This document shows, one piece after another, positions 1-64,000 of a DNA stretch of 64,000 nt. How positions within the stretch are numbered: position 1 is the stretch's first letter; the number at the start of each line of letters is the position of its first letter. The DNA is taken from IMG/VR virus record IMGVR_UViG_3300027804_000038, positions 32,001-96,000 of that record, one strand, 5' to 3'. This DNA comes from a virus. Lineage: Duplodnaviria; Caudoviricetes. The notes under the pieces are model-generated. The model ran no database searches. It saw nothing but the letters and a program-made list of their open reading frames with translations, and was not told where the DNA came from. The position numbers were made by a program, and so were the translations under genes.

Positions 1-106
1 CCTTTTCGGCTGGTTTATTGTATAAACTATATACAATTATCAATAAAATTATTATTACAACATAATACCAATACTTATTTAAATTATATATAATTTCAGT
101 AATCAA
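1..106 (-). CDS. Partial membrane-anchored protein running off the left edge (possible lysis accessory/spanin-like)
   Basis: Open minus-strand frame from TTG at 106: (M)ITEIIYNLNKYWYYVVIIILLIIVYSLYNKPAEK, containing one clear TM helix. The ATG at 111-109 is out of frame (see findings). Confidence 0.45.
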   Translation of the reverse strand, partial: MITEIIYNLNKYWYYVVIIILLIIVYSLYNKPAEK

Positions 107-110
107 TCCA

Positions 111-374
111 TTAGGAGTTTTCATCATCATCTTTATTTTTACCTTTATTAAATATTTTTTCAATCACAGTTAAACCCATTCCACCTCCTGATATTAAGGC
201 TAAACCGTCAAACATAAATTCAGGTAAAATTTTACCCATAAATGTTGCAACGTATGCTAAGACTAATATATTGACTATAATAACAATACTTACAACTCTT
301 TTAGATGAAACTTCTCCCTTTGCGGATAATAGTTTGGTAAACCAATTTTGTTTTTTTGGTGATTTAGTTTCCAT
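111..374 (-). CDS. Small two-TM membrane protein, holin-like
   Basis: 87 aa; basic N-terminus, SSKRV followed by two hydrophobic helices, charged C-tail; TATTTATA box upstream. Holin function is inference. Confidence 0.6.
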   Translation of the reverse strand: METKSPKKQNWFTKLLSAKGEVSSKRVVSIVIIVNILVLAYVATFMGKILPEFMFDGLALISGGGMGLTVIEKIFNKGKNKDDDENS

Positions 375-397
375 AATAGTACATTTTACTATAAATA

Positions 398-538
398 TTA
401 CCTTCCTTGTCCTCTGTAAGGTTTTTTATAGTTTTTAGAACGTTTATTTGACGTTTCTTTTTTTGAAAATCTACCGACTTTTTTACTTCCAAAATTTATT
501 TTTTGAGAATTTGCTGTTTTTGATGTTTTTGCTGCCAT
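398..538 (-). CDS. 46-aa highly basic protein ending KNYKKPYRGQGR (missed by the ORF track)
   Basis: Manual translation: MAAKTSKTANSQKINFGSKKVGRFSKKETSNKRSKNYKKPYRGQGR*. It fills the gap between neighbouring genes; the YRGQG-type C-terminus is a motif I recognise from small phage proteins. Confidence 0.75.
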   Translation of the reverse strand: MAAKTSKTANSQKINFGSKKVGRFSKKETSNKRSKNYKKPYRGQGR

Positions 539-626
539 ATTATAACGTTTATCTTTAAATATCAAAGTATTTATATTTTAAATAAGATAGCTTCTATCAT
601 AAACATTAAATACGATTCAATGGATA

Positions 627-857
627 ATGACGACATGGAGGAATGTTTTCCGAAAAAATGTTGCAACAGTATGCTTAATTCTGGCAACATTCTTCAACCC
701 TTTAGGGTTCGACGTAATCTTCAAAATGGTTTTAGATTATACGAATTCTTATTGGAATACAACTTTCATTTTTTATATCGTATCGCTATTATTCTTTGGG
801 TTATATTTCTTGCTTCGAAAATCACTTAATAATGACAAACTTATCAAAAAAAATTAA
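627..857 (+). CDS. Small membrane protein, unknown function
   Basis: 76 aa with two hydrophobic segments; ATG in A-rich context. Confidence 0.65.
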   Translation: MTTWRNVFRKNVATVCLILATFFNPLGFDVIFKMVLDYTNSYWNTTFIFYIVSLLFFGLYFLLRKSLNNDKLIKKN

Positions 858-1629
858 AAATATATTAATGGAATCTGATTATACGACTGATTCTGATAGA
901 CCAACACAACCAAGAGAATTTGAGATAAAATCAATGTTTGGTCAAAAGTATGGTCCTTATATTCCAAACGATGTTTTAAGATATATTCGTAAAAATCCTG
1001 CTTTATTTGTTAAAAGGTTATATGAGATATACGGTAATAAGTTACAGGAATATTTAGATAATGCAAAAAATGAAGGCTTAATTGAAATTACAGAATCAAT
1101 GAAATTTCATTTAGATAACAAAATTCCATTGACTGAAAATGTCTATAGACCTCACTCGGATGCCTTTTTTAATTTAATTAATGAAGCTAGAGAACTACAC
1201 AAAAAAGGTATTGTACAATTTAAAAAAGACGAAATTGAATTATTAGAATCTGATTTGGGAACCAAAGTTAAACTTTCAAACGGACAAGAAGTTTATTTGG
1301 ACATTCCAATAGTTGAGGAGTCGTTGAATGAAGCGGAATATAAAGGAAGAAAAGTTCAAATAGGTAAACCTATGAGAAATACTGGAGGTGGTAAAAAATA
1401 TGTAGTATATGTTAAAAACCCATCAACAGGTAAAGTTAAGAAAATATCTTTTGGAGATGCACATGGAGGATTAACTGCCAAAGTATCAAATCCTAAAGCT
1501 AGAAAAGCTTTCGCTTCAAGACATCAATGTGATAAGAAAAAAGACAGAATGACTGCGGGTTATTGGGCTTGTAGAATAAATAGATATGGACACCTATGGG
1601 GTGGAAAAACTTATCCTGGATATTGGTAA
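832..1629 (+). CDS. Conserved phage protein with a C-terminal basic Cys-containing module (FGD...RHQC...YWAC)
   Basis: Start moved to ATG 832 (MTNLSKK). Acidic N-terminal part with I/L-x-E sites, then LNE|AEYKGRK and a basic module of a type common in T4-like aquatic phages. Confidence 0.8.
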   Translation: MTNLSKKIKNILMESDYTTDSDRPTQPREFEIKSMFGQKYGPYIPNDVLRYIRKNPALFVKRLYEIYGNKLQEYLDNAKNEGLIEITESMKFHLDNKIPLTENVYRPHSDAFFNLINEARELHKKGIVQFKKDEIELLESDLGTKVKLSNGQEVYLDIPIVEESLNEAEYKGRKVQIGKPMRNTGGGKKYVVYVKNPSTGKVKKISFGDAHGGLTAKVSNPKARKAFASRHQCDKKKDRMTAGYWACRINRYGHLWGGKTYPGYW

Positions 1630-1898
1630 TGAAACTTCCTTTTTCACAAAAAGATTTAACTGAAAATGTTAAAATAAGAACATTTAACCAAGATACAGAT
1701 TCTGGTGAATTTACATGGCATAGAGATAGAGAAGACAGAATAGTTGAGTTAATAGAGGGTAAAAATTGGTACACTCAGTTAGATAATGAGCTACCTAAAA
1801 AACTAACTAAAGAAAATAAAGTTTATATACCTAAAGGTATTTACCATAGAGTTATAAAAGGAGACGGAGATTTAGTAGTTAAAATAACTTTTTTATAA
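1629..1898 (+). CDS. Small cupin-like protein
   Basis: ATG overlaps the previous TAA; WHRDREDR...IPKGIYHRVIKG cupin-type motifs. Confidence 0.75.
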   Translation: MKLPFSQKDLTENVKIRTFNQDTDSGEFTWHRDREDRIVELIEGKNWYTQLDNELPKKLTKENKVYIPKGIYHRVIKGDGDLVVKITFL

Positions 1899-2878
1899 TG
1901 ACAGAGAAAGAAATAGAACTAGTAAATAAATTGTTTAAAAAAAAAGAAAATCACATAGTTGATGGTTCTTTTGGTCAAATTAAACTTTATTATAATTTTA
2001 AAATCACAGGTATAAAACCTATGATATCTATTGGTGAATGGAAAAATTATTTAACATGTAATATTACTGTAACAAAAGTAGAAGGGCCTAATGCAAGATT
2101 ATTCGAGTTGTTACCTAAAATTAATTTAAGGTTAAAAGAATTTAATATCTATATAGAAACTTTAATGAGAAGATTTGGTAACGATGTTGAAAATTCATTA
2201 AAGATATTTGACGTTGATAGAGTTATTGTTGAGAGACTTGAATTTGCTGAGGACATGATTGTTGTTGACAGTTTACCTAAAATTGAAAATTTAACCGAAT
2301 CTAAAGTAAAACGAAATGTTATAAGAAATGTTATTAGAGATATTACTAACATAGTAAAGATTGGTGAAGAAGATGAGTATAACTTACCCTATGACATTAA
2401 TGGTGAAGACGAGTATTATTTCGATGGGTTGCCCCCATTTAATATATTATTAGAGACAGTTAAAAGTGATAAAATTAGAGGTAATAAACCATATCAAATA
2501 GATGCTGATTATGTTATAGGTCAAAATGAAATTAATGTTTTATTAATTTATAAAGAAAATGAATTAAGTAAGTCACTATACAATATGATTGGAGACCTTA
2601 ACGATTATATCTCTCATGAACTACAGCATTTAAAACAAGAAGATGAGGGTACTATTGATGATAACAATGAATTTAAAGGAACTAACAAGGATTATTTTCT
2701 ACAAAGAGATGAAATAGAAGCTCAGTATCGAGGGTTTAAAAACAAATCAAAAATAACAAACCAACCCATAACTAAGGTGATAGATGATTGGTTTAAAGAA
2801 AATTCAGAAAGATTTGATTTGACTGATGAAGATGTTGAAGAAATTAAAACTGAGATATTAAAATACGGAAATTCTTAA
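1898..2878 (+). CDS. Protein with a C-terminal zincin-like metallopeptidase motif
   Basis: SHELQHLKQE (HExxH) followed by DEIEA third-ligand-like motif; TAATG coupling. Confidence 0.65.
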   Translation: MTEKEIELVNKLFKKKENHIVDGSFGQIKLYYNFKITGIKPMISIGEWKNYLTCNITVTKVEGPNARLFELLPKINLRLKEFNIYIETLMRRFGNDVENSLKIFDVDRVIVERLEFAEDMIVVDSLPKIENLTESKVKRNVIRNVIRDITNIVKIGEEDEYNLPYDINGEDEYYFDGLPPFNILLETVKSDKIRGNKPYQIDADYVIGQNEINVLLIYKENELSKSLYNMIGDLNDYISHELQHLKQEDEGTIDDNNEFKGTNKDYFLQRDEIEAQYRGFKNKSKITNQPITKVIDDWFKENSERFDLTDEDVEEIKTEILKYGNS

Positions 2879-3498
2879 TTTTTAACTTTCTCAAATAATT
2901 TTTTAATCAAATTATTCATAAGAGAACTTGATAAACTTGTCACTCTCGCGGCTACAAGTCTCTCACCAACTTCAAGTAATTGTTCTAATGTTACATTAGA
3001 AGTTTCAATCATTGTTATTAATATTCCTAAAATTGGTATTAAAAATGTAAAACTCGCAATGTTCAGGGCGTTTGAAACGGTTAACCCAATTGATTCTAAA
3101 AATTTAAAAAGTGCTGCTTGTAATTCATTTCCTTTTTTTAATGCGGACTCAAAAACTTTAGATAATTTTTTTTCTTTAATTTTTTCGTAGATATTCTTTA
3201 TGCTATCTACATTATTATAAAATAACAATGAAGTTACCCCTAATGATATCATATAAACATCGGACTCGCTTAATTCAGGATTTTCACCTTTAATAAATGA
3301 ATTTAACGGACCTATAAATCCTGCGATTGTTGAGCTCCAAGTCAATAAAAACTTAACATCTAACTTAAATAACCTGTCAGATTCTTTCGCCGATTTTTTA
3401 CCAATATTAACTAACTCGTTAATAATTTTACCTAAATCATTAAGTATTGATTCTGTAATTAATCTTTGATTTGACTCTTCAGTAATTATAACTTTCAT
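2875..3498 (-). CDS. Hypothetical membrane/virion protein
   Basis: 207 aa; N-terminal MKVIITEE...LITE motif; several hydrophobic helices. Confidence 0.7.
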   Translation of the reverse strand: MKVIITEESNQRLITESILNDLGKIINELVNIGKKSAKESDRLFKLDVKFLLTWSSTIAGFIGPLNSFIKGENPELSESDVYMISLGVTSLLFYNNVDSIKNIYEKIKEKKLSKVFESALKKGNELQAALFKFLESIGLTVSNALNIASFTFLIPILGILITMIETSNVTLEQLLEVGERLVAARVTSLSSSLMNNLIKKLFEKVKN

Positions 3499-3500
3499 TG

Positions 3501-3512
3501 TATTTATAAATA
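3501..3512. promoter_or_regulatory. Palindromic bidirectional TATTTATAAATA box between divergent genes
   Basis: Perfect 12-bp palindrome giving TATTTATA on each strand, 5-6 nt before both start codons (3498 minus, 3514 plus). Confidence 0.6.
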
Positions 3513-3513
3513 T

Positions 3514-4116
3514 ATGATTGAAAAAATTAATCCTAAATTATCGGTCGGAGATAGAATAATTTGTTTAGAAATGGCCGATGAGCCGACTATGATAGGCCAA
3601 AGAGGTACTATAACTAAAGTACATGATAGACTTTTAGATACTCTTGGTTTAGTTTATGATGTTAATTGGGATAATGGTAGTAAATTAACTTTATTAAATA
3701 CTGATTATTGGACTTCTGAAAAAAATATGAAAAATATACAAGAAAGCTCGGAAAAAGAATTTATGGATAAAATAATGTCTAATGCAGACGTATTTAAATT
3801 ATTTGATTTAAAATTTTTATTTAAATTTTTAGAAAAATTAAGAGAATCTGGTGTTGTTAATATGTTTGGGGCTTCACCATATCTATATATGGGTAGTGAA
3901 AGAATTACTCACGAACATTATTACAACGAATCAAAAGATGAAGAAGCTTTCGATGAATTAGTCGAAATGTCTGATGAAGCCAAAGACAAGATGATTCAAG
4001 GAAGTATTAAAGTTTTGAATAAAATGAAAAAAGAAGTAACCGTTGAATCAGTATCTAGAATTGTTAGAAATTATTCTAAAAAAGTTTTAGACATGTGGAT
4101 GACTACCTACCACTAA
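3514..4116 (+). CDS. Hypothetical protein (SH3-like DUF4314-type N-terminus; LRESGVVNMFGA C-terminal domain)
   Basis: GDRI..LEM...GTI..V...VNWDNGSKL motif; second conserved phage motif LRESGxxNMFGA. Confidence 0.7.
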   Translation: MIEKINPKLSVGDRIICLEMADEPTMIGQRGTITKVHDRLLDTLGLVYDVNWDNGSKLTLLNTDYWTSEKNMKNIQESSEKEFMDKIMSNADVFKLFDLKFLFKFLEKLRESGVVNMFGASPYLYMGSERITHEHYYNESKDEEAFDELVEMSDEAKDKMIQGSIKVLNKMKKEVTVESVSRIVRNYSKKVLDMWMTTYH

Positions 4117-4344
4117 AAATATTGGATTTTGCTCACCAAAATACCCACCAATAATATTAAAATCAAAGTATTCATAAGCTTCTTCTGAACTCATGTCCTT
4201 ACAAAGTTTGGAAATTATCATATCTTTAGAGTAAAGAATTCTTGTTAAACCACCGAATTCTTCAGTAATTCCAATAATACAATCATCAAATCCATTCAGA
4301 ATTATTGCCCCTTCTGCAAGCTCATCCAACAAAACTCTCTCCAT
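4087..4344 (-). CDS. Conserved phage hypothetical protein
   Basis: GFDDCIIG...EEAYEYFDFNIIGGYFGEQNPIF motif typical of small phage proteins. Confidence 0.75.
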   Translation of the reverse strand: MERVLLDELAEGAIILNGFDDCIIGITEEFGGLTRILYSKDMIISKLCKDMSSEEAYEYFDFNIIGGYFGEQNPIFLVVGSHPHV

Positions 4345-4843
4345 TTTTAAATTCTTCTAAAGTTATACCTTGTGTATCTTTATCACTTATTTTCATTTTG
4401 AAAATAAATCCTGTCATATATTTTGTGACAATTTCTTTAACTTCATTTACTGAATACCAATCAATACAACCTTCATCTTTTTGAGAATACTCATTATCTA
4501 CAAGATAGTTAATAATAGTATCTCGTTCTAAGGTTAGAAATCCGTGAGCACAATTATTCGGAACTAAAACAGAATTACCTTCCTTTAGAACAAAAACATC
4601 AACTTTGCCAAAATCAGAACTATTTTTATCAATATTAACAATAAAGTCAACAATTTTACCTTGGACTACTGAAACTAATTTTGTTTGAGACTTTGGATTT
4701 TTTTGATAGTGTAATCCTCTAAATACAAAAATATCTGTATTAATACTAATGTTTGATTGTACCCATTTTTCAGATAGTTTAATTGGTACAAATTTACCCC
4801 TATGGTCTGTAAAAACTGGTTGAGATAAAATCTGTGGTTTCAT
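4322..4843 (-). CDS. rmlC: dTDP-4-dehydrorhamnose 3,5-epimerase
   Basis: DHRGKF, FRGLHYQ, QTKLVSVVQG, AHGFLTL motifs. Confidence 0.9.
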   Translation of the reverse strand: MKPQILSQPVFTDHRGKFVPIKLSEKWVQSNISINTDIFVFRGLHYQKNPKSQTKLVSVVQGKIVDFIVNIDKNSSDFGKVDVFVLKEGNSVLVPNNCAHGFLTLERDTIINYLVDNEYSQKDEGCIDWYSVNEVKEIVTKYMTGFIFKMKISDKDTQGITLEEFKNGESFVG

Positions 4844-4915
4844 TTAATAAACTTAACTTAAAAATATTTTTTTGTCAATTGATAAGGTACATATATTTAT
4901 TGCTAAACTTTAATA

Positions 4916-5392
4916 ATGAAAACATATTTTTTAAACATATCTGAGGAAGAAAAAAAATCAATTACTGAAAAACATAGAGAACTATATAATGGTTATCAAA
5001 CTTTACAACCTGAAAATAAAATGTCTCCATTGAATGTTGAGAATTTGGCTCAGGATGATAAAGGGGCTACTCTTAATAATAAGTTTGAAGTTACTGAATA
5101 TAAAAACAAAGGTATTAATAAACCTATGATGACACAATGTAATGAATGTGGCAATATGGTTAACGAAGGAGATGTTTGTGAATGTTCAGGATATAAAATG
5201 GAAGAAAAACAAATGTGTGATGAATGTGGTTCACCTATGAATGAAGATAATGTTTGTGAATGTGGTGAAAGAGGTATGAAATATTCTGAAGAAGAAATTA
5301 AGGAAAGTATTAAAGTTAAATCTAAAGCAGATAAAGTGTACGAACAAATTAATGAATCATTGGATTGGTTCAGAAGATTTAAAAAATACTAA
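4916..5392 (+). CDS. Hypothetical virion-associated protein with duplicated CxECG-x7-CEC Zn-ribbon
   Basis: CNECGNMVNEGDVCECSG and CDECGSPMNEDNVCECGE; N-terminal MKTYF..ITE. Confidence 0.75.
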   Translation: MKTYFLNISEEEKKSITEKHRELYNGYQTLQPENKMSPLNVENLAQDDKGATLNNKFEVTEYKNKGINKPMMTQCNECGNMVNEGDVCECSGYKMEEKQMCDECGSPMNEDNVCECGERGMKYSEEEIKESIKVKSKADKVYEQINESLDWFRRFKKY

Positions 5393-5721
5393 TGATTAAG
5401 GTTAAACAAATAATTGATTATTATTATAATCCATCTACCGATATTATTGAGGTTAGATTTAGAATTTCTGGAGACCCTGAAACTGAAATGAGGGAATCCG
5501 AGTTTGAAATTTCAACAACTAAAGACTACGGGTATTTAATAATAGATTCGGATAGTTATGAATCTGAAGATTTAAATTTTGATTACGAAGAGGAAACTGA
5601 CGAATTAATACTTAATGACAATATTGATGAGTTTTCAGTTGATAAGAAAGAATTAAGAAATTTTTTATCTGAATATTATACTGAAAATCCGAGTGAACTC
5701 CCTGAATTAACTTCATTCTAA
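5392..5721 (+). CDS. Acidic hypothetical protein
   Basis: 109-aa ORF coupled by TAATG. Confidence 0.7.
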   Translation: MIKVKQIIDYYYNPSTDIIEVRFRISGDPETEMRESEFEISTTKDYGYLIIDSDSYESEDLNFDYEEETDELILNDNIDEFSVDKKELRNFLSEYYTENPSELPELTSF

Positions 5722-5783
5722 TTTTTTTACAAAAAACAATTTATTTATTTTCTTAGTATTTATACTATAAAGTGTAAATTACC

Positions 5784-6026
5784 ATGAAATTCGATATCGA
5801 TTCATACATATCAATATTAAATTCAATATCATCACCATTAAATAAATCTGAACTCGGTGAACAAGATTCTGCAGCAGGTGGAGGTGGAGCAGGTGATACA
5901 CTTAAAAGAGGGTCCAATTGGAACGAACTTTATACAATAAAAAGAGGTAAGGCAAATATGTTAGGTAAAAAGGGAGAGAAATGGTCTACAGGACTTACCA
6001 GAGGAATTGCAAATCAAATTTGGTAA
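5784..6026 (+). CDS. Small hypothetical protein with RGKAN/RGIAN duplication
   Basis: 80 aa; TATTTATA box at 5757-5764; abuts the next gene. Confidence 0.7.
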   Translation: MKFDIDSYISILNSISSPLNKSELGEQDSAAGGGGAGDTLKRGSNWNELYTIKRGKANMLGKKGEKWSTGLTRGIANQIW

Positions 6027-8948
6027 ATGGAAGACAATCAAAAAGAATTGATAAATAAGGTCTTGTTGTTAATGAATTATGATAATAAAAAAACATTAAC
6101 TGAAAACAAAAAAAATATTTTAAATGAGCAAATTCCTGGCTCAACACATCCATTACCTTTAAATTGGAAAAATAATATTCCATTACCTAAAGTGGGTGAA
6201 TGGTTACCAAATACGGATAGTCGAATTTTAAATAATAAAATAAAAGATAATTTTAGAAAAGATAAGGAAGGGAACGGGGCGTATTTTATACCAACAGGGG
6301 GTGAAAATTCTGACGGAGATTATTTACAACCATTTTATATGTGGGATAGCAAAGTTTATTCGGATAAAAATGGTGACCAATATATCAAAATGGAGGAATG
6401 GGTGGAAGACCCAAAAAGTACTAATGTAATGTGGGGGTATAAAAAAACTGGTAATTCTAAAGATTTTTATTTAACTAAAAACGGAAAAAAAATAAAAGAG
6501 AACCCTTTTACTATGAGGGGAAGTGGAAAAAATCAACGTGTTGATTATAACAATATAGAGACAAAAGGTTCAGATATCTTCTTAGATAAAAATGGTAATA
6601 TAAAAGACCCAGATAAAAATTTGAAAGAATTTTTAAATAGATTAGATACTACAAACGTAAAAGAAAAAAAAGAATTTGATTCTTTATTAAATGCTTGGGT
6701 AAACTACCTCATGTCCAAAAATTTAACTGAATTATTGGGTGTTTATGATAAAGTAGTTTCTTTTGGGAAAGGTGGTAATACTAAAGATTTACCAAATTAT
6801 GGTAAGGGTACAACTACTTTAGGTAGTATTGTATTAGAAAATGAAATTTACAACAGAAAATCGCAAGCAGGACAAAATCCACCTAAACCTGAAGATATTG
6901 ATGGTAAAAGCAAATACGGGATACCCCAAGGATATTTCATAAAAACCGCAACCGATTTATATAACTCTTTATATGAAAGTAAGCCAAATGAATCTGATGG
7001 TAATGAATTTAGGGGTTGGTTTATTAAACAATACCCTGATAAAGCAAAAAATCCATGCGGTGATGGTGAAAATTTAGACCCTGAAGGAAAATACGATAAT
7101 AAATATATACTTTGTGCCGCGGAATATAAACCTAAAGGGTCGGATAAAACTGCTTATCAATTATTCAAACAAACTAAGGAACAAAAGAATGTTACTATGG
7201 ACGCTGGTCCAAAATTATCCGACAAATATAGTCTTGATTCTGAAAATTTAGGTGTTGTTAATAAAAATTGCATACCATTTTGTTTTTTAAATGATGATGA
7301 ATTAAAAGTTTTCAAATCTTGTATTGGAAACCCTTCATCTGAAGAATGGAAATATTTAGAACAATCATGGTACGCAAATGCTATGGAAAATACTGATAAC
7401 AGTAAAGAAGCGCTATCAACAGCAATAAGACTTAAATTATTTTCATGTCAACCACTTAAAATATCAAAGGAAAATGCCGAATTTTTATCACAAAAAATTG
7501 ATAATAAAATTTATGGTAAATTAACAAAAATGATTGGGGCTCAAGACGTTCAAGGGCAATCAAGAAGAGCTAAAGAACAAAAGATTGAAAATGAGGCCCA
7601 AAAACAAGAGTTTTATAAATGGGTAATTAAACAACAAAGAGTTACTAACATTTATGATATTAAATGGTTAGAATGTACAATAGGACTTAAAACAGAAGAT
7701 GAGTGTGGAGATACTCCATATTGCGGAAGAGCTGGTAAAGACTTTTTGGAAAAAATTGCGAGAGGCGAATTAAAAACTACTAAAGGTAAAACTGTTGGTA
7801 ACCCGTATAGAGACTCTGGTGGAAATATTAAACACTACATTCCTGATACATATGACGGTTCAAGTATGGATAATCAGTGGGATATACCATGTTCATCAGA
7901 TTTTTGGGATGAATGGGGGGGAACTATTCAAATTGGTGCGGCAATTGCTGGGGTAATTGCATCTACAATACTTGCAGGACCATTAGGTGCTACTGAAACT
8001 CTTGCGTTACTCGCGGAACTATCAATAGACGCCGCCGCTGGGTCATACGCATTATATCAATCAGTAAAAGAAAAAAATAATGTTGACATTGCCGCAAATG
8101 CTGTCTTTTTAGCGTTACCGTTTTTATTAGATTTACCCGCAACAGACAAATTATTTAAAGAATTTAAATATGGTAAAACAAACATTTCTAATTTAAATGA
8201 TAAATTTAACGCATTTAAACTATCTAACCCACAATACACTTCTGATGAACTTTCAACGTGGATGAAAAATCTTAATGGACATGAACTCGCAACTTTTAAT
8301 AAAGTTATTAGTAAATCAGAAACTGATAAATATTTCCAATCCCAACTTAAAGACGCAATTAAAAAACAATCGGATTTAATGGCAGGCGCAAAATTAACAG
8401 GTGCAAGATATTGGGTACCAAATTCAACAATGTTAAAAATGTTAATTTATGTTGGACCAATGGCTGGATATATTTTTGCAATTAGAAACAAATCGATTAA
8501 AGATAATTTAATTAGATTACAGAATAATAAAAAATTAACGGTACAACAGGTGATTGCTTGGGATGCTGCTTTAATGGGATTAACTAATGACCAATATCTT
8601 GAATTGGCAAATAGGATTAAAAATAACCCAAATTATTTTGTAGAACAATCAAATACCCCTGAATTTAAAAATTTAGAAAAAACAAAAAAACAACTAGAAA
8701 ATACAAAAATAACTGAAGAGGATGCGAAAAGGTTTGAAGATGAGTTTAATAAAAATGTTGAATTACTTTTAAAACAACAAAATCTTGATGGAGACAAACC
8801 AACAGTGAGCAGTACAAGTGAGGAAATCCCTAACCCTGAAACATCTAATGGAATTGAAATAAACCCCAATGACGTTGAAAAGTATGAGGATGAGGGATAT
8901 ACTGTTAGAAAAGATGCTTCTACAAAAAAATATTACGCATACAAATAA
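6027..8948 (+). CDS. Large (973 aa) putative internal virion/ejection protein
   Basis: N-terminal LTE/LNE sites; Gly/Ala-rich hydrophobic helices around aa 630-690; two modules shared with ORF 10517. Confidence 0.75.
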   Translation: MEDNQKELINKVLLLMNYDNKKTLTENKKNILNEQIPGSTHPLPLNWKNNIPLPKVGEWLPNTDSRILNNKIKDNFRKDKEGNGAYFIPTGGENSDGDYLQPFYMWDSKVYSDKNGDQYIKMEEWVEDPKSTNVMWGYKKTGNSKDFYLTKNGKKIKENPFTMRGSGKNQRVDYNNIETKGSDIFLDKNGNIKDPDKNLKEFLNRLDTTNVKEKKEFDSLLNAWVNYLMSKNLTELLGVYDKVVSFGKGGNTKDLPNYGKGTTTLGSIVLENEIYNRKSQAGQNPPKPEDIDGKSKYGIPQGYFIKTATDLYNSLYESKPNESDGNEFRGWFIKQYPDKAKNPCGDGENLDPEGKYDNKYILCAAEYKPKGSDKTAYQLFKQTKEQKNVTMDAGPKLSDKYSLDSENLGVVNKNCIPFCFLNDDELKVFKSCIGNPSSEEWKYLEQSWYANAMENTDNSKEALSTAIRLKLFSCQPLKISKENAEFLSQKIDNKIYGKLTKMIGAQDVQGQSRRAKEQKIENEAQKQEFYKWVIKQQRVTNIYDIKWLECTIGLKTEDECGDTPYCGRAGKDFLEKIARGELKTTKGKTVGNPYRDSGGNIKHYIPDTYDGSSMDNQWDIPCSSDFWDEWGGTIQIGAAIAGVIASTILAGPLGATETLALLAELSIDAAAGSYALYQSVKEKNNVDIAANAVFLALPFLLDLPATDKLFKEFKYGKTNISNLNDKFNAFKLSNPQYTSDELSTWMKNLNGHELATFNKVISKSETDKYFQSQLKDAIKKQSDLMAGAKLTGARYWVPNSTMLKMLIYVGPMAGYIFAIRNKSIKDNLIRLQNNKKLTVQQVIAWDAALMGLTNDQYLELANRIKNNPNYFVEQSNTPEFKNLEKTKKQLENTKITEEDAKRFEDEFNKNVELLLKQQNLDGDKPTVSSTSEEIPNPETSNGIEINPNDVEKYEDEGYTVRKDASTKKYYAYK

Positions 8949-8985
8949 ATGATTAAATTAATATATTTATAAAATAAAAAAAACT

Positions 8986-10497
8986 ATGAGCAAAGAAATA
9001 TTGTCAGAAATAAATAGATTTCGTGAAATTTTAGGTTTATCTCTATTAAAAGAAGCTCCAGCAGGACCAGGTAAATGGTTTATTTCCTCATCAGATGATA
9101 TAACAGGTACATTATCTAAAACAAATGATGAATTTGCTAATGCACTTGATGACATTAGTACTATTTCATCAAAAAGCGTGGATGAAATTAGTGACCCATT
9201 TTTAAAAGAATTTAAAAAATCTATTGATGAAATATCAACCAGTCAAGGTAAAAGTATTGATGAAATATTACAGAATCCTAGATTAAGAGAAATGGTTCAA
9301 CTTAAGTTTGCTAATAAGGTTAAAAACAATTCTGATTTAGTTTCTAAAATGGTTGATTCATTCTATACTAAAAATCCTGCTGCTAAACAATTAGTTAATC
9401 CAAAAAATATTTCTGCAAGTATAGAAAATGCTGTAAGTAAAGGCATTAAAGATTATGATGCTTTAGTTACGGCTTATAATAAAACTATCGATGAATTTGA
9501 AACTGCGAGCGGTGATAAAATACCTGACGTAATTAAAAAAGAAATGAAAGAAAAGGTTAAGAATGAGGTTGAAACCCTTAAAACTAAAAAACCTTTAGAA
9601 AAACAACTTGAAAAAGAGATGGAAAGAGACAAAGATTTGATAGTTACTAATGCTAAAGCTAAGGCTAAGACTGAGGGTAAAGTGTTACCTGACCAAAAAT
9701 TACTTGCGGATAATGCAATGAAAATGTTGAGAGAAAATAAAACACAAAAAGAAATTGAGGATTATTTGGCTAAACAATTTGGAATACCTGCGGAAGAATA
9801 TCGTAACGGATTCCAAAGATTTATGTCTAAGTACGTTGGGTCACCTTTTAATACTGCATTTACTTGGGTTACGGAGCAAGGAGGTAATCTTATAAAATTT
9901 TATGGAGACAGCGGAAAGGGTAATAAACGTTTATGGGCAACATTATCATTACCATTAGTTGGAGCGGCCCTTTATGGAGTATATTTGGCATATGGTGAAT
10001 ATACTGAAGTTGAGGATATTGATAAATATGAAGATAAACTGGCAGGATTTAATGATTTACCGAAAGAAGTAAAAGAATGGGTTGCGGTTAACTACCCATA
10101 TCTTGCCTACAGAGACCCAAAAAACGTATCAACAAATCAATATCTTAAAGATGTGACTTATAAAGAAGACTTATCAGACCCAGATTTCCCAAAATATAGT
10201 ATTATAGTGACATTTGGTGATGGAACAAATAAAGAAGTTACATCTAAAGATAAGGAATTTTGGGAAGCTGCAGTTAAGACTCAAGAGCAAATAGCCGCAG
10301 AAAAAAAGGCGGCTGAAGAAGCGGCTAAAAACAATAACCAAGGACAAAAAACTTTAGACGACTTTAAAAAGAGTGATAAAGGAGCTGGATACGAATCAAC
10401 ATCTATTGAGGTTAGCCCTGGTAAATTCAAACGTAAACCTGAATCTATGACGACCTATACTTGGGACGGAACTAAATTTGTTGGGACTCCTGACTAA
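8986..10497 (+). CDS. 503-aa putative internal virion protein with one TM helix
   Basis: MSKEILSEINRFREILGLSLLKE N-terminal motif; TM segment LWATLSLPLVGAALYGVYLAY; TATTTATA at 8964-8971. Confidence 0.75.
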   Translation: MSKEILSEINRFREILGLSLLKEAPAGPGKWFISSSDDITGTLSKTNDEFANALDDISTISSKSVDEISDPFLKEFKKSIDEISTSQGKSIDEILQNPRLREMVQLKFANKVKNNSDLVSKMVDSFYTKNPAAKQLVNPKNISASIENAVSKGIKDYDALVTAYNKTIDEFETASGDKIPDVIKKEMKEKVKNEVETLKTKKPLEKQLEKEMERDKDLIVTNAKAKAKTEGKVLPDQKLLADNAMKMLRENKTQKEIEDYLAKQFGIPAEEYRNGFQRFMSKYVGSPFNTAFTWVTEQGGNLIKFYGDSGKGNKRLWATLSLPLVGAALYGVYLAYGEYTEVEDIDKYEDKLAGFNDLPKEVKEWVAVNYPYLAYRDPKNVSTNQYLKDVTYKEDLSDPDFPKYSIIVTFGDGTNKEVTSKDKEFWEAAVKTQEQIAAEKKAAEEAAKNNNQGQKTLDDFKKSDKGAGYESTSIEVSPGKFKRKPESMTTYTWDGTKFVGTPD

Positions 10498-10516
10498 TAA
10501 ATATTTTTATTAAATT

Positions 10517-12505
10517 ATGATTATTTTAGAGCAAGTAACAATAGAGGCAGACGAAGTAGAAGCCTATGAAGATAAAGGTTGGACTGTTAAAAAAGAAAAC
10601 GGTAAGTATGTCGCATATCCTAAAAGTGATAAAAAGTCTGGAGAAACTGAAATAGAAAAAGATGAAGTTGAGTCTTACGAAGACAATGGGTATACTGTAA
10701 GAAAAGGTTCTGATGGGAAATTCTACGCAAAAAAGAAAAAAGAAGATAAGAAAGACGAAAAACCAAAGGAAGATAAGAAAGACGAAAAACCAAAGGAAGA
10801 TAAGAAAGACGAAAAAACTGGCTCAAAATCAAAATATCCATATCCAGCAAACCAAAATGAAGGTGACGCATTTAGAAAATGGATGTCTGAAAACCACAGT
10901 GATTTCAAAAGTGATAAATGTGAGGGGGGAGGACTTTCATATAAAGAAGGTAAAAAATATTCATATACTAACAATTGTATAAAGGCGGCTTGGGACATGT
11001 ATGGAGATTTGTTTAAAGATGGAGCCCCTTCTTCAGACAATAAAACTCAAGATAAAACTCAAGATAAAACTCAAGATAAAACTGGTGACGGAACTAGAAT
11101 TACACCAAAAGTAATTTGTGATTGGGATAGTCAGTATGATAATATTTTTGTTAAAAGAAATTCAGCTAATCCTGAAGGAGAGGCTGTTAAATTTCATGAT
11201 TATGTAATTGATAATATTCCTGATTATTATAATTTTAAAAATAAATTCGAGTCCAACTGTAATAAAAAAGTTCAGGATTTAAGAAAGGAAGGTAAGTTAC
11301 ATAATAGTGGTTTGATGTACATGCTTTATACTCGAAAGGCAGTTAAAGGAAATAGTGTTAGAACTCCATGGGAATTTTATTTAAGCAGTTTATCAGGAAA
11401 AGACACTAATGTGTCTGGTACTTATGAAAAAATGACGAACGACAGTCAAAGTGAAAAAGAAGATAGTAAACAGACTAACAATACTAAACTAACCGATAAT
11501 GATATTAAACAATCATTAAGTTCAAACTCTGCGGTTAGCCAATTATTCACTGACTCAAAATACACTTATAATTCAGCAACAAGTGCTGAAAGATTTGGTA
11601 AAACAAACTGCGGAGATTTTTTAGATAGATATATCAAACTAGGTAATCAAGTAATGTCTGACGACTTTGAAAATAGTCAGGGATACTTGTCGGCGTTAAA
11701 AAAAATGAAGTCAACCGTAGTTGCTTGTGTTAAGTTGTTGAAACCTGATGATAAAGACAGAAAAAATTATGAGAAAGATTTATTAATGGTTACAAACAAA
11801 GATTGGAAAATAAATACAGACTATCCTGATAGACCTGTGCAAGAATCAATAATAAGAAAAAAACTCATGGAAATTAAAAATAACAAACCAATTAAAGAAT
11901 CAATTAAGAAAAGATTAGTTGAGAGACATATTGATAAGAAAAATTCAATATTAAAGGTTCAATATAAGTTAGAGATAATCTCAGAAGATTTCCAAAAACA
12001 AAACTACAGAAAATTCTTCACAAATTTATCTAAATTGGCAAATGCTTATAATAATTCTAAAATAGGATTAAATGAATCTGTTGATGAAACATTTAGTAAA
12101 GCATTTAACATGGTGTTTAACGGAAGTGAGTCAGAGGCTAAAGAAAAAGCGATAGACTATTTCATTAATAAAATGCAGGCAAGTGGACCTGTTGCTGATA
12201 ATATAAGAAATGAATTATCCCTAATATCAGACAAAGATGTTAGTTTATTATTTACTGACCCTGATATGGTTGCAGAAAAAATTGCAGATGCCGTACTTCA
12301 ATCAGGTAAACAAGAATCGTCATCTGATGATGGAACATTAATGTCGGCGGTTAGTGTAACCTTTCAGGAAGCATTACCTGAAAAGAAAGGAAAACTTGTA
12401 AATAGAATTAAAAATTTAATTACACCAACACAATCCAAATTACAAGGAAATGTAACAGGTGTTGCAGATTCACTTAAAAGTAAGTTTTTAGAGTTAGTTA
12501 AATAA
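10517..12505 (+). CDS. 662-aa modular putative internal virion protein
   Basis: MIILE start, two copies of a ~28-aa module, charged repeats, internal IKE/LNE sites. Confidence 0.75.
   Translation: MIILEQVTIEADEVEAYEDKGWTVKKENGKYVAYPKSDKKSGETEIEKDEVESYEDNGYTVRKGSDGKFYAKKKKEDKKDEKPKEDKKDEKPKEDKKDEKTGSKSKYPYPANQNEGDAFRKWMSENHSDFKSDKCEGGGLSYKEGKKYSYTNNCIKAAWDMYGDLFKDGAPSSDNKTQDKTQDKTQDKTGDGTRITPKVICDWDSQYDNIFVKRNSANPEGEAVKFHDYVIDNIPDYYNFKNKFESNCNKKVQDLRKEGKLHNSGLMYMLYTRKAVKGNSVRTPWEFYLSSLSGKDTNVSGTYEKMTNDSQSEKEDSKQTNNTKLTDNDIKQSLSSNSAVSQLFTDSKYTYNSATSAERFGKTNCGDFLDRYIKLGNQVMSDDFENSQGYLSALKKMKSTVVACVKLLKPDDKDRKNYEKDLLMVTNKDWKINTDYPDRPVQESIIRKKLMEIKNNKPIKESIKKRLVERHIDKKNSILKVQYKLEIISEDFQKQNYRKFFTNLSKLANAYNNSKIGLNESVDETFSKAFNMVFNGSESEAKEKAIDYFINKMQASGPVADNIRNELSLISDKDVSLLFTDPDMVAEKIADAVLQSGKQESSSDDGTLMSAVSVTFQEALPEKKGKLVNRIKNLITPTQSKLQGNVTGVADSLKSKFLELVK
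10742..10816 (+). repeat. 27-bp tandem repeat (2.8 copies) encoding EDKKDEKPK
   Basis: gaagataagaaagacgaaaaaccaaag x2 plus a 21-bp partial copy. Confidence 0.95.
11039..11083 (+). repeat. 12-bp tandem repeat (~3.7 copies) encoding DKTQ
   Basis: (g/a)ataaaactcaa repeated. Confidence 0.9.
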
Positions 12506-12507
12506 CT

Positions 12508-12996
12508 CTAAAAACCACTTTTAAATTCCTCCCAAGCGGATAATAACTCTTTACCCATAATGTCTGAGAACATTGTAGGTTCTGATGGATGAACTGACCT
12601 CATTCCCGCTTCTTCAGGAGTTCTATCACCTTTTTTTGTATTACATTTTGAACAACATGTTACCATGTTTGTCCATGTATTTCTACCACCTCTTGACTTT
12701 GGTAATACGTGGTCAATGGTCAAATTTCTCGGAAACCCACAATATACACATTTATGACCGTCCCTTTTAAGAATTCTACTTCTCGTAATAGATATTCTTC
12801 TAATTTTATAACTAACATAAGTTAATAATCGAATTATTACAGGACGGTAAAAAATACCAAAAGAGGTACTTATTGGGTTACCTTCAGATTTTATAACTTC
12901 AGCTTTGCCTTTGAATACCAAGTTAAACCCTCTTTTGAAGGTTGTGATATTAATAGGCGAATAATCTGAATTAAGTACTAATACTCCTGTTCTCAT
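12508..12996 (-). CDS. HNH endonuclease (McrA/HNH_5-like)
   Basis: Start moved to MRTGVLVLN at 12996; RDGHKCVYCG, TIDHVLPKSRGG, CCSKCNTKK motifs. Confidence 0.9.
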   Translation of the reverse strand: MRTGVLVLNSDYSPINITTFKRGFNLVFKGKAEVIKSEGNPISTSFGIFYRPVIIRLLTYVSYKIRRISITRSRILKRDGHKCVYCGFPRNLTIDHVLPKSRGGRNTWTNMVTCCSKCNTKKGDRTPEEAGMRSVHPSEPTMFSDIMGKELLSAWEEFKSGF

Positions 12997-13068
12997 TTTA
13001 AAAAAATAATTTAATAGCAAATATACTATAAAATTGATAAAAAACAAAATATACCATATTATTACAGT

Positions 13069-13281
13069 ATGAATGAATTAATTAAAGATAAAATAAATAA
13101 ATCACATTATTATAAATTTAAAGGTACAATACCTGAAGGGTTTGTTTTAGTTCACGAATTAGTATTGGAAGATTTAAAAGACTTTGATAATTGGAAAGAT
13201 TTTAAATATGATGAAAATTATATTGAAAATAAAACAATTGAAAAAGTTTTGTCTGAAGATTTTGAAAATGGGAAAATCTGA
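13069..13281 (+). CDS. Hypothetical protein
   Basis: 70-aa ORF, A-rich start context. Confidence 0.6.
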   Translation: MNELIKDKINKSHYYKFKGTIPEGFVLVHELVLEDLKDFDNWKDFKYDENYIENKTIEKVLSEDFENGKI

Positions 13282-13283
13282 TA

Positions 13284-13291
13284 TATATTTG
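13284..13291 (+). promoter_or_regulatory. Bacteroidota-type -7 promoter box TATATTTG
   Basis: Matches TAnnTTTG; 4 nt before the ATG at 13296, upstream of the tRNA pair. Confidence 0.5.
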
Positions 13292-13295
13292 TACC

Positions 13296-13502
13296 ATGAA
13301 TACGGAAATTGAAAATCTAATTGAGAGTGGTTCATTGTCTGAACCTGAAATTTTTGACTTTATATATGTTTATAAAAAATTTGTTGATTGTGAACTCTTT
13401 AGTAAAAACGATTTTGAAAAATACTTAACAAAATTAGGTATTGAGTGGGATGGGGGTAATAGTTTTAAAATATCGGATACTGTAGAATATATTTTAAATT
13501 AA
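13296..13502 (+). CDS. Hypothetical protein
   Basis: 68-aa ORF ending just before the tRNAs. Confidence 0.6.
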   Translation: MNTEIENLIESGSLSEPEIFDFIYVYKKFVDCELFSKNDFEKYLTKLGIEWDGGNSFKISDTVEYILN

Positions 13503-13508
13503 TTTTAA

Positions 13509-13582
13509 GCGCCTTTAGCTCAGTCGGTTAGAGCAAATGACTCATAATCATTAGGTCGTAGGTTCGAGCCCTACATGGCGCA
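13509..13582 (+). tRNA. tRNA with CAU anticodon, probably Ile2 (lysidine-modified) rather than Met
   Basis: Cloverleaf: acceptor GCGCCTT/ATGGCGC, D GCTC/GAGC, anticodon stem AATGA-CTCATAA-TCATT, T GTAGG-TTCGAGC-CCTAC. C4:G69, C5:G68 and the GA-CTCATAA-TC context resemble E. coli Ile2. CCA is not encoded. Confidence 0.9.
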
Positions 13583-13587
13583 CAAAT

Positions 13588-13664
13588 GTCTCCGTAGCTC
13601 AGCTGGATAGAGCAACAACCTTCTAAGTTGTGGGTCACAGGTTCGAATCCTGTCGGGGATACCA
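13588..13664 (+). tRNA. tRNA-Arg (UCU)
   Basis: Cloverleaf with ACAAC-CTTCTAA-GTTGT anticodon arm, A20, T arm ACAGG-TTCGAAT-CCTGT, encoded CCA. Confidence 0.95.
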
Positions 13665-13666
13665 AA

Positions 13667-13700
13667 AAGGGTGTGATAAACTTCACACCCTTATTTTTTT
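13667..13700 (+). terminator. Intrinsic terminator after the tRNAs
   Basis: aagggtgtga-taaact-tcacaccctt followed by a T tract. Confidence 0.85.
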
Positions 13701-13716
13701 TTATTATATTACATAT

Positions 13717-14646
13717 ATGAAAATTATTGTAACAGGAGGAGCAGGGTTTATTGGCTCAAGCTTCATTAATTATTTAAAAGAAAACTACACATGTGATATT
13801 TTATGTGTAGATAAGTTAACTTATTGTGCTAACAAGGATAATATAAAATATCCTGTGGAATTTTTGGAAAAGGATATTTGTGATGTTACATCCGAAGATT
13901 TAGGAGATTTCGACTACATTGTTAATTTTGCAGCTGAGACACACGTTGATAACTCAATATCTGACGGTAAACCATTTATTAAATCAAATGTTGAGGGAGT
14001 ATTTAATCTAATCGAGATATCAAGGAAAAATTCAAATCTTAAAAAATTTATCCAAATTTCAACGGACGAAGTTTATGGTGACATGTCCGATTACGGTGTT
14101 GGGGTATTATCTACTGAAGAATTTGATTTAAAACCTAGCTCATATTATTCAGCATCAAAGGCATCTGCTGACTTTTTAGTACAGTCTGCTAATAGAACTT
14201 ATGGATTACCTTACCTAATAACAAGAACATGTAATAATTTTGGTGAGCATCAATTCCATGAAAAATTTCTACCTAAAATTCATAGATGTATTCAGGAAGA
14301 AACAAAAATACCTTTATATGGTGATGGGTCACATGTTAGGGAATGGATACATGTTAAGGATAATGTTAAATTTATTGCGTTATTAATGTTTAACAATAAC
14401 GTAATAAACGAAGTGGTTAATATCGGCTCTGGAATTAAGTATTCAAATAGAAGAATAATTGAAATAATTGGAGAAAATCTATTTCCAAAATACCCTAAAT
14501 TTGAATATGTTCCTGATAGACTTGGACATGATAAAGTTTACTCATTAAATTCATCAAAATTAAAAAACATATTAAAAGAAATGGGAGAATCATATACCAT
14601 TTACCATATATTACATTATTTTTATGATTTGTATGGTGAAAAGTAA
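13717..14646 (+). CDS. rmlB: dTDP-glucose 4,6-dehydratase
   Basis: True start MKIIVTGGAGFIGS at 13717; FAAETHVDNS, STDEVYG, YSASKAS, TRTCNNFG, DRLGHD motifs. Confidence 0.95.
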   Translation: MKIIVTGGAGFIGSSFINYLKENYTCDILCVDKLTYCANKDNIKYPVEFLEKDICDVTSEDLGDFDYIVNFAAETHVDNSISDGKPFIKSNVEGVFNLIEISRKNSNLKKFIQISTDEVYGDMSDYGVGVLSTEEFDLKPSSYYSASKASADFLVQSANRTYGLPYLITRTCNNFGEHQFHEKFLPKIHRCIQEETKIPLYGDGSHVREWIHVKDNVKFIALLMFNNNVINEVVNIGSGIKYSNRRIIEIIGENLFPKYPKFEYVPDRLGHDKVYSLNSSKLKNILKEMGESYTIYHILHYFYDLYGEK

Positions 14647-14670
14647 AATTTGTCGATATTATTAAAAAAT

Positions 14671-14700
14671 AAAGGGACATTAGTCCCTTTTTATTTTTTT
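14671..14700 (+). terminator. Intrinsic terminator
   Basis: aaagggac-atta-gtcccttt with flanking A/T tracts. Confidence 0.8.
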
Positions 14701-14744
14701 TAATATTTATAAAACAGTTAACTAAATTATCTAATCTAACGAAT

Positions 14745-15362
14745 GTGGGAGAACAATTAATTATCACCATAATAACGTCAATAACTTCAATATTTGTGGC
14801 GTTAATAACTGCGGGAGTTTTCAGAAAAATAATGGATAAGAAAAAAGATGAAAACTCAAAGAAAAGACTAATAAAGCAAATTGAAAAAGATGAATTAATT
14901 CATTTTACATTAAGGGAAGTAAGAAGAAAATATAACGCAGATAGATTATATTTGATACAATTCCATAATGGTGGAAGTTTCTACACCAACTCACCAATGC
15001 AAAAAGCTTCGGTAACATATGAAAGATGTTCTGATGGGTTAGAAAGAGTATCTGAAAAACTACAAAATATTTTTGTTAGTCACTACACATGGTTCATTAA
15101 ACATTCAATAGACAAACAAATGTTTTATTTAAATTGTGAAGATATTGAAGATGTTACAACTAAGGCATTATTAAGAAAATTTGGGACCCAATCAACCGCT
15201 TCTTTACCAATATATGACAATAATAATCAACTAATTTCAATTATGGTATTAGATTGGGTTTTTAGTGAGATTGGGGAACATTATATTGATAATGATAATT
15301 TCAATCAACACTTTATTGAAGAATTTATATTAGATGTTGATTCAGTAAAAAATCTATTATAA
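14745..15362 (+). CDS. N-terminal TM plus GAF-like domain protein (T4 holin T-like architecture)
   Basis: GTG start; TM aa 4-26; ADRLYLIQFHNG...S.TYE...SLPIYD GAF-like pattern. Confidence 0.6.
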   Translation: MGEQLIITIITSITSIFVALITAGVFRKIMDKKKDENSKKRLIKQIEKDELIHFTLREVRRKYNADRLYLIQFHNGGSFYTNSPMQKASVTYERCSDGLERVSEKLQNIFVSHYTWFIKHSIDKQMFYLNCEDIEDVTTKALLRKFGTQSTASLPIYDNNNQLISIMVLDWVFSEIGEHYIDNDNFNQHFIEEFILDVDSVKNLL

Positions 15363-16115
15363 AAATCCGTTACTCATTCTTCCACTGTGTGATGAAATCC
15401 CATAAAGTTTTTCATTGGTCATAGATACTAGTATTGTTTCTCCCTCGCTAGCATTTTGAGCCCTTTCAGATGACACTCTATCGTCATCAGAACTTAATAA
15501 TATTGTTAAAGGGTCTTTTGTTATTTGATTAAGTAAACGACTACCAATTTCGTGGTCAACTTCTACAAGTTCAATTTGTTGGAATAGTTTATTATTAACA
15601 CTGGCGTATTCGTATATTGTTACTTCGTATGTATCATAATCTTCTATTTCTCCAGTTCCATCACATGTTTCACAATCAACTGTCCCTGTGCCGTCACACC
15701 ATTTACATGACAATGTACCGTCTCCATCACACTCACCACAAGAATCTCCATCTTCATCTTCACCAGTCCCATCACATGTGTTACAATCAGATTGACCGTT
15801 ATTACAATCGTGACAATCTTCACTTCCTTGTCCATAACAATCATCACATTCATCACTTGTAAAATTAGTATTTACCTCCATAGTTTTAAATGCGAATATA
15901 TTTGATTCTACAAATTTTAATGCGGATACAGGTTCTTTACCTAAATTAATTAGATAAGTTAAAAAACATAATTTAAGAGAATTAAAAGGTCCGAGTCCTT
16001 GAACCATTTGTTTACCAAAAGAATCATGGATTAAATAATTATATATGTCATCTGGAGTTTTTCCTCGAAATTTATTATCTGCGAATTTTTTTGATAAACT
16101 TATTATTTTTTCCAT
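15357..16115 (-). CDS. Protein with six DnaJ-type CxxCxGxG zinc-finger repeats and no J-domain
   Basis: CDDCYGQG, CHDCNNG, CNTCDGTG, CGECDGDG, CKWCDGTG, CETCDGTG; no HPD motif. Confidence 0.8.
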   Translation of the reverse strand: MEKIISLSKKFADNKFRGKTPDDIYNYLIHDSFGKQMVQGLGPFNSLKLCFLTYLINLGKEPVSALKFVESNIFAFKTMEVNTNFTSDECDDCYGQGSEDCHDCNNGQSDCNTCDGTGEDEDGDSCGECDGDGTLSCKWCDGTGTVDCETCDGTGEIEDYDTYEVTIYEYASVNNKLFQQIELVEVDHEIGSRLLNQITKDPLTILLSSDDDRVSSERAQNASEGETILVSMTNEKLYGISSHSGRMSNGFL

Positions 16116-16147
16116 AGTATTTATATGATAAATATTAATTCATACAA

Positions 16148-17728
16148 ATGAATAATAAAAAAGTTTTAAACGAAATTAATAGAAATCGTAAAATCATGGG
16201 ATTAGATTTGATAGAATCGTCTAATGAGAATGCGAATTCATTTAGAAATCATTTAAGTGGTTTAGGATATAAATCAAAATCTAACATGGATGATGGGGGT
16301 GATTTAAATCCAAAATTCACTTCTTATATTAAATTAGTATCTTCCGAATTAAAAAAACAATTACCTGATTTAAAATTTATTTTTGGTGCAGGACATGACA
16401 AATGGCACAAAAAATTCGGTAAATCTAGACATAATGATGGCAGAGCAATTGATATTACAATATTAAAGAACGGAGATAAATATGTTTCAGAAAAAGATAA
16501 AGATATTCTTGACGCAGTATCAATGGTACTATGTAAAATGAGAAAAAATCTTATCGGATTTACTTTTATAGATGAATACAGATTCCCAAGTGCTGGCTCC
16601 ACTGGAGGACACTACCACCTTTCTTTTTCAGAGAATAATAAAGATGAACACACATCTACACCAAAATTTTGTGGGACTCTAAAATTAGATTCTAAATTTA
16701 AATTTGATTTTGGTAAAGATACTGATAAGACCGAAAGAAAAAAAGAAAAAGAAACGTCAGAACCAAGTGTAATAGACAAACTATTGGATACTTTTGGATT
16801 AAAAGAACTTTCAGATGTTGACACCGATAATCCCGACACTTTCATAAATAAAGTTAAAGATGTTTTTGGCGACGATAGTGTTGAGGATGATAATGGTGAT
16901 TTTACAATTTTGGGTATTGGGTTAGAAGATATGGTATCTGCGGCTAAAAAACTATTTGGAGAAAGTGTTAATAATAGAAAAATATTAACCGAGAAAGAGT
17001 CTAAAGTTTTAAATAAATTTAGCGGTGATATCCAAAACGGACCAAAATACCATGGGTCAAGACCTTTAGGAAATTGGCAATCAGATAATGCTTGGGATTT
17101 ATTTGCCCCTGCAAACACACAGTGGAATTCAATAACTAAAGGTAAAGTCACTAAAGTCTATAATACAGGTAAAAAGATAGGAAAGATATATGGTACACAA
17201 GTTTCTGTCCAAGGAATGGATGGGTTTCCTGATATATTTTATACTCACTTGAAAGATGTTACAGTAGAACCTGGAGACATTGTAGATATTGGAACACCAG
17301 TTGGTAAAGTGTCTGAATGGGGGTTGAGTAAATCAACTCATGTTCACGTAGGACTTCCATATGGCGAGCATATTCAAGACTTATTATCTTCAGACTATAA
17401 TAAACCTAAAGGTGGGTCAGGTTCATTTTTTGACTTTAGTAAAGATGAGGATGAAACTAAGACAACTAAAAAAGAGCCTGATTTAATTGATAAATTATTA
17501 GATACTTTTGGTATTAAATCAATTTCGGATATTGAAACTGAGAAAGATTCTGAAGATTTTGCAAACAAAGTCTCTACTGTTTTTGGGGATGACAAAGTTT
17601 CAAAGAAAGATGATAATAGTTTTGAAATATTTGGATATAGTTTAGACGAATTAATCGATAAAGCCAAATCTTTGTTTGAACAAAGATTAAATGAAGAAAT
17701 AAATAAAATGAAAAAACCCCTTAAATAA
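16148..17728 (+). CDS. Two-domain cell-wall peptidase: M15-like domain plus M23-like domain, each followed by a homologous ~68-aa module
   Basis: SRHNDGRAID...GGHYHLS (M15/LAS); NAWDLFAP...FYTHL...GDIV..GTPVG...HVHVG (M23); duplicated IDKLLDTFG...VFGDD modules. Confidence 0.8.
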   Translation: MNNKKVLNEINRNRKIMGLDLIESSNENANSFRNHLSGLGYKSKSNMDDGGDLNPKFTSYIKLVSSELKKQLPDLKFIFGAGHDKWHKKFGKSRHNDGRAIDITILKNGDKYVSEKDKDILDAVSMVLCKMRKNLIGFTFIDEYRFPSAGSTGGHYHLSFSENNKDEHTSTPKFCGTLKLDSKFKFDFGKDTDKTERKKEKETSEPSVIDKLLDTFGLKELSDVDTDNPDTFINKVKDVFGDDSVEDDNGDFTILGIGLEDMVSAAKKLFGESVNNRKILTEKESKVLNKFSGDIQNGPKYHGSRPLGNWQSDNAWDLFAPANTQWNSITKGKVTKVYNTGKKIGKIYGTQVSVQGMDGFPDIFYTHLKDVTVEPGDIVDIGTPVGKVSEWGLSKSTHVHVGLPYGEHIQDLLSSDYNKPKGGSGSFFDFSKDEDETKTTKKEPDLIDKLLDTFGIKSISDIETEKDSEDFANKVSTVFGDDKVSKKDDNSFEIFGYSLDELIDKAKSLFEQRLNEEINKMKKPLK

Positions 17729-17737
17729 GGGGTTTTT
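17712..17737. terminator. Bidirectional terminator between the peptidase gene and tmRNA
   Basis: aaaaacccctt-aaat-aaggggttttt. Confidence 0.85.
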
Positions 17738-17740
17738 AAT

Positions 17741-18133
17741 TGGTGGAGATGCTGGGGCTCGAACCCAGGTCCAAAAAAGTTTACCATAAAACACTACACG
17801 TTTAGGTCATTGTTTTTCTAAACAATCCGAAACTTCACAATTCCCTTATTTTATAGTGGTTCGGTTTACTGAGAACTAATCTTCCACTTGTTTCTTTTCG
17901 GGTAGAAACCACACCTTTGTAAAGACTTCTGTTGCAAGGTTATATGTCCACCGACCCCTTAGTAGGTTAATCCCAGATTAAGCTACAGATACTTCTTCAG
18001 TACGGATAAGACCGATAGTCTGAAGTTTGTTGATAACGTTGCCGTTTATAGTTCAAGCCAGTTATACAGGGTTAGCTTAGCCCCGACATGCGTTTTATGA
18101 CAAATCATCTCTGTCAAATCCAAAAACATCCCC
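17741..18133 (-). ncRNA. ssrA: tmRNA (393 nt)
   Basis: 5' GGGGATG pairs with 3' CATCTCC-ACCA with a G3:U alanyl determinant; GGATTTGACAG D-like motif; T arm CTGGG-TTCGAGC-CCCAG; pk1-like region followed by TAAAC-GGC resume context. Confidence 0.95.
17978..18043 (-). other. tmRNA tag reading frame GNVINKLQTIGLIRTEEVSVA* (21 codons)
   Basis: GGC resume codon after TATAAAC, open to TAA at 17980-17978; codons (AAC, ATC, CGT, GGT) match the highly expressed capsid gene set. Confidence 0.8.
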
Positions 18134-18160
18134 AAATATCAAAGAACTACGTTACAAAGA

Positions 18161-18168
18161 TATAAATA
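18161..18168 (-). promoter_or_regulatory. TATTTATA box upstream of tmRNA
   Basis: tataaata on the + strand, 27 nt upstream of the mature tmRNA 5' end; a second box (18187-18194, +) faces ORF 18209. Confidence 0.5.
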
Positions 18169-18208
18169 GTTTAATGATGTTACAAGTATTTATAAAAAAA
18201 ACTTTTTA

Positions 18209-19270
18209 ATGTCTTTATATAAAGCTCTTATAGAATTCCGTGATAATGAAACAAACCCTGTTTGGGTTAAAGAAGCAGATTACGATGGAATTATAACCAT
18301 AAAAAAAGTATCAAGTAAAAGTAGAGGAAAATCTTTGGTGATATTAAAATTTTCAGGTAATGAATACTTTGATTTATTTAGACCTGGAGATGACGGGTAT
18401 ACTAATAATGATTATTTGTTTAGTGTTGTATTTGATAGGTATTATAGATATGACTATGTTTTTATGGACTCATACAGTTCTGACGAAGAATTTAGATATG
18501 GTGGAATATATCATCTAAATGATGTTAATTTATCAATGTTAAAAGAATGTGTATTAATTATGAATCCTTCATTTGATAAAACAACACAAGACTTAGAATT
18601 TTGGGCTCTTGAATTTATTAAATTGTTTGAGTCTGAGTCCGACGAGATTGGTGCAGATTACATTAATGAGTATGACGAAGCATTGGTTACAGGTTTAAAA
18701 GAATATCTTTTGCAAAAAGTATGTGGAGTATTTGATACTTATGGTATTTTTGAAAGTAAATGTGGTTATGAATATTTTACAACAGTTAATGATATTATTA
18801 AAATTTGGGATGAATCTGGTGCTAACGAAAACGATAAGTTTCTTGATATGATTAAAAAATTTATTAAAAATAAAGATTTAGAAATTGATGATGATTTGTT
18901 TGAAGACTATCACTCATATTTTGATAGTAGAAATTTTGATTCGGATGCGTACAATAGAAATTCTGAAAGGATTTTAGACTCATTAAAAGATAGACTTTTG
19001 GAGGAAGATGAATTAGGGTTTATTGAAAAAAATAGAGAGATTTTAAGATTTTTAGATAAATTAGGAATTAAGGTAGATACGTTTCATAGTTTCCCAAAAG
19101 AAAAATCATTTGGTTCAAAATACGGTAAAATATTTAGGGTTAGAAAAATTGAAAACGGGTTACTTACCGTTCAAATAAAAAAACAAGGAGGGAATTATGA
19201 AACAGAACAATTTAAAATACCTCTTGATGAATTTAAAAAATTATTATATAATCCTGAATTATTTGACTAA
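18209..19270 (+). CDS. Acidic/aromatic hypothetical protein
   Basis: 353-aa ORF, no recognisable motif. Confidence 0.75.
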   Translation: MSLYKALIEFRDNETNPVWVKEADYDGIITIKKVSSKSRGKSLVILKFSGNEYFDLFRPGDDGYTNNDYLFSVVFDRYYRYDYVFMDSYSSDEEFRYGGIYHLNDVNLSMLKECVLIMNPSFDKTTQDLEFWALEFIKLFESESDEIGADYINEYDEALVTGLKEYLLQKVCGVFDTYGIFESKCGYEYFTTVNDIIKIWDESGANENDKFLDMIKKFIKNKDLEIDDDLFEDYHSYFDSRNFDSDAYNRNSERILDSLKDRLLEEDELGFIEKNREILRFLDKLGIKVDTFHSFPKEKSFGSKYGKIFRVRKIENGLLTVQIKKQGGNYETEQFKIPLDEFKKLLYNPELFD

Positions 19271-19277
19271 TTTTTAC

Positions 19278-19285
19278 TATATTTG
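19278..19285 (+). promoter_or_regulatory. Bacteroidota-type -7 promoter box TATATTTG
   Basis: TAnnTTTG match 17 nt upstream of the peptidase ATG. Confidence 0.5.
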
Positions 19286-19302
19286 TAGGATAATTAAAAA
19301 AA

Positions 19303-20115
19303 ATGAAAAATTTAGATTTCTTTAAAAGACTTTTATCGGTACCAACACACACTTATCAGGAAGATAAAATGATTGATTTCTTGTCTGAACATTTAAAAAA
19401 TCGTGGATACGACTTTTTTATTGATGACATGGGTTCAATTTATGTAACCAAAGGAGAATTATCTGAAGGCGAATATTACCCATGTGTTGTTTCACATACC
19501 GACACAGTACATAAATTAGACACAATTAATGTAATTGAAGAAATTCTACCAAATTCGAAGGGAGAAGATTCCTTATGTTTAAAGGCCTATAACGATTTTG
19601 ACGAACCAACTGGTATTGGTGGTGATGATAAAAATGGTGTATTCGCTTGTCTTGAAATATTGGATAAATTTGAAGTTATTAAAGCTGCCTTTTTTGTGTC
19701 TGAAGAAACTGGATGTCACGGCTCAAAAAATGCCAATGACGAATTTTTTGAAAATGTTGGTTACGTTATAGAGTTTGATGCCCCTTCTGATTACATGGTT
19801 ACTGAGTATTGTTACGGTGTGAAAATGTTTGAGAAAGAGTCTGAATTTTTTAAAACTGCTGACAAAATCCTAAATGAATGTATGTTGTCCGAACCAAAAT
19901 ATATGGTTCATCCTTATACAGATGTGTTCGCATTAAAGAAAAAATATGATTTCGCATGTATTAATTTTTCAATCGGATATCATAACTATCACACTAAAAA
20001 TGAATACGTTTGTATTGAAGAAGTTGAGGCAGGAATTAAAGCTGGTGAAAATCTAATCTCTTCCCTTGGCAAGGTTAAGCATATAATGAATCATCCTTCG
20101 ATGATTAACTTTTAA
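19303..20115 (+). CDS. Co-catalytic Zn aminopeptidase-like protein (M28/M42/M20 clan)
   Basis: SHTDTV, GGDDKNG, SEETG, EFDAP, GYHNYHT metal-ligand motifs. Confidence 0.85.
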   Translation: MKNLDFFKRLLSVPTHTYQEDKMIDFLSEHLKNRGYDFFIDDMGSIYVTKGELSEGEYYPCVVSHTDTVHKLDTINVIEEILPNSKGEDSLCLKAYNDFDEPTGIGGDDKNGVFACLEILDKFEVIKAAFFVSEETGCHGSKNANDEFFENVGYVIEFDAPSDYMVTEYCYGVKMFEKESEFFKTADKILNECMLSEPKYMVHPYTDVFALKKKYDFACINFSIGYHNYHTKNEYVCIEEVEAGIKAGENLISSLGKVKHIMNHPSMINF

Positions 20116-20120
20116 AAAAA

Positions 20121-20141
20121 AAGGGGGATTTATTCCCCCTT
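20121..20141. terminator. Bidirectional terminator between convergent peptidase and clpC
   Basis: aaggggga-tttat-tccccctt with A and T tracts on each side. Confidence 0.8.
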
Positions 20142-22175
20142 TTTCTTTCTTACCCTTGGTTTCTTTTCTGACGTTATTTCTTCATACAAAACAGATTCAC
20201 CATCTATTTTTATTAAATATTTTTTGTCAGTAACTATATTTGTTTTTAAAACTTCATCCGATATAAAATCTTCAATTTTTTCTTGTATTGCTCGTTTCAG
20301 AGGTCTGGCACCATAAACCTCATCAAAACCGACTTTAGAAATAAATTCAATAACACTCTCATCAAACTCTACAAAATATTTGATGAGTTCTAATCTAGAT
20401 TTAAGTTTATCAATCTCAACATTAACAATTTTCTTAACATCTTCATCTTTTAAAGTATTGAAAACAATAACTTCATCAATCCTGTTAATAAATTCAGGTG
20501 CAAAATAATTTTTAAGTTCTTTAGTTAACATTGATTTTTTAACTTCTTGGTCAGTGTAAACATTATTTGTTTTACCAAACCCAATACCTGCACCAAAATC
20601 TTGCATTTTCTTCACCCCAATATTTGATGTCATAATTATTAGACAGTTTTTAAAATTAATTTTTCTTCCAAAACTATCTGTCATATATCCTTCATCTAAG
20701 AGTTGTAAAAGAGATGAAAAAATATCTTTATGGGCCTTTTCAATTTCATCAAATAATACTACAGAATAAGGTTTAGTCTTAACCTGTTCGGTAAGTTGAC
20801 CTCCTTCTTCATAGCCGACATAACCTGGAGGTGAACCAATTAGTCTTGAAACTGAATGTTTCTCTTGAAACTCACTCATGTCAACTCTTATTAGATTCTC
20901 GTCACTTCCAAATATTTGTTTAGCAAGTTCTTTAGCCAATAAGGTCTTACCGACACCAGTCGACCCTAAAAATATAAACGAACCAATTGGTTTGTTAGGG
21001 TCTTTAATACCTAATCTATTTCTACGTATTGACTTTGCAATTATTGTGATTGCTTCGGATTGACCAATAACCGAATTAGTTAAAGTTTCTTCCAAGTTAA
21101 TCAACGCTCTTGAGTCGTCAACTGAAAGTTTTGTAATTGGTATTTTAGTCATATTTGATACAACTTCATAAACTAAATCAATTACAATTGACTGTCTTTT
21201 TGTTTTTAATTCCTCCTCAAATTTTTGTTTTTCAGATTCTAATTGGCTTAGAATCTTTTTTTCTCTGTCTCTTAGTTGTGCGGCCATTTCATAATTTTGT
21301 TTTTTCACAACCAAAAGTTTGTCTTCTCGTATTTTAGCCGACTCTCTTTTTAGTTCGTCGATAATCTCAGGATGTTTAACATCAACTTGAGCTCTCGCAC
21401 CTACTTCATCTAAAATATCAAATGCTTTATCAGGGAACTCTCTATCAGTAATGTATCTATCGGCCAATTCAACACATGTTGATAGGATTTCATCAGTATA
21501 CGTTACTTTATGATGATTTTCATATTTTTCTTTAACATTCTTTAGTATTTGTAGAGTTTCTTCTTTTGTTGAAGGTGAAACAATAACTTTTTGAAACCTT
21601 CTATCTAACGCCCCATCCTTTTCTATATTTTTTTTAAACTCATCTAAGGTAGTTGCTCCAATACATTGAATTTCTCCTCTTGATAGTGCGGGTTTCAATA
21701 TATTAGATGCGTCTAACGAACCCGAAGCGTTACCCGCCCCAACTAAAGTGTGAATTTCATCGATAAAAAGTATAACATCTGGACTATTCTGTATTTCTTC
21801 CAAGATAACCTTTAACCTTTCTTCAAATTGACCACGGTATTTTGTTCCTGCAACTATTGAGTTTAAATCTAAAGATAAAATTCTTTTGTCAACTAAACTT
21901 CTAGGACAATCCCCATCAAAAATTTTCATGGCCAAACCTTCAACTATTGCTGTCTTACCACAACCAGGTTCTCCTATTATAATTGGATTATTTTTTTTCC
22001 TTCTCGATAAAATTTGAGCAATTCTTAGAATTTCGGACTCTCTGCCAACTACAGGGTCTAACTTACCTTCCTCAGCGAGTTTAATTAAATCTCTAGAAAA
22101 ATTATCTAAAACAGGAGTTTTCGATTCCGTTGATTTTGGTCTTTCTTTTTTTCCTTCGTCCATTGAATCTGTCAT
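20130..22175 (-). CDS. clpC: ClpC-type AAA+ unfoldase lacking the N-terminal Clp-repeat domain
   Basis: Starts at LDNFSRDL...LDPVVGR; two Walker A/B sets (GEPGCGKT/LFIDE; GSTGVGKT/VLFDE); UVR coil QNYEMAAQLRD; ClpP-docking IGF loop (GIGFG). Confidence 0.92.
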   Translation of the reverse strand: MTDSMDEGKKERPKSTESKTPVLDNFSRDLIKLAEEGKLDPVVGRESEILRIAQILSRRKKNNPIIIGEPGCGKTAIVEGLAMKIFDGDCPRSLVDKRILSLDLNSIVAGTKYRGQFEERLKVILEEIQNSPDVILFIDEIHTLVGAGNASGSLDASNILKPALSRGEIQCIGATTLDEFKKNIEKDGALDRRFQKVIVSPSTKEETLQILKNVKEKYENHHKVTYTDEILSTCVELADRYITDREFPDKAFDILDEVGARAQVDVKHPEIIDELKRESAKIREDKLLVVKKQNYEMAAQLRDREKKILSQLESEKQKFEEELKTKRQSIVIDLVYEVVSNMTKIPITKLSVDDSRALINLEETLTNSVIGQSEAITIIAKSIRRNRLGIKDPNKPIGSFIFLGSTGVGKTLLAKELAKQIFGSDENLIRVDMSEFQEKHSVSRLIGSPPGYVGYEEGGQLTEQVKTKPYSVVLFDEIEKAHKDIFSSLLQLLDEGYMTDSFGRKINFKNCLIIMTSNIGVKKMQDFGAGIGFGKTNNVYTDQEVKKSMLTKELKNYFAPEFINRIDEVIVFNTLKDEDVKKIVNVEIDKLKSRLELIKYFVEFDESVIEFISKVGFDEVYGARPLKRAIQEKIEDFISDEVLKTNIVTDKKYLIKIDGESVLYEEITSEKKPRVRKKKGE

Positions 22176-22277
22176 AATGTAATATTTTTAATAAATTTAA
22201 TCACAACATTAGATTATTTCAATAGAATTTTAAATTCATATTAGTTACTTTTTATTATAAAATTTTATTAATTAGAT

Positions 22278-22520
22278 ATGGCAATACTAAGTGAAACAAT
22301 TAACGGAACAAAAATTATTAACAAAATTGAGTCTTCAAATTTGGCTGAAACTGAATATGATACATCAACTAAAAAACTTGTAGTCGAGTTTAAAAATGGT
22401 CATAAATATGAATATGACGATGTACCTCATCAGTTGTACACTCAGTTTAGATTATCTGAATCTCATGGAAGTTTTTTTAATAAAAATATTGCAAAAACTT
22501 ACAAATATAAAAAGTTATAA
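22278..22520 (+). CDS. KTSC domain protein
   Basis: SSNL..EYD...L.VEFKNG..YEY.DVP..Y......S.GSFFN.NI...Y pattern. Confidence 0.9.
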   Translation: MAILSETINGTKIINKIESSNLAETEYDTSTKKLVVEFKNGHKYEYDDVPHQLYTQFRLSESHGSFFNKNIAKTYKYKKL

Positions 22521-22540
22521 TTTTTGAAGTATTTATTATC

Positions 22541-23263
22541 GTGAGTGATAATAACATAATTAAAAGTTTTTTTTCTAAAGAATCTCTAAACTCTCAGATT
22601 TGGGATAAAGATGATTTGCTCAATCAAGAAGTTAGAGTTAAGCTTTTGGAAATTTCTAACGAATTTATTAATTTTTTATCAGTACCAATAGTTGTTGAAG
22701 ATATTATATTTACTGGTTCTTTAGCAAATTATAATTGGAGCGAATACTCGGATATTGATTTACATATTGTTGCTGATTTTTCTCAGTTTCCCGAAGATAT
22801 TTTAGAGTTATACCAAGAGTTATTTAAAGTAAAAAAAACAATTTTTAATACTGAACATAATATCAAAATATATGAGTATGAGGTTGAACTTTATGTTCAA
22901 AATGCATCAGAAGCTCATTTTAGTACAGGTGTTTATTCTGTTTTATATGATAAGTGGTTAGAAAAACCTAAAAAAGAAAAAAATAAATTAGACACTGAAA
23001 TACTAAAAGAAAAAATATCTCATTGGATGTCTATTATAGATACCGTTCTAAAAAATGCTGATGAATCTTCAATTGAAGAGTCTAAAGATTATATAAAAAA
23101 ATTAAAAGATAAGATTAAAAAGTATCGTTCATCTGGTCTAAAAGAAGGTGGTGAATACTCTTATGAAAATTTAGTTTTTAAATATTTGAGACGAAACGGA
23201 TACCTTGATAAGTTATTTAATTTTGAAAAAAAGATTGTCGATAAAGAACTATCTTTAAAGTAA
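22541..23263 (+). CDS. Pol-beta superfamily nucleotidyltransferase
   Basis: GTG start; TGSLANYNWSEYSDIDLHIV (GS-x-DxD) and VELYVQ third-carboxylate strand. Confidence 0.85.
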   Translation: MSDNNIIKSFFSKESLNSQIWDKDDLLNQEVRVKLLEISNEFINFLSVPIVVEDIIFTGSLANYNWSEYSDIDLHIVADFSQFPEDILELYQELFKVKKTIFNTEHNIKIYEYEVELYVQNASEAHFSTGVYSVLYDKWLEKPKKEKNKLDTEILKEKISHWMSIIDTVLKNADESSIEESKDYIKKLKDKIKKYRSSGLKEGGEYSYENLVFKYLRRNGYLDKLFNFEKKIVDKELSLK

Positions 23264-23331
23264 GTTTTCAATTTAATCAATTAAAATTAAAAAAACATAA
23301 ATATTCGTATATTTATTAGGAAAAAACTGCT

Positions 23332-23508
23332 ATGGCACAAACATCTGCTGGAACTTATACATATGTTGTAATAAATGCTTCTTCAGGAACATGTGGAAGT
23401 TGTACTTCAACATTACAACCTCACCCAACATATTCTGATTTAACAGGTGGTACAGTAGTACAGTTGCAAGCAATCACCTTAGGTGGATTTAACGGATTAA
23501 ACAATTAA
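23332..23508 (+). CDS. 58-aa Thr/Gly-rich small protein, probably structural (missed by the ORF track)
   Basis: MAQTSAGTYTYVVINASSGTCGSCTSTLQPHPTYSDLTGGTVVQLQAITLGGFNGLNN*; TATTTAT box upstream; fills an intergenic gap. Confidence 0.75.
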   Translation: MAQTSAGTYTYVVINASSGTCGSCTSTLQPHPTYSDLTGGTVVQLQAITLGGFNGLNN

Positions 23509-23523
23509 TTAAAAGATAAAAAA

Positions 23524-24792
23524 ATGAGTGGATTAAAACCAGTTGGAAGTGAAAAACTTCAAGGGGATGACAAAATAAAAAGAATTCTTGAAATCGCAAG
23601 ATATAAAGAAAACATCCCTAACTCTATTAATGAAAGTAACAGAAATGAATATAAAACCAAATTGGTTGACGGTAATGTTTATTTCATAACCAAAGAAAAA
23701 ATGGGTTACGTAATAAAAAAAGGATTAAACGAATCAACGTCTGATTATATTGATTCCATGAAAAATAGAGTTCATTATAATTCGTACTCAGAAGCTCTTA
23801 AAAAATTAAATTTAATTGCCGCTGAACTAAATAGACTTAATAATGTTAACGAAGGTATTTCTTTATTCACTGAGGATAAAAAATATTTTTTAAAAACTCC
23901 AAAAACATCAATGGAACAAGCTGAACCCTCTGTTGACGATGTTCCTCCACCATCTCCTGAAATGGGAGCGGAACCAACTACTGATGAAACACCCGCCCCT
24001 CCAGCACCATCTCCTGAAGGAGAAGGTCCTATTGAACCTGAAATGCCTGAGGAACCAGCGGACGCTCCTGACATGGAATCAGACATGAATGATGAAGGTG
24101 AATCAGATATGGACGTTAGTTTTAAAACAATTCAAAAACTAACAGGTAAGTTAGCTCAAAAAATTAGAGACTTTAAAGATAAGGATGAAGAAATTTCATC
24201 TAAGGACGCTAAGTATGTTGTAAATTCTATACTATCCGCAATCATGGATAATTTAGAAGATGATGATAAAGAAGATATAATCACTAAATTAGAAGGTGAA
24301 GAAGAATCCGATTACGGTATGGAACCATCTAATGATGAAGAACCCGAAATGGATGTAGATTCAGTTGAATCTGAAGTTGAGACTGAAGAAGAACCTGCCG
24401 TTGAACCTGAAGGAGAAATGGGAGAGACATACAGACACGAAATGGAAGAAGAAGATGTTAATGAAAAATTTGTGTCTTCAGTTATGGACAAAATATTTAG
24501 TGAGTCTAAAGTAGATAAAGTTCTTTCAAAATATTTTGTTATAAATGAGAACGAAAAAAAGTTCAAAAAACAAAAAGAAGTTCAAAAGAAAAAAATATTA
24601 GAACATAAATCTAAATCAGATACTAAAAATATTTTAAATTTATCAGTTACTGAAGAACAAAAAATGGTTGCTGAAAATATTATAGTTACTTTTCCTGAAA
24701 TTAAGTTTATTGGAAAAACAAATAAAAATAATTTAGTATTTGAACACAATAACAAACAACTTAAAGTATCACCAAAAGGTGATTTATTATGA
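23524..24792 (+). CDS. Acidic, Pro-rich putative head-core protein
   Basis: 422 aa; multiple INE/LNE/FTE sites, long disordered E/D/P linker. Confidence 0.75.
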   Translation: MSGLKPVGSEKLQGDDKIKRILEIARYKENIPNSINESNRNEYKTKLVDGNVYFITKEKMGYVIKKGLNESTSDYIDSMKNRVHYNSYSEALKKLNLIAAELNRLNNVNEGISLFTEDKKYFLKTPKTSMEQAEPSVDDVPPPSPEMGAEPTTDETPAPPAPSPEGEGPIEPEMPEEPADAPDMESDMNDEGESDMDVSFKTIQKLTGKLAQKIRDFKDKDEEISSKDAKYVVNSILSAIMDNLEDDDKEDIITKLEGEEESDYGMEPSNDEEPEMDVDSVESEVETEEEPAVEPEGEMGETYRHEMEEEDVNEKFVSSVMDKIFSESKVDKVLSKYFVINENEKKFKKQKEVQKKKILEHKSKSDTKNILNLSVTEEQKMVAENIIVTFPEIKFIGKTNKNNLVFEHNNKQLKVSPKGDLL

Positions 24793-25226
24793 GTTATTTA
24801 GTTTTTGTAAACGGATTAGGACCAAACTACAAAGGAAATAAAATTTATGAATTTGTATTTTCAAGTAGTTTAGATGTATGGGGAGATGATTGGGACAGCG
24901 AGCCAGCTAACGGTAACCCAACTTCACCAAGTACAGAATATATTAAAAAGGTAGGAGTTTTGAACAGGGAGGGGATAGACCTCGAACTTATCCAAAACTC
25001 CGATTTTTTTTCAATGAAGGACGGTGTAGACAGAGTTGTCGCACTTGGGTGGGAAAGTGATAAAGATATTGATAATAGACTTGTTTTCCATTATGGTGAT
25101 ACTGAAGAACAGGTAAAAAATAAATTGTACGAAAAAGACATAATTTTAGAATTTTATAATGAATTTGAAAATGAAACCAAGTCACAAAAGAAAAATACAA
25201 GAAATGTTAAAAATGGGGTTCAGTAA
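24789..25226 (+). CDS. Hypothetical protein
   Basis: 145 aa, ATGA-coupled to the previous gene. Confidence 0.75.
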   Translation: MSYLVFVNGLGPNYKGNKIYEFVFSSSLDVWGDDWDSEPANGNPTSPSTEYIKKVGVLNREGIDLELIQNSDFFSMKDGVDRVVALGWESDKDIDNRLVFHYGDTEEQVKNKLYEKDIILEFYNEFENETKSQKKNTRNVKNGVQ

Positions 25227-25920
25227 TAAAACCTTATCTTTAATGACAGAATCACAAGTAACGATTCTTCTTGAAAAATTAAAAAAATCAGAAAATAAAG
25301 AGGAAGTTAAACAAGTCCAAAAAACTTCATTTGAAATACAAGGAGATGGTTCAGGAATGTTACCTCCAAATCCTAAAGGATATAACTTAACCTCTAAGGG
25401 AGGTAAAACAGTCGCAACTCCAATGGAGGAAAACAAGAAAAAGTCTAAAAAGAGTAAAAACCCTTGGGCTATATGTACTTCATCATTAGGACTTGAAGGT
25501 AAGAAAAAAGATGACTATACTAAAAAAGAGAAAAGTAATTTTGAAAAATGTGTGTTAGGCGTTAAAGAAAAAATTAACGAGGGTAAAAATCCTGTTGAGT
25601 ATATTATTGAGGCAAAAATGGAGCAATTAATTGAGAAACATTTATCACCTAAAATTACAAAAAGTGAAATGTTAAAATTAATAGAAGAAAAAAAGAAATT
25701 AAATTTACCAATAGGTAAAATAACATCTATGTCTAAATCATTAGGTGAAGACACTAAGACAGCACCAGCACCTGTAAAGACTCCGACAACTACCCCTAAA
25801 AAAACTCCATCAACACCATTCAGACCAAAACCTGGAACACAACCTAAACCAAAGGCAGGTAAAAAGAGACTTCCTGATTTTTTAAAATTTGACGAATTAA
25901 ATATTAAATTCAAAGACTAA
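25174..25920 (+). CDS. Basic hypothetical head-associated protein
   Basis: Likely start MKPSHK at 25174; KNPWAIC...KCV module; P/T/K-rich tail. Confidence 0.7.
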   Translation, partial: KPSHKRKIQEMLKMGFSNKTLSLMTESQVTILLEKLKKSENKEEVKQVQKTSFEIQGDGSGMLPPNPKGYNLTSKGGKTVATPMEENKKKSKKSKNPWAICTSSLGLEGKKKDDYTKKEKSNFEKCVLGVKEKINEGKNPVEYIIEAKMEQLIEKHLSPKITKSEMLKLIEEKKKLNLPIGKITSMSKSLGEDTKTAPAPVKTPTTTPKKTPSTPFRPKPGTQPKPKAGKKRLPDFLKFDELNIKFKD

Positions 25921-25927
25921 TATTAAT

Positions 25928-27190
25928 ATGAAAACCTATAAGAAAAGAATCAACGAAGCGCCTATAGAATATGATGGACCTGAAAGAATGTCTCCCGATA
26001 TTCAAGGTAAAATAGAAGGTGGCCAAACGCCACATTCAGGTAGTAAAGCATTTCCAAGTGTAACTCCTGAAGGGCCAGACAAACCTAGTAATTTTGAAGA
26101 ATTAATCGCATCCAAAAGATTTAAGGATGTTGTTGAAAAATTAAAAAGATATACTGGTGTACAAAATATTTCAGGAATGAACTCAATGATGCAATTACAA
26201 CAAATTGTTATGAGAGCAATGGCTGAAATTTCACAAATTGAACAAGAAAATAAAGAATACCTTGAGCAGTTGGCAGTTGAGTTAGTTACAAAAGATTTAG
26301 GTGTTCCTGAAGGAGCATTACAATTTGATGCTAAATTAGTTAGACCTGGAGATATCGACTCAAGTTTTTTACAGAATCAACCTGAGGAACCTTCAGATGA
26401 AGAAATAGAAAATATGTTCTCTTCTGAAGAACAGGAAGACGTTTTGGATTTTGCAGACGCTTTTGAAAAGTTTGATTTAGAAAAGGCAAAAAGAAGATTT
26501 ATTAATTCATTAATTCAGGGAGCCGCTAAAAAAAGTTCTTATTTATTTGAATTGGCGGCTGAAGAGTTAAACTCGATTAATCCAAGATTGTTGAACAATT
26601 ACGGTATTTTTATGTCATTTGCCGACTCATTATATTGGTTAATGCCAGATTCAATGATTCAAGGTATGGCGGGTAGTGGAGAGTCAACATATGGTAAAGA
26701 AGAAATTGACCAAACAACAGACCCCCCAACAGTAAGAGCGAGAGGGGTTAATTTCCCAATTTTAGTTCATGAATTAGCAAAAGGTATTATTGAAATTGCT
26801 GGAACATATGGATTACCATCTGACGTTAAAAGACAGGAAGCGATTTTAAAGGCGTCTGATACTACTGAAGGTGAAATTTGGGATATGAGATTAGGTCCTG
26901 TAATTTGGGAAAAATTTAGAGAATCATATCCTGATGAATTATTTGATGAAGACAAAAGATTCTTACAACAGTATTTTATTGTAAAGTTTGCAGAACTTAC
27001 CGCTGAAGAATTTTTTAAAGTTGCTCGTGAAATTTTATCAGGTGGACCAAAAGGTAAAAAAATTGTACAAAACATGGTTGATGAGATTACTAAAGAATTA
27101 CGTCAACAAGAGTACGAATCCTCTATGGGTAGTGAAGATGATGACGATGATGAATTTGATGATTTATTTAGAGAATTGGGATTAAAATAA
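25928..27190 (+). CDS. Conserved hypothetical protein upstream of terminase, with T4-CTS-like N-terminus
   Basis: 420 aa; MKTYKKRINE|A start. Confidence 0.8.
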   Translation: MKTYKKRINEAPIEYDGPERMSPDIQGKIEGGQTPHSGSKAFPSVTPEGPDKPSNFEELIASKRFKDVVEKLKRYTGVQNISGMNSMMQLQQIVMRAMAEISQIEQENKEYLEQLAVELVTKDLGVPEGALQFDAKLVRPGDIDSSFLQNQPEEPSDEEIENMFSSEEQEDVLDFADAFEKFDLEKAKRRFINSLIQGAAKKSSYLFELAAEELNSINPRLLNNYGIFMSFADSLYWLMPDSMIQGMAGSGESTYGKEEIDQTTDPPTVRARGVNFPILVHELAKGIIEIAGTYGLPSDVKRQEAILKASDTTEGEIWDMRLGPVIWEKFRESYPDELFDEDKRFLQQYFIVKFAELTAEEFFKVAREILSGGPKGKKIVQNMVDEITKELRQQEYESSMGSEDDDDDEFDDLFRELGLK

Positions 27191-27213
27191 ACCAATTAAA
27201 AATTTTATAACTT

Positions 27214-27243
27214 AAACCCTCTTTACAAAAAAGAGGGTTTTTT
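27214..27243 (+). terminator. Intrinsic terminator
   Basis: aaaccctcttt-acaaa-aaagagggttt followed by ttt. Confidence 0.8.
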
Positions 27244-27245
27244 CA

Positions 27246-27253
27246 TATTTATA
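27246..27253 (+). promoter_or_regulatory. TATTTATA box 3 nt upstream of the terminase ATG
   Basis: Lies directly after a terminator, so a dedicated promoter is needed here; the spacing implies a leaderless mRNA. Confidence 0.6.
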
Positions 27254-27256
27254 GGT

Positions 27257-29011
27257 ATGTCATTAACTAAAGAACAGGTTTTATTGGAATACGGTAGATG
27301 TTTGAAGAGTACTCCTTATGCCTTAAAAACATACTTACAAACATACGACAATACAGTTTCAAAATACGTGCCTTTAGAATTATTTCCTGACCAAGTTAGT
27401 CTGTTAAATGACTATGAGAATTTTAATGAAAATATTGCTTTAAAATATCGACAGGCGGGTGTATCTACTGTAACCGCGGCTTGGGCATCTAAGAAACTTG
27501 TTTTTGCTAAAAAAACTAAACCTGAAAAAATCCTAATAATTGCAAACAAACTTGATACTGCGGTTGAAATGGCTAACAAAATTAGAGGATTTACAGAACA
27601 ATGGCCATCATGGACTGGAGTTGGATTTTCCGCCGAAAAGAATTCACAAAGACATTTTAAACTAACAAATGGATGTGAAGTTAAAGCGGTTGCAACTTCT
27701 AAGGATGCCCTAAGAGGATATACTCCAACAATATTGGTCTTTGACGAGGCTGCTTATATTGAAGCGGATTCTGATTTTTGGGCGGCTTGTATGGCGTCAT
27801 TATCTACAGGTGGTAAAGTTATAGTAATATCCACACCAAACGGATACGACCCAATTTATTATGAAATATATGACCAAGCATTAAGAAACATGAATGAATT
27901 TAAAATTTCTGAAATGGTTTGGTTTAAAGACCCAAGATATACTAAAGATTTAAAATTAATTAAAGTTAACGATATAATACATTATTATTTAAATAGAGAA
28001 GAATATTCCGATATTGATATTATTGATTATGCTGAGACCCCATTTAAAGAAAGAAATTTTGATGATGTTAAACAATTAATTTACCAAGGGTACAAACCAA
28101 CATCAAGTTGGTATGAGTCTATGGTAAAAAAATTGAAGTACGATAAAAGAAAAGTAAACCAAGAATTAGAATGTCAATTTTTAGGTTCAGGAGATAACGT
28201 ATTTGACTCTGAAGTTATTTCAAGAATTAGAGAAAGTATGATTTGTGAACCCAAAAATAAATTTATGGGTGGTTCATTATGGATATGGAAAGAACCTGTG
28301 ATTGGACATAAGTATATTATGGGTGTTGACGTTAGTAGGGGTGACAGTGAAGATTTTTCTTGTATACAGATAATTGATTTTGATGCAAGAGAACAAGTTT
28401 TAGAATACGTTGGGAAAATCCCACCAGATACTTTAGCTGAGGTTTGTTATAAATGGGGGAATATGTATTCCGCATTTATTGTAATTGATATTACAGGTGG
28501 TATGGGGGTAACAACTTCTCGTAAATTACAAGAATTAGGGTATAGAGACTTATATGTTGATGGAGTTGACTATCAAAATAAATGGAAATACGACCCAAAA
28601 TCACAAGACAAAATTCCAGGAATTAATTTTAATAATAAAAGAGTACAAATAATTGCATCATTTGAGGAATCTATGAGGCACGACTTTAAAATATACTCTA
28701 CAAGGTTATTAAATGAAATGTCAACTTTTGTATATATCAATGGTAGACCTGACCACCAAAAAGGTCATCACGATGATTTAATCATGGGACTATCAATGTG
28801 TAATTATGTTTCTGAATCATCATTCACTTCAATATCTAAAGTAACGCAACATACTAAAGCAATGATTGAGTCATGGCAAGTATCGACAAATAAAACAAGT
28901 CATTCGCAATATTTTAATCCAACTATTTCGAGTGGTGAACAAATAAAAAATAATCAACCAACCCGTAACGATTATATGCAATATGGGTGGTTATTTGGAG
29001 GACGTAGATAA
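27257..29011 (+). CDS. terL: Terminase large subunit (T4 gp17-like)
   Basis: KYRQAGVST ATP motif, LVFDEAA Walker B, ISTPNG, nuclease MGVDVSRG..D, HHDDLIM. Confidence 0.95.
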   Translation: MSLTKEQVLLEYGRCLKSTPYALKTYLQTYDNTVSKYVPLELFPDQVSLLNDYENFNENIALKYRQAGVSTVTAAWASKKLVFAKKTKPEKILIIANKLDTAVEMANKIRGFTEQWPSWTGVGFSAEKNSQRHFKLTNGCEVKAVATSKDALRGYTPTILVFDEAAYIEADSDFWAACMASLSTGGKVIVISTPNGYDPIYYEIYDQALRNMNEFKISEMVWFKDPRYTKDLKLIKVNDIIHYYLNREEYSDIDIIDYAETPFKERNFDDVKQLIYQGYKPTSSWYESMVKKLKYDKRKVNQELECQFLGSGDNVFDSEVISRIRESMICEPKNKFMGGSLWIWKEPVIGHKYIMGVDVSRGDSEDFSCIQIIDFDAREQVLEYVGKIPPDTLAEVCYKWGNMYSAFIVIDITGGMGVTTSRKLQELGYRDLYVDGVDYQNKWKYDPKSQDKIPGINFNNKRVQIIASFEESMRHDFKIYSTRLLNEMSTFVYINGRPDHQKGHHDDLIMGLSMCNYVSESSFTSISKVTQHTKAMIESWQVSTNKTSHSQYFNPTISSGEQIKNNQPTRNDYMQYGWLFGGRR

Positions 29012-31662
29012 TGGGTTTAGAGAAAAGACAAAAAACCGATAGAATATATGATGGTTCAAAATTAATTGTTGACGGTAACGGAGTTAAAACCGCAACCGCA
29101 AAAAAAGCTTTCGATAATATTAGAAAAAATATTAAATCTGAACCTAATATTATTATGGTTAGTCCAACTCCATCTGTGACCCAAACTCCAACTCCAAGTA
29201 TTACCCCAACAAATACTCCAACCATATCAAATACGGCAACAAATACACCAACACCAAGTATTACCGCAACACAAACAAATACGCCTACAGTAACACCGAC
29301 ACCAAGTATTACTAATACACAAACACCTACTCAGACAAATACACAGACTCCTACTAATACTATAACTCCAACACCAACTAATACTATAACTCCAACACCA
29401 ACTCAAACAAATACGCAAACCCCAACTGCGAGTATTACTCCATCACCTACTCAAACGCCTAATTGTATTTGTTATGGATTTACAAATAACACTAAAGGAA
29501 CTTTACCTCTATACGTTATTGATTGTAACGGTATACTTAGAACTTCTTTTGTACCTGTTGGGTTTACTAAAGAAGGGTGTGTCTTAAACAGTCAATATAC
29601 CGCAACTAGTTTAACAATATCAACAAACGGACCTTGTGTTGCTGGTTCATGTAGTTATACACCAACCCCAACTCCGACAATAACTACAACACCAACGAAT
29701 ACCCCTACAAATACACTAACACCTACACAAACTCCTACAAATACTGCAACAATGACACTAACTCCAACAAGTACTATAACTCCAACCCCAACCCCAACCC
29801 AGAATTGTCAGTGTTATTATATAGATAATCCAAGTGCCTCTCCAAATGGTGCGAATTATATTGATTGTTCAGGAAATACAATCATTGATTACCCAATACC
29901 TGCATTATCCCAAGTTTATTTATGTTCGTCAACAACACCAATTTTTACAGTGGATGTTGATGGAAAAATTACCGCAACCCCAATAAACTTATGTAATGAA
30001 GGATGTCCTTCTGAACCCATACCACCATTTTTTAGAATTCAAAATATTGAAGGTACCAATCCGACCATAGTTAGATTAAATACGATTACAGGCTCAACAT
30101 TTGACATAGACTGGGGAGATTTGTCAACAAGTGCTGTTACAATATCTTCGGCAACATATACAACATTTACTTATCCTCACACATATGCATCATCAGTTTA
30201 TACTGCAACTTTTGATGATTTCATGGACGGTGCAGTTATAAGTACTGGTAAAATCAAAGAAATAAGTATACATTCAATTTCAAATATCGTTGAGAATGAA
30301 TATACTTTTAGTGCATTTACTGCAACTACGACTTTAACTATCTCATCATCAACCTTAACAGATTTTAGTTCATCTTTACCAAATAGTTTAGTGAATCTTT
30401 ATTTTTATACTGTAAATTCACCTGGAGCAAATTCATTTATATTCAATCCTTCAACCGATTTGGCAACACTACCATCATTTTCTAATTTAATTATAAGAAA
30501 TTCTGATATATCTGCATTTACCTATGATTTCCAATCAAGTACATCATTAAATGAATTACAATTATATGCGGATACTTTATTAACAACATGTAATTTTACC
30601 GCACCTATAGGAACTAGTTTTACAAAGTTGTGGGTTCAAGGATGTAGTTTATTAAAAAATATCAGCATGCCATTTGGGTTTACATTTAGTTTAGGGTTAA
30701 TTGACTTAGTTGTACCTCAAAATAGTTTAAGTGCTTGGACATATAATCTACCACCGTCAACTGAAACTGCTTATTTAAATCAAAATACTTTATCGGCATT
30801 TACAATAGATTTAAGTAGTAATACAAATTTAGAAATATTACATCTATATAATAACTCATTAAGTGCATTTACTAATACTGTATCAGGATGTACTTCTTTA
30901 ACACAACTAAGATTAGAAAGTAATCGATTAACAACATTACCACCAATATTCCCTAACAATGTAAGATATATAAATTTTAGTCAAAATAGGGTTACTGGAT
31001 ATACTTCTAATTTCCCGTCATCGCTAACTGATTTCATAGGATTTGGTCAAACTACGGGACAACAAGTAATTAATTCATTTGATGTTGAGGTTAGTGGGGC
31101 AACTAATTTAGATACCTTTGACTTATCAAGGGTGAGTCTAACCGCTTGGACAAAAACATTTAGTAGCTCAGCATTAACTCTTAACTTGGCTTATAATAAT
31201 TTAACAAGTTTTGATTTTAGTTTATGTTCAGGAGCAACTGATGTTACTTTAACTGAGAATCCATTATCTTCAGGATTAACTAATTTGTCAGGACTAACAG
31301 TTATTGACACTTTGAATGTTAATAATACCTCAATACCATCGGATTCGGCACTAATCCAAGGAGATTTCCCTTCGTCATTAGTTGCATTATATTGTCAAGA
31401 TGTTAATACTATAACGTCATGGGATATTTCCTTTTCTGGAGCGTCTACAAATCTAAAATATATCTATTTTAGATTTACACCATTAAATCAAGCATCAACT
31501 AATTTTATATTAAATGACTTGGCTAATAATAATACCGCGATTAATGGTATATTAAGATTAGATGGGGCTGGAGGACCAGCATCACCGACTGGAGGAGTGT
31601 TAAACCCTGATTATATTACGTTAACATCCGCACCTAGAAATTGGTTAGTCTTTATAAATTAA
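29011..31662 (+). CDS. 883-aa surface protein: short N-terminal anchor, two Thr/Pro stalks, two Cys modules, PKD-like domain, LRR solenoid
   Basis: TPTPTNT repeats; CxCY..N....Y.DC.G modules; FDIDWGD; LxxLxLxxNxL repeats (LEILHLYNNSL, LTQLRLESNRL, LTLNLAYNNL). Confidence 0.85.
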   Translation: MGLEKRQKTDRIYDGSKLIVDGNGVKTATAKKAFDNIRKNIKSEPNIIMVSPTPSVTQTPTPSITPTNTPTISNTATNTPTPSITATQTNTPTVTPTPSITNTQTPTQTNTQTPTNTITPTPTNTITPTPTQTNTQTPTASITPSPTQTPNCICYGFTNNTKGTLPLYVIDCNGILRTSFVPVGFTKEGCVLNSQYTATSLTISTNGPCVAGSCSYTPTPTPTITTTPTNTPTNTLTPTQTPTNTATMTLTPTSTITPTPTPTQNCQCYYIDNPSASPNGANYIDCSGNTIIDYPIPALSQVYLCSSTTPIFTVDVDGKITATPINLCNEGCPSEPIPPFFRIQNIEGTNPTIVRLNTITGSTFDIDWGDLSTSAVTISSATYTTFTYPHTYASSVYTATFDDFMDGAVISTGKIKEISIHSISNIVENEYTFSAFTATTTLTISSSTLTDFSSSLPNSLVNLYFYTVNSPGANSFIFNPSTDLATLPSFSNLIIRNSDISAFTYDFQSSTSLNELQLYADTLLTTCNFTAPIGTSFTKLWVQGCSLLKNISMPFGFTFSLGLIDLVVPQNSLSAWTYNLPPSTETAYLNQNTLSAFTIDLSSNTNLEILHLYNNSLSAFTNTVSGCTSLTQLRLESNRLTTLPPIFPNNVRYINFSQNRVTGYTSNFPSSLTDFIGFGQTTGQQVINSFDVEVSGATNLDTFDLSRVSLTAWTKTFSSSALTLNLAYNNLTSFDFSLCSGATDVTLTENPLSSGLTNLSGLTVIDTLNVNNTSIPSDSALIQGDFPSSLVALYCQDVNTITSWDISFSGASTNLKYIYFRFTPLNQASTNFILNDLANNNTAINGILRLDGAGGPASPTGGVLNPDYITLTSAPRNWLVFIN
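29161..29460 (+). repeat. Thr/Pro low-complexity stalk 1
   Basis: About 100 codons of degenerate TP(T/S)xT repeats, including a near-exact repeat of actaatactataactccaacacca. Confidence 0.9.
29659..29799 (+). repeat. Thr/Pro low-complexity stalk 2
   Basis: TPTPTPTITTTPTNTPTNT... about 47 codons. Confidence 0.9.
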
Positions 31663-31710
31663 TTTTATTGGACTATTTATAAAAAATAGAATTTAAATTA
31701 AGTTTTCAAT

Positions 31711-33507
31711 ATGGAAAATAACAAACTTACGGTTTGGCAAAGACTTTCTCAAACATTTGGACCTAATTCTTTGTTAGGTCAAGATTATCCTACATACAAA
31801 TACGACAAGAAAGAACTACTTAGAACCACATCAAAACAAGATTACGAAAGAGAAAAATTACAAGCTCAGCAGAATTATTATCTGGCAAATCAATGGGCTA
31901 AAATTGAACACAATCTTTACACACAAGCCGTATATTACGAACCAACAAGACTTGCGTCTTTTTACGATTACGAGTCAATGGAGTTCACTCCTGAAATATC
32001 GGCAGCTTTAGACATTTATGCCGAAGAGTCTACAACTGTAAATCAAGATGGTTATATGCTACAAATTTATTCTGAATCAAGAAGAATAAAATCAATTTTA
32101 GCAGATTTATTTAATAATAATTTAGATATTAATACTAACTTACCTATGTGGACAAGAAACACATGTAAGTATGGTGATAATTTTGTGTTTTTAAAGCTAG
32201 ACCCTGAAAAAGGAGTAATTGGTTGTATGCAATTACCAATTATTGAAATTGAGAGATTGGAAGCAGGTATGGGAGGTAAGGCCGCTGACCCTGAAACCAA
32301 CCCAACAAAAAAACATACTAAATTTAAATGGAAACAAAAAGACCTTGAATTTAATACTTGGGAAATTGCTCACTTTAGATTACTTGGGGATGATAGAAGG
32401 TTACCTTATGGTACATCTATGCTTGAAAAGGCGAGACGTATATGGAAACAACTTTTATTGTCAGAGGATGCGATGTTGATTTATAGAACCTCAAGAGCGC
32501 CAGAAAGACGTGTGTTTAAAGTATTTGTTGGAAACATGGATGACGCTGATGTTGAGCCATATATCCAAAGATTTGCAAATAAATTCAAGAGAGACCAAGT
32601 AGTTGATAATAAAACAGGTAATGTTGATATGAGGTTCAATCAAATGGCGGTTGACCAAGATTATTTTGTTCCTGTTCGTGACCCTGCACAAGCATCACCA
32701 ATTGAAACTTTACCAGGAGCAACTAATTTGTCAGAAATTGCAGATATTGAGTACATCCAAAAGAAATTACTAACGGCATTACGAGTTCCTAAAGCCTTTT
32801 TAGGATTTGAAGAAGTTGTTGGTGATGGTAAAAACCTATCATTACAAGACATACGTTTTGCAAGAACAATCAATCGTATTCAAAAAAGTATGATTCAAGA
32901 ATTAAATAAGATTGCAATAGTACATTTATTTATACTTGGATTTGAAGAGGAGATTTCAAATTTTACGTTATCATTAACAAATCCATCAACGCAAGCTGAT
33001 TTACTTAAAATAGACGTATGGAAAGAAAAGGTATTATTATACAAGGATATGGTTGCAGACCCTGGTTCAGGTATTGCTGCAGTATCCCAATCTTGGGCTA
33101 AAAAACATATTTTAGGATTTTCTGACGAGGAAATTAAACTTGATTTACAACAACAAAGAATTGAAAGGGCGGTTGGGGAAGAATTAAAGAAAACTGCTGA
33201 AGTTATTACTCATACAGGATTATTTGATAATTTAGATAAGTTATACGGTAAGAAGGAAGGGGAACCAGCAGGGTCTCCTACAGAAGGTGGTTCACCTCCA
33301 CCTCCAGGTGGAGAATCAACACCTCCTCCTGAGTCACCCGCACCACCAGCAGAATTAACACCAGAATCAATTGAATCGGTTGAAGACGGACTAAATATTC
33401 TACTTGAAAGTAATGATGTTACGGAAGATGATATATTAGATTTGTCTAAAGCAAGAAAATCTTTAGGTGAAATTGAAAACAAATTGAACACGTTACTAAA
33501 AGATTGA
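31711..33507 (+). CDS. gp20: Portal protein (T4 gp20-like)
   Basis: YESMEFTPEISAALDIYAEE, CKYGDNF, LPYGTSMLEKARRIWKQL, IYRTSRAPERRVF. Confidence 0.95.
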   Translation: MENNKLTVWQRLSQTFGPNSLLGQDYPTYKYDKKELLRTTSKQDYEREKLQAQQNYYLANQWAKIEHNLYTQAVYYEPTRLASFYDYESMEFTPEISAALDIYAEESTTVNQDGYMLQIYSESRRIKSILADLFNNNLDINTNLPMWTRNTCKYGDNFVFLKLDPEKGVIGCMQLPIIEIERLEAGMGGKAADPETNPTKKHTKFKWKQKDLEFNTWEIAHFRLLGDDRRLPYGTSMLEKARRIWKQLLLSEDAMLIYRTSRAPERRVFKVFVGNMDDADVEPYIQRFANKFKRDQVVDNKTGNVDMRFNQMAVDQDYFVPVRDPAQASPIETLPGATNLSEIADIEYIQKKLLTALRVPKAFLGFEEVVGDGKNLSLQDIRFARTINRIQKSMIQELNKIAIVHLFILGFEEEISNFTLSLTNPSTQADLLKIDVWKEKVLLYKDMVADPGSGIAAVSQSWAKKHILGFSDEEIKLDLQQQRIERAVGEELKKTAEVITHTGLFDNLDKLYGKKEGEPAGSPTEGGSPPPPGGESTPPPESPAPPAELTPESIESVEDGLNILLESNDVTEDDILDLSKARKSLGEIENKLNTLLKD

Positions 33508-33530
33508 TATTTATAAAATAAAATTATAAA

Positions 33531-34241
33531 ATGAGATTTGGAGTAATAAAAACATTAATTGAAAACAAATTGGTTGAATCTTTTGTTAATAAAAGATTAT
33601 CAACCGACATGTCTTTTTTTCAAGACAAAATTTTAAAGGATAAATCATTTAAAAAACACATGTTTGTATATGATACTTTAAATGAAAATAAATCTTTAGA
33701 TTCTGAAACTGCAAATTATTTAATTGATGATTTAATTAACGATTTAAAAAATAATCCTTTGTCTGAAAATGTAATTAAAACAATAAAGAGATGGACAAAT
33801 GGAATAGTTAAAGAAAATAATTATTCTGTGATAGATAATTTGGTATACGGAGATGACTTACATCCTGAAAAAAAATCTATTGCTAGAAAACAAATAGTTG
33901 AATCGTTAGGAAAAAATAAGGTTATTAAAGAATCAAAAAGTAAAATACCTTTAAAGTCCATGGTTAAAATTGCAAACACAACAATTGCAAAAAAACTTGA
34001 GAATCTATCAGAATCTGATAAGGAAAAAATATTAAAGGTTTTAAAATCAGACGATGAAATTAAAGAAGAATTTAAAAAATTAAAAGAGGATACTCTAAAT
34101 AAAATTGATAGGTTAATTTCAGAATCACCTGAAGATTTGACACAAACATTGATTGAAACTAAAGAAAGATTAGGTAAATCAGATTTTTCAAAAAAAGAAT
34201 ATATTAAACTTATTAATTTAAATGACGGTTTAGTTCTCTAA
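33531..34241 (+). CDS. Hypothetical head-module protein
   Basis: 236 aa helical; TATTTATA at 33508-33515. Confidence 0.75.
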   Translation: MRFGVIKTLIENKLVESFVNKRLSTDMSFFQDKILKDKSFKKHMFVYDTLNENKSLDSETANYLIDDLINDLKNNPLSENVIKTIKRWTNGIVKENNYSVIDNLVYGDDLHPEKKSIARKQIVESLGKNKVIKESKSKIPLKSMVKIANTTIAKKLENLSESDKEKILKVLKSDDEIKEEFKKLKEDTLNKIDRLISESPEDLTQTLIETKERLGKSDFSKKEYIKLINLNDGLVL

Positions 34242-34415
34242 ATTCTTTTTTTCTTTATAGATTGCATTTTTTAAAGTCTGACGAGTTATGTCAGACTTTT
34301 TTTTATATGTTTTTCTATCTTGTAATTGCGATATTAATTTAGTTTTAATAACTTTTGATTTAAAAGATTTTAAGGCTTGCTCAATATTACCTTTTTTAAT
34401 TGGGACTATTAACAT
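34230..34415 (-). CDS. rpsU: Ribosomal protein bS21
   Basis: 61 aa basic; V.I..GNIEQALKSFKSKV...L..RKTYKKKS..R pattern of bS21; lies in the head module as in known bS21-encoding Bacteroidota phages. Confidence 0.8.
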   Translation of the reverse strand: MLIVPIKKGNIEQALKSFKSKVIKTKLISQLQDRKTYKKKSDITRQTLKNAIYKEKKNLEN

Positions 34416-34482
34416 TTTGACAAATGGAATTTTATGTGTTAAATTTATTAAACAATAAATAAAAAGAAATCATGCAAAGTTA

Positions 34483-34932
34483 ATGAAGAAAGGTAAATCT
34501 TGTATTTTAAATGGATACAAAAATTTAAAATGTAATTATGGAACAGTAGATGCTAAAAATCTAAAATCAATTTATATAAACATTCAGTCTTGGGTCGAAC
34601 CAGTCAAGTTTTTTGAGAATTGGGATAAGCCCGTATCAAATCTATCAAAAATAATTAAACAATTACTAAATGAAATAGTGGATAAACTAATTTATGACAA
34701 TAAATTTATTGTTGATTTAGATTTAAGAACGAGCGGAATATCTTTAGGCAAAAGGTCTTTTATGAATTTAGAAATTACTTTGTTTATTAAAAACCCTATA
34801 GATTTTAAATCTATGATTTTAAGAAAAAGTGTCAAAGACATTGTAAGTTCGATACAGAAAGAAATTTTAAATAACTCAAATTATTTTATTTTTCATCTTA
34901 CAAAGACTGACAAAATTGTAAAAAGCGAATAA
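34483..34932 (+). CDS. Hypothetical protein
   Basis: 149-aa ORF; TTGACA-17-TAAATT upstream at 34417-34445. Confidence 0.75.
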   Translation: MKKGKSCILNGYKNLKCNYGTVDAKNLKSIYINIQSWVEPVKFFENWDKPVSNLSKIIKQLLNEIVDKLIYDNKFIVDLDLRTSGISLGKRSFMNLEITLFIKNPIDFKSMILRKSVKDIVSSIQKEILNNSNYFIFHLTKTDKIVKSE

Positions 34933-34960
34933 GTTTAATATTTATAAAAAAAAATATTAA

Positions 34961-35680
34961 ATGCAAAATTTTAAAATACTTGGTCCTAATGAAATCGGTA
35001 AGGGTATTCTTATTGAATACGATGCGGGATACGTATCCCCTAAAGAATTTTCTAATGATAAAATTATAAAAGAAAATTTAAACACTACCGATTATTCAAA
35101 ACCTTTTGAATTTTATGCCGTACTCCAAAAGTATGACACACCAAATAGAAATGGTAGAATATACCCCGAAAGAATTCTAAAAAGAGAGTCAGAGAATTAT
35201 ATAAAAAATTATATTAATAGAGGGACTTCTCTATCGGAATTAAACCACCCTGAATCTTCATTAATTGATTTAGATAGAGTTTCACACATCATAACTGAAA
35301 TGTGGTGGGATAAAAATGTTTTACTAGGTAAACTTAGACTTTTAACTTCTCCAGGATTCCATGAAAGAGGAATTGTCTCAACTAAAGGAGACCAAGCCGC
35401 TAATTTACTAAGACAAGGAGTAACACTAGGTATATCATCAAGAGGTGTAGGTTCTTTAAAAAAGAAAGGAGAACAAAATGAAGTTCAAGATGATTTTGAA
35501 TTAATTTGTTTTGATTTAGTATCTTCCCCATCAACACCTGGAGCATATCTTTTTAAAGATGAAAAGGATAGATATAAGTACGAGGAAAATTTAAAAGAAG
35601 AAAATGAATTAAAAGCTCAAAGAGGTATTGGGGATTCTATTGATTTAATGAAAAAACTTTCCGATTATTTATCAAAATAA
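34961..35680 (+). CDS. gp21: Prohead protease (T4 gp21-like)
   Basis: NRNGRIYP, ELNHP, GISSRGVGSL, FDLVSSPSTPGAY. Confidence 0.95.
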   Translation: MQNFKILGPNEIGKGILIEYDAGYVSPKEFSNDKIIKENLNTTDYSKPFEFYAVLQKYDTPNRNGRIYPERILKRESENYIKNYINRGTSLSELNHPESSLIDLDRVSHIITEMWWDKNVLLGKLRLLTSPGFHERGIVSTKGDQAANLLRQGVTLGISSRGVGSLKKKGEQNEVQDDFELICFDLVSSPSTPGAYLFKDEKDRYKYEENLKEENELKAQRGIGDSIDLMKKLSDYLSK

Positions 35681-35686
35681 TTAATT

Positions 35687-35896
35687 ATGGATGAAAAATA
35701 TTTTGTAGCAAAAATTACAATTGATGACGTTGATTCGGAATCAGGAAAAATCAAAAAACAAAAAGAAGAAAAATTAGTTAAAGGATATAGCCCAACTGAT
35801 GTCGAGGCTAAGGTTACTAAAGTTTTTGAAAGTTACTCACAAGACTGGAGAATTACAGCAATCGTTGAGAGTAAGATTGATGAAGTAATAGAATAA
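35687..35896 (+). CDS. Small hypothetical protein (DUF4494-like pattern)
   Basis: YF.AKI....G.IKK.KE..LV...S.TD.EA.V pattern; family call is tentative. Confidence 0.7.
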   Translation: MDEKYFVAKITIDDVDSESGKIKKQKEEKLVKGYSPTDVEAKVTKVFESYSQDWRITAIVESKIDEVIE

Positions 35897-35917
35897 ACTA
35901 ATTTATTTAAAAAAATA

Positions 35918-35945
35918 AAAAGGAGTCGATTGACTCCTTTTTTTA
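35918..35945 (+). terminator. Intrinsic terminator
   Basis: aaaaggagtc-gatt-gactcctttt followed by a T tract. Confidence 0.85.
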
Positions 35946-36006
35946 TTTATACCAATTAAAAATAGATTTTTTTGTCATAACGATATATTTATCAATAAAA
36001 CTTAAA

Positions 36007-37461
36007 ATGGCAGAAAAAAATTTAGTTGAAGAAACTCTAATCCAAATCCAAAATTTGGAGGAAGTTATCAATGAAAACGCAAAAGAAATACTTGCTTCAA
36101 CCATGAAGGAAGAAATTAGCGAATTAGTAAAAGAGTCTATGAAACAAGATGAGACTGACAAAGAATCTGAGTTTACCGAAGAAATGACTGAGGCAGACGA
36201 AGAGGATGAAACAGAAGAAATTGAAATGGATTTTGACACTGAGGAAGATTCAGATGAATCTGAAGAATTGGAAGATTCTGAAGATGAAATGGAAATGGAC
36301 TTAGATATGGATGATGAAATGGAAATGGATTCTGATTTAGAAGATGAAACAGATGTGATTGATTTAACATCAGCTTCTGACGAAGAAATTCTAAAAGTAT
36401 TTAAATCTATGTCTGCTGAAGATGAAATTACTGTTACTAAAGACGGTGACTACATTCATTTAACTGACGAAGATGACGAGTACTTGATTCAAACCGAAGG
36501 AGAGCTTGAAACCGAGCTTGAAGAAGGTTGGGAATCTGAAGAAGAACAAGAATTAGAAGAATCTGATGAGGAATTAGAAGAAACTATTTATGAGATTTCT
36601 TTTGACGATTTTGAAGATTTTGATTCTGAAGAAGAATATGATTTTAAGAAAGATTTAGAAGATTTTGATGAGAAATCTGAGTTTTATTCTGAAATGGAAG
36701 AATCTACATCTATTCATGAGAAGTATGACCATAAGAAAGGTTCAAAAAGTGTTAAACCAAAAGTTGGTAAAGGAGCTAAAACAGGTTCTGCGTCTAAATT
36801 CTCTTATAAAAATAACAAAGGAGGATTTAAAGAAGAAATGCCAAAGGCTGACCCTACCAAATTTGCAGGTAAAGTTAAAAAATTCGAGTTTAAAGAAACA
36901 GATTTAAGTGCAGCATCTGAAAAAGAAGCTAAGGCATTTGCATCTAAGAAAAGTGAGACTAAAGAAGCATCTCGTACATATGGAATGGGATGGAGAAAAG
37001 ACGCACTACCTAAAGGTGCAAGAGCTGGTTCTAAACAAGCTAGAATGAGAACTGAGTCTGTTATTGATGAGGTTGAAATGTTAAGGTCTAAAAATGAAGA
37101 ATACAGAAAGGCACTTAATTTATTCCGTGAAAAATTGAATGAAGTAGCGGTTTTCAATTCAAACTTGGCATATGCAACTCGATTATTTACTGAACACTCA
37201 ACATCTAAACAAGAAAAAATTAACATCTTGAGAAGATTTGATTCTGCTGAAACACTTAAAGAATCTAAAGCATTATACAAAACAATAAAAGATGAACTTT
37301 TATCTGATAATACTGTGACAAAATCAATCAATGAATCAATTGAAAGAGTAATTGAACGTGAACCACAATCAGGTTCGGCAATTAATCTAATTGAATCTAA
37401 GACGTATGAAAACCCTCAGTTTTTAAGAATGAAAGACATCATGGCAAAAATTGCCAAATAA
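36007..37461 (+). CDS. Prohead core/scaffold protein (gp22-like)
   Basis: Very acidic, between protease and capsid; C-terminal coiled coil LNEVAVFNSNLAYATRLF. Confidence 0.85.
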   Translation: MAEKNLVEETLIQIQNLEEVINENAKEILASTMKEEISELVKESMKQDETDKESEFTEEMTEADEEDETEEIEMDFDTEEDSDESEELEDSEDEMEMDLDMDDEMEMDSDLEDETDVIDLTSASDEEILKVFKSMSAEDEITVTKDGDYIHLTDEDDEYLIQTEGELETELEEGWESEEEQELEESDEELEETIYEISFDDFEDFDSEEEYDFKKDLEDFDEKSEFYSEMEESTSIHEKYDHKKGSKSVKPKVGKGAKTGSASKFSYKNNKGGFKEEMPKADPTKFAGKVKKFEFKETDLSAASEKEAKAFASKKSETKEASRTYGMGWRKDALPKGARAGSKQARMRTESVIDEVEMLRSKNEEYRKALNLFREKLNEVAVFNSNLAYATRLFTEHSTSKQEKINILRRFDSAETLKESKALYKTIKDELLSDNTVTKSINESIERVIEREPQSGSAINLIESKTYENPQFLRMKDIMAKIAK

Positions 37462-37497
37462 AAAAAATAAATAATAAAATAAAAACCAAAAAATAAA

Positions 37498-39327
37498 ATG
37501 GGAGCATTATTAGAATCAGGTCTTGTTGGTAACATTGGTCTTAAGCACCTTAAAGTTATCAAAGAAGATACTATTAACAAATGGGACAAATTAGGGTTCC
37601 TTGAAGGTCTTCGTGGCCACCTAAAAGAAAACGTAGCTCAGTTGTATGAAAACCAAGCTTCGCACTTAATAAACGAATCAACTTCAACTGCGGACTCAGG
37701 TTCGTTTGAAACCGTTGTATTCCCAATCATTCGTCGTGTATTCTCTAAGCTTTTGGCTAACGAGATTGTATCTGTACAGGCTATGAACTTACCTGTTGGT
37801 AAATTGTTCTACTTTGTACCACGTATCCAAGGATGGACAGGTGCAACTCCAGCAGTTGCTAATGGAAATCAAAATGGTCACTACGCACCATTCGGTTCAC
37901 CAAACGGTCCTGCATCAGTTAACGCTGGTTATGGTACAGACACAGGAGCTATCGCTAAGAACACTTACGATTTGTTCTATGAAGGTACTGAACCATCATT
38001 AGACCCACCAGGATTGTTTGACTACTCAAAAGGTCGTTATTCTTGGTTGTCTGCAGCAACTAACACTGTTGTTTGGAATACATCTGGTAATTTACAAGTT
38101 TCAGGATACGGTTCTGGCGAATATCGTAAGATATTGGTTGCAATGTCAGGTTTCTCTAACTCAGGTGCTGGTAAGATTATTGGTCCTGATGGACAAGAAA
38201 TGGATACTGAATCTTTCTTATCAGATTTAACAATCCTTCCAACTCAAGCATCTATCGGAGGATTAACATTCTCTACTACCACTCCATTATTATTCCGTGT
38301 AGTAACACAGAAATATGGACAAGGAATGGTACAGTACGGTTCATCAACAACAACTACTTGGCCAACTAACGGTAATGGTGGTACTTATTTTGATATTTGT
38401 ACACCAAACGGAGTTATCTATTTAGAAATTGATTTACAAGTACCTGCATGTATCGCTTGTGGTCAATCTACACCTGATGGATATAGTGGACTTACTTTCA
38501 CTTCTGCAGTATCTGCTACAACTGCTAGTAACCCATTCACGGCTTACTTTAAGCGTTATGAAGAATTAGAATTCGAAGACAGAATTGGTGAAGTTTCTTT
38601 TGATTTAGAATCAGTAACTGTTTCTGTGACTGAAAGAAAGTTAAGAGCACAATGGTCACCAGAACTTGCACAGGACGTTGCGGCATTCCACAACATTGAC
38701 GCTGAAGCTGAATTAACAGCTTTATTGTCTGAACAAGTGGCTGCTGAAATCGACCGTGAAATCTTACGTGACTTACGTAAAGGTGCAGCTTGGACATTAC
38801 GTTGGGATTACAACGGATGGAAGCGTCTGAATAACCAAGCAACTCCGTATACTCAAAAGGACTGGAATCAAACTCTTATCACTGCGATTAACCAAATCTC
38901 AGCTCAAATCCACAAGTCAACTCTTCGTGGTGGAGCTAACTGGATTGTAGTATCTTCTGAAATCTCTGCGATTTTCGATGACTTACAATACTTCCACGTT
39001 TCTAACGCAGCACCTGAGCAAGACCAGTACAACATGGGTATTGAGAGAATCGGTACATTGGCAGGTCGTTACCAAGTATATCGTGACCCATACTTCCCAC
39101 CAAACACTGTGTTGTTAGGTCACAAAGGTACATCGTTACTTGATACTGGTTACATCTACGCACCATACGTACCATTACAATTAACTCCAACAATGTACAA
39201 CCCATTCAACTTCACACCTATCAAAGGTATCATGACACGTTACGCTAAGAAGATGGTTAACAACCGTTTCTTCGGACGTATCATCGTTGATGGTGTTCGT
39301 ACGTTTGATTTGAGAGAATTGAGATAA
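37498..39327 (+). CDS. gp23: Major capsid protein (T4 gp23-like) with a large G/S/T-rich insertion
   Basis: VSVQAMNLPVG..FY, RKLRAQWSPELAQD, AEIDREIL, GYIYAPYVPL, GIMTRY; strong high-expression codon bias (TTC, AAC, ATC, CGT). Confidence 0.97.
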   Translation: MGALLESGLVGNIGLKHLKVIKEDTINKWDKLGFLEGLRGHLKENVAQLYENQASHLINESTSTADSGSFETVVFPIIRRVFSKLLANEIVSVQAMNLPVGKLFYFVPRIQGWTGATPAVANGNQNGHYAPFGSPNGPASVNAGYGTDTGAIAKNTYDLFYEGTEPSLDPPGLFDYSKGRYSWLSAATNTVVWNTSGNLQVSGYGSGEYRKILVAMSGFSNSGAGKIIGPDGQEMDTESFLSDLTILPTQASIGGLTFSTTTPLLFRVVTQKYGQGMVQYGSSTTTTWPTNGNGGTYFDICTPNGVIYLEIDLQVPACIACGQSTPDGYSGLTFTSAVSATTASNPFTAYFKRYEELEFEDRIGEVSFDLESVTVSVTERKLRAQWSPELAQDVAAFHNIDAEAELTALLSEQVAAEIDREILRDLRKGAAWTLRWDYNGWKRLNNQATPYTQKDWNQTLITAINQISAQIHKSTLRGGANWIVVSSEISAIFDDLQYFHVSNAAPEQDQYNMGIERIGTLAGRYQVYRDPYFPPNTVLLGHKGTSLLDTGYIYAPYVPLQLTPTMYNPFNFTPIKGIMTRYAKKMVNNRFFGRIIVDGVRTFDLRELR

Positions 39328-39347
39328 TCATTAACTCAATATAATTA

Positions 39348-39377
39348 AAAAGGTCAGAGAAATCTGACCTTTTTTTA
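39348..39377. terminator. Terminator after the capsid gene (bidirectional)
   Basis: aaaaggtcaga-gaaa-tctgacctttt plus T tract. Confidence 0.9.
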
Positions 39378-39383
39378 TTTAAA

Positions 39384-39632
39384 TTATTCCCCTAATAACC
39401 GTAGCGCTTTTGATATTGCCTCAACTTCATCCATCTTAAACGCCCCTCTTCTAAATCCAGCTTTTGATGCTTCTATAAGACAATAAATTGCCTGTTCTTT
39501 GGTCATTTTATTATAAAAATTGTCCAGTTGTTCGTCACTATAATAAGTTATAGATTCAAATAAAGAACCTTTAGGGGTTAATTGTTCAATTTTGTCTTGT
39601 ATCTCTTTTTCTATATTTTTATCAGTTTCCAT
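39384..39632 (-). CDS. Hypothetical protein
   Basis: 82-aa ORF. Confidence 0.7.
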   Translation of the reverse strand: METDKNIEKEIQDKIEQLTPKGSLFESITYYSDEQLDNFYNKMTKEQAIYCLIEASKAGFRRGAFKMDEVEAISKALRLLGE

Positions 39633-39665
39633 TAAATTAGATATTTATCTAATAATAGATAAAAT

Positions 39666-40313
39666 ATGTCTAAAAAGAAACTAAATAGTATTAATGATAT
39701 TGTTGAATCATTATTTTTAAAAGAAACTACAAATACTAATGTAAGTTCAGGTATATATAATGCACCTATAGAGATAGAAGATAAAGAATGGGATGAACAT
39801 ATATTATCACCATTTATTAATAAATCTAACCATTATCATAATAATAAAGTTAAAGATAAGGAGTTAGGTGATAAAATCAAATTTAAACACGGTTATATTG
39901 AGAAAGATAACCCAAACAAAGGGAAATCAAAAAGGTTAATTACACCTGTAAATGAAAGTGAAACTAATGAAGATTTGGCGGTTTGGTTTGGTAAAAAAAA
40001 GAAACCAAAGGGAAGTAAACAGCCTAAGGGTCCATGGGTTAATATTTGTCGTAAGAAAGATGGTAAACATCCTCCTTGTGGTAGACCTGAATCATCCGAT
40101 AAGGGGTACCCAAAATGCAGAGCTGCGGGGGTTGCTGGAAAAATGTCTGACTCTCAAAAAAGAGCGGCATGTCAACAAAAAAGAAAGGCTGAAAAAAAAG
40201 ATACCCAAACAGGTAAAGGACAAAAACCTGTTATGACTTCGTATAAACCAAAAAATAAAAAAAGTAAGAACGAATCAGTTTTGATTAGTCTAATAAGAAA
40301 AGTTTTAAAATGA
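39666..40313 (+). CDS. Hypothetical protein with a C-terminal basic Cys module (WFG..W..IC..CGR..YPKC)
   Basis: TNE|DLAVWFGKK then K/R-rich module with 4 Cys. Confidence 0.8.
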   Translation: MSKKKLNSINDIVESLFLKETTNTNVSSGIYNAPIEIEDKEWDEHILSPFINKSNHYHNNKVKDKELGDKIKFKHGYIEKDNPNKGKSKRLITPVNESETNEDLAVWFGKKKKPKGSKQPKGPWVNICRKKDGKHPPCGRPESSDKGYPKCRAAGVAGKMSDSQKRAACQQKRKAEKKDTQTGKGQKPVMTSYKPKNKKSKNESVLISLIRKVLK

Positions 40314-40702
40314 AAGTTTGTTTAAAATATAAAAAAAAATTATTTCAAAAATATCAGTTAGACATAATAATAGATTTTATTAATCTATTACAAAAAAAAT
40401 TACCAGTAAATGGAGAAATAACTATATATTTTCTTTCAGAAAGAAAGGGTGGGATGACAACAGGCTCATTTTTAAACAAAAATAATTCAATAAAAATATT
40501 AGCTAAAAATAGAATGTTGTCTGATATTCTAAGAACTTTATCTCATGAATGGGCACATTGTTATGATAGACAACATTTGAATATAACCGACAGAAGAGAC
40601 ATAGGTGGAGAATCAGAAAATTTTGCAAATGCTAAATCAGGAGAAATAACCAAGCTATATATTAAATCAAACAAACATAAAGAAGATAAAATATTTGAAT
40701 AA
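40310..40702 (+). CDS. Small zincin-like metallopeptidase
   Basis: TLSHEWAH (HExxH) and SENFAN downstream Glu motif. Confidence 0.7.
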   Translation: MKVCLKYKKKLFQKYQLDIIIDFINLLQKKLPVNGEITIYFLSERKGGMTTGSFLNKNNSIKILAKNRMLSDILRTLSHEWAHCYDRQHLNITDRRDIGGESENFANAKSGEITKLYIKSNKHKEDKIFE

Positions 40703-41104
40703 TTATATACAAATTTTTGAATAAATAGTCTCCAATGAATGTTTAATTTGAACATCTAACTCTTTTTCCATCTTTAAAGCTCTATCATCCATTTCTTTTT
40801 TAAAGTATTCTTTAAGTTTTTGCCAATATAAATCAGGTAATTTTATAAAGTAACTATATGTATGATTGGTAATTGTTATCTCCCCTTCCTCCATGGTAAT
40901 AAAAATACCAAACTCTTCGTTTTTGATATATTTTTTTCCAGAAATTGGTGCAATTAACAATTCTGAATTTGGGTTATGAATCAATTTTCTACATATTGCC
41001 GAACATTGATTAATCCTGGTTCTTTGGATTTTTCTAATCTCAGTTTGAGTTAGACTTCTTACAAAAAGTTTGTATTTGGCAATTATTCTTCTAAAGAATG
41101 ACAT
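40703..41104 (-). CDS. Hypothetical protein
   Basis: 133-aa ORF. Confidence 0.7.
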   Translation of the reverse strand: MSFFRRIIAKYKLFVRSLTQTEIRKIQRTRINQCSAICRKLIHNPNSELLIAPISGKKYIKNEEFGIFITMEEGEITITNHTYSYFIKLPDLYWQKLKEYFKKEMDDRALKMEKELDVQIKHSLETIYSKICI

Positions 41105-41137
41105 ATGATTATTTTTTACAAATATACGTCTAAATCT

Positions 41138-41614
41138 TTAATCTAACAATAATTTTAAAAAATTTTCCCAAGTTTCCACATCATTATCGTTTCTACCAAT
41201 ATTTGCAGAATAGCAACAAAGAACAACATTGTCTCTTGTGTAACCTTTAGTCCTATCTAATCTATCTAATGATGGTTGCTGAGGGTGTTTTGGTTTATTA
41301 GATGATATTAGTGGTACATTAAACCAATAACACAAACCATTTTGACTATCGAACATCTCATTAATATCATCAACAGTTAAAGTATGTTCTTTATTCCTTT
41401 TAGTGTCGTTGATTAAAGTATTTTGCCATAACCTAACTCTTCTTTCCTTTTGTTTTAAGCTTTCATTTTTTTTAAAATCAGGGTTTAATCTGTAATTTTT
41501 TTTGTACTCTCTGGTAACTTTCAGAATACATTCTTTACATTTACTACCCCTTTGGGATACGTAAAAATCATTTTCGCTTTTAATCACACCGCATTTACTA
41601 CATTGTTTTTCCAT
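41138..41614 (-). CDS. Zn-finger plus His-Me-finger-like endonuclease
   Basis: CSKC...CKEC N-terminus; SLDRLDRTKGYTRDNVVLCC..AN motif. Confidence 0.7.
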   Translation of the reverse strand: MEKQCSKCGVIKSENDFYVSQRGSKCKECILKVTREYKKNYRLNPDFKKNESLKQKERRVRLWQNTLINDTKRNKEHTLTVDDINEMFDSQNGLCYWFNVPLISSNKPKHPQQPSLDRLDRTKGYTRDNVVLCCYSANIGRNDNDVETWENFLKLLLD

Positions 41615-41671
41615 TTCTATAAATATAGGGAAAACATAAAAAAGAGGATATTTCTGCTCTTTATATGAAAA

Positions 41672-42199
41672 TTAACAGAATGGTGGTGAACACCTTTTCT
41701 TACCGTCAAGACCTTTTATTTTACCTTTACACACTTGGACAGCGTGACCATTACTATATGCTGAGGGGTACACGTCATACTTCGCCTTTGCCGATGCCTT
41801 ACCTCTAGCACATAATTTTGTTCCAGTTTTTTTACGACCTTCATTCATCTGATATAGTGCTAAAGCGTCATCAGGGTTTTTTAAAGTCATAGCTAAATCG
41901 TCAACAACATTATCATTTTCCATCATTTCACCATCACTAATATTCATGGACAATTCCATACCGTCTTTTTTTGTTTCATTCATCATAAAATCAAAAACTT
42001 GGTCTAAATTATTTTTTGCTTCAGCAATATGGTCCTGAGCCCAATCATGACCATTATCTAAAATAGAATCAACCATGTCTCTTTCTAAGTCTAACAATAA
42101 ATCACATTGTCTTCTCATTTGTTCTAAATTTGAAAAGAACATATATCTATCTGATTGCTCTTTAATAACTTTTCTAATTATATTATCTATATTTCTCAT
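41672..42199 (-). CDS. Hypothetical head-associated protein with a C-terminal basic Cys module (GKA.AK.KY.VYPSAY.N)
   Basis: N-terminal IIRKVIKE; MNE|GRKKTG then basic module. Confidence 0.8.
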   Translation of the reverse strand: MRNIDNIIRKVIKEQSDRYMFFSNLEQMRRQCDLLLDLERDMVDSILDNGHDWAQDHIAEAKNNLDQVFDFMMNETKKDGMELSMNISDGEMMENDNVVDDLAMTLKNPDDALALYQMNEGRKKTGTKLCARGKASAKAKYDVYPSAYSNGHAVQVCKGKIKGLDGKKRCSPPFC

Positions 42200-42213
42200 A
42201 ACTTATAAATATT

Positions 42214-42717
42214 TTAAAAAGCAACATTTCCCTTTAATTCTTCACAAACATTATCTAAAAAGTTCTCAATCTCATGTTCTAACCCTTCATATGTCTCAAA
42301 CAAATTAATGCCTTCAGGGTCTTCAAAATTACATGTTGAGTAAGTCCCGTTTGGTTCACAATATATTTCCCCATAAAATTCATCATTATTTACGGTTAAA
42401 TAACCAGTGTGAACCATTTCGTTAGGATTATCTTCAGTAGATTCGTATTTAAAAGACATATTAACACCCCCAATTATATCAGAAAAAATATTTTCATAAT
42501 TGGTAACTTGTGAACGTGTAACTAATTCTTCATCATCTTTAAATTTACCAGTTTCGGAATAATGTATTAAATATTTCTTTTCTTTATCTGTTAAACCCTC
42601 AAATCCTACTCTATTTATTTTATCTAAAATAGAGTCAATTTTATCCATACTTTCATTAATAATATTATTAATTATTTTGATTAATTCCGATTCTGTTATT
42701 TGTATTTTTTTTCTCAT
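42214..42717 (-). CDS. Hypothetical protein with an IDSILDKI..G...LT..EK.YL motif (DUF6576-like)
   Basis: MRKKIQITESEL...INES N-terminus followed by the motif. Confidence 0.7.
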   Translation of the reverse strand: MRKKIQITESELIKIINNIINESMDKIDSILDKINRVGFEGLTDKEKKYLIHYSETGKFKDDEELVTRSQVTNYENIFSDIIGGVNMSFKYESTEDNPNEMVHTGYLTVNNDEFYGEIYCEPNGTYSTCNFEDPEGINLFETYEGLEHEIENFLDNVCEELKGNVAF

Positions 42718-44216
42718 TTTTTGTTAACTATTTGAAATTTAATTTGTCTTTTATAGGTTTCTGACGACCCATTTGATATGACCTTTAAGTCAATATAATA
42801 TTCATTAGGTATTTTGTCAGTAGTATCAAATATAAAATAAAATTGATTATCTGACCTATTTATTTCAGTCCAATCTTGTACTTGAACTTCAGTTTGGCCC
42901 TCTCTAACATATAGTCTATAATAAGCGTTTACATTAGACAATATCTCATTTGTACTATATGCTTTTTTAACTATAACGCCAACTTTTCTAATATCTGTAT
43001 TTAATATTTTTTCGTCTTGTTTAATACCATAAAAATCGAACCCATACAATATTGGGTCTTGACTCATTGTTGATATTTGTAAAGTATTATTATATGGTAA
43101 AAGTATTATAGTATTTGTTATATTACTTAGACTATTTCCATTGTATATTAAATTACTCCAAACGTCATATATCGTACATGGTACGTTTGTGTTACCTGTA
43201 ATTGCGGGTATTGTTACTTCATAAATCCCTTTTGATATTAGACAAGACGTTAGAGGTCCTTGTATAATACTATCTTCAGAGTCAATTATATTAACAGTTG
43301 GTGGGGTGTCTAAATTAACTAAATCACCGTCAATATATGAAAATAAATAAAGTTTATTTTCATTATTTGTCACAAAATAATTTCGATTATCTTTAATTAA
43401 ATCATTATATGATGTCTCTAAAAATGGTTCATAAAATGTTTGAGTATGCCTACTAAAAAAGGCAACTGCGTAATTTTCAGTCAACCCTGTTAAATTTTCA
43501 AGTTCAGGTGAAAAAGATATAATCCATCCCGTGTTACCAGTAGTACCACCACTTAAAATTGAGTTTATTTCATCCGTCATATCAAACTCAATATCTTCAT
43601 TACCAAATTCAAAGTGTTGAGTATCAACAATAGTTAACCCACTATAATTTACATTACCTGAATTTGTATTTGAATATATCCCATTTTGACTCCATCCTGA
43701 TATAGTTGTTGTTTGATACCAATTAGAGGGTCTCTGAGAGTAACTTTTATTTTCAGGTAGTAATATTGGAGTTATAAGTCCATTTGAAAAATTAGTTGTA
43801 TTTTGTACATCATAATAATCAGAACCTACTCCTTCATCCCAATATTGTGGATTACCAGTTGAACCCGAAATTTTAGGTATTCTGATTAAATGTAAATCAA
43901 AAGAAGTTGCTCTTAACCTCCCGTCTGACATTGAGGTATTAAGTAACTCAGTATCAAATGAAGAAGTGTTAGTCATTCTAAGTTTGTGAGTTATTCCACT
44001 AAATCCTGTACATCCTGTTGAAATAACTCCTGATGAAAATTTACTAACTAACTCGGTTAAATCTAAATCAAAAATAAACCTTGAGAAACCTTTTTGTGAT
44101 AGTACGTCATTTGCGGTACCAAAATACAATTCAGTATAAGGAGCCTTACCAGTATTTGTAAAACTATTATACAATAATGTATTATTTCTAGAAAAATATG
44201 AACGATGTATTGACAT
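42714..44216 (-). CDS. Putative baseplate/tail structural protein
   Basis: Start moved to MSIHRSYF at 44216; beta-rich, G/S/T/N-rich; next to the spike-like gene. Confidence 0.7.
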   Translation of the reverse strand: MSIHRSYFSRNNTLLYNSFTNTGKAPYTELYFGTANDVLSQKGFSRFIFDLDLTELVSKFSSGVISTGCTGFSGITHKLRMTNTSSFDTELLNTSMSDGRLRATSFDLHLIRIPKISGSTGNPQYWDEGVGSDYYDVQNTTNFSNGLITPILLPENKSYSQRPSNWYQTTTISGWSQNGIYSNTNSGNVNYSGLTIVDTQHFEFGNEDIEFDMTDEINSILSGGTTGNTGWIISFSPELENLTGLTENYAVAFFSRHTQTFYEPFLETSYNDLIKDNRNYFVTNNENKLYLFSYIDGDLVNLDTPPTVNIIDSEDSIIQGPLTSCLISKGIYEVTIPAITGNTNVPCTIYDVWSNLIYNGNSLSNITNTIILLPYNNTLQISTMSQDPILYGFDFYGIKQDEKILNTDIRKVGVIVKKAYSTNEILSNVNAYYRLYVREGQTEVQVQDWTEINRSDNQFYFIFDTTDKIPNEYYIDLKVISNGSSETYKRQIKFQIVNKK

Positions 44217-44236
44217 TATCTTTTTATAGATAAATA

Positions 44237-45856
44237 TCAATTAATTCGAATGTTTTGATTAAGAACTTTAGAATCAAAATTTTGGAATTCAATCTCTATT
44301 TCCGCAGACGTGGTTCCCTGACTAGTTACGGGAGACGGAGGTAACATATGGTAAGGGTGAGAATGGGTAATTAAGAACTTAACCACTAAATTTAAAAACT
44401 CTTTTAATTTTTCTCCTCTAACCATAGGTTCAGTATTCGGTATTATTTCGTCAAAAATTTTACTTTGAGTTATTCCATAAACACTATCTGAACCTAAATT
44501 AATTTTTTGTTTACCAGGTATCACAGAGTCATGAGAAAGAAAAATCATCTTATTACTACCCCCAACAGAAACACTATTTTTTTTCAATACTGTTTCATAA
44601 GGGTTTGTTGATATTGTTATATTTTTTTTAGATATTCCAAATTTATTGAATTGAGAAACTAGTCCACAACCCTTTTCTGATAGAAAATATGAAATAATAT
44701 TAGCCTTTGAGAATTTAACTAATGAAGTTATTTTTAATAAATTTGTTTTAATTGTTAAATTTTCAGGTGACGTTATTTCAGACATTATGTTCCTCAAATT
44801 TTTAGATGGTCGATAATAAAATGGAAATCTTTGTCCTGAAAATTGAGAGAGTTTCGGTATATAAGGTGACTTTATATCAACTGCTCCTGTATTTAAACCC
44901 TCAATAACTGAATTAATTAAAAATGTTACTCCTGATTGAGGAATCCCAACAAATTGGTAAGTAAATATTGGTGTTGTAACACTAGACGGTAACTCAGTGT
45001 TTTCCTTAAATTCATTATTTTTAACTGAGCTTGATGCTGGTATATCGTATATATAAATTGCGCCAGTGTAAGAATTTGCATTGTTATCTAAACCTTGTAT
45101 AATATCATATTCAATTAATTTAGATAATGGGGACTCATCGGTTTCACTAATTTGTGCGTTCTCTGAAGGTTGATTTATAACATCCTTACTAAAATATGAA
45201 ATCTGATAAAAACCTCGTTTTTCATTAACGTACGGAGTCGTGTTTGGAGTTATTTCTGATGTTTTTCCAGCTCTAATTAATAGTTCGTTTGGTTTTATAA
45301 TTATATCTGAAGAACCTTTACCGTATATTGCAATATCGGACAATTTATTTGGAACTCCAACTTCTGCAAATATTCCTTTTATCTTTTGATTTCTATATTC
45401 AGAAGTAGGTGTTTTTAAATTTGGTGACCCTTGAATATTCGAACCTTGAGCTGTTTGGGATAAACTTTGTGAGTAGTCCTCAGAACTAATATTAAATGGA
45501 TTAGATTTTGGACCAGGAATATAAAATTGCTCTTTCCTACCTGTATTTTTTTCAGGGTTAGAATACATCAACCATACTAATTCACCAACCTCAGGTACCA
45601 TTGTTATTGAAAACGGAATTAGAGGTAGAAAAACAAATGGGTCTAAATTTGTAAATTTAAATTCGTCTAAAATATCGCTACCGTCTTCATTAACAATTCC
45701 TTTGTCTTTATAAGAATCTAATATCTGTTGCACACTTTCGTGGTCAGGGAAAACTCTAATCCTGCTCAGAACTTGATAATCATTATTATCAATAACTCTT
45801 CCCGTAAATATTATTTTACTATGGTCAGAAACGTAATCAACAATTTTATCCCGCAT
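44237..45856 (-). CDS. Baseplate central spike (gp5/gpV-like)
   Basis: OB-fold-like N-terminus GRVIDNND...SRIRV...VPEVGELV; C-terminal THSHP HxH metal tip motif. Confidence 0.65.
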   Translation of the reverse strand: MRDKIVDYVSDHSKIIFTGRVIDNNDYQVLSRIRVFPDHESVQQILDSYKDKGIVNEDGSDILDEFKFTNLDPFVFLPLIPFSITMVPEVGELVWLMYSNPEKNTGRKEQFYIPGPKSNPFNISSEDYSQSLSQTAQGSNIQGSPNLKTPTSEYRNQKIKGIFAEVGVPNKLSDIAIYGKGSSDIIIKPNELLIRAGKTSEITPNTTPYVNEKRGFYQISYFSKDVINQPSENAQISETDESPLSKLIEYDIIQGLDNNANSYTGAIYIYDIPASSSVKNNEFKENTELPSSVTTPIFTYQFVGIPQSGVTFLINSVIEGLNTGAVDIKSPYIPKLSQFSGQRFPFYYRPSKNLRNIMSEITSPENLTIKTNLLKITSLVKFSKANIISYFLSEKGCGLVSQFNKFGISKKNITISTNPYETVLKKNSVSVGGSNKMIFLSHDSVIPGKQKINLGSDSVYGITQSKIFDEIIPNTEPMVRGEKLKEFLNLVVKFLITHSHPYHMLPPSPVTSQGTTSAEIEIEFQNFDSKVLNQNIRIN

Positions 45857-46061
45857 TTCTACTGTTATATTCTTTTAAAATTATATTATAGGTATGTTCT
45901 AATCTGTCCAAATGTTTAGTTAAATCTATCACAGTTCTTTTAGTATGTTCAAAATCTTGAGATAGAACATCCAAAGCTTTTACTAAATCCTTATTAGGTC
46001 TGTTATTAAAATCTTTAATTATGTCTAAAACTTCTTCAGTTATTTTATACCTGTTTTCCAT
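45846..46061 (-). CDS. Small coiled-coil hypothetical protein
   Basis: 71-aa ORF overlapping both neighbours. Confidence 0.7.
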   Translation of the reverse strand: MENRYKITEEVLDIIKDFNNRPNKDLVKALDVLSQDFEHTKRTVIDLTKHLDRLEHTYNIILKEYNSRNAG

Positions 46062-47943
46062 AAATTTTAACTGCGCTAAATGGAGGTGGTAATTGTATAC
46101 CGCCCTCTAGTTTACCATTTATTTTTTGTTCTTTATCTTGTCCTTTCATTTGTGCAAACATTGCCATAAGACCTAAATTAGGAGTACCATCAGGATTTGG
46201 TCCTGTTGGTAAACCTGATTTTTGCATGTTCTCAATACCATTAATAAACGCTCTATTAGGTGAGTAACCTGGTAACAATGAAGATAATTGTAAAAGTGGG
46301 AATGGTATTATTTGAGGGTTTAATTTTGGTATTAAATTAAATAACTGTAAAATAGCGTCAATAACACTCTTACATTTCCTATAGTCATCAACTAAAGCAA
46401 TTATAGTTTTGGCTAAATTAACTAATCTTTCAATCATTAAATAAACTGTACCTTCTTCGTCTTTTGTAATATCAATAATAATTGACCTAACTAAATTTCT
46501 AATATCTTTTTTAATCTCGTTAAACAGAATCTCAATAAAAAGAGCCCCTATTCGTGAGATTAATTGTTTCATGAATTCTTTATTTTGTTTTATAAAATTA
46601 GTAATACCTGTAATTGTTTCATCATAAAGAACCCCTAACGCTTTTATCATAACTAAAAATGGAAAAAGTACTTTAGGAGATAAAATAGTTGAAATTAATG
46701 CTAATGGTAAATTTTTTATAAAATCAGTATCTATAGTTATTTTTATTTGATTAGGATATGGAAATTGTAACTGCCATTCGGGTAAATTAGATAATGTCGT
46801 AGAAGTGTTATTAAGGACATCCTCCAAGTTACTACCATCATCCGAAACAAAAGATATGTTTTCAAATAAGGACTCTGTGTTTATTGGTAATTCTACATTA
46901 TCACAAGTCTCAAATGTTATTATACCTCTTTTAACTTGAGATGTTTTTTCTTCAATAATTGAGGTGTCGATATTTGTTATATCAAAAAAACTATCATTAG
47001 TATCGTCTAATTCAGGTGTTTTAGATTGACCTCCAACAGATATTTCAGATTCTTCGTCAAAACATAATCCTAATATTCTTTGAACCAATAATCCGAATTT
47101 ATTTTTGTCATCAATAGTCGCGATACCATACCCAATTTCAATAGAAACTATACCGAAAATAGAATCTAATAGTTGGGTAATTAGTGCCTTAAAATCAAAT
47201 AAGTTAATTGTCTGATAATAATCAACAATAAATTCTGAAATTTTATTTACACCATTTGGTCTGTCATATAAAGTAACTTTAAACCATCCACCTGGCTCAT
47301 TAGTTATTGGATTAACGTCAAAATATTGTAAATCAAATAAGTCATTTGATGATAGTCCTTTATAAGGGTTTAAAAATTCTGAAGATAAAGGTTGCGAACT
47401 CTCAATCAACTTTCTAAACATCTGATTTGAGCTCCTTGGGATATTATTAGATGTTGCGTCATTAAAGTCATTTGGTTCGTACATAACCTTACCTGTTTTT
47501 GAATCAATTGGTTTCATTAATAATTTTAATAAATCAAATGATTGTACTCTAACATAAAATGACCCACTACTATATACTTGTTCTAAATCACACCCTAAAG
47601 CTTTTATAATTTCCTCAACTAAAATATTTTGTAGTTGAGGTTTCATAACTCTAATTGCCCTTACTAACTTTTTAATTAAAAACTGTGCGGTATCAGGACC
47701 TGCACCTTTATTAGACTGTATTAGATTTATTAATTTTCCAAACTGACCTTCTACCTTTTTTTTAATTTGTTGGTTAATTTCGGCTTGGTCTAATTGGAAT
47801 TTAGAAAAATCAAAATTAGGCTGAGTAAAATTTTCAGCTTTCTTTTGAGCGTTTTTTATTGCGGACTTAACTTCAGTAAATTCTTTGTAAGCCTTTAATC
47901 TACTTTTCGCGTCATCATAACTATTTTCTAAATCTATTGCCAT
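46045..47943 (-). CDS. 632-aa hypothetical, probably structural
   Basis: Long ORF in the baseplate-side operon. Confidence 0.75.
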   Translation of the reverse strand: MAIDLENSYDDAKSRLKAYKEFTEVKSAIKNAQKKAENFTQPNFDFSKFQLDQAEINQQIKKKVEGQFGKLINLIQSNKGAGPDTAQFLIKKLVRAIRVMKPQLQNILVEEIIKALGCDLEQVYSSGSFYVRVQSFDLLKLLMKPIDSKTGKVMYEPNDFNDATSNNIPRSSNQMFRKLIESSQPLSSEFLNPYKGLSSNDLFDLQYFDVNPITNEPGGWFKVTLYDRPNGVNKISEFIVDYYQTINLFDFKALITQLLDSIFGIVSIEIGYGIATIDDKNKFGLLVQRILGLCFDEESEISVGGQSKTPELDDTNDSFFDITNIDTSIIEEKTSQVKRGIITFETCDNVELPINTESLFENISFVSDDGSNLEDVLNNTSTTLSNLPEWQLQFPYPNQIKITIDTDFIKNLPLALISTILSPKVLFPFLVMIKALGVLYDETITGITNFIKQNKEFMKQLISRIGALFIEILFNEIKKDIRNLVRSIIIDITKDEEGTVYLMIERLVNLAKTIIALVDDYRKCKSVIDAILQLFNLIPKLNPQIIPFPLLQLSSLLPGYSPNRAFINGIENMQKSGLPTGPNPDGTPNLGLMAMFAQMKGQDKEQKINGKLEGGIQLPPPFSAVKIYGKQV

Positions 47944-48305
47944 TACATACTAAATTGTTCACCATCCGATTCAATATCTTTTTCTATTAATCCATGTAAT
48001 AAATCTTCATCCATTTCAGTAATATCAAACGATTCTTCTTTTGAACTTTGCTTTTCCCAAATACCTGACTGTAGTTTTGAAAGTTGTAATTTTTTTTCTA
48101 CACAGTCATTTATTATTTTTTGTTGTTTTTCGATTACTGGACCAATTAATGTCATATCCTCAGGTTCTTTCATCATAGAAACCATTTTGTTTTGGATTCT
48201 AATCGCCGTAGACCTCTGCTCAACCAACTCATTATAGATTTCTTGCATTAGAGTTAGTATTGAATCTTTAGTAAACTTTATTTCCTTTCTTTTTGGTTTT
48301 GCCAT
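47943..48305 (-). CDS. Hypothetical coiled-coil protein
   Basis: 120 aa; TATTTAT box at 48309-48316. Confidence 0.75.
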   Translation of the reverse strand: MAKPKRKEIKFTKDSILTLMQEIYNELVEQRSTAIRIQNKMVSMMKEPEDMTLIGPVIEKQQKIINDCVEKKLQLSKLQSGIWEKQSSKEESFDITEMDEDLLHGLIEKDIESDGEQFSM

Positions 48306-48331
48306 AATAATAAATATAAATTTACTTTTTT

Positions 48332-49084
48332 TTATTCATCATCTTCAGACGGTGAAATTAACTTTAAGTATATTTTTTTATATTTTTTCATAGACGACCT
48401 AATTTCTTTAGTTGACATGTTAGTAATTTCCCTAAGAGACAATAAAATAACATTTTTGTTAAATTTATTATTATCACTAGCTGGAAAAATAGTTTCGTAG
48501 TTTTCAAAAATATCACTTAAAGCTAAACCTAATTTATACTCGTTTTCGTTTAAATCTTCATCTTCTAAAACTTCTTTTATTAAATTAATTAAAGTTGGTA
48601 TTATATGACTATCGTCTTCTGGTTCTATATCCAGATAATAAACCATATCTTTATTGTTTTCTAAGTCACTTGAAATGTCTTCGTATGATATTTTTCTATT
48701 GAATTCTTTTTGGTCTTTTAATATTTGACCCATTAAATAGTTTTTACATATTGTACCAAAATACGAATATGCCTTTTTTTCTTTACTAGGTACAAATTTA
48801 TCTACCTTAGTCATTAAAAAAGAATGAGTGTCTGTATGGATTTCGTTAAAATCCATGTCTTTTCTGTACAATTTGTACCTTCTTATAATTGATGAAATCA
48901 TTTTATCTAATGGATATCTCAAATATTCATTATATATTTTATTTTTTTCATCAAATGTAGTGGCGGTCAGAAACATTCTAACCGCCATTTCTTCTCTAAC
49001 ATCGAAATAATTCTCGTTTTGAGATTTCTTTGTTCTTTTTCCTTCGGAAACATTTATAGTGATAGAAGATGCAGTTATTAACAT
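48332..49084 (-). CDS. Phage late sigma-factor-like protein (T4 gp55-like)
   Basis: ENYF.....AV..F, KMISSIIRRYK, KF.PSK.KKAYSYFGTICKNYL region-2-like motif. Confidence 0.7.
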   Translation of the reverse strand: MLITASSITINVSEGKRTKKSQNENYFDVREEMAVRMFLTATTFDEKNKIYNEYLRYPLDKMISSIIRRYKLYRKDMDFNEIHTDTHSFLMTKVDKFVPSKEKKAYSYFGTICKNYLMGQILKDQKEFNRKISYEDISSDLENNKDMVYYLDIEPEDDSHIIPTLINLIKEVLEDEDLNENEYKLGLALSDIFENYETIFPASDNNKFNKNVILLSLREITNMSTKEIRSSMKKYKKIYLKLISPSEDDE

Positions 49085-49887
49085 TAAGCATTTTCTAAAT
49101 ATTTTATATTTCTATCATCAACAAAATAATATTCTTTTTTTGCGGTAGAAATCCAAAACTTCACCTCGTCCTCCGATAATCTAGTATCCCCATTTTTGTA
49201 TTCCCAAAATAAAGATTCATCTCTCATATTAACGTGTTTGTATCCAATTCTTGGGATTGTCATAATTTTTACTGAATTGTATGTCATTCTTAAAAGAAAT
49301 TCATAAACAAATGTTAGTTTCATGCTTGATTTAAATCCCCCAAAATTTTCTAAAACTTCTTTTTTAATAACCATTCCTGCGGTTTGGAAATTTTGATAAT
49401 TATGTAACATATCATTTGTCAATATTCCCATTTCTTGTGCGAAATTGGCTGCAAAGGTTGCTTCATTTGTGAATCCCGCAAAAGAAAGTTTGTTATCAAC
49501 ATCAATTACAATTGGTAAAAATGCTTCTGAATCTGGATATATGTCAGAATATTTTTTTACATTTTTAAACCATATTTGAGAATATTCATCATCAAACTCA
49601 AAAAATGAAATCCATTCTGATTTAGATTCTTTAATACCTAAATTTATTTGTGACGAATAATTTGGTTCACCATCGTACAACACTTTATTTACTTCTAAAC
49701 CTGTAAAATCAAAAGAGTTTAAAAAATTAACTAAAGTTTCTTCATTAGTGTGAACAATAACTAATTCTTTAGGTTTTACCTGTTGAGTCCTAATAGAGTC
49801 TATTGCTTTTTTAAAAAAATCTTCAAAATCTTTTACCTTAGAAGATTTAATAGGTAGTATTACTGATAAATTTAAAATGTTTTCCAT
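49084..49887 (-). CDS. GT-A (GT2-like) glycosyltransferase
   Basis: LSVILPI...SIRTQ...ELVIV; WISFFEFDDEY; stop overlaps the sigma start. Confidence 0.75.
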   Translation of the reverse strand: MENILNLSVILPIKSSKVKDFEDFFKKAIDSIRTQQVKPKELVIVHTNEETLVNFLNSFDFTGLEVNKVLYDGEPNYSSQINLGIKESKSEWISFFEFDDEYSQIWFKNVKKYSDIYPDSEAFLPIVIDVDNKLSFAGFTNEATFAANFAQEMGILTNDMLHNYQNFQTAGMVIKKEVLENFGGFKSSMKLTFVYEFLLRMTYNSVKIMTIPRIGYKHVNMRDESLFWEYKNGDTRLSEDEVKFWISTAKKEYYFVDDRNIKYLENA

Positions 49888-49892
49888 ATTTT

Positions 49893-50954
49893 TTACGATT
49901 CAATTGTTTGGTGTTTATTCAATTCTCCCTCAAATATTTTTGTCCTAATCTCACTATAATGATTAAATGTTTTAACTACTTCTTCTTTAAAGTTATTCTC
50001 GTTTGAGAACTTTTCTACGGTCTCGTAACCCCCTTCGTATAATTTATCAGAAATATTATCCTCTAACCAATTCTGTATAAAATCCGCAACCAAGTCTGGT
50101 AATCTAATAATATCTTGAACCCAAATACCGTTATTTTCATTTATCCAAGAAGGTACCATTTTTGGAAGTTTACCCATTACAGGAACACCCGATTTCATAG
50201 ATTCTAGTGGGTAGGTTCCAAATGAACTGATGTCGTCAATCCAAATAGATAACATACAATCTTTAAGAGTATTTGCAAATTGTTCTTGAGAAACTCCCAT
50301 CATATCTCTAAATGATATCCATCTATATTGAGGAAATTTTACATAGAATAATTTAATAAAATTAATTGAATCTCTATGTTCTCTTGAATGAATTGCAATA
50401 ATTGGCTTTGCAGGATATGTAGGCTTTTCAAACACATTTGAAATTGTTGGTTCAATAACATCAATTGACGTATTTCTCATTACTGATGAAATATATTCTT
50501 TCATTTTTTCAGATGTAGTAATACATTTTGTAAATCCAAATTGACCCCATGTTTGTCCAGGTTGCAAAGTTTCAAAAATGTAATCATATGATTGACATAA
50601 TACTATCTTAGCACAAGGAAGATTAACTAATTGAGGCATTACATATCCTAAAATTTCAGGAACAATTATCGTATCCTCTGGAGATATTGCCAAATTCTTA
50701 CCCTCAACAGAGATGTGTTCGAGATTTTCCATGTATTTTGAACCTAACCAATCCTGTACTCCAAAATAATCGGGTTTTTCATGTAAAATAATTGCATTAT
50801 GACCATTTTCTTTTAATGATAAAGCCATGTCATAAATGTATTTAATAGACGCTTTAGCATTACCCTTAGTGTCTTGTACAAAAAAATAAATTCTAGCTGA
50901 TTTATTTTTTAAATTTTCAATAGATTGTTCTAATTTTTTTACTATTTCGCTCAT
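49893..50954 (-). CDS. GT-B (GT4-like) glycosyltransferase
   Basis: FGTYPLESMKSGVPVMG (ExxxxGxPV) signature. Confidence 0.75.
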   Translation of the reverse strand: MSEIVKKLEQSIENLKNKSARIYFFVQDTKGNAKASIKYIYDMALSLKENGHNAIILHEKPDYFGVQDWLGSKYMENLEHISVEGKNLAISPEDTIIVPEILGYVMPQLVNLPCAKIVLCQSYDYIFETLQPGQTWGQFGFTKCITTSEKMKEYISSVMRNTSIDVIEPTISNVFEKPTYPAKPIIAIHSREHRDSINFIKLFYVKFPQYRWISFRDMMGVSQEQFANTLKDCMLSIWIDDISSFGTYPLESMKSGVPVMGKLPKMVPSWINENNGIWVQDIIRLPDLVADFIQNWLEDNISDKLYEGGYETVEKFSNENNFKEEVVKTFNHYSEIRTKIFEGELNKHQTIES

Positions 50955-50963
50955 ATACTATTA

Positions 50964-51230
50964 TTAATAATGTTTTATAATTTTTTCATTAAGGAATGTG
51001 TTAAAGGCCAATTTAAATGGAACACTTACAGATGATTTTGGACCTAAAGTTTCATCAACATCATCTCTCTCAGTCATTAAAATCTCCATAAGAAGTTTAA
51101 CCATTTCGTATTTAACGTATTTTATTTGTTGTTCACTTGTACCTCCACTAAGGGGTACAATTTCTAAATTAACTACCTTTTCAATTTCATCTAAATCGAT
51201 ATAATAGTGTTCATTAAATAATTTAAGCAT
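50964..51230 (-). CDS. Hypothetical protein
   Basis: 88-aa ORF in operon. Confidence 0.7.
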   Translation of the reverse strand: MLKLFNEHYYIDLDEIEKVVNLEIVPLSGGTSEQQIKYVKYEMVKLLMEILMTERDDVDETLGPKSSVSVPFKLAFNTFLNEKIIKHY

Positions 51231-51876
51231 TTTTTATTTTTTTGGTAATCTCTTCTAATTCCTTTAAATTTTTAATTAAGTACTCAGATTCGATGTGTTT
51301 ATTATATGATGTCTCGTATTTAACGATTATCTTATTAGAATAATTAATAATAATATCAGGATTAGAAGTAACTATTAAATCAAATTCACCCAATATTTTA
51401 TTTTTAGTTACAGGATTATAAAATATAACCGATTCTACTAAACACCCAAATTTAGACAAGAAAAACAAAGTCGCTGGCTTGCTTTTACCCATTTCATCTG
51501 ATATTATTACAATATCATTATCTTCTCTATTATTTAAATAAAAATCATTAAAGTCATTGAATGTTGTCATTTCGCTTGATGGGGCATGACCAAAGATTTC
51601 CATAACATATTCCTCAAACAGAAAAGAATATTCTTCATCTTTATTTTGAAATTTAAAGTGGTTAGATAGCTCTAAACTATTAACAGGTAAATTAGTTTCA
51701 TATTTAAAAGGTAATGTTTCAGTTTGATTTAATTCAGTATTACCTGAGATATCTAAATTATATGTTTGATTGACATACTCATTTTCATATTCATCTATTA
51801 AATTTTTTTGGTAAACTTGGGTAATTTTCTCAATAGTATCCCTAAGAACACCGTTAACTTCAATCCCTATCTTCAT
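51223..51876 (-). CDS. HAD-fold 5'(3')-nucleotidase-like protein with degenerate catalytic motifs
   Basis: MKIGIEVNGVLRD where IGIDxDGV is expected; KPATLFFL; the motif IV acidic pair is missing. Confidence 0.6.
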   Translation of the reverse strand: MKIGIEVNGVLRDTIEKITQVYQKNLIDEYENEYVNQTYNLDISGNTELNQTETLPFKYETNLPVNSLELSNHFKFQNKDEEYSFLFEEYVMEIFGHAPSSEMTTFNDFNDFYLNNREDNDIVIISDEMGKSKPATLFFLSKFGCLVESVIFYNPVTKNKILGEFDLIVTSNPDIIINYSNKIIVKYETSYNKHIESEYLIKNLKELEEITKKIKNA

Positions 51877-52594
51877 ATCTTTCTAAAATTTTACTTATTA
51901 GTGGATTACGAACAACGTCCCCATCCCCAAATTCATGAATCCCAATTTCAGAAACGTTTTTAAATCTATCTAAAGCATCCCAAAGACCTGAATGTTTTTT
52001 ATCTTTATATCTATCAGTTTGTTCTAAGTCACCTGATATAAAAAACTTACTATCCTTTCCAATACGAGTTAAAAGTAATTTCATTTGTTTAGGAGTTGCG
52101 TTCTGAGCCTCTTCGAAAATTAAAATAGAATTATCTATATTCATCCCTCTCATATAAGCTAAAGCAAAGACTTCAATAACTTCCATAGCTTTTAACTTTT
52201 CACGAGATTCTTTGCCTATTATTTTATTTAAAAGATAATATGATGGAAAGATGTACGGGTCCAATTTCTCCTCAACATTGCCAGGTAATGAACCTAATTT
52301 TTCTTCAGCTTCAACCGCTGGACGTACAATAATTATTTTTTCATAAGGTGATGAATGGTCAGATAGTAAATCTACCGCTGCTTTCATTGCGATGAAACTT
52401 TTACCGACACCAGCTGGACCTGAACAAATAGTTATTTGATTACTTTTAAGTTTATCATAATATTCTCTCTGACTTTGTGTTAAAAACTTATCTCTGCTTT
52501 TTTTAATCAAATTAGAAATTTGGTCTTTTTTTGATATTTTTGGTCTTAATTCCCCAGGTAAATCATTACTTTCTTTTGTTTTTTTTCTTGTCAT
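51860..52594 (-). CDS. phoH: PhoH-family ATPase
   Basis: GPAGVGKS, RPAVEAEEKLG.LPG, YMRG, EEAQN, LLTRIG...GD..Q.D. Confidence 0.95.
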   Translation of the reverse strand: MTRKKTKESNDLPGELRPKISKKDQISNLIKKSRDKFLTQSQREYYDKLKSNQITICSGPAGVGKSFIAMKAAVDLLSDHSSPYEKIIIVRPAVEAEEKLGSLPGNVEEKLDPYIFPSYYLLNKIIGKESREKLKAMEVIEVFALAYMRGMNIDNSILIFEEAQNATPKQMKLLLTRIGKDSKFFISGDLEQTDRYKDKKHSGLWDALDRFKNVSEIGIHEFGDGDVVRNPLISKILERYEDRD

Positions 52595-52603
52595 AATTTA
52601 ATT

Positions 52604-53596
52604 TTAATCATTATTATTTTTTTTGTTGTCATAGTATACCATCCAGTAGTCAATCATTTCATCTAACATTGACTCAAACGTATACTCATGAGTCCATCCA
52701 GTTGCGTTTACAAGTTTAGAAGAATCTCCTTTTAGATTATTTAATTCTTCAGGTCTCAAAAATTTTTCATCTTGTTTAATATATTCAGACCAATGTAGAC
52801 CCAATCTAGTGAAAACATAATTTACAAGTTCCTTTACAGAATGAGAAACTCCTGTCGCACAAACAAAATCATCTGGATTATCTAATTGTAATATTTCCCA
52901 CATTGCTTTTACATAATCTTTAGCGTGCCCCCAATCACGAGTTGCGTCTAAATTACCTAATTTTAATTCGTTTGATAACCCCAATTTAATTTTAACTGCC
53001 TCCTTACATACTTTATTTGTTACAAAGTTTGTCCCCCTTCTTGGTGATTCGTGATTAAATAATATTCCGTTCGAAATAAACATACCATATGAATTTCTAT
53101 AATTACGACATATATTGTAACTAAAAACTTTTGCACATCCATATGGAGATACTGGATTCATCGGTGTTGTTTCTCTTTGGAATCCGTCAGAATCAATTGA
53201 ATTACCAAACATTTCTGATGATGACGCTTGATATATTTTAGTATCAGGTTTAACTAATTTAACGGCTTCAAGTAAATTTAATGTACCTAATCCTGTAACA
53301 TTAGATGTATAAATTGGCTGGTCAAATGAAATCCTAACGTGAGATTGTGCCGCTAAATTATAAATCTCATCAGGTTTTATTTTTTGAATTACTGAAATTA
53401 ATGATGATATGTCAGTCAAATCTGCATAATGAAGTTTTACTTCATTATAAACTTCATTTAATCTAGAAGTTTGATTTTCAGAGACTGAGTTTCTTTTTAG
53501 AGTACCGTGAACCTCATAACCCTTTTCTAATAAAAATTCAGATAAATATGAACCATCCTGACCATTAATTCCTGTAATAAGTGCAATTTTATTCAT
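52604..53596 (-). CDS. gmd: GDP-mannose 4,6-dehydratase
   Basis: ALITGINGQDGSYL, YNLAAQSHV, YQASSSEMFG, SPYGCAK, NHESPRRG, RDWGHAKDY. Confidence 0.97.
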   Translation of the reverse strand: MNKIALITGINGQDGSYLSEFLLEKGYEVHGTLKRNSVSENQTSRLNEVYNEVKLHYADLTDISSLISVIQKIKPDEIYNLAAQSHVRISFDQPIYTSNVTGLGTLNLLEAVKLVKPDTKIYQASSSEMFGNSIDSDGFQRETTPMNPVSPYGCAKVFSYNICRNYRNSYGMFISNGILFNHESPRRGTNFVTNKVCKEAVKIKLGLSNELKLGNLDATRDWGHAKDYVKAMWEILQLDNPDDFVCATGVSHSVKELVNYVFTRLGLHWSEYIKQDEKFLRPEELNNLKGDSSKLVNATGWTHEYTFESMLDEMIDYWMVYYDNKKNNND

Positions 53597-53994
53597 TATT
53601 TTTTTGTGTTTTTAATTTTTAAAAATTCATCAAAGTCAAGAATGTAGTCATTTTTATCATACTCTGTTGAACAGATAACTAATAAAACGGAGTCTTCCGA
53701 TAAAAATTTTTGGGAGTCCCATATTAGTTTATCAACTAATACAAATTCACCCTTTCTTATTGTTGTTATTTTTTCTGATATACCGTCATGTAAAATAACT
53801 TCAATGGTTCCTGATACACATATTAGAATTTGAATAGTTTCAAAATGAGAGTGATTACCTCTAATTGTATTTTTTGGGACATTACTAACGGTAAAAACTC
53901 TTTGTGGTTTAAATGGGAAATGACTAAAGTCAACAGGTATTAAATCACCTCTTAAATCGCTAAATATACTTAATTTATTTATTTTTTTTTCCAT
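53596..53994 (-). CDS. fdtA: Sugar 3,4-ketoisomerase (FdtA/QdtA cupin)
   Basis: DLRGDL, QRVF.V, RGNHSH, Q.LIC.SG, EYDKNDYI.DFDEF. Confidence 0.85.
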   Translation of the reverse strand: MEKKINKLSIFSDLRGDLIPVDFSHFPFKPQRVFTVSNVPKNTIRGNHSHFETIQILICVSGTIEVILHDGISEKITTIRKGEFVLVDKLIWDSQKFLSEDSVLLVICSTEYDKNDYILDFDEFLKIKNTKK

Positions 53995-54905
53995 TCTTTA
54001 ATTAAACTAATGATATGGTTAATATCAAAATTTGTCAATTCTTCATGGAAAGGTATAGATACTGTCGTAAGTGAATCAATTTCAGATAAAGGACAGTTTG
54101 AATCTTTTTTAAAATATACAGGGTGGTTATGCAACGATTCATAGTGTATTCCACAAATCACACCATTTTGACGCATAAATGAAATAAATTCGTTTCTATT
54201 ATTTACTGAAATTCGATATAGGTGATTGCTAATATTATCATAACCTAATTCTTTGTTATAAATTTCTCTAATTTCATTTAATTTAGATAATTTGTTTTCG
54301 TATTTTTTAAAGTTTCTAAATGCAATATCACATTGTATACTGTTCATGTACATTTTATAACCAGGAAATTTAATTTTCCTTTCCCAGTTATTGTCAGAAT
54401 ATGACATTCCATTTAATGCCATCTCTTTTAATTTTACTATTTTATCTAAATCATTAGATACTATCATACCACCATCACAAGACCCTACTGGTTTAGTTGG
54501 GTAAAAACTAAATATCATTAAATCTTGCGGATTACATTCATTAATAAATTGATTTTTTTCTAGTTTTTGCGCGGAGTCTATTACTTTATAATCCCCAAAA
54601 TCATGTAGTAAATACGAGTTTCCCACCCAATTTATATCATCATAAAATTCATAATTATTGCCTGAGGTTATTATGGCGTTAACAACAACTGGAGGTATAA
54701 TACTTGGAATTTTAACTTTTAAATTTTTATACTGTAAAAAAAGTAAAAAAATAGCACTTGTTGCACTATTAAAACTTACCCCATGCTTAGCCCCAACGTA
54801 TTCACAAATTGAAGACTCGAATTCGGTGACAATATTATCATGTAATAAATTACTATAATTTGAAGTGTCAATTGTGTGGTTGTTTATGTTAAATAAATTT
54901 ATCAT
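53979..54905 (-). CDS. DegT/DnrJ/EryC1 sugar aminotransferase
   Basis: FE..I.EYVGAK..V..NSATSA, IDSAQ, FSFYPTKPVGSCDGG (PLP Lys). Confidence 0.85.
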   Translation of the reverse strand: MINLFNINNHTIDTSNYSNLLHDNIVTEFESSICEYVGAKHGVSFNSATSAIFLLFLQYKNLKVKIPSIIPPVVVNAIITSGNNYEFYDDINWVGNSYLLHDFGDYKVIDSAQKLEKNQFINECNPQDLMIFSFYPTKPVGSCDGGMIVSNDLDKIVKLKEMALNGMSYSDNNWERKIKFPGYKMYMNSIQCDIAFRNFKKYENKLSKLNEIREIYNKELGYDNISNHLYRISVNNRNEFISFMRQNGVICGIHYESLHNHPVYFKKDSNCPLSEIDSLTTVSIPFHEELTNFDINHIISLIKEWKKK

Positions 54906-55702
54906 ATTAATTTATAAAATTTATAGTCATTATTACCCCCATTTCTATATAGTTCTTTCCAAAAAACATCCCTGAAGTAGTCGCTATTATTTTTGTAATT
55001 TACAACCCAATCGTAACTATGAATTATTTTTTTATTTTTATTACCGCAAAAAGATGCGGATATTACAAAAGTCGATGGAGATGAAATAACATATTTACAT
55101 TCTGAAATTTTAGTAAAATCTTCTTTAAAATTAGACACATTTCCAGTAGAATAACCAATTTTTAAAAAATTTAAATACTCAATAGTTTTAATATAGGATT
55201 CTAAATTTGTGTCATCAGAAAATAAAATATAATTATAGTCTTCTTCATTTATTTCAGACCTAACAAAATCTATACTATTTTTATAATATTCAAAAGGTAA
55301 TATTGATTTAGGGTCCCATTGATGAAAGTCTCCACCTCTAAAATGAATTGCCACATTTTTTTTGGTTAAATCTATATTCTTATATTTAAAAATATCGTAG
55401 GTAGACAAAGTAGAAAATTCATAAAAATACTCTAATAATGAAGGTTCTAAATAATATATTTTATCATTATCTAATGATACCTCAAATTTATTTTTTATTA
55501 GAAAATTAACATCTAATATTTCATATTGTTCTTTATTATATTCTCTTGTTTTATTTCCAACCTCAAATAACTCTAGTCCATTAAATTCAGTAAAAAAATA
55601 ATCTTGATTATAAAATTTAGATATCTGTATTAAATTATTTAATCCTATTATTTTATTACCAAATTGGTACCCATTCCAATTATTAAAATTAGTAATAATC
55701 AT
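54902..55702 (-). CDS. GT11 (alpha-1,2-fucosyltransferase-like) glycosyltransferase
   Basis: FGN.I, AIHFRGGDF, YY..SI, FSDD, ISSPSTF. Confidence 0.75.
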   Translation of the reverse strand: MIITNFNNWNGYQFGNKIIGLNNLIQISKFYNQDYFFTEFNGLELFEVGNKTREYNKEQYEILDVNFLIKNKFEVSLDNDKIYYLEPSLLEYFYEFSTLSTYDIFKYKNIDLTKKNVAIHFRGGDFHQWDPKSILPFEYYKNSIDFVRSEINEEDYNYILFSDDTNLESYIKTIEYLNFLKIGYSTGNVSNFKEDFTKISECKYVISSPSTFVISASFCGNKNKKIIHSYDWVVNYKNNSDYFRDVFWKELYRNGGNNDYKFYKLI

Positions 55703-55703
55703 A

Positions 55704-56177
55704 TTAGTATTTTATTTTAAATTTTGACATAGTATCCACAGATTCTAATAGTTCTAAAAATTTTAAAGCTTTTTTATATTCAGGTCTAAAAAAATCATGT
55801 ATAAATACAATAGTATTTTCATTACCTAAAAGATTACAGATTGACGCACATGATACTCTAGCTCTACCATCTATTAAAATAACATCAAAAGGGGCGTAAT
55901 TTAGTGGTGAATTAACATATGTATAAAACTCTTCATAAGAACCGTCATCTCCACCTTCGGTATAATCTAAATCAGGTGCGGAGTATATTAAAGTACAATT
56001 ATTTGGTTTTTTTTTAGATATATCCTTATACCAATTTTCTTGATGCTCAACTGAGACTATTGTTTTACACCTATTGGCAATTTCTATTGTAGAATACCCA
56101 CTTCCATACTCCAAAACTTTTTTTGTTTCATCAATGTGGGACATAAAAAAAAATTCTTCAGATTTGTTAGCGAACAT
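55704..56177 (-). CDS. SAM-dependent methyltransferase
   Basis: VLEYGSGYST, SVEHQENW, DVILIDGRAR. Confidence 0.8.
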   Translation of the reverse strand: MFANKSEEFFFMSHIDETKKVLEYGSGYSTIEIANRCKTIVSVEHQENWYKDISKKKPNNCTLIYSAPDLDYTEGGDDGSYEEFYTYVNSPLNYAPFDVILIDGRARVSCASICNLLGNENTIVFIHDFFRPEYKKALKFLELLESVDTMSKFKIKY

Positions 56178-56180
56178 AAT

Positions 56181-56819
56181 TTACAGTAAATTTTTTTTAA
56201 CATAAAGAGCGTCACCCCAACCTCCGCCATGATATTCATGAGTCATTGTTCTTATAAAACCATGTTCACTTAAAGATTCATCCATTTCATTAATCAAATG
56301 GCATCCGTCATACATATGTATTGTGTTTATTTCAGTGTATATAAAATCCATATTTTTTAAAAACTCGCCCATTGATAATATCACATTTAAGTCAGCTCCC
56401 TGAACGTCAACATTCATAAAATTAAAATCATCAATTTTAATATAGTTTTCAATTAGTAATGTATCCATCCTTTTTGTTACCATTTCAATTTGGTCAACAT
56501 AAACAACATCTGAAAATTTATTTTTATGTTCTTTTAAATCTAAAATAGAAGATGATTGGCCGTTATTACTTATATTGAATTTTACTTTTTTTTCAGAATC
56601 GTAAATTACTTCATTAATTGTAATAATATTTTCATTACCTAAAAATTTATTTTTTAAATTACCATATAATTTTGGATTACCCTCAACCCAAATAATTTTA
56701 TTAATACCTATTTCATTATAGTCGTCATATTCTTCAGCTTCGTGAGCTCCAACATGTATAATCCCTTTAATTGGTATATTTTCGTATTTTGTTTTAATTT
56801 CTTTAATCTTAATAAACAT
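56181..56819 (-). CDS. FkbM-family methyltransferase
   Basis: IHVGAH, WVEGNP, MNVDVQGADL, IYTE, WGDALY. Confidence 0.9.
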   Translation of the reverse strand: MFIKIKEIKTKYENIPIKGIIHVGAHEAEEYDDYNEIGINKIIWVEGNPKLYGNLKNKFLGNENIITINEVIYDSEKKVKFNISNNGQSSSILDLKEHKNKFSDVVYVDQIEMVTKRMDTLLIENYIKIDDFNFMNVDVQGADLNVILSMGEFLKNMDFIYTEINTIHMYDGCHLINEMDESLSEHGFIRTMTHEYHGGGWGDALYVKKNLL

Positions 56820-56820
56820 A

Positions 56821-57414
56821 TTATACTCTTTCTATTAATATTGATTTACCAAACTCACTATCTAATTCTTCAATAATTCTATGCTCAGACAATAAATTTT
56901 TAAACTCTTCTTCGGAAATAAATGACCTAACAGTGGTTAAATTACCATATGTATTGTATTCATTAATTTTACCTTCTTTTGAACAATATTGTCTATGAAT
57001 TATTAAATATTTTTTAGTGTTTTTTAATATCTGACTTAACACAGGTATTGGTTCTGGCAATTCAGATAAAAAACTATTACATAATAATATATCGTATTTT
57101 TTAAAAAAAGTATAGTCAAAACTATATGCGTCAAATTCAAAATATTCTAAATTTGGGTTAACTTTTTTCGCAACATCTTCAATAATATGAGGTAAATCAA
57201 ATCCGCTATAATTTAACTTGCTATAAACCCTCCCGACTTCTCCAGCCCCACATCCTATGTCCGCAATATTATCACAGTTGCATTTATTTATTAGATTATT
57301 AAGATATGGAAAATGAGCAGCATTTTCTAAACGACCCCATCCATTTAAACCCATAGCACCTCTAACCATTTCGTTAGGTAATATATCAGTATTATACCAA
57401 GCAGTTTTTTTCAT
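56821..57414 (-). CDS. SAM-dependent methyltransferase
   Basis: IADIGCGAG, GFDL motifs. Confidence 0.75.
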   Translation of the reverse strand: MKKTAWYNTDILPNEMVRGAMGLNGWGRLENAAHFPYLNNLINKCNCDNIADIGCGAGEVGRVYSKLNYSGFDLPHIIEDVAKKVNPNLEYFEFDAYSFDYTFFKKYDILLCNSFLSELPEPIPVLSQILKNTKKYLIIHRQYCSKEGKINEYNTYGNLTTVRSFISEEEFKNLLSEHRIIEELDSEFGKSILIERV

Positions 57415-57423
57415 AGTTTTTAA

Positions 57424-58251
57424 TTATTTCCAATAACAACCACCTTCCAATATTTTGTAATTTTCAGGAGTTTCTAATTCATTAGGATAAACCCAATTTT
57501 CATTAAAGAATTTATTTATTTCGTCATGATTATCCCATCTTTGACCTCTTATTCCGAACATAATTTGAATTGCTCCTCCAATATATATTGATGATTTTTT
57601 TAAATCATTTTTTATGAAATTAACAAGAGGTAACCCATAAGTACCACATCCTAATAAGGCAATTTCAAAATCAATTTTTGAAATGTGTTCTTTCATTATA
57701 TTTAAAGATTCGACCCAAGATGAATGAGGTCTCAACTCACCAACAGATTGCACTGATTTGTATGTAATCAAATCAATATTTGGTAGTACTTTTTTATCCC
57801 CCCAAATATTTTTTATTTTTAAATATTGTTGTTTTATACTATAACTAAATGGATTTATTACTAAAACCTTTTTTCCATTAAGGTTTAAACTCCATGGGGA
57901 GTTTAAAAAATATGGTTCTACCGTCCTATGATTTACTTTATGTGAATTAGGGGATAAAATGTCAAATATTTCATTTTGTTTTACGTCCAAGTTAGAATTC
58001 ATCCAAAAACAATTAATATCTGATTTTTTTACCGATTCAATATACAACTCTAAAAAAGTATCAAAGCAATCCCCATATACCCCACCAAAATTTTTAGCAA
58101 TCTCTATGTCTTGATTTGACGGGGTAGAACCCTTCAATACTTTATGTATTAGATTAACCTCTCCAATACCCATTCTACTTACTGAAAAAATATTATTATT
58201 AATAATATTTTCAGATATAAGTTTATTACCTTCTTCTAAATTTAAAATCAT
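57424..58251 (-). CDS. Putative GT-D-fold-like glycan-cluster protein
   Basis: SRMGIGE; DFEIALLGCGTYGLP...IYIGGAIQ.MFGI.G.RW pattern. Confidence 0.65.
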   Translation of the reverse strand: MILNLEEGNKLISENIINNNIFSVSRMGIGEVNLIHKVLKGSTPSNQDIEIAKNFGGVYGDCFDTFLELYIESVKKSDINCFWMNSNLDVKQNEIFDILSPNSHKVNHRTVEPYFLNSPWSLNLNGKKVLVINPFSYSIKQQYLKIKNIWGDKKVLPNIDLITYKSVQSVGELRPHSSWVESLNIMKEHISKIDFEIALLGCGTYGLPLVNFIKNDLKKSSIYIGGAIQIMFGIRGQRWDNHDEINKFFNENWVYPNELETPENYKILEGGCYWK

Positions 58252-58850
58252 TTTATTTTTTTTAATGGGGTACCAATGTATGTTCCAGACTCCTCAACAT
58301 TTTTTATTACACCTGAATTCATCCCAATCTTAACATTACTACAAATTTTTATTTTTTCTCTGATTGTAGAGTTAGTACCTAAATAAATTTTATCCATTAA
58401 AATACAATTTCCTGATATGTTTACATTTGGTGTTGTTGTAAAAAAATCGCCAATCATACAATCATGACCAATAGTGGTGTTTAAATTAATATGGGCGTGT
58501 CTCCCAATAGTAATGTTTGTCGTTAATATTGAACCAGCACAAATAATTGAGCCGTGACCAATTTTTATATTTTCATCTAAAATTTTAGCACTTGAGTGTA
58601 TATAGGTATAAAATTGTGTTTCAGATGGTAATCTTTTAACTATTTGTTCTCTTATTTCAGGTTCAGCTACAGTAACTAAAACTTTAAATTTTTTAATATC
58701 TAAATCACTTATTTTTTTACAATTTATATTGTTATCATCAAAAAATTCTATATAATTTTTATCAATACCATCGTTTATCATATGATAATAAACTTCCCTA
58801 CCAAAACCACCATTACCAATAAGAGCTATTTTATTATAGAATTCTATCAT
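58248..58850 (-). CDS. NeuD/PglD-like sugar O/N-acetyltransferase
   Basis: IGNGGFGREV Rossmann start, hexapeptide repeats, IGHD, GTP C-terminus. Confidence 0.9.
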   Translation of the reverse strand: MIEFYNKIALIGNGGFGREVYYHMINDGIDKNYIEFFDDNNINCKKISDLDIKKFKVLVTVAEPEIREQIVKRLPSETQFYTYIHSSAKILDENIKIGHGSIICAGSILTTNITIGRHAHINLNTTIGHDCMIGDFFTTTPNVNISGNCILMDKIYLGTNSTIREKIKICSNVKIGMNSGVIKNVEESGTYIGTPLKKIK

Positions 58851-59856
58851 ACATTTTGATTTCAGAAATTTTTTTATCCCAATCTATTAATTTTTTATAC
58901 CAATTTAAAGTATGAGTGGTTTCATCTTCATAGTTAATATTTGAATTTTCTAAATTATTCTTAATTTCAATAACCCCATCCTCAATACTATATTTACATG
59001 TGTATCCTAACTCATTTTCAATTTTATTGAAATTTAAACTATAGCTTCGATTATCGGGATTGTTTGGTATAAAAATGATTTTAGATTTAGGTATTAAACT
59101 AGAAATTTTATTTGCTAAATCTTTTATTTTTAAATTTTGGTTATTAGACCCTACGTTAAAAATTTTATTTTTACAATCATCGATTTTTTTAACGCATGTT
59201 ATCATAACATTAATAACATCTTTAACATGTACAAAAGGTCTCCACTGTTCACCATCTCCCATTATATAAATTATCCCGTCTTTAGTACCTGTAAGAGTCA
59301 TTATATTAACCGCCAAATCAAACCTCATTCTGTGTGAATATCCGTATATTGTTGAATTTCTTAGTATTGTAATATTAAAATCATCGTCACAGGTATCTAA
59401 CAATACCCTTTCAACAGACACCTTACTTTTTGAATATTCAGTTAATGGATTTAGTTTAAAATTCTCATCCATAAATTTTACTTCACTAAAACCATACACG
59501 CTTGCCGAACTTGAATATATATAATGTTTTACTTTATTTTTTTTAGATAACTCAATTAACCTTTTTGAACCATAATAATTAATTTCTTCAGTAAATTTTG
59601 GGTTTATCTCTGATGTTGCGTCATTACTTAGTCCGCATAAATCGATAACAACATCAACTCCGTTTAAAATAGATTCATTAAAAAATCTTATATCGTCAAT
59701 TAAAATTTCTAAATTTTTACTTTTAATTTTTTTAATTTTATCAACTCCAAAAAAGTATCTGTCTAAAGCAATTACTTTATACCCTTGAGATAAAAGTTCT
59801 TCACAAAGCATTGTACCTACATAACCGCCAGCACCCGATATTAAAATTTTTTTCAT
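58834..59856 (-). CDS. NAD-dependent sugar epimerase/dehydratase (extended SDR)
   Basis: ILISGAGGYVG, SSSASVYG, YSKSK, RPFVHVKD. Confidence 0.9.
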   Translation of the reverse strand: MKKILISGAGGYVGTMLCEELLSQGYKVIALDRYFFGVDKIKKIKSKNLEILIDDIRFFNESILNGVDVVIDLCGLSNDATSEINPKFTEEINYYGSKRLIELSKKNKVKHYIYSSSASVYGFSEVKFMDENFKLNPLTEYSKSKVSVERVLLDTCDDDFNITILRNSTIYGYSHRMRFDLAVNIMTLTGTKDGIIYIMGDGEQWRPFVHVKDVINVMITCVKKIDDCKNKIFNVGSNNQNLKIKDLANKISSLIPKSKIIFIPNNPDNRSYSLNFNKIENELGYTCKYSIEDGVIEIKNNLENSNINYEDETTHTLNWYKKLIDWDKKISEIKMYDRIL

Positions 59857-60974
59857 ATATTAAAATATTTTTTAACAGTGTTAAATAAATAATCGATTTC
59901 AGATTCTATCATATCTGTATGTAACGGTAGTGAAACTAAACTATCTTTTATTTTATTAGTAAAATTTAAGTCTAAATTTGAAAATTTTCCACTGTAAAAG
60001 TCTAATTCATGAACTGCCGTATAATACCTCCTTACAGTAATATCATTTTTAGACATAAAATTTGTAAAATTTTCAGCGTTTTCATTTAATATTAGTGGAA
60101 AATATAGGTAATTACAAAAGACATTTTTATCTATTTCCATAAGACTAAAAAATGGTTTAAACATATCCGAAGAAAAAAATTCAATGTATTTTTCTATAAC
60201 TTTTTTTCTTTTAATTAATGCGTTTTCTATATTTTTTAAATTATGTAAACCAACAATTGCTGAAATTTCTTGCATTTTACTGTTAAGACCAGGATATTTT
60301 ATGTTTCCTCTTGTTTTTTCGTATTGACCAAAATCTCTTAAATATTGTAAAATCTCCCAAATTTCTTCGTCTTCAGTAACAACAAGACCCCCTTCCATAG
60401 TTGTAAAATTTTTAGAGGCGTGTAAACTATAGATTTCGCTAAATCCAAAACTATTAATATATTTATTTTTATAAGTTGAGCCAAAGGCTGGCGCGTTATC
60501 AAAAATTACGCATATATTATTTTTTTTAGAAAATTCAATAACTTCATCAATGTTAGGAATATTTCCATACGCCCCAACAATAACCAGCATTTTTACATTA
60601 TTATCAATATTACATTTTTTTAAGTTAATAATAAGTTTTTCATCAACATCACAAAAAATAGGTTCTAAATTATTCATATATAACGCATTTATAGTACCTG
60701 AAAATGTTACTGAGGGTACTAAAACTTTAAACGTTTGATTGTGATGATAACCCATTTTTATTTTTTGAGCTTGTATTAAATGGAAAAGTGCCATTTCTCC
60801 ATTACAAAACAAAATTGGTTTTAATTTACTTGATAGGTAAATTTGAAGCTCTTCTTCTAATTTTTTTACAAATTTAGAGTTATTCGTAACTAAACCGTTT
60901 TCTAAACATTCTTTAAAATCTTCATATATTAAATCTATACTAGGTAGAACTGGCTTTATAATATTAATTTTCAT
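59853..60974 (-). CDS. DegT/DnrJ/EryC1 sugar aminotransferase
   Basis: VPSVTF.GT, DNAPAFG, SLHASKNFTTMEGG, GLNSKMQE. Confidence 0.9.
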   Translation of the reverse strand: MKINIIKPVLPSIDLIYEDFKECLENGLVTNNSKFVKKLEEELQIYLSSKLKPILFCNGEMALFHLIQAQKIKMGYHHNQTFKVLVPSVTFSGTINALYMNNLEPIFCDVDEKLIINLKKCNIDNNVKMLVIVGAYGNIPNIDEVIEFSKKNNICVIFDNAPAFGSTYKNKYINSFGFSEIYSLHASKNFTTMEGGLVVTEDEEIWEILQYLRDFGQYEKTRGNIKYPGLNSKMQEISAIVGLHNLKNIENALIKRKKVIEKYIEFFSSDMFKPFFSLMEIDKNVFCNYLYFPLILNENAENFTNFMSKNDITVRRYYTAVHELDFYSGKFSNLDLNFTNKIKDSLVSLPLHTDMIESEIDYLFNTVKKYFNI

Positions 60975-60975
60975 T

Positions 60976-61875
60976 TTAATTATATTCTATTATTTTTAAA
61001 TTTTCACCAACATAGAAAATATCAATAATTTTTAAAAATTTGTCAATATTCCAATTTATGTTATGTTCGCATAAACTTCTATCAAAGTCATCCTGCAATA
61101 CTTTAATTATTGTATTTTTATTCACTTTAAATTTTAAATTTACCATTTCTCTCTCATAGTAACACCACCTATCCCAATTGTTAAAAATAACCCCATCAAT
61201 GTCAATAAGACCTGTGTATGGACCTACTATTTGTGACATCCCAATAATTTCAGAAGGACCTTCTAATACTAATCTATTTTTAATTATTTTATTAAATTCT
61301 ATTTTTTTTATATTACAAAATTTTGTTTCTTTTGGGTAATTTTTAGGTATTTCATGTTTGTTATATATCTCATTAAAAAAGAATTCACTTATTTTTTCAC
61401 TATACTGGTTGGCCCCATAATCAGTAGTATGAATTCCATCTCTTAAAATTTCATTAATATTTTTTTCAAAACATTCACTTAAATCTAAAACAGGTATTTT
61501 TAAATTAGTTAAATAATTATTTAATTTTTTATAAATTTCTGTTTTATCCACTGTCTTATCTGGAAAAATTAAAAAAATTAGTTTTACATTATTTTTATAA
61601 AATTTATTAATAATGGTATCAACATACTCTTGTATTTCATCAAATTTATCTTCATTATATTTTATATACCCTGTACTAAACCAATCAATAAAACAATATT
61701 CGGGATTTGAACTTAGTACCTCATCAATATAACAAACTCCTGCGTCTGATAAATGTCTGGCTCCAAATCCATAAGAATTAACATTAAAATTTTGATTAGA
61801 GTCCTTAAAATATTTCCAATACCCGTTATGTTGCTGGGTAACACTTGCACCAAAAAAAGAAATTCTATTTTTCAT
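60976..61875 (-). CDS. SGNH/GDSL hydrolase-fold protein (acetyl-esterase/transferase-like)
   Basis: FFGASVT block I, GFGA block II, DGIHTT..G block V. Confidence 0.7.
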   Translation of the reverse strand: MKNRISFFGASVTQQHNGYWKYFKDSNQNFNVNSYGFGARHLSDAGVCYIDEVLSSNPEYCFIDWFSTGYIKYNEDKFDEIQEYVDTIINKFYKNNVKLIFLIFPDKTVDKTEIYKKLNNYLTNLKIPVLDLSECFEKNINEILRDGIHTTDYGANQYSEKISEFFFNEIYNKHEIPKNYPKETKFCNIKKIEFNKIIKNRLVLEGPSEIIGMSQIVGPYTGLIDIDGVIFNNWDRWCYYEREMVNLKFKVNKNTIIKVLQDDFDRSLCEHNINWNIDKFLKIIDIFYVGENLKIIEYN

Positions 61876-61888
61876 GTTTAATCATTAT

Positions 61889-62770
61889 TTAATATTTTTT
61901 TAATTGCTCGATAAATTTGTTCTTCAATGAATATAAATTTCTAATCACTGATTCTGGATGGGACCCCTCAAATACTTTAGTGTAACACTCTCCTCTGACA
62001 TTAGGTTTAAATTCGTGGACTCCTAAATATTTTTGTTCAACATTATACCTATCTAAATCTTTTCCATTTACCCATGGTAAATAAATTTTATTAAAATAAT
62101 CATCGATACAATTTTCTCTACTAACTGAATCTTTATAATAATTTACTTTTTTAAAAACTTGGTCAGGAAAAACATATGAATAATGATACATTTGTACCCC
62201 TAATAAGTCATATAGTGTTTTACTATCTACGTGCTTTCTAATGACATTTAAATTATTAGGATATTCTATGGTTGGAGGTCTATGGGTTAACCAAGTTGAG
62301 CCCTTATAATATTTAAAAATTCTTAAAAAATTATCGGTATTTAATTCAAATCCAGTTAAATAATTGTCAAAACCACCATAAAAAGAACAACTTTGTATAC
62401 CAACACTTGTCGGAGTTTCTTTTTTTAAGAACTCAATAATCTTAATTAAATCTTCAGTTTTATAAACTTCATCAGAATCTAAGTTCCATATATAATCAAT
62501 ATCGTCGTTAACATATTGCATATAAGCCCTACACTGTTCATCTTTTTCTGAAAATTTACCATGTATTATTTTTATTTTATTATCAGGGTCTGGAAATTCA
62601 TCCAAAATTTTATTTGTATCGTCTGTAGATGTTGTTTTACCTTGTCTTTGCCAATATGAGACTGGACCTTCCGATATTAAAATCTGAGACGCAAAAGGAT
62701 AGACTTGTTCTAAACATTCTTTAAGAACATAGTCACCCTCAAAAACAATCATACCAAATGCAATTTTCAT
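61889..62770 (-). CDS. GT-A glycosyltransferase
   Basis: IWNLDSDEVY DxD motif; HYSYV. Confidence 0.75.
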   Translation of the reverse strand: MKIAFGMIVFEGDYVLKECLEQVYPFASQILISEGPVSYWQRQGKTTSTDDTNKILDEFPDPDNKIKIIHGKFSEKDEQCRAYMQYVNDDIDYIWNLDSDEVYKTEDLIKIIEFLKKETPTSVGIQSCSFYGGFDNYLTGFELNTDNFLRIFKYYKGSTWLTHRPPTIEYPNNLNVIRKHVDSKTLYDLLGVQMYHYSYVFPDQVFKKVNYYKDSVSRENCIDDYFNKIYLPWVNGKDLDRYNVEQKYLGVHEFKPNVRGECYTKVFEGSHPESVIRNLYSLKNKFIEQLKKY

Positions 62771-62774
62771 TATT

Positions 62775-63641
62775 TTAGTTATATTTTGATTTTATTTCAA
62801 TTATTTTATTGTAGTATTCGTCGTATATAATTTTGAGCGATTTATTATTATGGTACACATCCATTGGTGTGTATATATGATGCATTTTTGAGGGTATATA
62901 TGTTTTTTCATCATAGTCAAATTGAGAAAAGTGACTAAACACCAACTTTTGGTATTTACCATCCCATATTATGTTACCATTTTTTTCATAGTCAGAATAA
63001 TCATACAATTGCCATTGCCACGGAGCTCCATGACCAATATTACCATCAATAAAAATATAATCATTTGGGCACATGTTTGGGAACTCATCTAAATATTTTT
63101 GGTCTCCACATGTTGATAGATGGGGATGTTTTTTATGTAAGACAGAATCGGCCCACCATTTACATATATGTTTACCAATCTTTCCATTTTTAAAGTAAAC
63201 AACCCCAACATTAAACCACCCCTCAACTCTTGGTGTTGATAGGTCAAATTGTCTATGCCTAAAAATACCAACTTCATTTTCACCAATTTCATCATAGATA
63301 TCATCTATGTTATTGTGAAAATATATATCACTGTCGATATATGTTATAGATTCGATATCTTTACTAAGAAGATAATTAGAAAAATAAGAGGCTAAAGACC
63401 AACAAAAATATTTATATTCACTAAGTTTTAAATTTAATAAATTATTATCTTCTGACAATAAAGAGTTAATATGGTAGGGTATTAAATTTTCTGATTCATA
63501 TTTTTTAACTTTATCAAAAGTAACATCATCAATACATAAATAATGAAGTTTAAAATTTTTATTTTTATCTAAAATCGATTCATATAAAGTTAATCCCTTA
63601 TATAGATAATTTATATCTGATACTGTACATATGTTTTTCAT
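62775..63641 (-). CDS. Nucleotide-diphospho-sugar transferase-like protein (GT-A)
   Basis: YIDSDIYF, FNVGVVYF, GDQKYLD. Confidence 0.75.
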   Translation of the reverse strand: MKNICTVSDINYLYKGLTLYESILDKNKNFKLHYLCIDDVTFDKVKKYESENLIPYHINSLLSEDNNLLNLKLSEYKYFCWSLASYFSNYLLSKDIESITYIDSDIYFHNNIDDIYDEIGENEVGIFRHRQFDLSTPRVEGWFNVGVVYFKNGKIGKHICKWWADSVLHKKHPHLSTCGDQKYLDEFPNMCPNDYIFIDGNIGHGAPWQWQLYDYSDYEKNGNIIWDGKYQKLVFSHFSQFDYDEKTYIPSKMHHIYTPMDVYHNNKSLKIIYDEYYNKIIEIKSKYN

Positions 63642-64000
63642 AAATTAAAATTTAAACTTCTCCTTGTCACATATAGATTATTATCGTGACCCAAATCAAT
63701 TTGATTTTTATTATGTATTAAATCACGATTCCCATATCCCCAATCAGGGTGTTCGTGTTTTATAATAACTTCATTAAAATAAGTTTGTTTATTTAAAATT
63801 GCGGCAACTGACATAAATTCATTATCACACCATGTGGATTTATATTCAGGATAATATATATAATTAAATCTTTCATAATATTTTTTACCCAAAATACATA
63901 ATGTATTTAGTCTATTTCCTTGGAATCCGTCATTAAACCATAAAACTCCATCAGTATCAGGATAATTAGATACCATTTTATCAATGATAATATTGTCATA
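63638..64000 (-). CDS. Partial glycosyltransferase, 5' end outside the window
   Basis: Frame stays open to the window edge (YDNIIIDKMVSNYPD...); W.DNEF..V, IKHEHPDWG motifs. Confidence 0.65.
   Translation of the reverse strand, partial: YDNIIIDKMVSNYPDTDGVLWFNDGFQGNRLNTLCILGKKYYERFNYIYYPEYKSTWCDNEFMSVAAILNKQTYFNEVIIKHEHPDWGYGNRDLIHNKNQIDLGHDNNLYVTRRSLNFNL

Follow-up and report, generated by a model that had tools for sequence, protein, structure and literature searches.

The peptide tags encoded by tmRNAs are a textbook bacterial degron, and every tmRNA tag characterised so far is, to our knowledge, a degron. The ssrA tag of Escherichia coli is bipartite, consisting of AANDENY, on which the SspB adaptor docks, and a terminal LAA. 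The usual reader of the ssrA tags of Bacillus is ClpXP and not ClpC, an unfoldase that normally depends on adaptors that bind its N domain. Phage tmRNAs are listed in the literature but, as far as we know, have hardly been analysed.

For ClpXP of E. coli, no element of the ssrA tag matters more than the terminal Ala-Ala-COO-, and mutation of the last or the penultimate Ala increases the KM for this protease, leaving the Vmax largely unchanged (PMC7652416). In Mycoplasma and Mesoplasma, a tag of 27 residues has Lon as its reader in place of ClpXP (Gur and Sauer 2008, as quoted in PMC8403727). Among the sequenced phages, ~2.3% carry a tmRNA gene (PMC9004378, PMC4131195, PMC7162821).

The tmRNA gene described here belongs to a 293,850-bp IMG/VR record, complete according to CheckV, of which bases 32001-96000 were analysed as a single stretch of 64,000 nucleotides (the window, to which all positions below refer). 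The genome has a GC content of ~29% and carries 25 tRNA genes, none of them for alanine (ARAGORN), and also the gene of the ribosomal protein bS21; the window further encodes terminase, portal and major capsid proteins. Given the size of the complete genome, the tRNA genes and the terminase, portal and major capsid genes, the virus is a jumbo phage. Its DNA is present in freshwater and estuary metagenomes from several studies.

The tmRNA gene and its tag reading frame

The elements identified in and around the tmRNA gene are the following:

17741-18133, minus strand: tmRNA (ssrA) gene, one-piece, 393 nt (ARAGORN; Rfam RF00023)
18106-18133, minus strand: 5' half of the tRNA-like domain, with the acceptor strand GGGGAUG that contains G3 and a D-loop analogue (ARAGORN)
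18054-18084, minus strand: pseudoknot 1 (H-type), just upstream of the resume codon (Rfam structure line; covariation)
18044-18050, minus strand: resume context TATAAAC, the -1 triplet region (ARAGORN resume consensus)
17978-18043, minus strand: tag frame, formed by the GGC resume codon, 21 sense codons in all (GNVINKLQTIGLIRTEEVSVA) and a TAA stop; the only conserved frame
17967-17981, minus strand: helix 5 hairpin UUAAUC/GAUUAA, six pairs, which encloses the stop codon (read from the sequence)
17741-17779, minus strand: 3' half of the tRNA-like domain, with the T arm, the acceptor strand and an encoded CCA (ARAGORN; the T arm covaries)
18155-18162, minus strand: TATCTTTG, candidate -7 promoter element of the Bacteroidota type, located 22 nt before the mature 5' end (read from the sequence)
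17712-17737, unstranded: bidirectional intrinsic terminator, an 11-pair stem followed by a T run, common to the convergent M23 peptidase gene

The first-pass annotation of this DNA had described an intact tmRNA with a 21-codon tag ending in VSVA, and this description was confirmed. ARAGORN detected one tmRNA in the window, at 17741-18133 of the minus strand, with the tag GNVINKLQTIGLIRTEEVSVA followed by a stop codon, and Rfam model RF00023 matched the same interval along its whole length (model positions 1-374) with 120.8 bits (E 1e-46), the gathering score being 47; the tag frame is conserved as well. The acceptor stem GGGGAUG/CAUCUCC contains a G3:U70 pair, with G3 opposite the U in ...CAUCUCCACCA, as read from the sequence. 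As G3:U70 is the alanine identity pair, this stem together with the T arm and the 3' CCA provides all the features of a tRNA-Ala-like domain. The strong bidirectional terminator begins three bases past the CCA, and the upstream TATCTTTG is likened to TAnnTTTG, which we take to be the Bacteroidota -7 promoter consensus.

When 24 diverse relatives were aligned (mean column identity of 57%), RNAalifold predicted 49 pairs, 36 of them with compensatory double changes. The covarying elements were the long helix 2, pseudoknot 1, the T arm and a 3' hairpin, and in the stem of pseudoknot 1 (alignment columns 53-57/69-73) each of the five pairs was double-changed in 3-15 sequences. The tmRNA of this phage clade is under structural selection as an RNA, and the gene of the window is almost certainly a genuine, full-length tmRNA that carries the tag GNVINKLQTIGLIRTEEVSVA.

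The position of the tag frame was analysed by comparison with 31 sampled tmRNAs of Flavobacteriales, the presumed host order, in which ...CTATAAAC or ...TTTAAAT precedes the resume codon; the phage has the identical context, with TATAAAC before GGC. The resume codon of the Flavobacteriales tmRNAs was GGC in 21 cases, GGA in 4 and GAC in 5, and at the aligned position the phage family has GGC (65), GGA (7) or GAC/GAT (4). At the other end of the frame, the hairpin that encloses the stop codon covaries among relatives (UUAAUC/GAUUAA vs. CUAAUC/GAUUAG). Frame 0 encodes 21-22 residues of clearly related sequence in all 24 diverse relatives. Frames +1 and +2, also considered as tag frames, are broken at varying places in these relatives and yield no canonical tag. 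Therefore, with a Flavobacteriales-like resume context, a covarying stop hairpin and frame 0 as the only conserved one, the reading frame of the tag is securely assigned. The annotation had named a resume codon elsewhere, giving a canonical tag, as one finding that would refute it, and no such codon or tag was found in any frame.

Other early claims on the gene fared differently. The proposal that the tag uses capsid-type codons was borne out, as 19 of the 21 tag codons are commoner in the major capsid gene than genome-wide, and 14 of the 21 are the top codon of that gene; for example, the frequencies genome-wide and in the major capsid gene are 8% vs. 56% for ATC, 10% vs. 77% for CGT and 24% vs. 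77% for AAC. The exception is the rare resume codon GGC, which the host tmRNAs also have. Such codon use is consistent with a need for fast read-through. The CTTCAG/CTGAAG hairpin described within the tag is present in this phage, but it is not conserved, two of its six pairs being lost in the relatives that have Ser in place of Gln8. Finally, the putative late box of the gene is not supported: the motif TATAAATA lies upstream of the tmRNA at 18187-18194 (minus strand), but it is found 20 times in the window compared to 20.3 expected.

Contigs from RNA libraries of lakes, from three studies, map onto the tmRNA gene, although such libraries can hold DNA. One of 110 nt is identical to 17978-18087, a region spanning the entire tag frame and part of pseudoknot 1. 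These contigs are compatible with an abundant tmRNA and are no proof of transcription. No RNA-library contig covered the M23 gene that flanks the tmRNA, and the 353-aa gene on the other side was sparsely covered, gaps that carry no evidential weight.

Phage and host-type tags

The tags of the likely hosts had been described as short and ending in ALAA, and this was the case in 47 Bacteroidota tmRNAs, mostly with GENNYALAA or GNNNYALAA and with other forms such as GNNDYAMAA. All 63 bacterial tags sampled (these 47 and 16 from other bacteria) end in AA. Among the phage relatives, 31 of 33 tags end in VA, one in IA and one in YAA, and the tag of the window ends in S-V-A. Its C-terminus is therefore different from the canonical ClpX-type Ala-Ala-COOH, usually L/M/V-A-A. 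The mismatch to the Ala-Ala rule of ClpX that had been claimed holds at the penultimate residue, which is Val, but not at the terminal Ala, which is kept (rule as in PMC7652416). Since the E. coli Ala mutants raise the KM with a largely unchanged Vmax, the penultimate Val should weaken recognition by ClpX but not necessarily abolish it.

With respect to the RNA as a whole, the phage tmRNA is ~66% identical to those of Flavobacteriales and ~59% to those of the other Bacteroidota sampled. It shares with the one-piece Flavobacteriales tmRNA the architecture, the length (393 nt vs. 392-406 nt), the resume context and the resume-codon variants, and its tag likewise begins with G-N or G-E. In contrast, the phage tag has 21-22 residues instead of 8-10, ends in V-x-V-A instead of A-L-A-A and has a phage-specific core, and the tmRNA is encoded by a virus that lacks SmpB. 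A blastn search against 401 Bacteroidota genomes matched the 3' tRNA-like end only, revealing neither a close relative nor a recent donor in this set. The pattern CTAAACGTGTAGTG was also tried in bacterial genomes as a clue to the origin, and it was uninformative, as it matched tmRNAs of Pasteurellaceae and Clostridia along with much unrelated DNA. Descent from a Flavobacteriales-type tmRNA is the most likely origin.

Relatives of the tag were recruited in four ways. Starting from the M23 peptidase neighbour, two relatives were obtained, both with related tags. A strict pattern, the degenerate back-translation of K-L-x3-G-L-I-R-T-E-E, matched 101 IMG/VR stretches, and essentially all of the 75 located in the fetched loci are short tmRNA tag frames. 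A pattern for the 5' end of the tRNA-like domain added one more tag variant, and the ClpC neighbour led to more diverged tags outside the strict pattern, such as GNVLNKMAAIGLIREDAAVVA, GNVLNKMSLAGLIRQDETVSVA, GNVLNKMETLGLLRGSEVTVA and GNTFAKLEAFGLMSAERVAVA. Thus, the family was also recovered by three routes that are independent of the tag. In the fetched loci, a nhmmer profile detected 138 full-length copies of the tmRNA (76 unique sequences), whereas ARAGORN alone under-called the family, with 40 at first in the same loci.

Counting that of the window, 34 distinct tag peptides were found in 77 unique tmRNAs, and their length is invariably 21 or 22 codons, as a single in-frame codon is either present or absent. 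Their consensus reads G-N-(V/T)-(I/L)-(N/A)-K-(L/M)-x-x-(V/I/L)-G-L-I-R-x-E-E-(x)-V-x-V-A, in which K6, G11 and the final Ala are invariant and N2, L12, I13, R14 and the penultimate Val nearly so. The tag family is restricted to phages. When 185,579 bacterial and archaeal species (one genome each) were searched with the strict pattern, seven matches were obtained and none was a tmRNA. Blastn and megablast of the tmRNA and the surrounding 10 kb against 50,697 GenBank phage records gave no match, and thus no cultured relative. Tag-like ends or the GLIRxEE core were not found in any comparable setting among the phage ORFs, so that no natural look-alike substrates were seen.

Within the tag, nucleotide identity was 0.67, 0.82 and 0.50 at the first, second and third codon positions; over the tag as a whole it was 67%, compared to 52% for the remainder of the RNA. 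The minimum number of changes was 23 synonymous and 20 non-synonymous, with 25% synonymous expected at random (p = 8e-5), a figure that recruitment by pattern can inflate, although the members found independently of the tag show the same picture. The codon-position identities, the synonymous excess and the in-frame indels together indicate that the peptide itself is selected, and the tag is under clear purifying selection as a peptide across the phage clade.

These data bear directly on the idea that the peptide is irrelevant, its conservation being a constraint at the RNA level, and that the tmRNA only rescues ribosomes or competes for, or titrates, the host tmRNA-SmpB. The start and the end of the tag frame have a weak predicted pairing (columns 106-111 with 166-171), and fragments of phage tmRNAs of the DS6A type have been proposed to titrate SmpB (PMC4131195). 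However, that pairing has no compensatory changes; third codon positions vary the most and second positions the least; synonymous changes are in excess and indels are multiples of three nucleotides; and the stop codon, at a fixed place, can be TAA, TAG or TGA across the relatives. An explanation purely at the RNA level is therefore very improbable. As the peptide is conserved in itself, it should be a recognition signal that something binds or reads, and the tag is very probably a selected protein-binding signal.

The neighbouring ClpC and peptidase genes

Three genes of interest lie next to the tmRNA:

18209-19270, plus strand: protein of 353 aa, divergent from the tmRNA and present in most relatives
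19303-20115, plus strand: M20-family (PepT/ArgE/DapE-like) metallopeptidase, catalytic domain only, 270 aa, adjoining ClpC
20130-22175, minus strand: ClpC-type double AAA+ unfoldase, 681 aa, N-terminal domain absent, 2 kb from the tmRNA and on the same strand

The phage ClpC that had been assumed in passing does exist, at 20130-22175 of the minus strand. It aligns without interruption to residues 150-813 of the S. aureus ClpC (E 1e-217), and its Pfam domains are AAA, AAA_lid_9, AAA_2 and ClpB_D2-small, with no match to Clp_N. The protein retains both AAA+ modules, a short M domain and the ClpP-docking loop GAGIGF. Its 73 full-length relatives in phage contigs range from 647 to 687 aa, and none has lost the (I/V/L)GF loop, the first Walker motifs or either pore loop. 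The Flavobacteriales ClpC, of ~850-880 aa, is 55-58% identical to that of the phage. As in the ClpC proteins of Firmicutes and Actinobacteria (S. aureus, B. subtilis and ClpC1 of M. tuberculosis), an M domain and a ClpP-docking loop are present, but the phage protein lacks the N domain that binds adaptors (MecA, phospho-arginine), and the phage has no ClpP.

The M20 peptidase was assigned from PF01546 (E 2e-5), phrog_4191 (E 1.5e-32) and weak PepT-like matches in NCBIfam, and it adjoins ClpC in all the loci that extend that far. A set formed by the tmRNA, the M20 peptidase, ClpC, a nucleotidyltransferase and, variably, the 353-aa gene recurs in almost all loci that are long enough to show it. 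In nearly all loci of that length, no more than 2-5 kb separate the tmRNA from ClpC and the peptidase, even when the gene order is altered; a more distant subgroup lacks the 353-aa gene and has the peptidase inverted, and there the tmRNA is still ~0.3-6 kb from ClpC and the peptidase. The genomes are related and largely collinear, so that inherited synteny can be an alternative to functional coupling as the reason for the linkage of tmRNA and ClpC. Outside the clade, a general pairing of both genes was not seen: of LR745206, LR756502 and LR756508, the huge phages with the nearest ClpC relatives in GenBank, none has a tmRNA linked to ClpC, as they carry no tmRNA at all, tRNAs alone, or a tmRNA that is distant, unlinked and doubtful in its tag.

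Regarding partner proteins, no ClpP, SmpB, Lon, S41 protease or RF-1/ArfB domain was found in the phage genome, whereas the sampled Flavobacteriales encode ClpX (41/41), ClpP (39/41) and a full-length ClpC (41/41). The 353-aa protein matched no family in Pfam or PHROG. Its AF2 model has a pLDDT of 87. As a candidate adaptor of the SspB, MecA or SmpB kind, it gave only generic helical matches with Foldseek (PDB, AFDB) and VIA-align (Z < 6), which speak neither for nor against such a role, and a search of the ESM Atlas gave no usable match.

The main rival to a re-targeted degron is a bipartite tag that feeds the host machinery. The V-x-V-A end would be delivered to host ClpXP, FtsH, Lon or a periplasmic C-terminal protease, the core would bind an adaptor or modulator, and the phage ClpC would be unrelated to the tag. 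This proposal agrees with the host-like first residues of the tag, with the invariant terminal Ala after a hydrophobic residue and with the 41 of 41 and 39 of 41 sampled Flavobacteriales that have ClpX and ClpP, respectively. Penultimate changes raise the KM of ClpXP and not its Vmax (PMC7652416), a cost for which an adaptor could compensate, and the conserved 353-aa protein without recognisable fold that adjoins the tmRNA is in line with it too. On the other hand, no adaptor was found, the absence of SspB-, MecA- or SmpB-like fold matches for the 353-aa protein counting neither way, and 31 of the 33 variants have exchanged AA for VA, which looks like a move away from the ClpX pocket. Overall, we consider a bipartite tag of this kind unlikely; a non-proteolytic role of the tag, considered below, and the RNA-level explanation above are less likely than it.

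A candidate re-targeted degron and its closest relatives

The remaining question is what the tag signals. It could be no degron at all and serve as a mark for sequestration, for exclusion from membranes or assembly, or as a signalling or inhibitory peptide, or it could leave the rescued products inert, with ribosome recycling during infection as the key benefit. The conservation of the peptide has no direct tie to proteolysis. With hydrophobic residues spaced i/i+3/i+4 and acidic ones after them, the peptide could fold as an amphipathic helix, and the fast codons of the tag point to the speed of release as what matters. Nevertheless, all characterised tmRNA tags are degrons (PMC8403727, PMC7652416), the hydrophobic-x-hydrophobic-Ala end resembles C-terminal degrons, and the sole AAA+ protease component of the phage sits in the same module. 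A non-degron tag is thus improbable, and the tag is probably a degron.

The annotation had further suggested that rescued peptides are either redirected to another protease or spared from degradation. Sparing by the mere loss of a degron is disfavoured by the purifying selection on the peptide, whereas redirection is plausible given the Mycoplasma precedent and the linked ClpC. A selected peptide, the fact that the characterised tags are all degrons and that same precedent make a re-targeted degron the most economical reading.

In such a mechanism, the host AlaRS would charge the phage tmRNA with alanine via G3:U70, and during infection it would reach stalled ribosomes with the help of host SmpB and EF-Tu, the SmpB of the host being needed because the phage has none. 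The phage tmRNA would then free the ribosome and append (A)GNVINKLQTIGLIRTEEVSVA to the unfinished protein. We infer this trans-translation with host AlaRS, SmpB and EF-Tu from the intact features of the tmRNA. The tag is composed of a host-like start (G-N or G-E), the phage core K-L-x3-G-L-I-R-x-E-E and the V-x-V-A end, and it would act as a degron whose main reader is other than the Ala-Ala pocket of host ClpX. The N-domain-less ClpC of the phage may read it and dock via the IGF loop on host ClpP, the textbook partner of ClpC, and the PepT-like peptidase may finish the peptides to amino acids.

ClpC is the first candidate for the reader, as it is the only AAA+ protease component encoded by the phage, belongs to the same module and keeps the IGF loop. 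Its assignment as the actual reader is tentative and less likely than not. The absence of the N domain for adaptors and the fact that ClpC is not the usual ssrA reader in Bacillus count against it. With regard to redirection, the terminal Ala and the hydrophobic penultimate residue are kept, so that host ClpXP, ClpAP-like enzymes, FtsH and Lon may still act on the tag, and one tag variant ends in YAA; both observations count against it. The best explanation as a whole, a working tmRNA with a selected tag that is a degron re-targeted away from the ClpX pocket and has ClpC as best candidate reader, has in our opinion about an even chance of being right. Its strictest form, a complete orthogonal pathway with a private degron on every stalled product, an adaptor-independent phage ClpC acting with host ClpP, finishing by the PepT-like enzyme and insulation from host ClpXP, which would read the host tag alone, is rather doubtful.

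Phage tmRNAs and long non-canonical bacterial tags were already known. In the literature searched, no phage-specific tag family under peptide-level selection was found, nor a conserved link to an N-domain-less Clp unfoldase (ClpC), and it is this linked family that is new with respect to that literature. A whole clade of abundant freshwater jumbo phages rewrote the tag into a longer form, conserved in itself and unlike that of the host, and kept the gene beside a stripped-down ClpC. If the phage unfoldase reads the tag, the two would be the first tag-and-degrade pair owned by a virus; control of protein quality would then pass to the phage together with translation (25 tRNAs, bS21), and synthetic biology could gain a compact orthogonal degron-unfoldase pair, comparable to the Mesoplasma Lon system. 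If host ClpXP reads the tag instead, the conserved extension would still point to an adaptor or modulator.

Compared to the known phage tmRNAs, which include those of the mycobacteriophage Bxz1 group, Bacillus phage G, the two-piece ones of pelagiphages and methylophages and those of huge phages (Al-Shayeb et al. 2020), the present one is likewise encoded by a complete gene, and its phage is large, lytic and well supplied with tRNAs and other translation genes. Like the E. coli ssrA tag with SspB, the phage tag can be read as a conserved upstream part followed by a short hydrophobic C-terminal part, but the sequences are unrelated and no SspB-like protein was found in the phage. The Mycoplasma and Mesoplasma tag is the accepted case in which a tmRNA tag has been diverted to a different AAA+ protease, and it resembles the phage tag in being long, non-canonical and conserved within its lineage. 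The likeness is one of principle only: both tags are without sequence similarity, the change took place here in a phage gene, and ClpXP was lost in Mycoplasma, whereas the sampled Flavobacteriales keep ClpX, ClpP and ClpC.

Translation genes of the phage

The tmRNA is accompanied in this phage by further genes related to translation, among which a homologue of ribosomal protein bS21 was detected (Pfam PF01165, E 1e-10). The main tRNA cluster lies outside the window:

34230-34415 (window), (-): bS21 homologue, 61-aa ORF
224881-247422 (G000:C1, whole-genome coordinates): main cluster, 23 tRNAs

The presence of the bS21 homologue, 25 tRNAs and the tmRNA shows that the phage invests heavily in translation. 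The bS21 ORF sits within the head-gene block, on the strand opposite to it. Neither tRNA-Ala nor tRNA-His is encoded anywhere in the phage genome, although the tmRNA itself requires the host alanyl-tRNA synthetase.

Variants and neighbours of the tmRNA

Some members of the tmRNA family carry insertions of 20-40 nt in the pseudoknot 2-3 region, reaching lengths of 413-425 nt, and in one of them the tag stop is TGA. Many of these insertion-bearing genes are missed by ARAGORN. Two examples from loci of related phages, followed by two protein-coding neighbours in the window, are:

L453:13199-13623, (+): insertion-bearing tmRNA
L109:10700-11115, (+): insertion-bearing tmRNA
15357-16115, (-): 252-aa protein, weak DnaJ-type CxxCxGxG zinc-finger match
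18209-19270, (+): 353-aa protein, divergently transcribed relative to the tmRNA

The zinc-finger match of the 252-aa protein was below the cut-off (Pfam E 3e-5). Many relatives also keep this protein close to their tmRNA gene, where it could act as a chaperone-like partner within the neighbourhood. The 353-aa protein shows 24-40% identity across the clade, and its AF2 model was confident (pLDDT 87, pTM 0.72), without a convincing match in PDB or AFDB.

One RNA-library contig extends beyond the tmRNA 5' end, from window 18134, into sequence (TGGTGGAGGCGGAGGGACTCGAACCC) that resembles the 3' terminus of a second tRNA-like gene. Probably the contig is either chimeric through assembly or derived from a relative in which another gene lies upstream of the tmRNA.

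An octamer upstream of head genes and the tmRNA

Copies of TATTTATA, the reverse complement of TATAAATA, were located in the window at:

8964-8971
27246-27253
31674-31681
33508-33515
34939-34946
35944-35951

Several plus-strand head genes have TATTTATA a few to ~60 bases before their start codons, and a further copy of the element (18161-18168) precedes the tmRNA by 28-35 nt on the tmRNA strand. Instead of a T4-type late box, the TATTTATA/TATAAATA motif may represent a promoter or leader element peculiar to this clade.

What the first reader, a model, noticed from the sequence alone, without database searches (positions are those of the whole stretch)
17741..22175. Candidate phage-encoded rescue-and-degrade module: tmRNA, aminopeptidase, N-domain-less ClpC
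Seen within 4.4 kb: tmRNA, an M28/M42-like peptidase and a ClpC that begins at the first AAA+ domain but keeps the UVR coil and IGF loop. No clpP or smpB is in the window. Knowledge: the ClpC N-domain mediates adaptor and pArg-dependent recruitment, and N-domain deletion leaves pore-loop recognition of terminal degrons. Inference: phage ClpC docks on host ClpP, bypasses host adaptors and reads the phage-specific tag, with the peptidase recycling products. Together with bS21 this would be a late-infection translation quality-control takeover.
Basis: inference. Interest (0 to 1): 0.7.

Follow-up and report, generated by a model that had tools for sequence, protein, structure and literature searches.

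The report
Phage tmRNA beside headless ClpC unfoldase
A 294-kb lake phage of Flavobacteria carries its own ribosome-rescue RNA, which writes an unusually long, phage-specific tag, next to a ClpC protein-unfolding motor that has lost its regulatory head and a small zinc peptidase; all three genes are real and always travel together in this lineage, but nothing yet shows that the motor reads the tag.

Summary
The tmRNA (17741-18133, minus strand) scores 120.8 bits against Rfam. The ClpC (20130-22175, minus strand) aligns to S. aureus ClpC residues 150-813. It has no N-domain but keeps the M-domain, both ATPase rings and the ClpP-docking loop. The peptidase (19303-20115) is a lid-less M20-type enzyme. 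The complete 294-kb phage genome has no clpP and no smpB.

New here:
- Codon analysis shows that the 21-residue tag, unlike the host-type GENNYALAA, is conserved as a peptide.
- clpC, peptidase and tmRNA are adjacent in all 111 testable related contigs, but inside a larger collinear block.
- Sister clades keep a full-length ClpC far from the tmRNA. There the tmRNA usually sits directly behind a phage clpP in a DnaJ-metallopeptidase-ClpP-tmRNA block.
- So the tmRNA has been linked to Clp genes in two different arrangements.
- The peptidase family also occurs in phages that show no ClpC or tmRNA next to it.
- An N-less ClpC also occurs in a huge phage with no tmRNA.

A phage-run tag-and-degrade route is the best model at about 40%. 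It is untested, and published data on S. aureus ΔN-ClpC allow an opposite role, in which ClpP is sequestered. The scan has noted this same gene trio before in related phage genomes.

The parts
17741..18133 (-). One-piece tmRNA gene (ssrA) with G3-U70 acceptor pair, T-arm and encoded CCA
   Evidence: ARAGORN. Rfam RF00023 at 120.8 bits over model positions 1-374. Sequence read directly. Homologues in 64 + 77 related viral contigs, with compensatory changes in the stems.
17978..18043 (-). Tag reading frame: GGC resume codon, 21 codons (GNVINKLQTIGLIRTEEVSVA) and TAA
   Evidence: ARAGORN coding part 91-156. The Rfam alignment places GGC on the consensus resume codon. Among 30 distinct tag sequences, 44% of codon differences are synonymous in frame, against 20% and 5% in the other two frames. 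G1, N2, K6, G11, V-2 and A-1 are invariant. Leu12 uses CTT and TTA; Arg14 uses CGY and AGA.
18155..18162 (-). TATCTTTG motif (Bacteroidota-type -7 element TAnnTTTG) about 22 nt upstream of the mature tmRNA 5' end
   Evidence: The motif TTTATAT(C/A)TTTGTA and an upstream ATAAATACTTG are kept in almost all relatives while the sequence around them varies. Motif position. Reading it as a host sigma-A promoter rests on my own knowledge of Bacteroidota promoters.
17712..17737 (.). G+C-rich hairpin with T runs on both sides: a bidirectional terminator for the tmRNA and the converging M23 peptidase gene
   Evidence: Terminator scan and sequence.
18209..19270 (+). Orphan protein of 353 aa, fast-evolving, transcribed divergently from the tmRNA
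   Evidence: No Pfam, PHROG, NCBIfam or PDB sequence match. Only 29-40% identical between phages whose ClpC is 81-87% identical, and missing or replaced in a subset of relatives. The AlphaFold2 model is confident (pLDDT 86.6) but has no fold match (Foldseek best E 0.012; VIA best Z 5.2).
19303..20115 (+). Lid-less M20 (PepT-like) di-zinc peptidase of 270 aa with its own TATATTTG motif upstream
   Evidence: PF01546 at 25.1 bits (cut-off 24.6) and phrog_4191 at 1.5e-32. Alignment to PepT residues 28-185 and 300-399 skips the lid and shows the HxD, DDK, EE and YH metal motifs. Present between clpC and tmRNA in every testable relative. Motif at 19278.
20118..20144 (.). Bidirectional terminator hairpin between the converging peptidase and clpC genes
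   Evidence: Terminator scan: 11 pairs with T runs on both strands.
20130..22175 (-). ClpC-type class I Hsp100 unfoldase without N-domain (681 aa): two AAA+ modules, short M-domain and ClpP-docking loop
   Evidence: Pfam AAA, AAA_lid_9, AAA_2 and ClpB_D2-small. phrog_4871 at 7e-234, covering profile positions 161-748 only. Aligns to S. aureus and B. subtilis ClpC from residue about 150. Walker A/B motifs and both pore loops are intact.
21171..21368 (-). M-domain (coiled coil with UVR motif); the conserved aromatic residue at its tip is Tyr295
   Evidence: UVR hit at 21252-21335, 21.2 bits. The tip motif Q-x-[YF]-E-x-A-A-x-L-R-D is invariant in phage and host sequences. It corresponds to F436 of S. 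aureus ClpC (PMC12583610).
20577..20597 (-). ClpP-docking loop FGAGIGF (residues 527-533)
   Evidence: F-G-x-G-[VIL]-G-F is kept in all 57 distinct phage sequences and in Bacteroidota ClpC.
15357..16115 (-). Neighbouring gene: a 252-aa protein with six CxxCxGxG DnaJ-type zinc-finger repeats and no J-domain (possible proteostasis partner; membership in the cluster uncertain)
   Evidence: Weak PF00684 hit. Repeats read in the sequence. Follows the tmRNA on the same strand in many relatives.

Best explanation
The locus is a clade-fixed neighbourhood of proteostasis genes in a T4-like jumbo phage of freshwater Flavobacteriales.

Shown here:
- The tmRNA has everything a working tmRNA needs.
- It encodes a 21-22-residue tag that is conserved as a peptide and is unlike the host-type GENNYALAA.
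- The ClpC has intact motors and a ClpP-docking loop but no N-domain.
- The phage has no SmpB and no ClpP.

Inferred working model:
- The host polymerase transcribes the tmRNA from a Bacteroidota-type promoter.
- The tmRNA is charged with alanine and is delivered by host SmpB and EF-Tu to ribosomes stalled on broken mRNAs.
- It frees the ribosome and appends the phage-specific C-terminal tag ending in Val-Ala.
- The tag acts as a degron whose most probable reader is a Clp protease made of the phage N-less ClpC stacked on host ClpP. Relatives that still carry a phage clpP would use that one.
- Without the N-domain the pore is open to C-terminal tags and independent of N-domain adaptors.
- The released peptides may be trimmed by the neighbouring lid-less M20 peptidase, but that link is weak.
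For: 1. The tmRNA is real and complete.
2. The tag is under purifying selection as a peptide. In 30 distinct sequences the differences fall mostly on third codon positions (3306, against 2089 at first and 721 at second positions). The synonymous share is 44% in frame, against 20% and 5% out of frame. Two-step synonymous Leu and Arg switches occur.
3. Five Bacteroidota genomes with the nearest cellular ClpC have 9-residue tags ending in A-[LM]-A-A, such as GENNYALAA.
4. The ClpC active-site motifs, pore loops, M-domain and ClpP loop are kept in 57 distinct sequences, including those from genomes without clpP.
5. clpC to tmRNA: 64 of 64 testable contigs. tmRNA to clpC: 47 of 47. clpC identity goes down to 60%.
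6. In more distant jumbo phages with full-length ClpC, the tmRNA lies 64-591 bp behind a phage clpP in a DnaJ-metallopeptidase-ClpP-tmRNA block. This holds in 5 genomes with three tag types. So the tmRNA is tied to Clp genes in a second, different arrangement.
7. All 5 ClpC-bearing relatives that are at least 90% complete carry a tmRNA.
8. Published biochemistry: S. aureus ΔN-ClpC binds ClpP without an adaptor. ΔN-ClpC-F436A degrades GFP-ssrA, whereas ClpC-F436A with its N-domain does not (PMC12583610). ΔNTD-ClpC1 unfolds an ssrA-tagged protein as well as full-length ClpC1 does (PMC6274998).
9. Weak hint of expression: in a lake metatranscriptome, contigs identical to the tmRNA have word depth 28-53, against 3-4.5 for identical contigs of the flanking genes.
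Against: No result here shows recognition of the tag by ClpC. The four genes lie on both strands in separate transcription units. The adjacency sits inside a block that is collinear across all close relatives, so it could be inherited order only. In the sister clade, which shares the upstream synteny and has a full-length ClpC, the tmRNA is more than 30 kb away and the peptidase about 82 kb away. A homologous long tag ending VA or VAA occurs with full-length ClpC, so the truncation is not needed for that tag family. LR745206 has an N-less ClpC but no tmRNA above threshold. The pore loops do not differ from host ClpC. The M-domain aromatic residue that keeps S. aureus ΔN-ClpC inactive in head-to-head rings is retained. 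The peptidase family occurs in Cellulophaga and Bacillus phages with no ClpC or tmRNA in the neighbourhoods looked at. The genomes used for the co-occurrence count were chosen through their ClpC, so the tmRNA frequency in ClpC-less relatives is unknown.
Confidence: 0.4

Rival explanations
1. The linkage reflects descent only. The phage tag is read by host machinery (ClpXP, Lon, FtsH or Tsp) or by another phage factor. The N-less ClpC has a separate job, such as adaptor-independent bulk proteolysis of host or misfolded proteins on host ClpP, or work alongside the phage's own DnaK and DnaJ.
For: The whole block from 31711 down to clpC is collinear in relatives. The genes are separate transcription units. 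Sister clades scatter the three genes. An N-less ClpC exists without a tmRNA in LR745206. The genome also encodes DnaK and a full DnaJ elsewhere. The pore loops equal the host's.
Against: A tag meant for host proteases would be expected to resemble the host tag, yet it is twice as long, ends differently and is strongly conserved. The tmRNA is next to a Clp gene in two independent arrangements.
Confidence: 0.33
2. The N-less ClpC is a ClpP trap rather than a protease motor. Like S. aureus ΔN-ClpC with an intact M-domain, it would bind host ClpP constitutively, pair head-to-head through its M-domains and form proteolytically silent assemblies. That would shield phage proteins, including tagged ones, from Clp degradation.
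For: S. aureus ΔN-ClpC binds ClpP, forms ΔN-ClpC/ClpP rods and shows no proteolytic activity unless the M-domain aromatic F436 is mutated (PMC12583610). The phage protein keeps that aromatic residue (Tyr295) and the ClpP loop in all 57 sequences. No UVR mini-protein that could open the M-domain contact is found in this genome.
Against: Both Walker B motifs and both pore loops are conserved, which a passive trap would not need. Some close relatives keep a phage clpP (G026), which fits use of ClpP rather than blockade. Bacteroidota ClpC regulation has not been studied, so transfer from S. aureus is uncertain.
Confidence: 0.14
3. The tag is not a degron. The phage tmRNA would serve mainly to recycle ribosomes, for example after host nucleases cut mRNAs. 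Its long tag would be kept for another reason, such as escaping host ClpXP, binding a phage factor, or constraints from the RNA structure.
For: The tag ends in V-A, not the canonical L-A-A. The third residue from the end is variable (S, T, A, V, E), whereas ClpX needs Leu there, by my knowledge of E. coli ClpX.
Against: Third-position and two-step synonymous changes show selection on the peptide, not only on the RNA. The tag keeps a small hydrophobic C-terminus, as all known degradation tags do. The tmRNA is linked to clpP or clpC in most genomes examined.
Confidence: 0.13

Closest known systems
Bacterial trans-translation with Clp degradation of ssrA-tagged proteins (tmRNA-SmpB, then ClpXP or ClpAP with SspB; ClpC1-ClpP1P2 in mycobacteria)
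   Same: A one-piece tmRNA with an alanine-accepting tRNA-like domain and a short reading frame ending in small hydrophobic residues. A class I Hsp100 unfoldase with a ClpP-docking loop.
   Different: The tmRNA and the unfoldase are viral, while SmpB and (in this genome) ClpP must come from the host. The tag is 21-22 residues and ends V-A, against 9 residues ending A-L-A-A in the host group. The unfoldase has no N-domain.
Phage-encoded tmRNAs: mycobacteriophage Bxz1 group and Bacillus phage G (PMC4131195), huge phages (Al-Shayeb et al. 2020, PMC7162821), two-piece tmRNA of OM43 phage Melnitz (PMC9004378)
   Same: A lytic large phage carrying a complete ssrA gene among many translation genes (25 tRNAs, bS21). 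The Melnitz paper already floats the idea that a phage could tag proteins for degradation.
   Different: The passages I read in those papers (term look-ups, not the full text) report neither a lineage-specific tag conserved as a peptide nor a fixed linkage to a phage clpC or clpP. No DNA match to this tmRNA exists in 50,697 GenBank phage records.
Engineered S. aureus ΔN-ClpC (Jenne et al. 2025, PMC12583610) and M. tuberculosis ΔNTD-ClpC1 (PMC6274998)
   Same: The same architecture as the natural phage protein: it starts in the linker before AAA1 and keeps the M-domain and ClpP loop. The laboratory versions bind ClpP without an adaptor and can process ssrA-tagged substrates.
   Different: Those are laboratory constructs from Gram-positive bacteria. 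S. aureus ΔN-ClpC is inactive unless the M-domain contact is also broken. The phage protein is a natural variant fixed in a clade, derived from Bacteroidota-type ClpC at 54-58% identity.
PHROG families phrog_4871 (ATP-dependent protease) and phrog_4191 (peptidase)
   Same: Both proteins fall into existing phage protein families.
   Different: The phrog_4871 profile includes the N-domain, and the match starts at position 161. phrog_4191 members are usually about 340-370 aa, while this one is a 270-aa core. Neither family has a tested function that I know of.

Membership tests
tmRNA (Rfam RF00023, one-piece) | tRNA-like domain: acceptor stem with G3-U70, T-arm, 3' CCA | tested here: met
   The 5' GGGGAUG pairs with CAUCUCC and gives G3-U. 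T-arm is GGGUUCGAGCCCC. CCA is encoded. Stems covary among relatives.
tmRNA (Rfam RF00023, one-piece) | Score above the curated gathering threshold over the full model | tested here: met
   120.8 bits against a gathering score of 47, covering model positions 1-374. The pseudoknot region aligns with low posterior probability.
tmRNA (Rfam RF00023, one-piece) | Internal reading frame with resume codon, stop codon and hydrophobic C-terminus | tested here: met
   GGC resume codon on the consensus position, 21 codons, TAA, ends V-A. The frame is conserved as a peptide.
tmRNA (Rfam RF00023, one-piece) | Works with SmpB | not testable with these tools
   No SmpB is found in the phage genome, so host SmpB would be needed. 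Binding was not tested.
ClpC (class I Hsp100 with short M-domain) | Two AAA+ modules with Walker A/B motifs and pore-loop tyrosines | tested here: met
   GEPGCGKT and FIDEIH, KYRG; GSTGVGKT and LFDEIEKA, GYVGY.
ClpC (class I Hsp100 with short M-domain) | Short coiled-coil M-domain with UVR motif, not the long ClpB type | tested here: met
   Aligns without a gap to the ClpC M-domain. UVR scores 21.2 bits. The tip motif is conserved.
ClpC (class I Hsp100 with short M-domain) | ClpP-docking [LIV]-G-F loop in AAA2 | tested here: met
   FGAGIGF at residues 527-533; invariant [VIL]GF in 57 sequences.
ClpC (class I Hsp100 with short M-domain) | N-terminal Clp_N repeat domain (adaptor and pArg site) | tested here: not met
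   The alignment starts at ClpC residue 150, and the frame is closed upstream. Cellular and sister-clade homologues have the domain. No NCBIfam equivalog cut-off is reached.
Peptidase family M20 (clan MH) | Di-zinc ligand set (H-x-D, D, E-E, D/E, H) | tested here: inconclusive
   SHTD, GGDDK, SEET and NYH align to PepT ligands. The fifth ligand is not securely aligned. The Pfam score is just above cut-off.
Peptidase family M20 (clan MH) | Lid or dimerisation domain inserted in the catalytic domain | tested here: not met
   The alignment jumps from PepT residue about 185 to 300, and the protein has only 270 aa.
ssrA-type tag-and-degrade pathway | The tag is recognised by the unfoldase and the tagged protein is degraded | not testable with these tools
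   Only genomic association and published analogies are available.

The most novel reading that the evidence does not exclude
A virus-private, orthogonal degron system. The phage tmRNA writes a tag that host ClpXP reads poorly and that only the N-less phage ClpC on ClpP reads well. The phage can then clear ribosomes stalled by host RNA-cutting defences and recycle the truncated products through its own channel, outside host adaptor control.
Probability: 0.15. Interest if true: 0.85.

Novelty: new variant of a known kind. Interest (0 to 1): 0.6.

Why it matters
Phage tmRNAs have been listed in genome surveys, but I know of no functional study of one. Here an abundant lineage of lake phages keeps a tmRNA whose tag is clearly selected as a peptide and differs from the host's. 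It also keeps that tmRNA next to Clp protease parts in two different gene orders. If the tag is a private degron, this would be the first viral tag-and-degrade system. It would also be a natural example of an N-less ClpC, which in the laboratory is either a deregulated protease motor or a ClpP trap. Either outcome would show how large phages take over host protein quality control. It would also supply an orthogonal tag-protease pair for Bacteroidota genetics.

Tried and rejected
- Nucleotide searches of the locus and of the tmRNA against GenBank phages found nothing.
- ARAGORN alone missed most related tmRNAs, finding 13 of 80. I replaced it with an nhmmer profile.
- The orphan gene 18209-19270 gave no result in Pfam, PHROG, NCBIfam, PDB sequence search, the ESM Atlas, Foldseek against PDB, or VIA-align wide. 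I found no sign that it is an SmpB, ClpP or adaptor relative.
- I considered that the change from a VAA ending to a VA ending of the tag tracked the loss of the ClpC N-domain, on the basis of one sister genome. I rejected this because other full-length-ClpC phages also have tags ending VVA or AVA.
- I looked for a UVR mini-protein that could act on the M-domain, as earlier notes describe in related genomes. This genome has none.
- The sigma-70 promoter scan was uninformative: 34 hits against 26 expected. TAnnTTTG is not enriched in the window as a whole, so single occurrences count only where they are conserved.
- The huge phage LR756501 turned out to carry a ClpB/ClpV-like protein without M-domain or ClpP loop, so it is not a comparable case.
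- Coverage gaps in the metatranscriptome contigs were not interpreted.
- Complex prediction was not used. The tag is shorter than the 30-residue minimum and a ClpC hexamer exceeds the size limit.


Full report
WHAT IS THERE

The window is bases 32001-96000 of a 293,850-bp IMG/VR virus record. CheckV rates it 100% complete. GC content is about 29%. The genome has 25 tRNA genes and one tmRNA gene. Its terminase is T4-like. The nearest cultured relative is Flavobacterium phage immuto, at only 26% identity.

In the finding's interval I confirm four genes.

1. The tmRNA lies at 17741-18133 on the minus strand. ARAGORN finds it, and Rfam scores it 120.8 bits over the full model. Reading the sequence shows a G3-U70 acceptor pair, a normal T-arm, an encoded CCA and a terminator hairpin. 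The Rfam alignment places a GGC codon on the consensus resume codon. The frame then runs for 21 codons, GNVINKLQTIGLIRTEEVSVA, to a TAA stop.

2. An orphan gene lies at 18209-19270 on the plus strand.

3. A 270-aa peptidase lies at 19303-20115 on the plus strand. It aligns to the two halves of the PepT catalytic domain and skips the lid domain.

4. A 681-aa ClpC lies at 20130-22175 on the minus strand. It aligns to S. aureus ClpC residues 150-813. Both ATPase modules, both pore loops, the short M-domain and the FGAGIGF ClpP loop are intact.

The genes converge and diverge, with hairpin terminators between them. They therefore form at least three transcription units, not an operon. No ClpP and no SmpB exist anywhere in the genome by profile search. 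A tblastn with a phage ClpP also finds nothing. bS21 is real but lies 12 kb away.

HOST AND ORIGIN

The closest cellular ClpC sequences, at 54-58% identity, are all from Bacteroidota, mostly Flavobacteriales. They are about 850 aa long and have the N-domain. Five such genomes have tmRNA tags of nine residues: GENNYALAA, DNTSYALAA or GESNYAMAA. The phage tag shares only the Gly start. An upstream motif of the Bacteroidota -7 type (TAnnTTTG, here TATCTTTG) is conserved in front of the tmRNA in nearly all relatives. From my knowledge of Bacteroidota promoters, this suggests transcription by the host housekeeping polymerase rather than a late programme. Near-identical DNA occurs in freshwater, estuary and aquaculture metagenomes from 12 studies.

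THE TAG IS SELECTED AS A PEPTIDE

I collected the tmRNAs of the relatives with an nhmmer profile. They gave 30 distinct tag coding sequences.

- Differences concentrate at third codon positions: 3306, against 2089 at first and 721 at second positions.
- 44% of codon differences are synonymous in the tag frame, against 20% and 5% in the other two frames.
- Leu12 switches between CTT and TTA, and Arg14 between CGY and AGA.
- G1, N2, K6, G11 and the terminal V-A never change.
- Meanwhile the RNA stems change by compensatory substitutions.

So the tag is translated and something recognises its sequence.

LINKAGE IN THE CLOSE CLADE

Starting from ClpC, 388 viral contigs encode a relative. Of the 80 best (70-87% identity), 64 carry the tmRNA 1-5 kb downstream on the same strand. 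The other 16 end less than 2.1 kb after clpC.

Starting from the tag, a degenerate pattern scan gave 77 genuine tmRNAs. Forty-seven of them have clpC upstream. None with at least 5.5 kb of upstream sequence lacks it. The peptidase is always between the two genes. The orphan gene is often missing or replaced, and it evolves fast.

All the ClpC genes in this clade are N-less, with a closed frame upstream. However, the whole stretch from the terminase to clpC is collinear in these phages. Adjacency alone therefore cannot separate shared function from shared descent.

WHAT MORE DISTANT RELATIVES SHOW

A sister clade shares the upstream synteny, and its ClpC is 57-59% identical. That ClpC is a full-length 827-aa protein with the N-domain, with no peptidase or tmRNA beside it. 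In its 226-kb genome the tmRNA, the peptidase homologue and a phage clpP all exist but are scattered. Its tag, GDVFANATVGHFVTEGATVAA, is homologous to the window's.

I then examined fifteen larger contigs with full-length ClpC. All five that are at least 90% complete carry a tmRNA. Seven of eight examined also carry a phage clpP. In five genomes with three different long tags, the tmRNA lies 64-591 bp behind clpP. It sits inside a conserved block of DnaJ, a small metallopeptidase, a short ORF, ClpP and then the tmRNA.

Within the N-less clade, one member (G026) still has a clpP. Three complete genomes, including this one, do not. Yet the ClpP loop stays invariant. That argues that docking on ClpP is still used, and in this genome it would have to be host ClpP.

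The tmRNA has therefore been tied to Clp protease genes in two different gene orders. This is better evidence for a functional link than one conserved synteny. It remains circumstantial, and I chose these genomes through their ClpC.

POINTS AGAINST A DEDICATED MODULE

- The huge phage LR745206 has an N-less ClpC and no tmRNA above threshold. LR756508 has both, but 360 kb apart.
- Long tags ending VVA or AVA occur together with full-length ClpC. The truncation is therefore not what makes the tag readable.
- The pore loops do not differ from the host's.
- The peptidase family is found in Cellulophaga phage phi38:1, Bacillus phage FADO and others. No Clp gene or tmRNA lies in the neighbourhoods I looked at.

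WHAT THE LITERATURE ADDS

Phage tmRNAs are known but uncharacterised (PMC4131195, PMC7162821, PMC9004378). Removing the N-domain of S. aureus ClpC lets it bind ClpP without an adaptor. Combined with an M-domain mutation, it also degrades GFP-ssrA, which the N-domain otherwise blocks. But ΔN-ClpC with an intact M-domain forms head-to-head rings and ΔN-ClpC/ClpP rods with no proteolysis (PMC12583610). ΔNTD-ClpC1 unfolds an ssrA-tagged protein normally (PMC6274998).

The phage protein keeps the critical aromatic residue, Tyr295. I found no UVR mini-protein in this genome that could open the M-domain contact. Two opposite roles are therefore open: an adaptor-free protease motor, or a ClpP trap.

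EXPRESSION

In one lake metatranscriptome, contigs identical to the tmRNA have word depth 28-53. Identical contigs from the orphan gene, the peptidase and clpC have depth 3-4.5. This fits a stable, abundant RNA. But contig depths are crude and DNA carry-over cannot be excluded.

VERDICT

| Claim | My estimate |
|---|---|
| The tmRNA is functional with a phage-specific tag | about 0.9 |
| The ClpC works on ClpP | about 0.65 |
| This ClpC is the main reader of the tag | about 0.4 |
| The peptidase belongs to the same pathway | about 0.2 |

The scan has already noted the same trio in several related phage genomes. Those notes gave me two leads, which I checked here: clpP in relatives, and the ΔN-ClpC paper. 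I found no publication describing the conserved long tag or its linkage to clpC or clpP. I rate it a new variant of a known kind.

Noticed in passing
L184:10001-12451 and L190:10001-12451 (IMG/VR contigs 3300042691_036017 and 3300027816_000052): In these two relatives clpC is split at the Walker A motif. The first ORF ends GEPG followed by a 24-residue piece starting CVLGDTYIEV and a stop codon. The next ORF starts 6 nt later and ends ...SSHN directly before CGKT. This looks like an atypically split intein with a very short N-part, in the P-loop of a phage ClpC. It is identical in two separate metagenomes.
   Followed up: partly
L415:5659-8646, L416:5951-8913, L417:5899-7536, L418:3101-6991 (genomes G022, G019, G025, G013): Distant jumbo phages with full-length ClpC carry a conserved block: full DnaJ, a PF18894 phage metallopeptidase, a short ORF, ClpP and then the tmRNA. 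G013 has two tmRNAs and two clpP genes.
   Followed up: partly
window 15357-16115 (-): A 252-aa protein with six CxxCxGxG DnaJ-type zinc-finger repeats but no J-domain. In many relatives it lies just after the tmRNA. The genome also has a full DnaJ (G000 199171-200058) and a DnaK (G000 228880-230661).
   Followed up: partly
window 18209-19270 (+): An orphan protein with a confident AlphaFold2 model (pLDDT 86.6, pTM 0.75) and no fold match in PDB. It evolves much faster than its neighbours: 29-40% identity where ClpC is 81-87% identical.
   Followed up: yes
G026:C1:167371-167898 versus G000 about 240.2 kb: A close relative (ClpC 81% identical) has a clpP gene between genes whose homologues are adjacent in this genome near its tRNA cluster. 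So clpP was recently lost here or gained there.
   Followed up: partly
window 16148-17728 (+): A 526-aa protein with an M23 peptidase domain converges on the tmRNA terminator. It is variably present in relatives.
   Followed up: no
window 22278-22520 (+) and 22541-23263 (+): A KTSC-domain protein and a nucleotidyltransferase (phrog_36119) are transcribed divergently from clpC. Both are conserved next to clpC even in the sister clade with full-length ClpC.
   Followed up: no
window 13509-13664 (+): tRNA-Met(CAT) and tRNA-Arg(TCT) lie 4 nt apart, away from the main tRNA cluster of the genome.
   Followed up: no

Follow-up and report, generated by a model that had tools for sequence, protein, structure and literature searches.

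The tetrapeptide (S/T)-(G/A)-x-T ([ST][GA].T) is a genuine, ordered, protein-level signal in an uncultured lake jumbo phage with a 294-kb genome, and its excess is specific to this phage lineage. Among virion-type proteins, its copies gather in domains that are outward or lineage-specific, and its enrichment on unrelated virion proteins, together with a sister group that has the same folds without it, makes it a probable site of recognition for a modification, glycosylation for instance. The window analyzed is a 64,000-nucleotide stretch of this genome, to which all coordinates refer.

Across the whole genome, 228 copies were found against 93 expected, and seven proteins carried an excess at p<1e-4. 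Composition was ruled out as the cause by global shuffles and by shuffles within 12-residue windows, under which the enrichment persisted and reached 5- to 10-fold in single proteins. After-the-fact choice of the motif was likewise ruled out by an unbiased enumeration of all gapped triplets in which, with TP-linker patterns set aside, SA.T, SG.T, and TG.T ranked top, SA.T being the most enriched form. Reversed, permuted, and single-position-relaxed versions gave ratios of 0.85 to 1.05, and the [ST][GA].S variant 0.95 to 1.2. A DNA word or codon effect was excluded by six-frame comparison, since the coding frame alone was enriched (2.46 vs 0.76 to 1.12 in the other five), and by ordinary codon usage within the motif; internal duplication or paralogy was excluded by the 220 distinct sequence contexts of the 228 copies and by the mostly non-paralogous nature of the enriched proteins. 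Positions 1 and 4 were coupled, Thr at +2 of G/A being three times likelier after S/T (odds ratio 3.07, p=1e-33); the same odds ratio was 2.5 in a relative, G027, 1.15 in T4, 1.13 in phiKZ, and 0.75 in the sister clade. Marginal position preferences were close to 1.0, against 2.5-fold for the joint pattern.

A hydrophobic residue usually precedes and often follows the motif, and the third residue is often G, N, S, T, or D. Bacteroidota, the probable host phylum, possess a general O-glycosylation sequon, D-(S/T)-(A/I/L/V/M/T), that like the motif places a small or aliphatic residue after Ser/Thr. The original statement that the two differ was borne out: [DE]-[ST]-[GA]-x-T occurred seven times against 10 expected, Asp was not favored before the motif, and the host D-(S/T)-x sequon is thereby ruled out. 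The host system is periplasmic; particles of tailed phages assemble in the cytoplasm. The host is probably a member of Flavobacteriia.

A ladder of copies lies in ORF 29011, which opens with ~50 N-terminal aa; a pair of Thr/Pro-rich linkers, two small domains containing Cys, and a beta-sandwich then lead to a C-terminal leucine-rich repeat (LRR) solenoid.

29011 to 31662, plus strand: ORF 29011 (P0001), 883 aa, from translation, weak Pfam LRR_4/LRR_8 matches, and an AF2 model with pLDDT 85
29161 to 29490, plus strand: Thr/Pro-rich linker 1 (residues ~51-160), from translation and motif count
29659 to 29802, plus strand: Thr/Pro-rich linker 2 (residues ~217-264), from translation
30268 to 31659, plus strand: LRR solenoid (residues ~420-883), from register listing and DSSP of the model

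About 15 tandem repeats with the LxxLxLxxN/CxL core that marks LRR proteins, whose repeats span 20-30 residues, could be placed in register. Pfam LRR_4 and LRR_8 scored 23.2 and 19.4 bits, both under the 27-bit cut-off. The AF2 model showed regularly spaced three-residue strands, one per repeat, and the top 50 Foldseek matches in the PDB were essentially all LRR proteins, with the ectodomains of plant LRR receptors and SHOC2 at the head. Neither megablast nor tblastn matched ORF 29011 to a cultured phage, and a pattern scan of IMG/VR with its LRR half found nothing.

All 17 copies fall within residues 284-883, where shuffling yielded 2.2 copies, close to the roughly two first estimated for the LRR region; 17 was reached in none of 20,000 shuffles, and shuffling within 12-residue windows gave 2.5. 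Ten of the 17 sites still read as the motif in 18 or more of 28 homologs, with S/T and G/A swapping. Eleven or twelve of the copies occupy two fixed LRR registers. Seven lie at LRR positions 12-15 (LxxLxLxxNxL-SAFT), with the forms SAFT, SAWT, TGYT, and TAWT, and four or five stand just ahead of the next repeat's first Leu (SG(C/A/L)T-x-L), as SGCT, SGAT, or SGLT. The ladder of copies at like positions in successive repeats, as first described, is thus real, occurring in two registers; it is largely repeat consensus rather than 17 independent events, and hence weak independent evidence. The plant-specific LRR consensus, LxxLxLxxNxL(S/T)GxIP, explains the register of the seven or so copies of the first kind. 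Repeats of this plant type, with structures such as FLS2, RGFR1, and BRI1 as the best matches, have in common with ORF 29011 an (S/T)-(G/A) right after NxL and, behind the main LRR strand, a short second one. ORF 29011 differs in having the hydrophobic residue one position earlier with Thr replacing Pro (SAFT, SGWT), in its second motif register before the next repeat, and in being a phage protein with Thr/Pro linkers.

Further carriers in the window include the major capsid protein, a large ORF of the virion region, and a very small ORF.

37498 to 39327, plus strand: gp23-like major capsid protein, 609 aa, from Pfam Gp23 (PF07068) at 1e-71
37795 to 38547, plus strand: capsid insertion domain (residues ~100-350), Thr-rich and charge-poor, from comparison with relatives
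42714 to 44240, minus strand: ORF 42714 (P0002), 508 aa, probable ATG start at 44216, beta-sandwich virion-region protein in an AF2 model
23332 to 23508, plus strand: 58-aa ORF with two motif copies (SAGT, TGGT)

The Gp23 match identifies the capsid protein as T4-type. Its four copies (residues 114, 185, 330, and 339) all lie in a lineage-specific insertion, and the part aligning to the T4/immuto capsid core has none; every sheath copy is likewise outside the conserved core. Among 77 relatives, the insertion held 300 copies against 81.9 expected, with two to six in every protein, scattered over 31 alignment columns, so that sites turned over. The eight copies of ORF 42714 sit in loops just preceding strands of the model. 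These counts, and those in the 58-aa ORF and ORF 29011, reproduced the original ones. The earlier label "baseplate-like" for ORF 42714 found no support: PHROG and Pfam searches of this ORF and its neighbors returned no match, its model is an array of beta-sandwiches, and Foldseek against the PDB retrieved only generic Ig-like or macroglobulin domains. Its family comprises 781 clusters at 50% identity, with zero to nine copies in full-length members and none in 36 of 110; around distant members, contigs were too short for comparison or synteny was gone. The motif had been described as very rare in enzymes and internal proteins, and this held: terminase, portal, and prohead protease have no copies, here or across those families in relatives, and the two non-structural genome arms contain 15 against 24 expected. 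Neither conserved cores nor enzymes carry the motif.

Control ratios spanned 1.06 to 1.5 in a set that included a Flavobacterium phage and Bacteroidota SprB adhesins: T4 1.15, phiKZ 1.23, RM378 1.36, immuto 1.47, P-SSM2 1.48 (due to one collagen-like protein), LR756508 1.06, and the SprB-type adhesins of Portibacter 1.07. On the T4, phiKZ, and SprB-type values, the excess is not something that beta-rich phage proteins or Bacteroidota adhesins share in general. Over 80 loci from relatives the ratio was 3.18, and in the complete 310-kb relative G027 it was 2.41, with the motif load on different orthologs (e.g., 13 copies vs one).

A sister clade shares gene order and has a capsid core 85 to 86% identical, yet its orthologs are nearly free of the motif: none in the ORF 42714 protein (eight here), none in the sheath (eight here), and zero or one in the capsid (four here), where the insertion itself is retained. 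Summed over orthologous pairs, there were 34 copies here against eight in the sister clade, whose overall ratio was 0.68 on contigs that are only 13 to 28% complete. Since the same folds exist almost without it, the motif is dispensable for folding. The contrast between rich and poor clades amounts to essentially one phylogenetic event, and habitat may confound it, TARA ocean material being the source of one sister-clade contig.

The late genes of the genome contain an unusually large glycan gene set, and phage-encoded glycosyltransferases lie among the structural genes.

48332 to 49084, minus strand: sigma-factor-like gene, from feature matches to phage sigma-factor clusters
49084 to 49887, minus strand: conserved GT2 glycosyltransferase (GT2a), from Pfam PF00535 at 1.5e-5
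49893 to 50954, minus strand: conserved 353-aa probable GT-B (GT4-like) glycosyltransferase, a lead from feature matches to Glycos_transf_1 clusters
52604 to 63976, minus strand: variable 12-kb deoxy-amino-sugar cassette, from Pfam

Where a relative's flank was long enough, GT2a was nearly always there, and the probable GT-B, which had no Pfam match, is conserved in all clades; both extend to the motif-poor clade. The sigma-factor-like gene adjoins this pair and is conserved in the loci of 62 relatives. The cassette encodes a GDP-mannose 4,6-dehydratase, an FdtA-like isomerase, two DegT aminotransferases, FkbM and other methyltransferases, a PglD-like acetyltransferase, an SDR epimerase, and GT-D-like (weak match), GT2, and GT8 glycosyltransferases. 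It is shared only in part with a relative, G001, and in the sister-clade contigs G006 and G009 the interval from PhoH to the following conserved gene lacks it. A five-gene "GT60-led" island is absent at the syntenic sites of otherwise collinear sister-clade contigs; as the source of the motif's enzyme it is partly rejected, being mobile (its position shifts among relatives), and in the motif-rich contigs G010, G014, and G030 neither it nor the cassette was found. Variable sugar islands thus track the motif only partly. The proposal that the motif is a surface-restricted acceptor for the adjacent glycosyltransferases stands as regards an ordered signal restricted to outer domains; its link to the adjacent enzymes is weakened by the presence of the conserved GT2/GT-B pair in the motif-poor clade.

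An order-specific, lineage-specific motif of outer domains that is dispensable for the fold fits a recognition site read in trans. A short linear motif would have been gathered convergently on outward-facing domains of many unrelated virion proteins in a clade of aquatic jumbo T4-like phages, and would most likely serve a post-translational modification encoded by the phage, as its acceptor or recognition site. Judged from sequence comparison, a glycosylation sequon is the best reading, to which we give a little under an even chance. The selective agent would then be an enzyme and the modification a glycan, the best candidate being cytoplasmic O-glycosylation of Thr (or S/T) by soluble phage glycosyltransferases, with a glycan coat on the particle as the outcome. 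In ORF 29011 the motif would be written into the LRR consensus at two registers, such that the solenoid may display two ladders of potential sites. In its fullest form, offered tentatively and doubtful as a whole, hydrophobic-(S/T)-(G/A)-x-T would be a dedicated O-glycosylation sequon of a widespread aquatic jumbo-phage clade, and a strain-variable glycan from an exchangeable cassette would coat capsid, sheath, fibers, and accessory proteins, the LRR protein among them.

The main rival, a serious one though unlikely on balance, is that the motif is structural or biophysical, a favored uncharged tight turn read by no enzyme. A small residue would sit at the turn, the beta-branched Thr would open the next strand, and the Ser/Thr would cap the previous one; the motif would be common because the lineage swapped charged surface residues for Ser, Thr, and Gly, for which fresh water, lower stickiness, or another physical reason could be the cause. 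The placement of copies in loops directly before beta-strands with hydrophobic flanks, resembling a Gly-centered tight turn Thr-capped at the strand start, counts for such a turn and against a sequon, and the common third residues are those typical of two-residue hairpin turns. So does the retention of Gly with charged flanks at some sites of motif-free homologs (e.g., KGEE and DGNE at site 230). Motif loss in the sister clade accompanies a general shift from uncharged Thr-rich to charged surfaces, the capsid insertion having 12% Thr and 6% Asp+Glu here vs 3 to 6% and 14 to 17% there. In the LRR copies, which hold repeat-register positions akin to the plant-type (S/T)-G, the third residue (F, W, or Y) presumably faces the core, which also speaks against a sequon; the mild baseline excess of 1.1 to 1.5 in most phages is compatible with a turn as well. 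However, a turn preference sits poorly with the 5- to 10-fold excess that survives composition correction and local shuffling in single proteins, and with a joint pattern that far exceeds its marginal preferences. Gly and Ala interchange freely at a given site, which argues against a Gly-requiring turn, and SA.T is the leading form. Beta-rich proteins of T4, phiKZ, and SprB-type adhesins lack the excess, and capsid sites turn over while the count per capsid holds at two to six.

Quite unlikely, in our estimate, is a motif read in trans for a purpose other than glycosylation, such as phosphorylation, sulfation, or docking of an assembly chaperone, or one that is itself a ligand-binding Ser/Thr array, which on the LRR solenoid could be a ladder of the carbohydrate-binding or ice-binding-like type. 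Positional coupling, the concerted presence or absence across orthologs, and the restriction to outer domains apply to it equally, and no particular glycosyltransferase tracks the motif cleanly. Beta-solenoid binding surfaces bear Thr arrays, which the regular ladders on the LRR solenoid recall; a binding array, however, is not expected on capsid, sheath, and many unrelated proteins simultaneously. No candidate kinase or chaperone was identified, and the size of the late glycan gene set weighs on the side of glycosylation.

Least credible is an artefact of statistics or sequence, whether from biased composition, internal repetition, a word at the DNA level, or post hoc definition. It is already largely refuted by the enumeration, the flat permuted versions, the frame and codon results, the distinct contexts, and replication in 80 loci and one complete relative that were not used to define the motif. 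In its favor, the motif was fixed only after it had been noticed, the ORF 29011 copies derive from repeats, and collagen-like repeats give a false excess in a 4766-aa protein of G001 as well as in P-SSM2.

To our knowledge, mycobacteriophages are the only phages whose particles have been shown by experiment to be glycosylated; Freeman et al. in 2023 reportedly described this as the work of phage-encoded glycosyltransferases, and we know of no sequence rule for phage particles in general or of a short internal sequon in mycobacteriophages. Two reports that cite this work place phage-encoded glycosyltransferases among the structural genes of mycobacteriophages, propose capsid and tail proteins as their cytoplasmic substrates, and locate glycans at the C-termini of capsid and tail-tube subunits (PMC12619734, PMC10877033). 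The present phage is similar in the position of its glycosyltransferases and differs in the internal tetrapeptides that are candidate sites over many proteins, in its T4-like jumbo type and Gram-negative host, and in being known from sequence alone. A precedent for such an acceptor is offered by TibC/AAH acting on TibA/AIDA-I, a cytoplasmic hyper-glycosylation of a repeat solenoid in which TibC heptosylates Ser, not Thr, before Gly/Ala (N-S-G-G, T-S-A-A) in beta-helix turns between short strands (PMC4358343). Hydrophobic-(S/T)-(G/A)-x-T and its two LRR ladders resemble these sites in placing S/T before G/A on a repeat solenoid. Unlike in TibC/AAH, the strongest constraint falls on Thr at position 4, the carriers have many folds rather than one beta-helix, and the GT9-related heptosyltransferase profile PF01075 had no match in the 294-kb genome at E<=0.01, the same profile detecting 4 of 14 control genomes.

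Our search of the literature returned no report of an (S/T)-(G/A)-x-T motif on virion proteins. Among the large, aquatic, T4-related phages are the "Moraphages," which this phage resembles in those respects, as compared by description only; they are predicted to infect Bacteroidota (Flavobacteriia) and carry several core glycosyltransferase families of unknown target, and the paper describing them reports no virion-protein sequence motif (PMC12619734). A sharply defined tetrapeptide, natural controls in the form of orthologs with zero vs eight copies, and candidate enzymes now make the purpose of many glycosyltransferases in large aquatic phages directly testable. Were the motif an O-glycosylation sequon, phage virion glycosylation would have its first defined sequon, and the coat would be a viral analog of a glycan shield with evolutionary site turnover. 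Virion glycan coats could then be predicted from metagenome sequence, which would matter for how phages adsorb, for grazing and decay in lakes, and for phage-surface engineering. Were it a structural turn instead, the concerted rewriting of a whole virion surface would be unusual and would still need an explanation.

Linker 1 of ORF 29011 is a separate case. It holds no copy of the motif, and as a mucin-like stretch it would be a more conventional candidate region for O-glycosylation; similar linkers are present in three other proteins of the genome.

The window covers positions 32,001 to 96,000 of a 293,850-bp IMG/VR phage record, and has a G+C content of ~28-31%. Among its products are a T4-type terminase and portal and a gp23-like capsid protein, the closest cultured capsid (Flavobacterium phage immuto) being only ~41% identical. 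The phage looks similar to the 'moraphages', a lineage of large aquatic phages described from Flavobacteriia that carry several core glycosyltransferases whose targets are unknown (PMC12619734).

The original prediction took the motif (S/T)-(G/A)-x-T as a candidate sequon for phage-encoded virion glycosylation. All of its motif counts were reproduced, as was the estimate of ~2 copies expected in the leucine-rich repeat (LRR) region of ORF 29011, where shuffling of residues 284-883 gave 2.2 and 0 of 20,000 shuffles got to 17. The observation was borne out and reaches far past ORF 29011: the whole genome carries 228 copies versus 93 expected, clustered in ~12 large proteins that are for the most part non-paralogous.

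Motif copies in proteins of the phage
29011..31662 (+), ORF 29011, 883-aa LRR protein: 17 copies, all within residues 284-883
42714..44240 (-), ORF 42714, beta-sandwich virion-region protein: 8 copies
37498..39327 (+), gp23-like capsid protein: 4 copies
23332-23508, 58-aa ORF: 2 copies
Tail-spike-like virion protein: 34 copies versus 6.4 expected
Further enriched proteins: SprB/Hoc-like protein, PHROG 'virion structural protein', sheath

When all gapped triplets were enumerated without bias and TP-linker patterns set aside, SA.T, SG.T, and TG.T ranked top, while the reversed motif, four permutations, and every single-position relaxation gave ratios of 0.85-1.05, and Ser instead of Thr at position 4 gave no enrichment. 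The excess persisted under shuffling inside 12-residue windows, appeared in no frame but the coding one, where codon usage was ordinary, and comprised 220 distinct sequence contexts. Positions 1 and 4 were coupled (odds ratio 3.07, p=1e-33), compared to odds ratios of 1.15 in T4, 1.13 in phiKZ, and 0.75 in a motif-poor sister clade. The excess was 4.1 fold with a hydrophobic residue ahead of the motif and 5.0 fold with one on both sides, only 1.36 fold where x was charged, and absent where x was Pro. Asp or Glu ahead of the motif was not favored, in agreement with the noted difference from the host sequon D-(S/T)-(A/I/L/V/M/T). The non-structural genome arms (G000 0-50 kb and 210-294 kb) held 15 copies versus 24 expected; alongside the sister-clade odds ratio, this may mean that non-virion proteins mildly avoid the motif, a statistically weak signal.

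Control ratios outside the lineage ranged from 1.06 to 1.48, hence the motif is no general trait of phage structural proteins or Bacteroidota surface proteins.

Observed/expected ratio of the motif outside the lineage
T4: 1.15
phiKZ: 1.23
RM378: 1.36
immuto: 1.47
P-SSM2: 1.48, nearly all from one collagen-like (GPT)n protein
LR756508, 120-kb stretch: 1.06
Portibacter SprB-type adhesins, 39,000 residues: 1.07

In the relative G001, a 4766-aa protein (168785-183085) with long collagen-like (G-S/T-S)n tracts dominates Ser/Thr/Gly motif counts and needs exclusion from such statistics.

Hundreds of relatives of ORF 42714 were found in IMG/VR. Across the 80 closest loci the motif was enriched 3.18 fold versus 1.16 for its reversed version, reaching 7.4 fold in the ORF 42714 family and 3.3 fold in capsids. 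Portal and protease were at zero or near zero, as were several of the small conserved proteins. Of the eight motif sites in ORF 42714, seven were conserved as motif; S and T, like G and A, replaced each other, and the third residue varied. Capsid copies, already noted as sitting inside the insertion domain, lay without exception in this lineage-specific insertion (300 copies versus 81.9 expected from insertion-only composition, 77 capsids), and no copy fell in the T4- or immuto-alignable parts of capsid and sheath. Since every one of the 77 capsids carried 2-6 copies, spread across 31 alignment columns, the alignment indicates that sites turn over. G027, a complete 310-kb relative, reached a ratio of 2.41 over its whole genome, with p<1e-4 for eight of its proteins, its motif load resting partly on other orthologues (e.g., 13 copies versus 1 in the present genome).

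The ORF 42714 family comprised 781 clusters in a profile search, with 0-9 copies in each full-length member and none in 36 of 110; P0037, a motif-free homologue, is 48% identical to the query. The sister clade (P0048-like, including contigs G006 and G009) shares the gene order and a capsid core 85-86% identical, and is a natural control for the sequon question. Its orthologues of ORF 42714 and the sheath have 0 copies versus 8 each in the present genome, its 1531-aa orthologue of a 1609-aa protein 0 versus 6, and its capsids mostly 0-1 (maximum 2) versus 4; five contigs totaled 54 copies versus 79 expected. The capsid insertion is kept but Thr-poor and charged (Thr 3-6%, Asp+Glu 14-17%, Lys+Arg 8-10% among L195, L203-L207, and L194, versus 12%, 6%, and 4% at 37795-38547 in the present phage), and one lineage has de-charged, or re-charged, a whole surface domain. 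Given motif-free members of the same family and synteny, the motif is, judged from sequence, dispensable for the folds of its carriers.

A ribosomal protein S21 homologue (PF01165) lies among the head genes of the motif-poor sister-clade phage (L195 16699-16893), and a Sulfotransfer_2 gene directly follows a motif-free ORF 42714 homologue, adjoining the capsid gene, on a TARA ocean contig (L199 2625-3269). A Cas12f1-like TNB (TnpB-type) protein is encoded close to a distant ORF 42714 homologue on a 271-kb contig (L200 5602-6753).

The LRR ladder of ORF 29011 is by itself weak evidence for a sequon. The protein opens with a short N-terminal segment and continues with a pair of Thr/Pro-rich linkers, two small domains that contain Cys, a beta-sandwich, and lastly ~15 LRRs. 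Pfam LRR matches fall under cut-off; the AF2 model is confident (pLDDT 85), and its top PDB matches are LRR proteins, among them ectodomains of plant LRR receptors and SHOC2. With repeats set in register, seven copies occupy LRR positions 12-15 (LxxLxLxxNxL-S-A-(F/W/Y)-T) and 4-5 lie directly ahead of the next repeat's first Leu (S-G-x-T-x-L). Recurrence at the same positions of successive repeats was therefore correctly noted, but represents a repeat consensus in two registers rather than 17 independent events. The (S/T)-G of plant-type LRRs is the equivalent of LRR position 12-13. Among 27 homologues (35-48% identity), 9-24 copies occurred versus 2-4 expected, and 10 of the 17 sites were retained with free S/T and G/A swaps.

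A structural or biophysical cause, e.g., a Thr-capped tight turn, is a serious rival. Both AF2 models place the motif in loops right ahead of beta-strands or as a short bridge past the LRR strand. This modeled placement fits such a turn and equally the 'strand-short loop-strand' acceptor described for TibC on TibA, in which Gly or Ala follows each modified Ser (PMC4358343). No GT9-type enzyme was found in the phage genome. Against a purely local structural need, motif presence and absence are concerted over unlinked orthologues, which points to a common agent or common physical pressure. In its behavior the motif resembles a trans-read site on exposed virion domains, for which glycosylation is the most economical candidate, judged on gene content.

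Glycosyltransferase and sugar genes of the window
48.3-64 kb (-), conserved block: sigma-factor-like gene, GT2, probable GT-B transferase, PhoH
48.3-64 kb (-), sugar cassette: GDP-mannose dehydratase, FdtA-like, two DegT, FkbM, PglD-like, SDR
48.3-64 kb (-), transferases: GT-D-like, GT2, GT8

The cassette is predicted to yield a methylated or acetylated deoxy-amino sugar. The adjacent glycosyltransferases had been proposed as the motif's reader, but the GT2/GT-B pair alone cannot explain it, because the sigma-GT2-GT-B-PhoH block is kept in essentially all relatives with sufficient flank, including the motif-poor clade. The rest of the cassette differs among close relatives. Beside PhoH, 52604-63976 forms a variable island (compared with G001 84-93 kb and 211-215 kb); in G001, 67% identical in ORF 42714, counterparts exist only for GDP-mannose dehydratase and a few enzymes. 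This variability next to a conserved flank recalls O-antigen loci.

Beyond the window, a five-gene transferase island (G000 105240-110257) is 59-80% identical across relatives (G001, G002, G003, G015, G017, G027, G039, G040, G042, and G051), adjoins a conserved 975-aa gene in some genomes, lies 16 to >200 kb off in others, and is tandemly duplicated in G040, G042, and G051. Motif-poor G006 and G009, otherwise collinear, lack both the sugar cassette and this island (genome 105.2-110.3 kb), and in place of a 716-aa protein with 15 copies they have other proteins, each with 1-2. This is the predicted direction, yet the association, resting on a single phylogenetic contrast, is suggestive rather than clean, since the island is mobile, was not found in the motif-rich contigs G010, G014, and G030, and the motif-poor contigs are just 13-28% complete. 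Overall, the sequon interpretation is partly supported, with trans-read behavior on exposed virion domains and the gene content in its favor.

The Thr/Pro-rich, mucin-like linkers of ORF 29011 (29161-29490, residues ~51-160, and 29659-29802, ~217-264) flank the small Cys-containing domains and contain zero [ST][GA]xT copies; from their composition they are a candidate for a separate, more conventional O-glycosylation substrate. Similar linkers occur in three more proteins (G000 111041-111319, 168309-168530, and 182865-183203).
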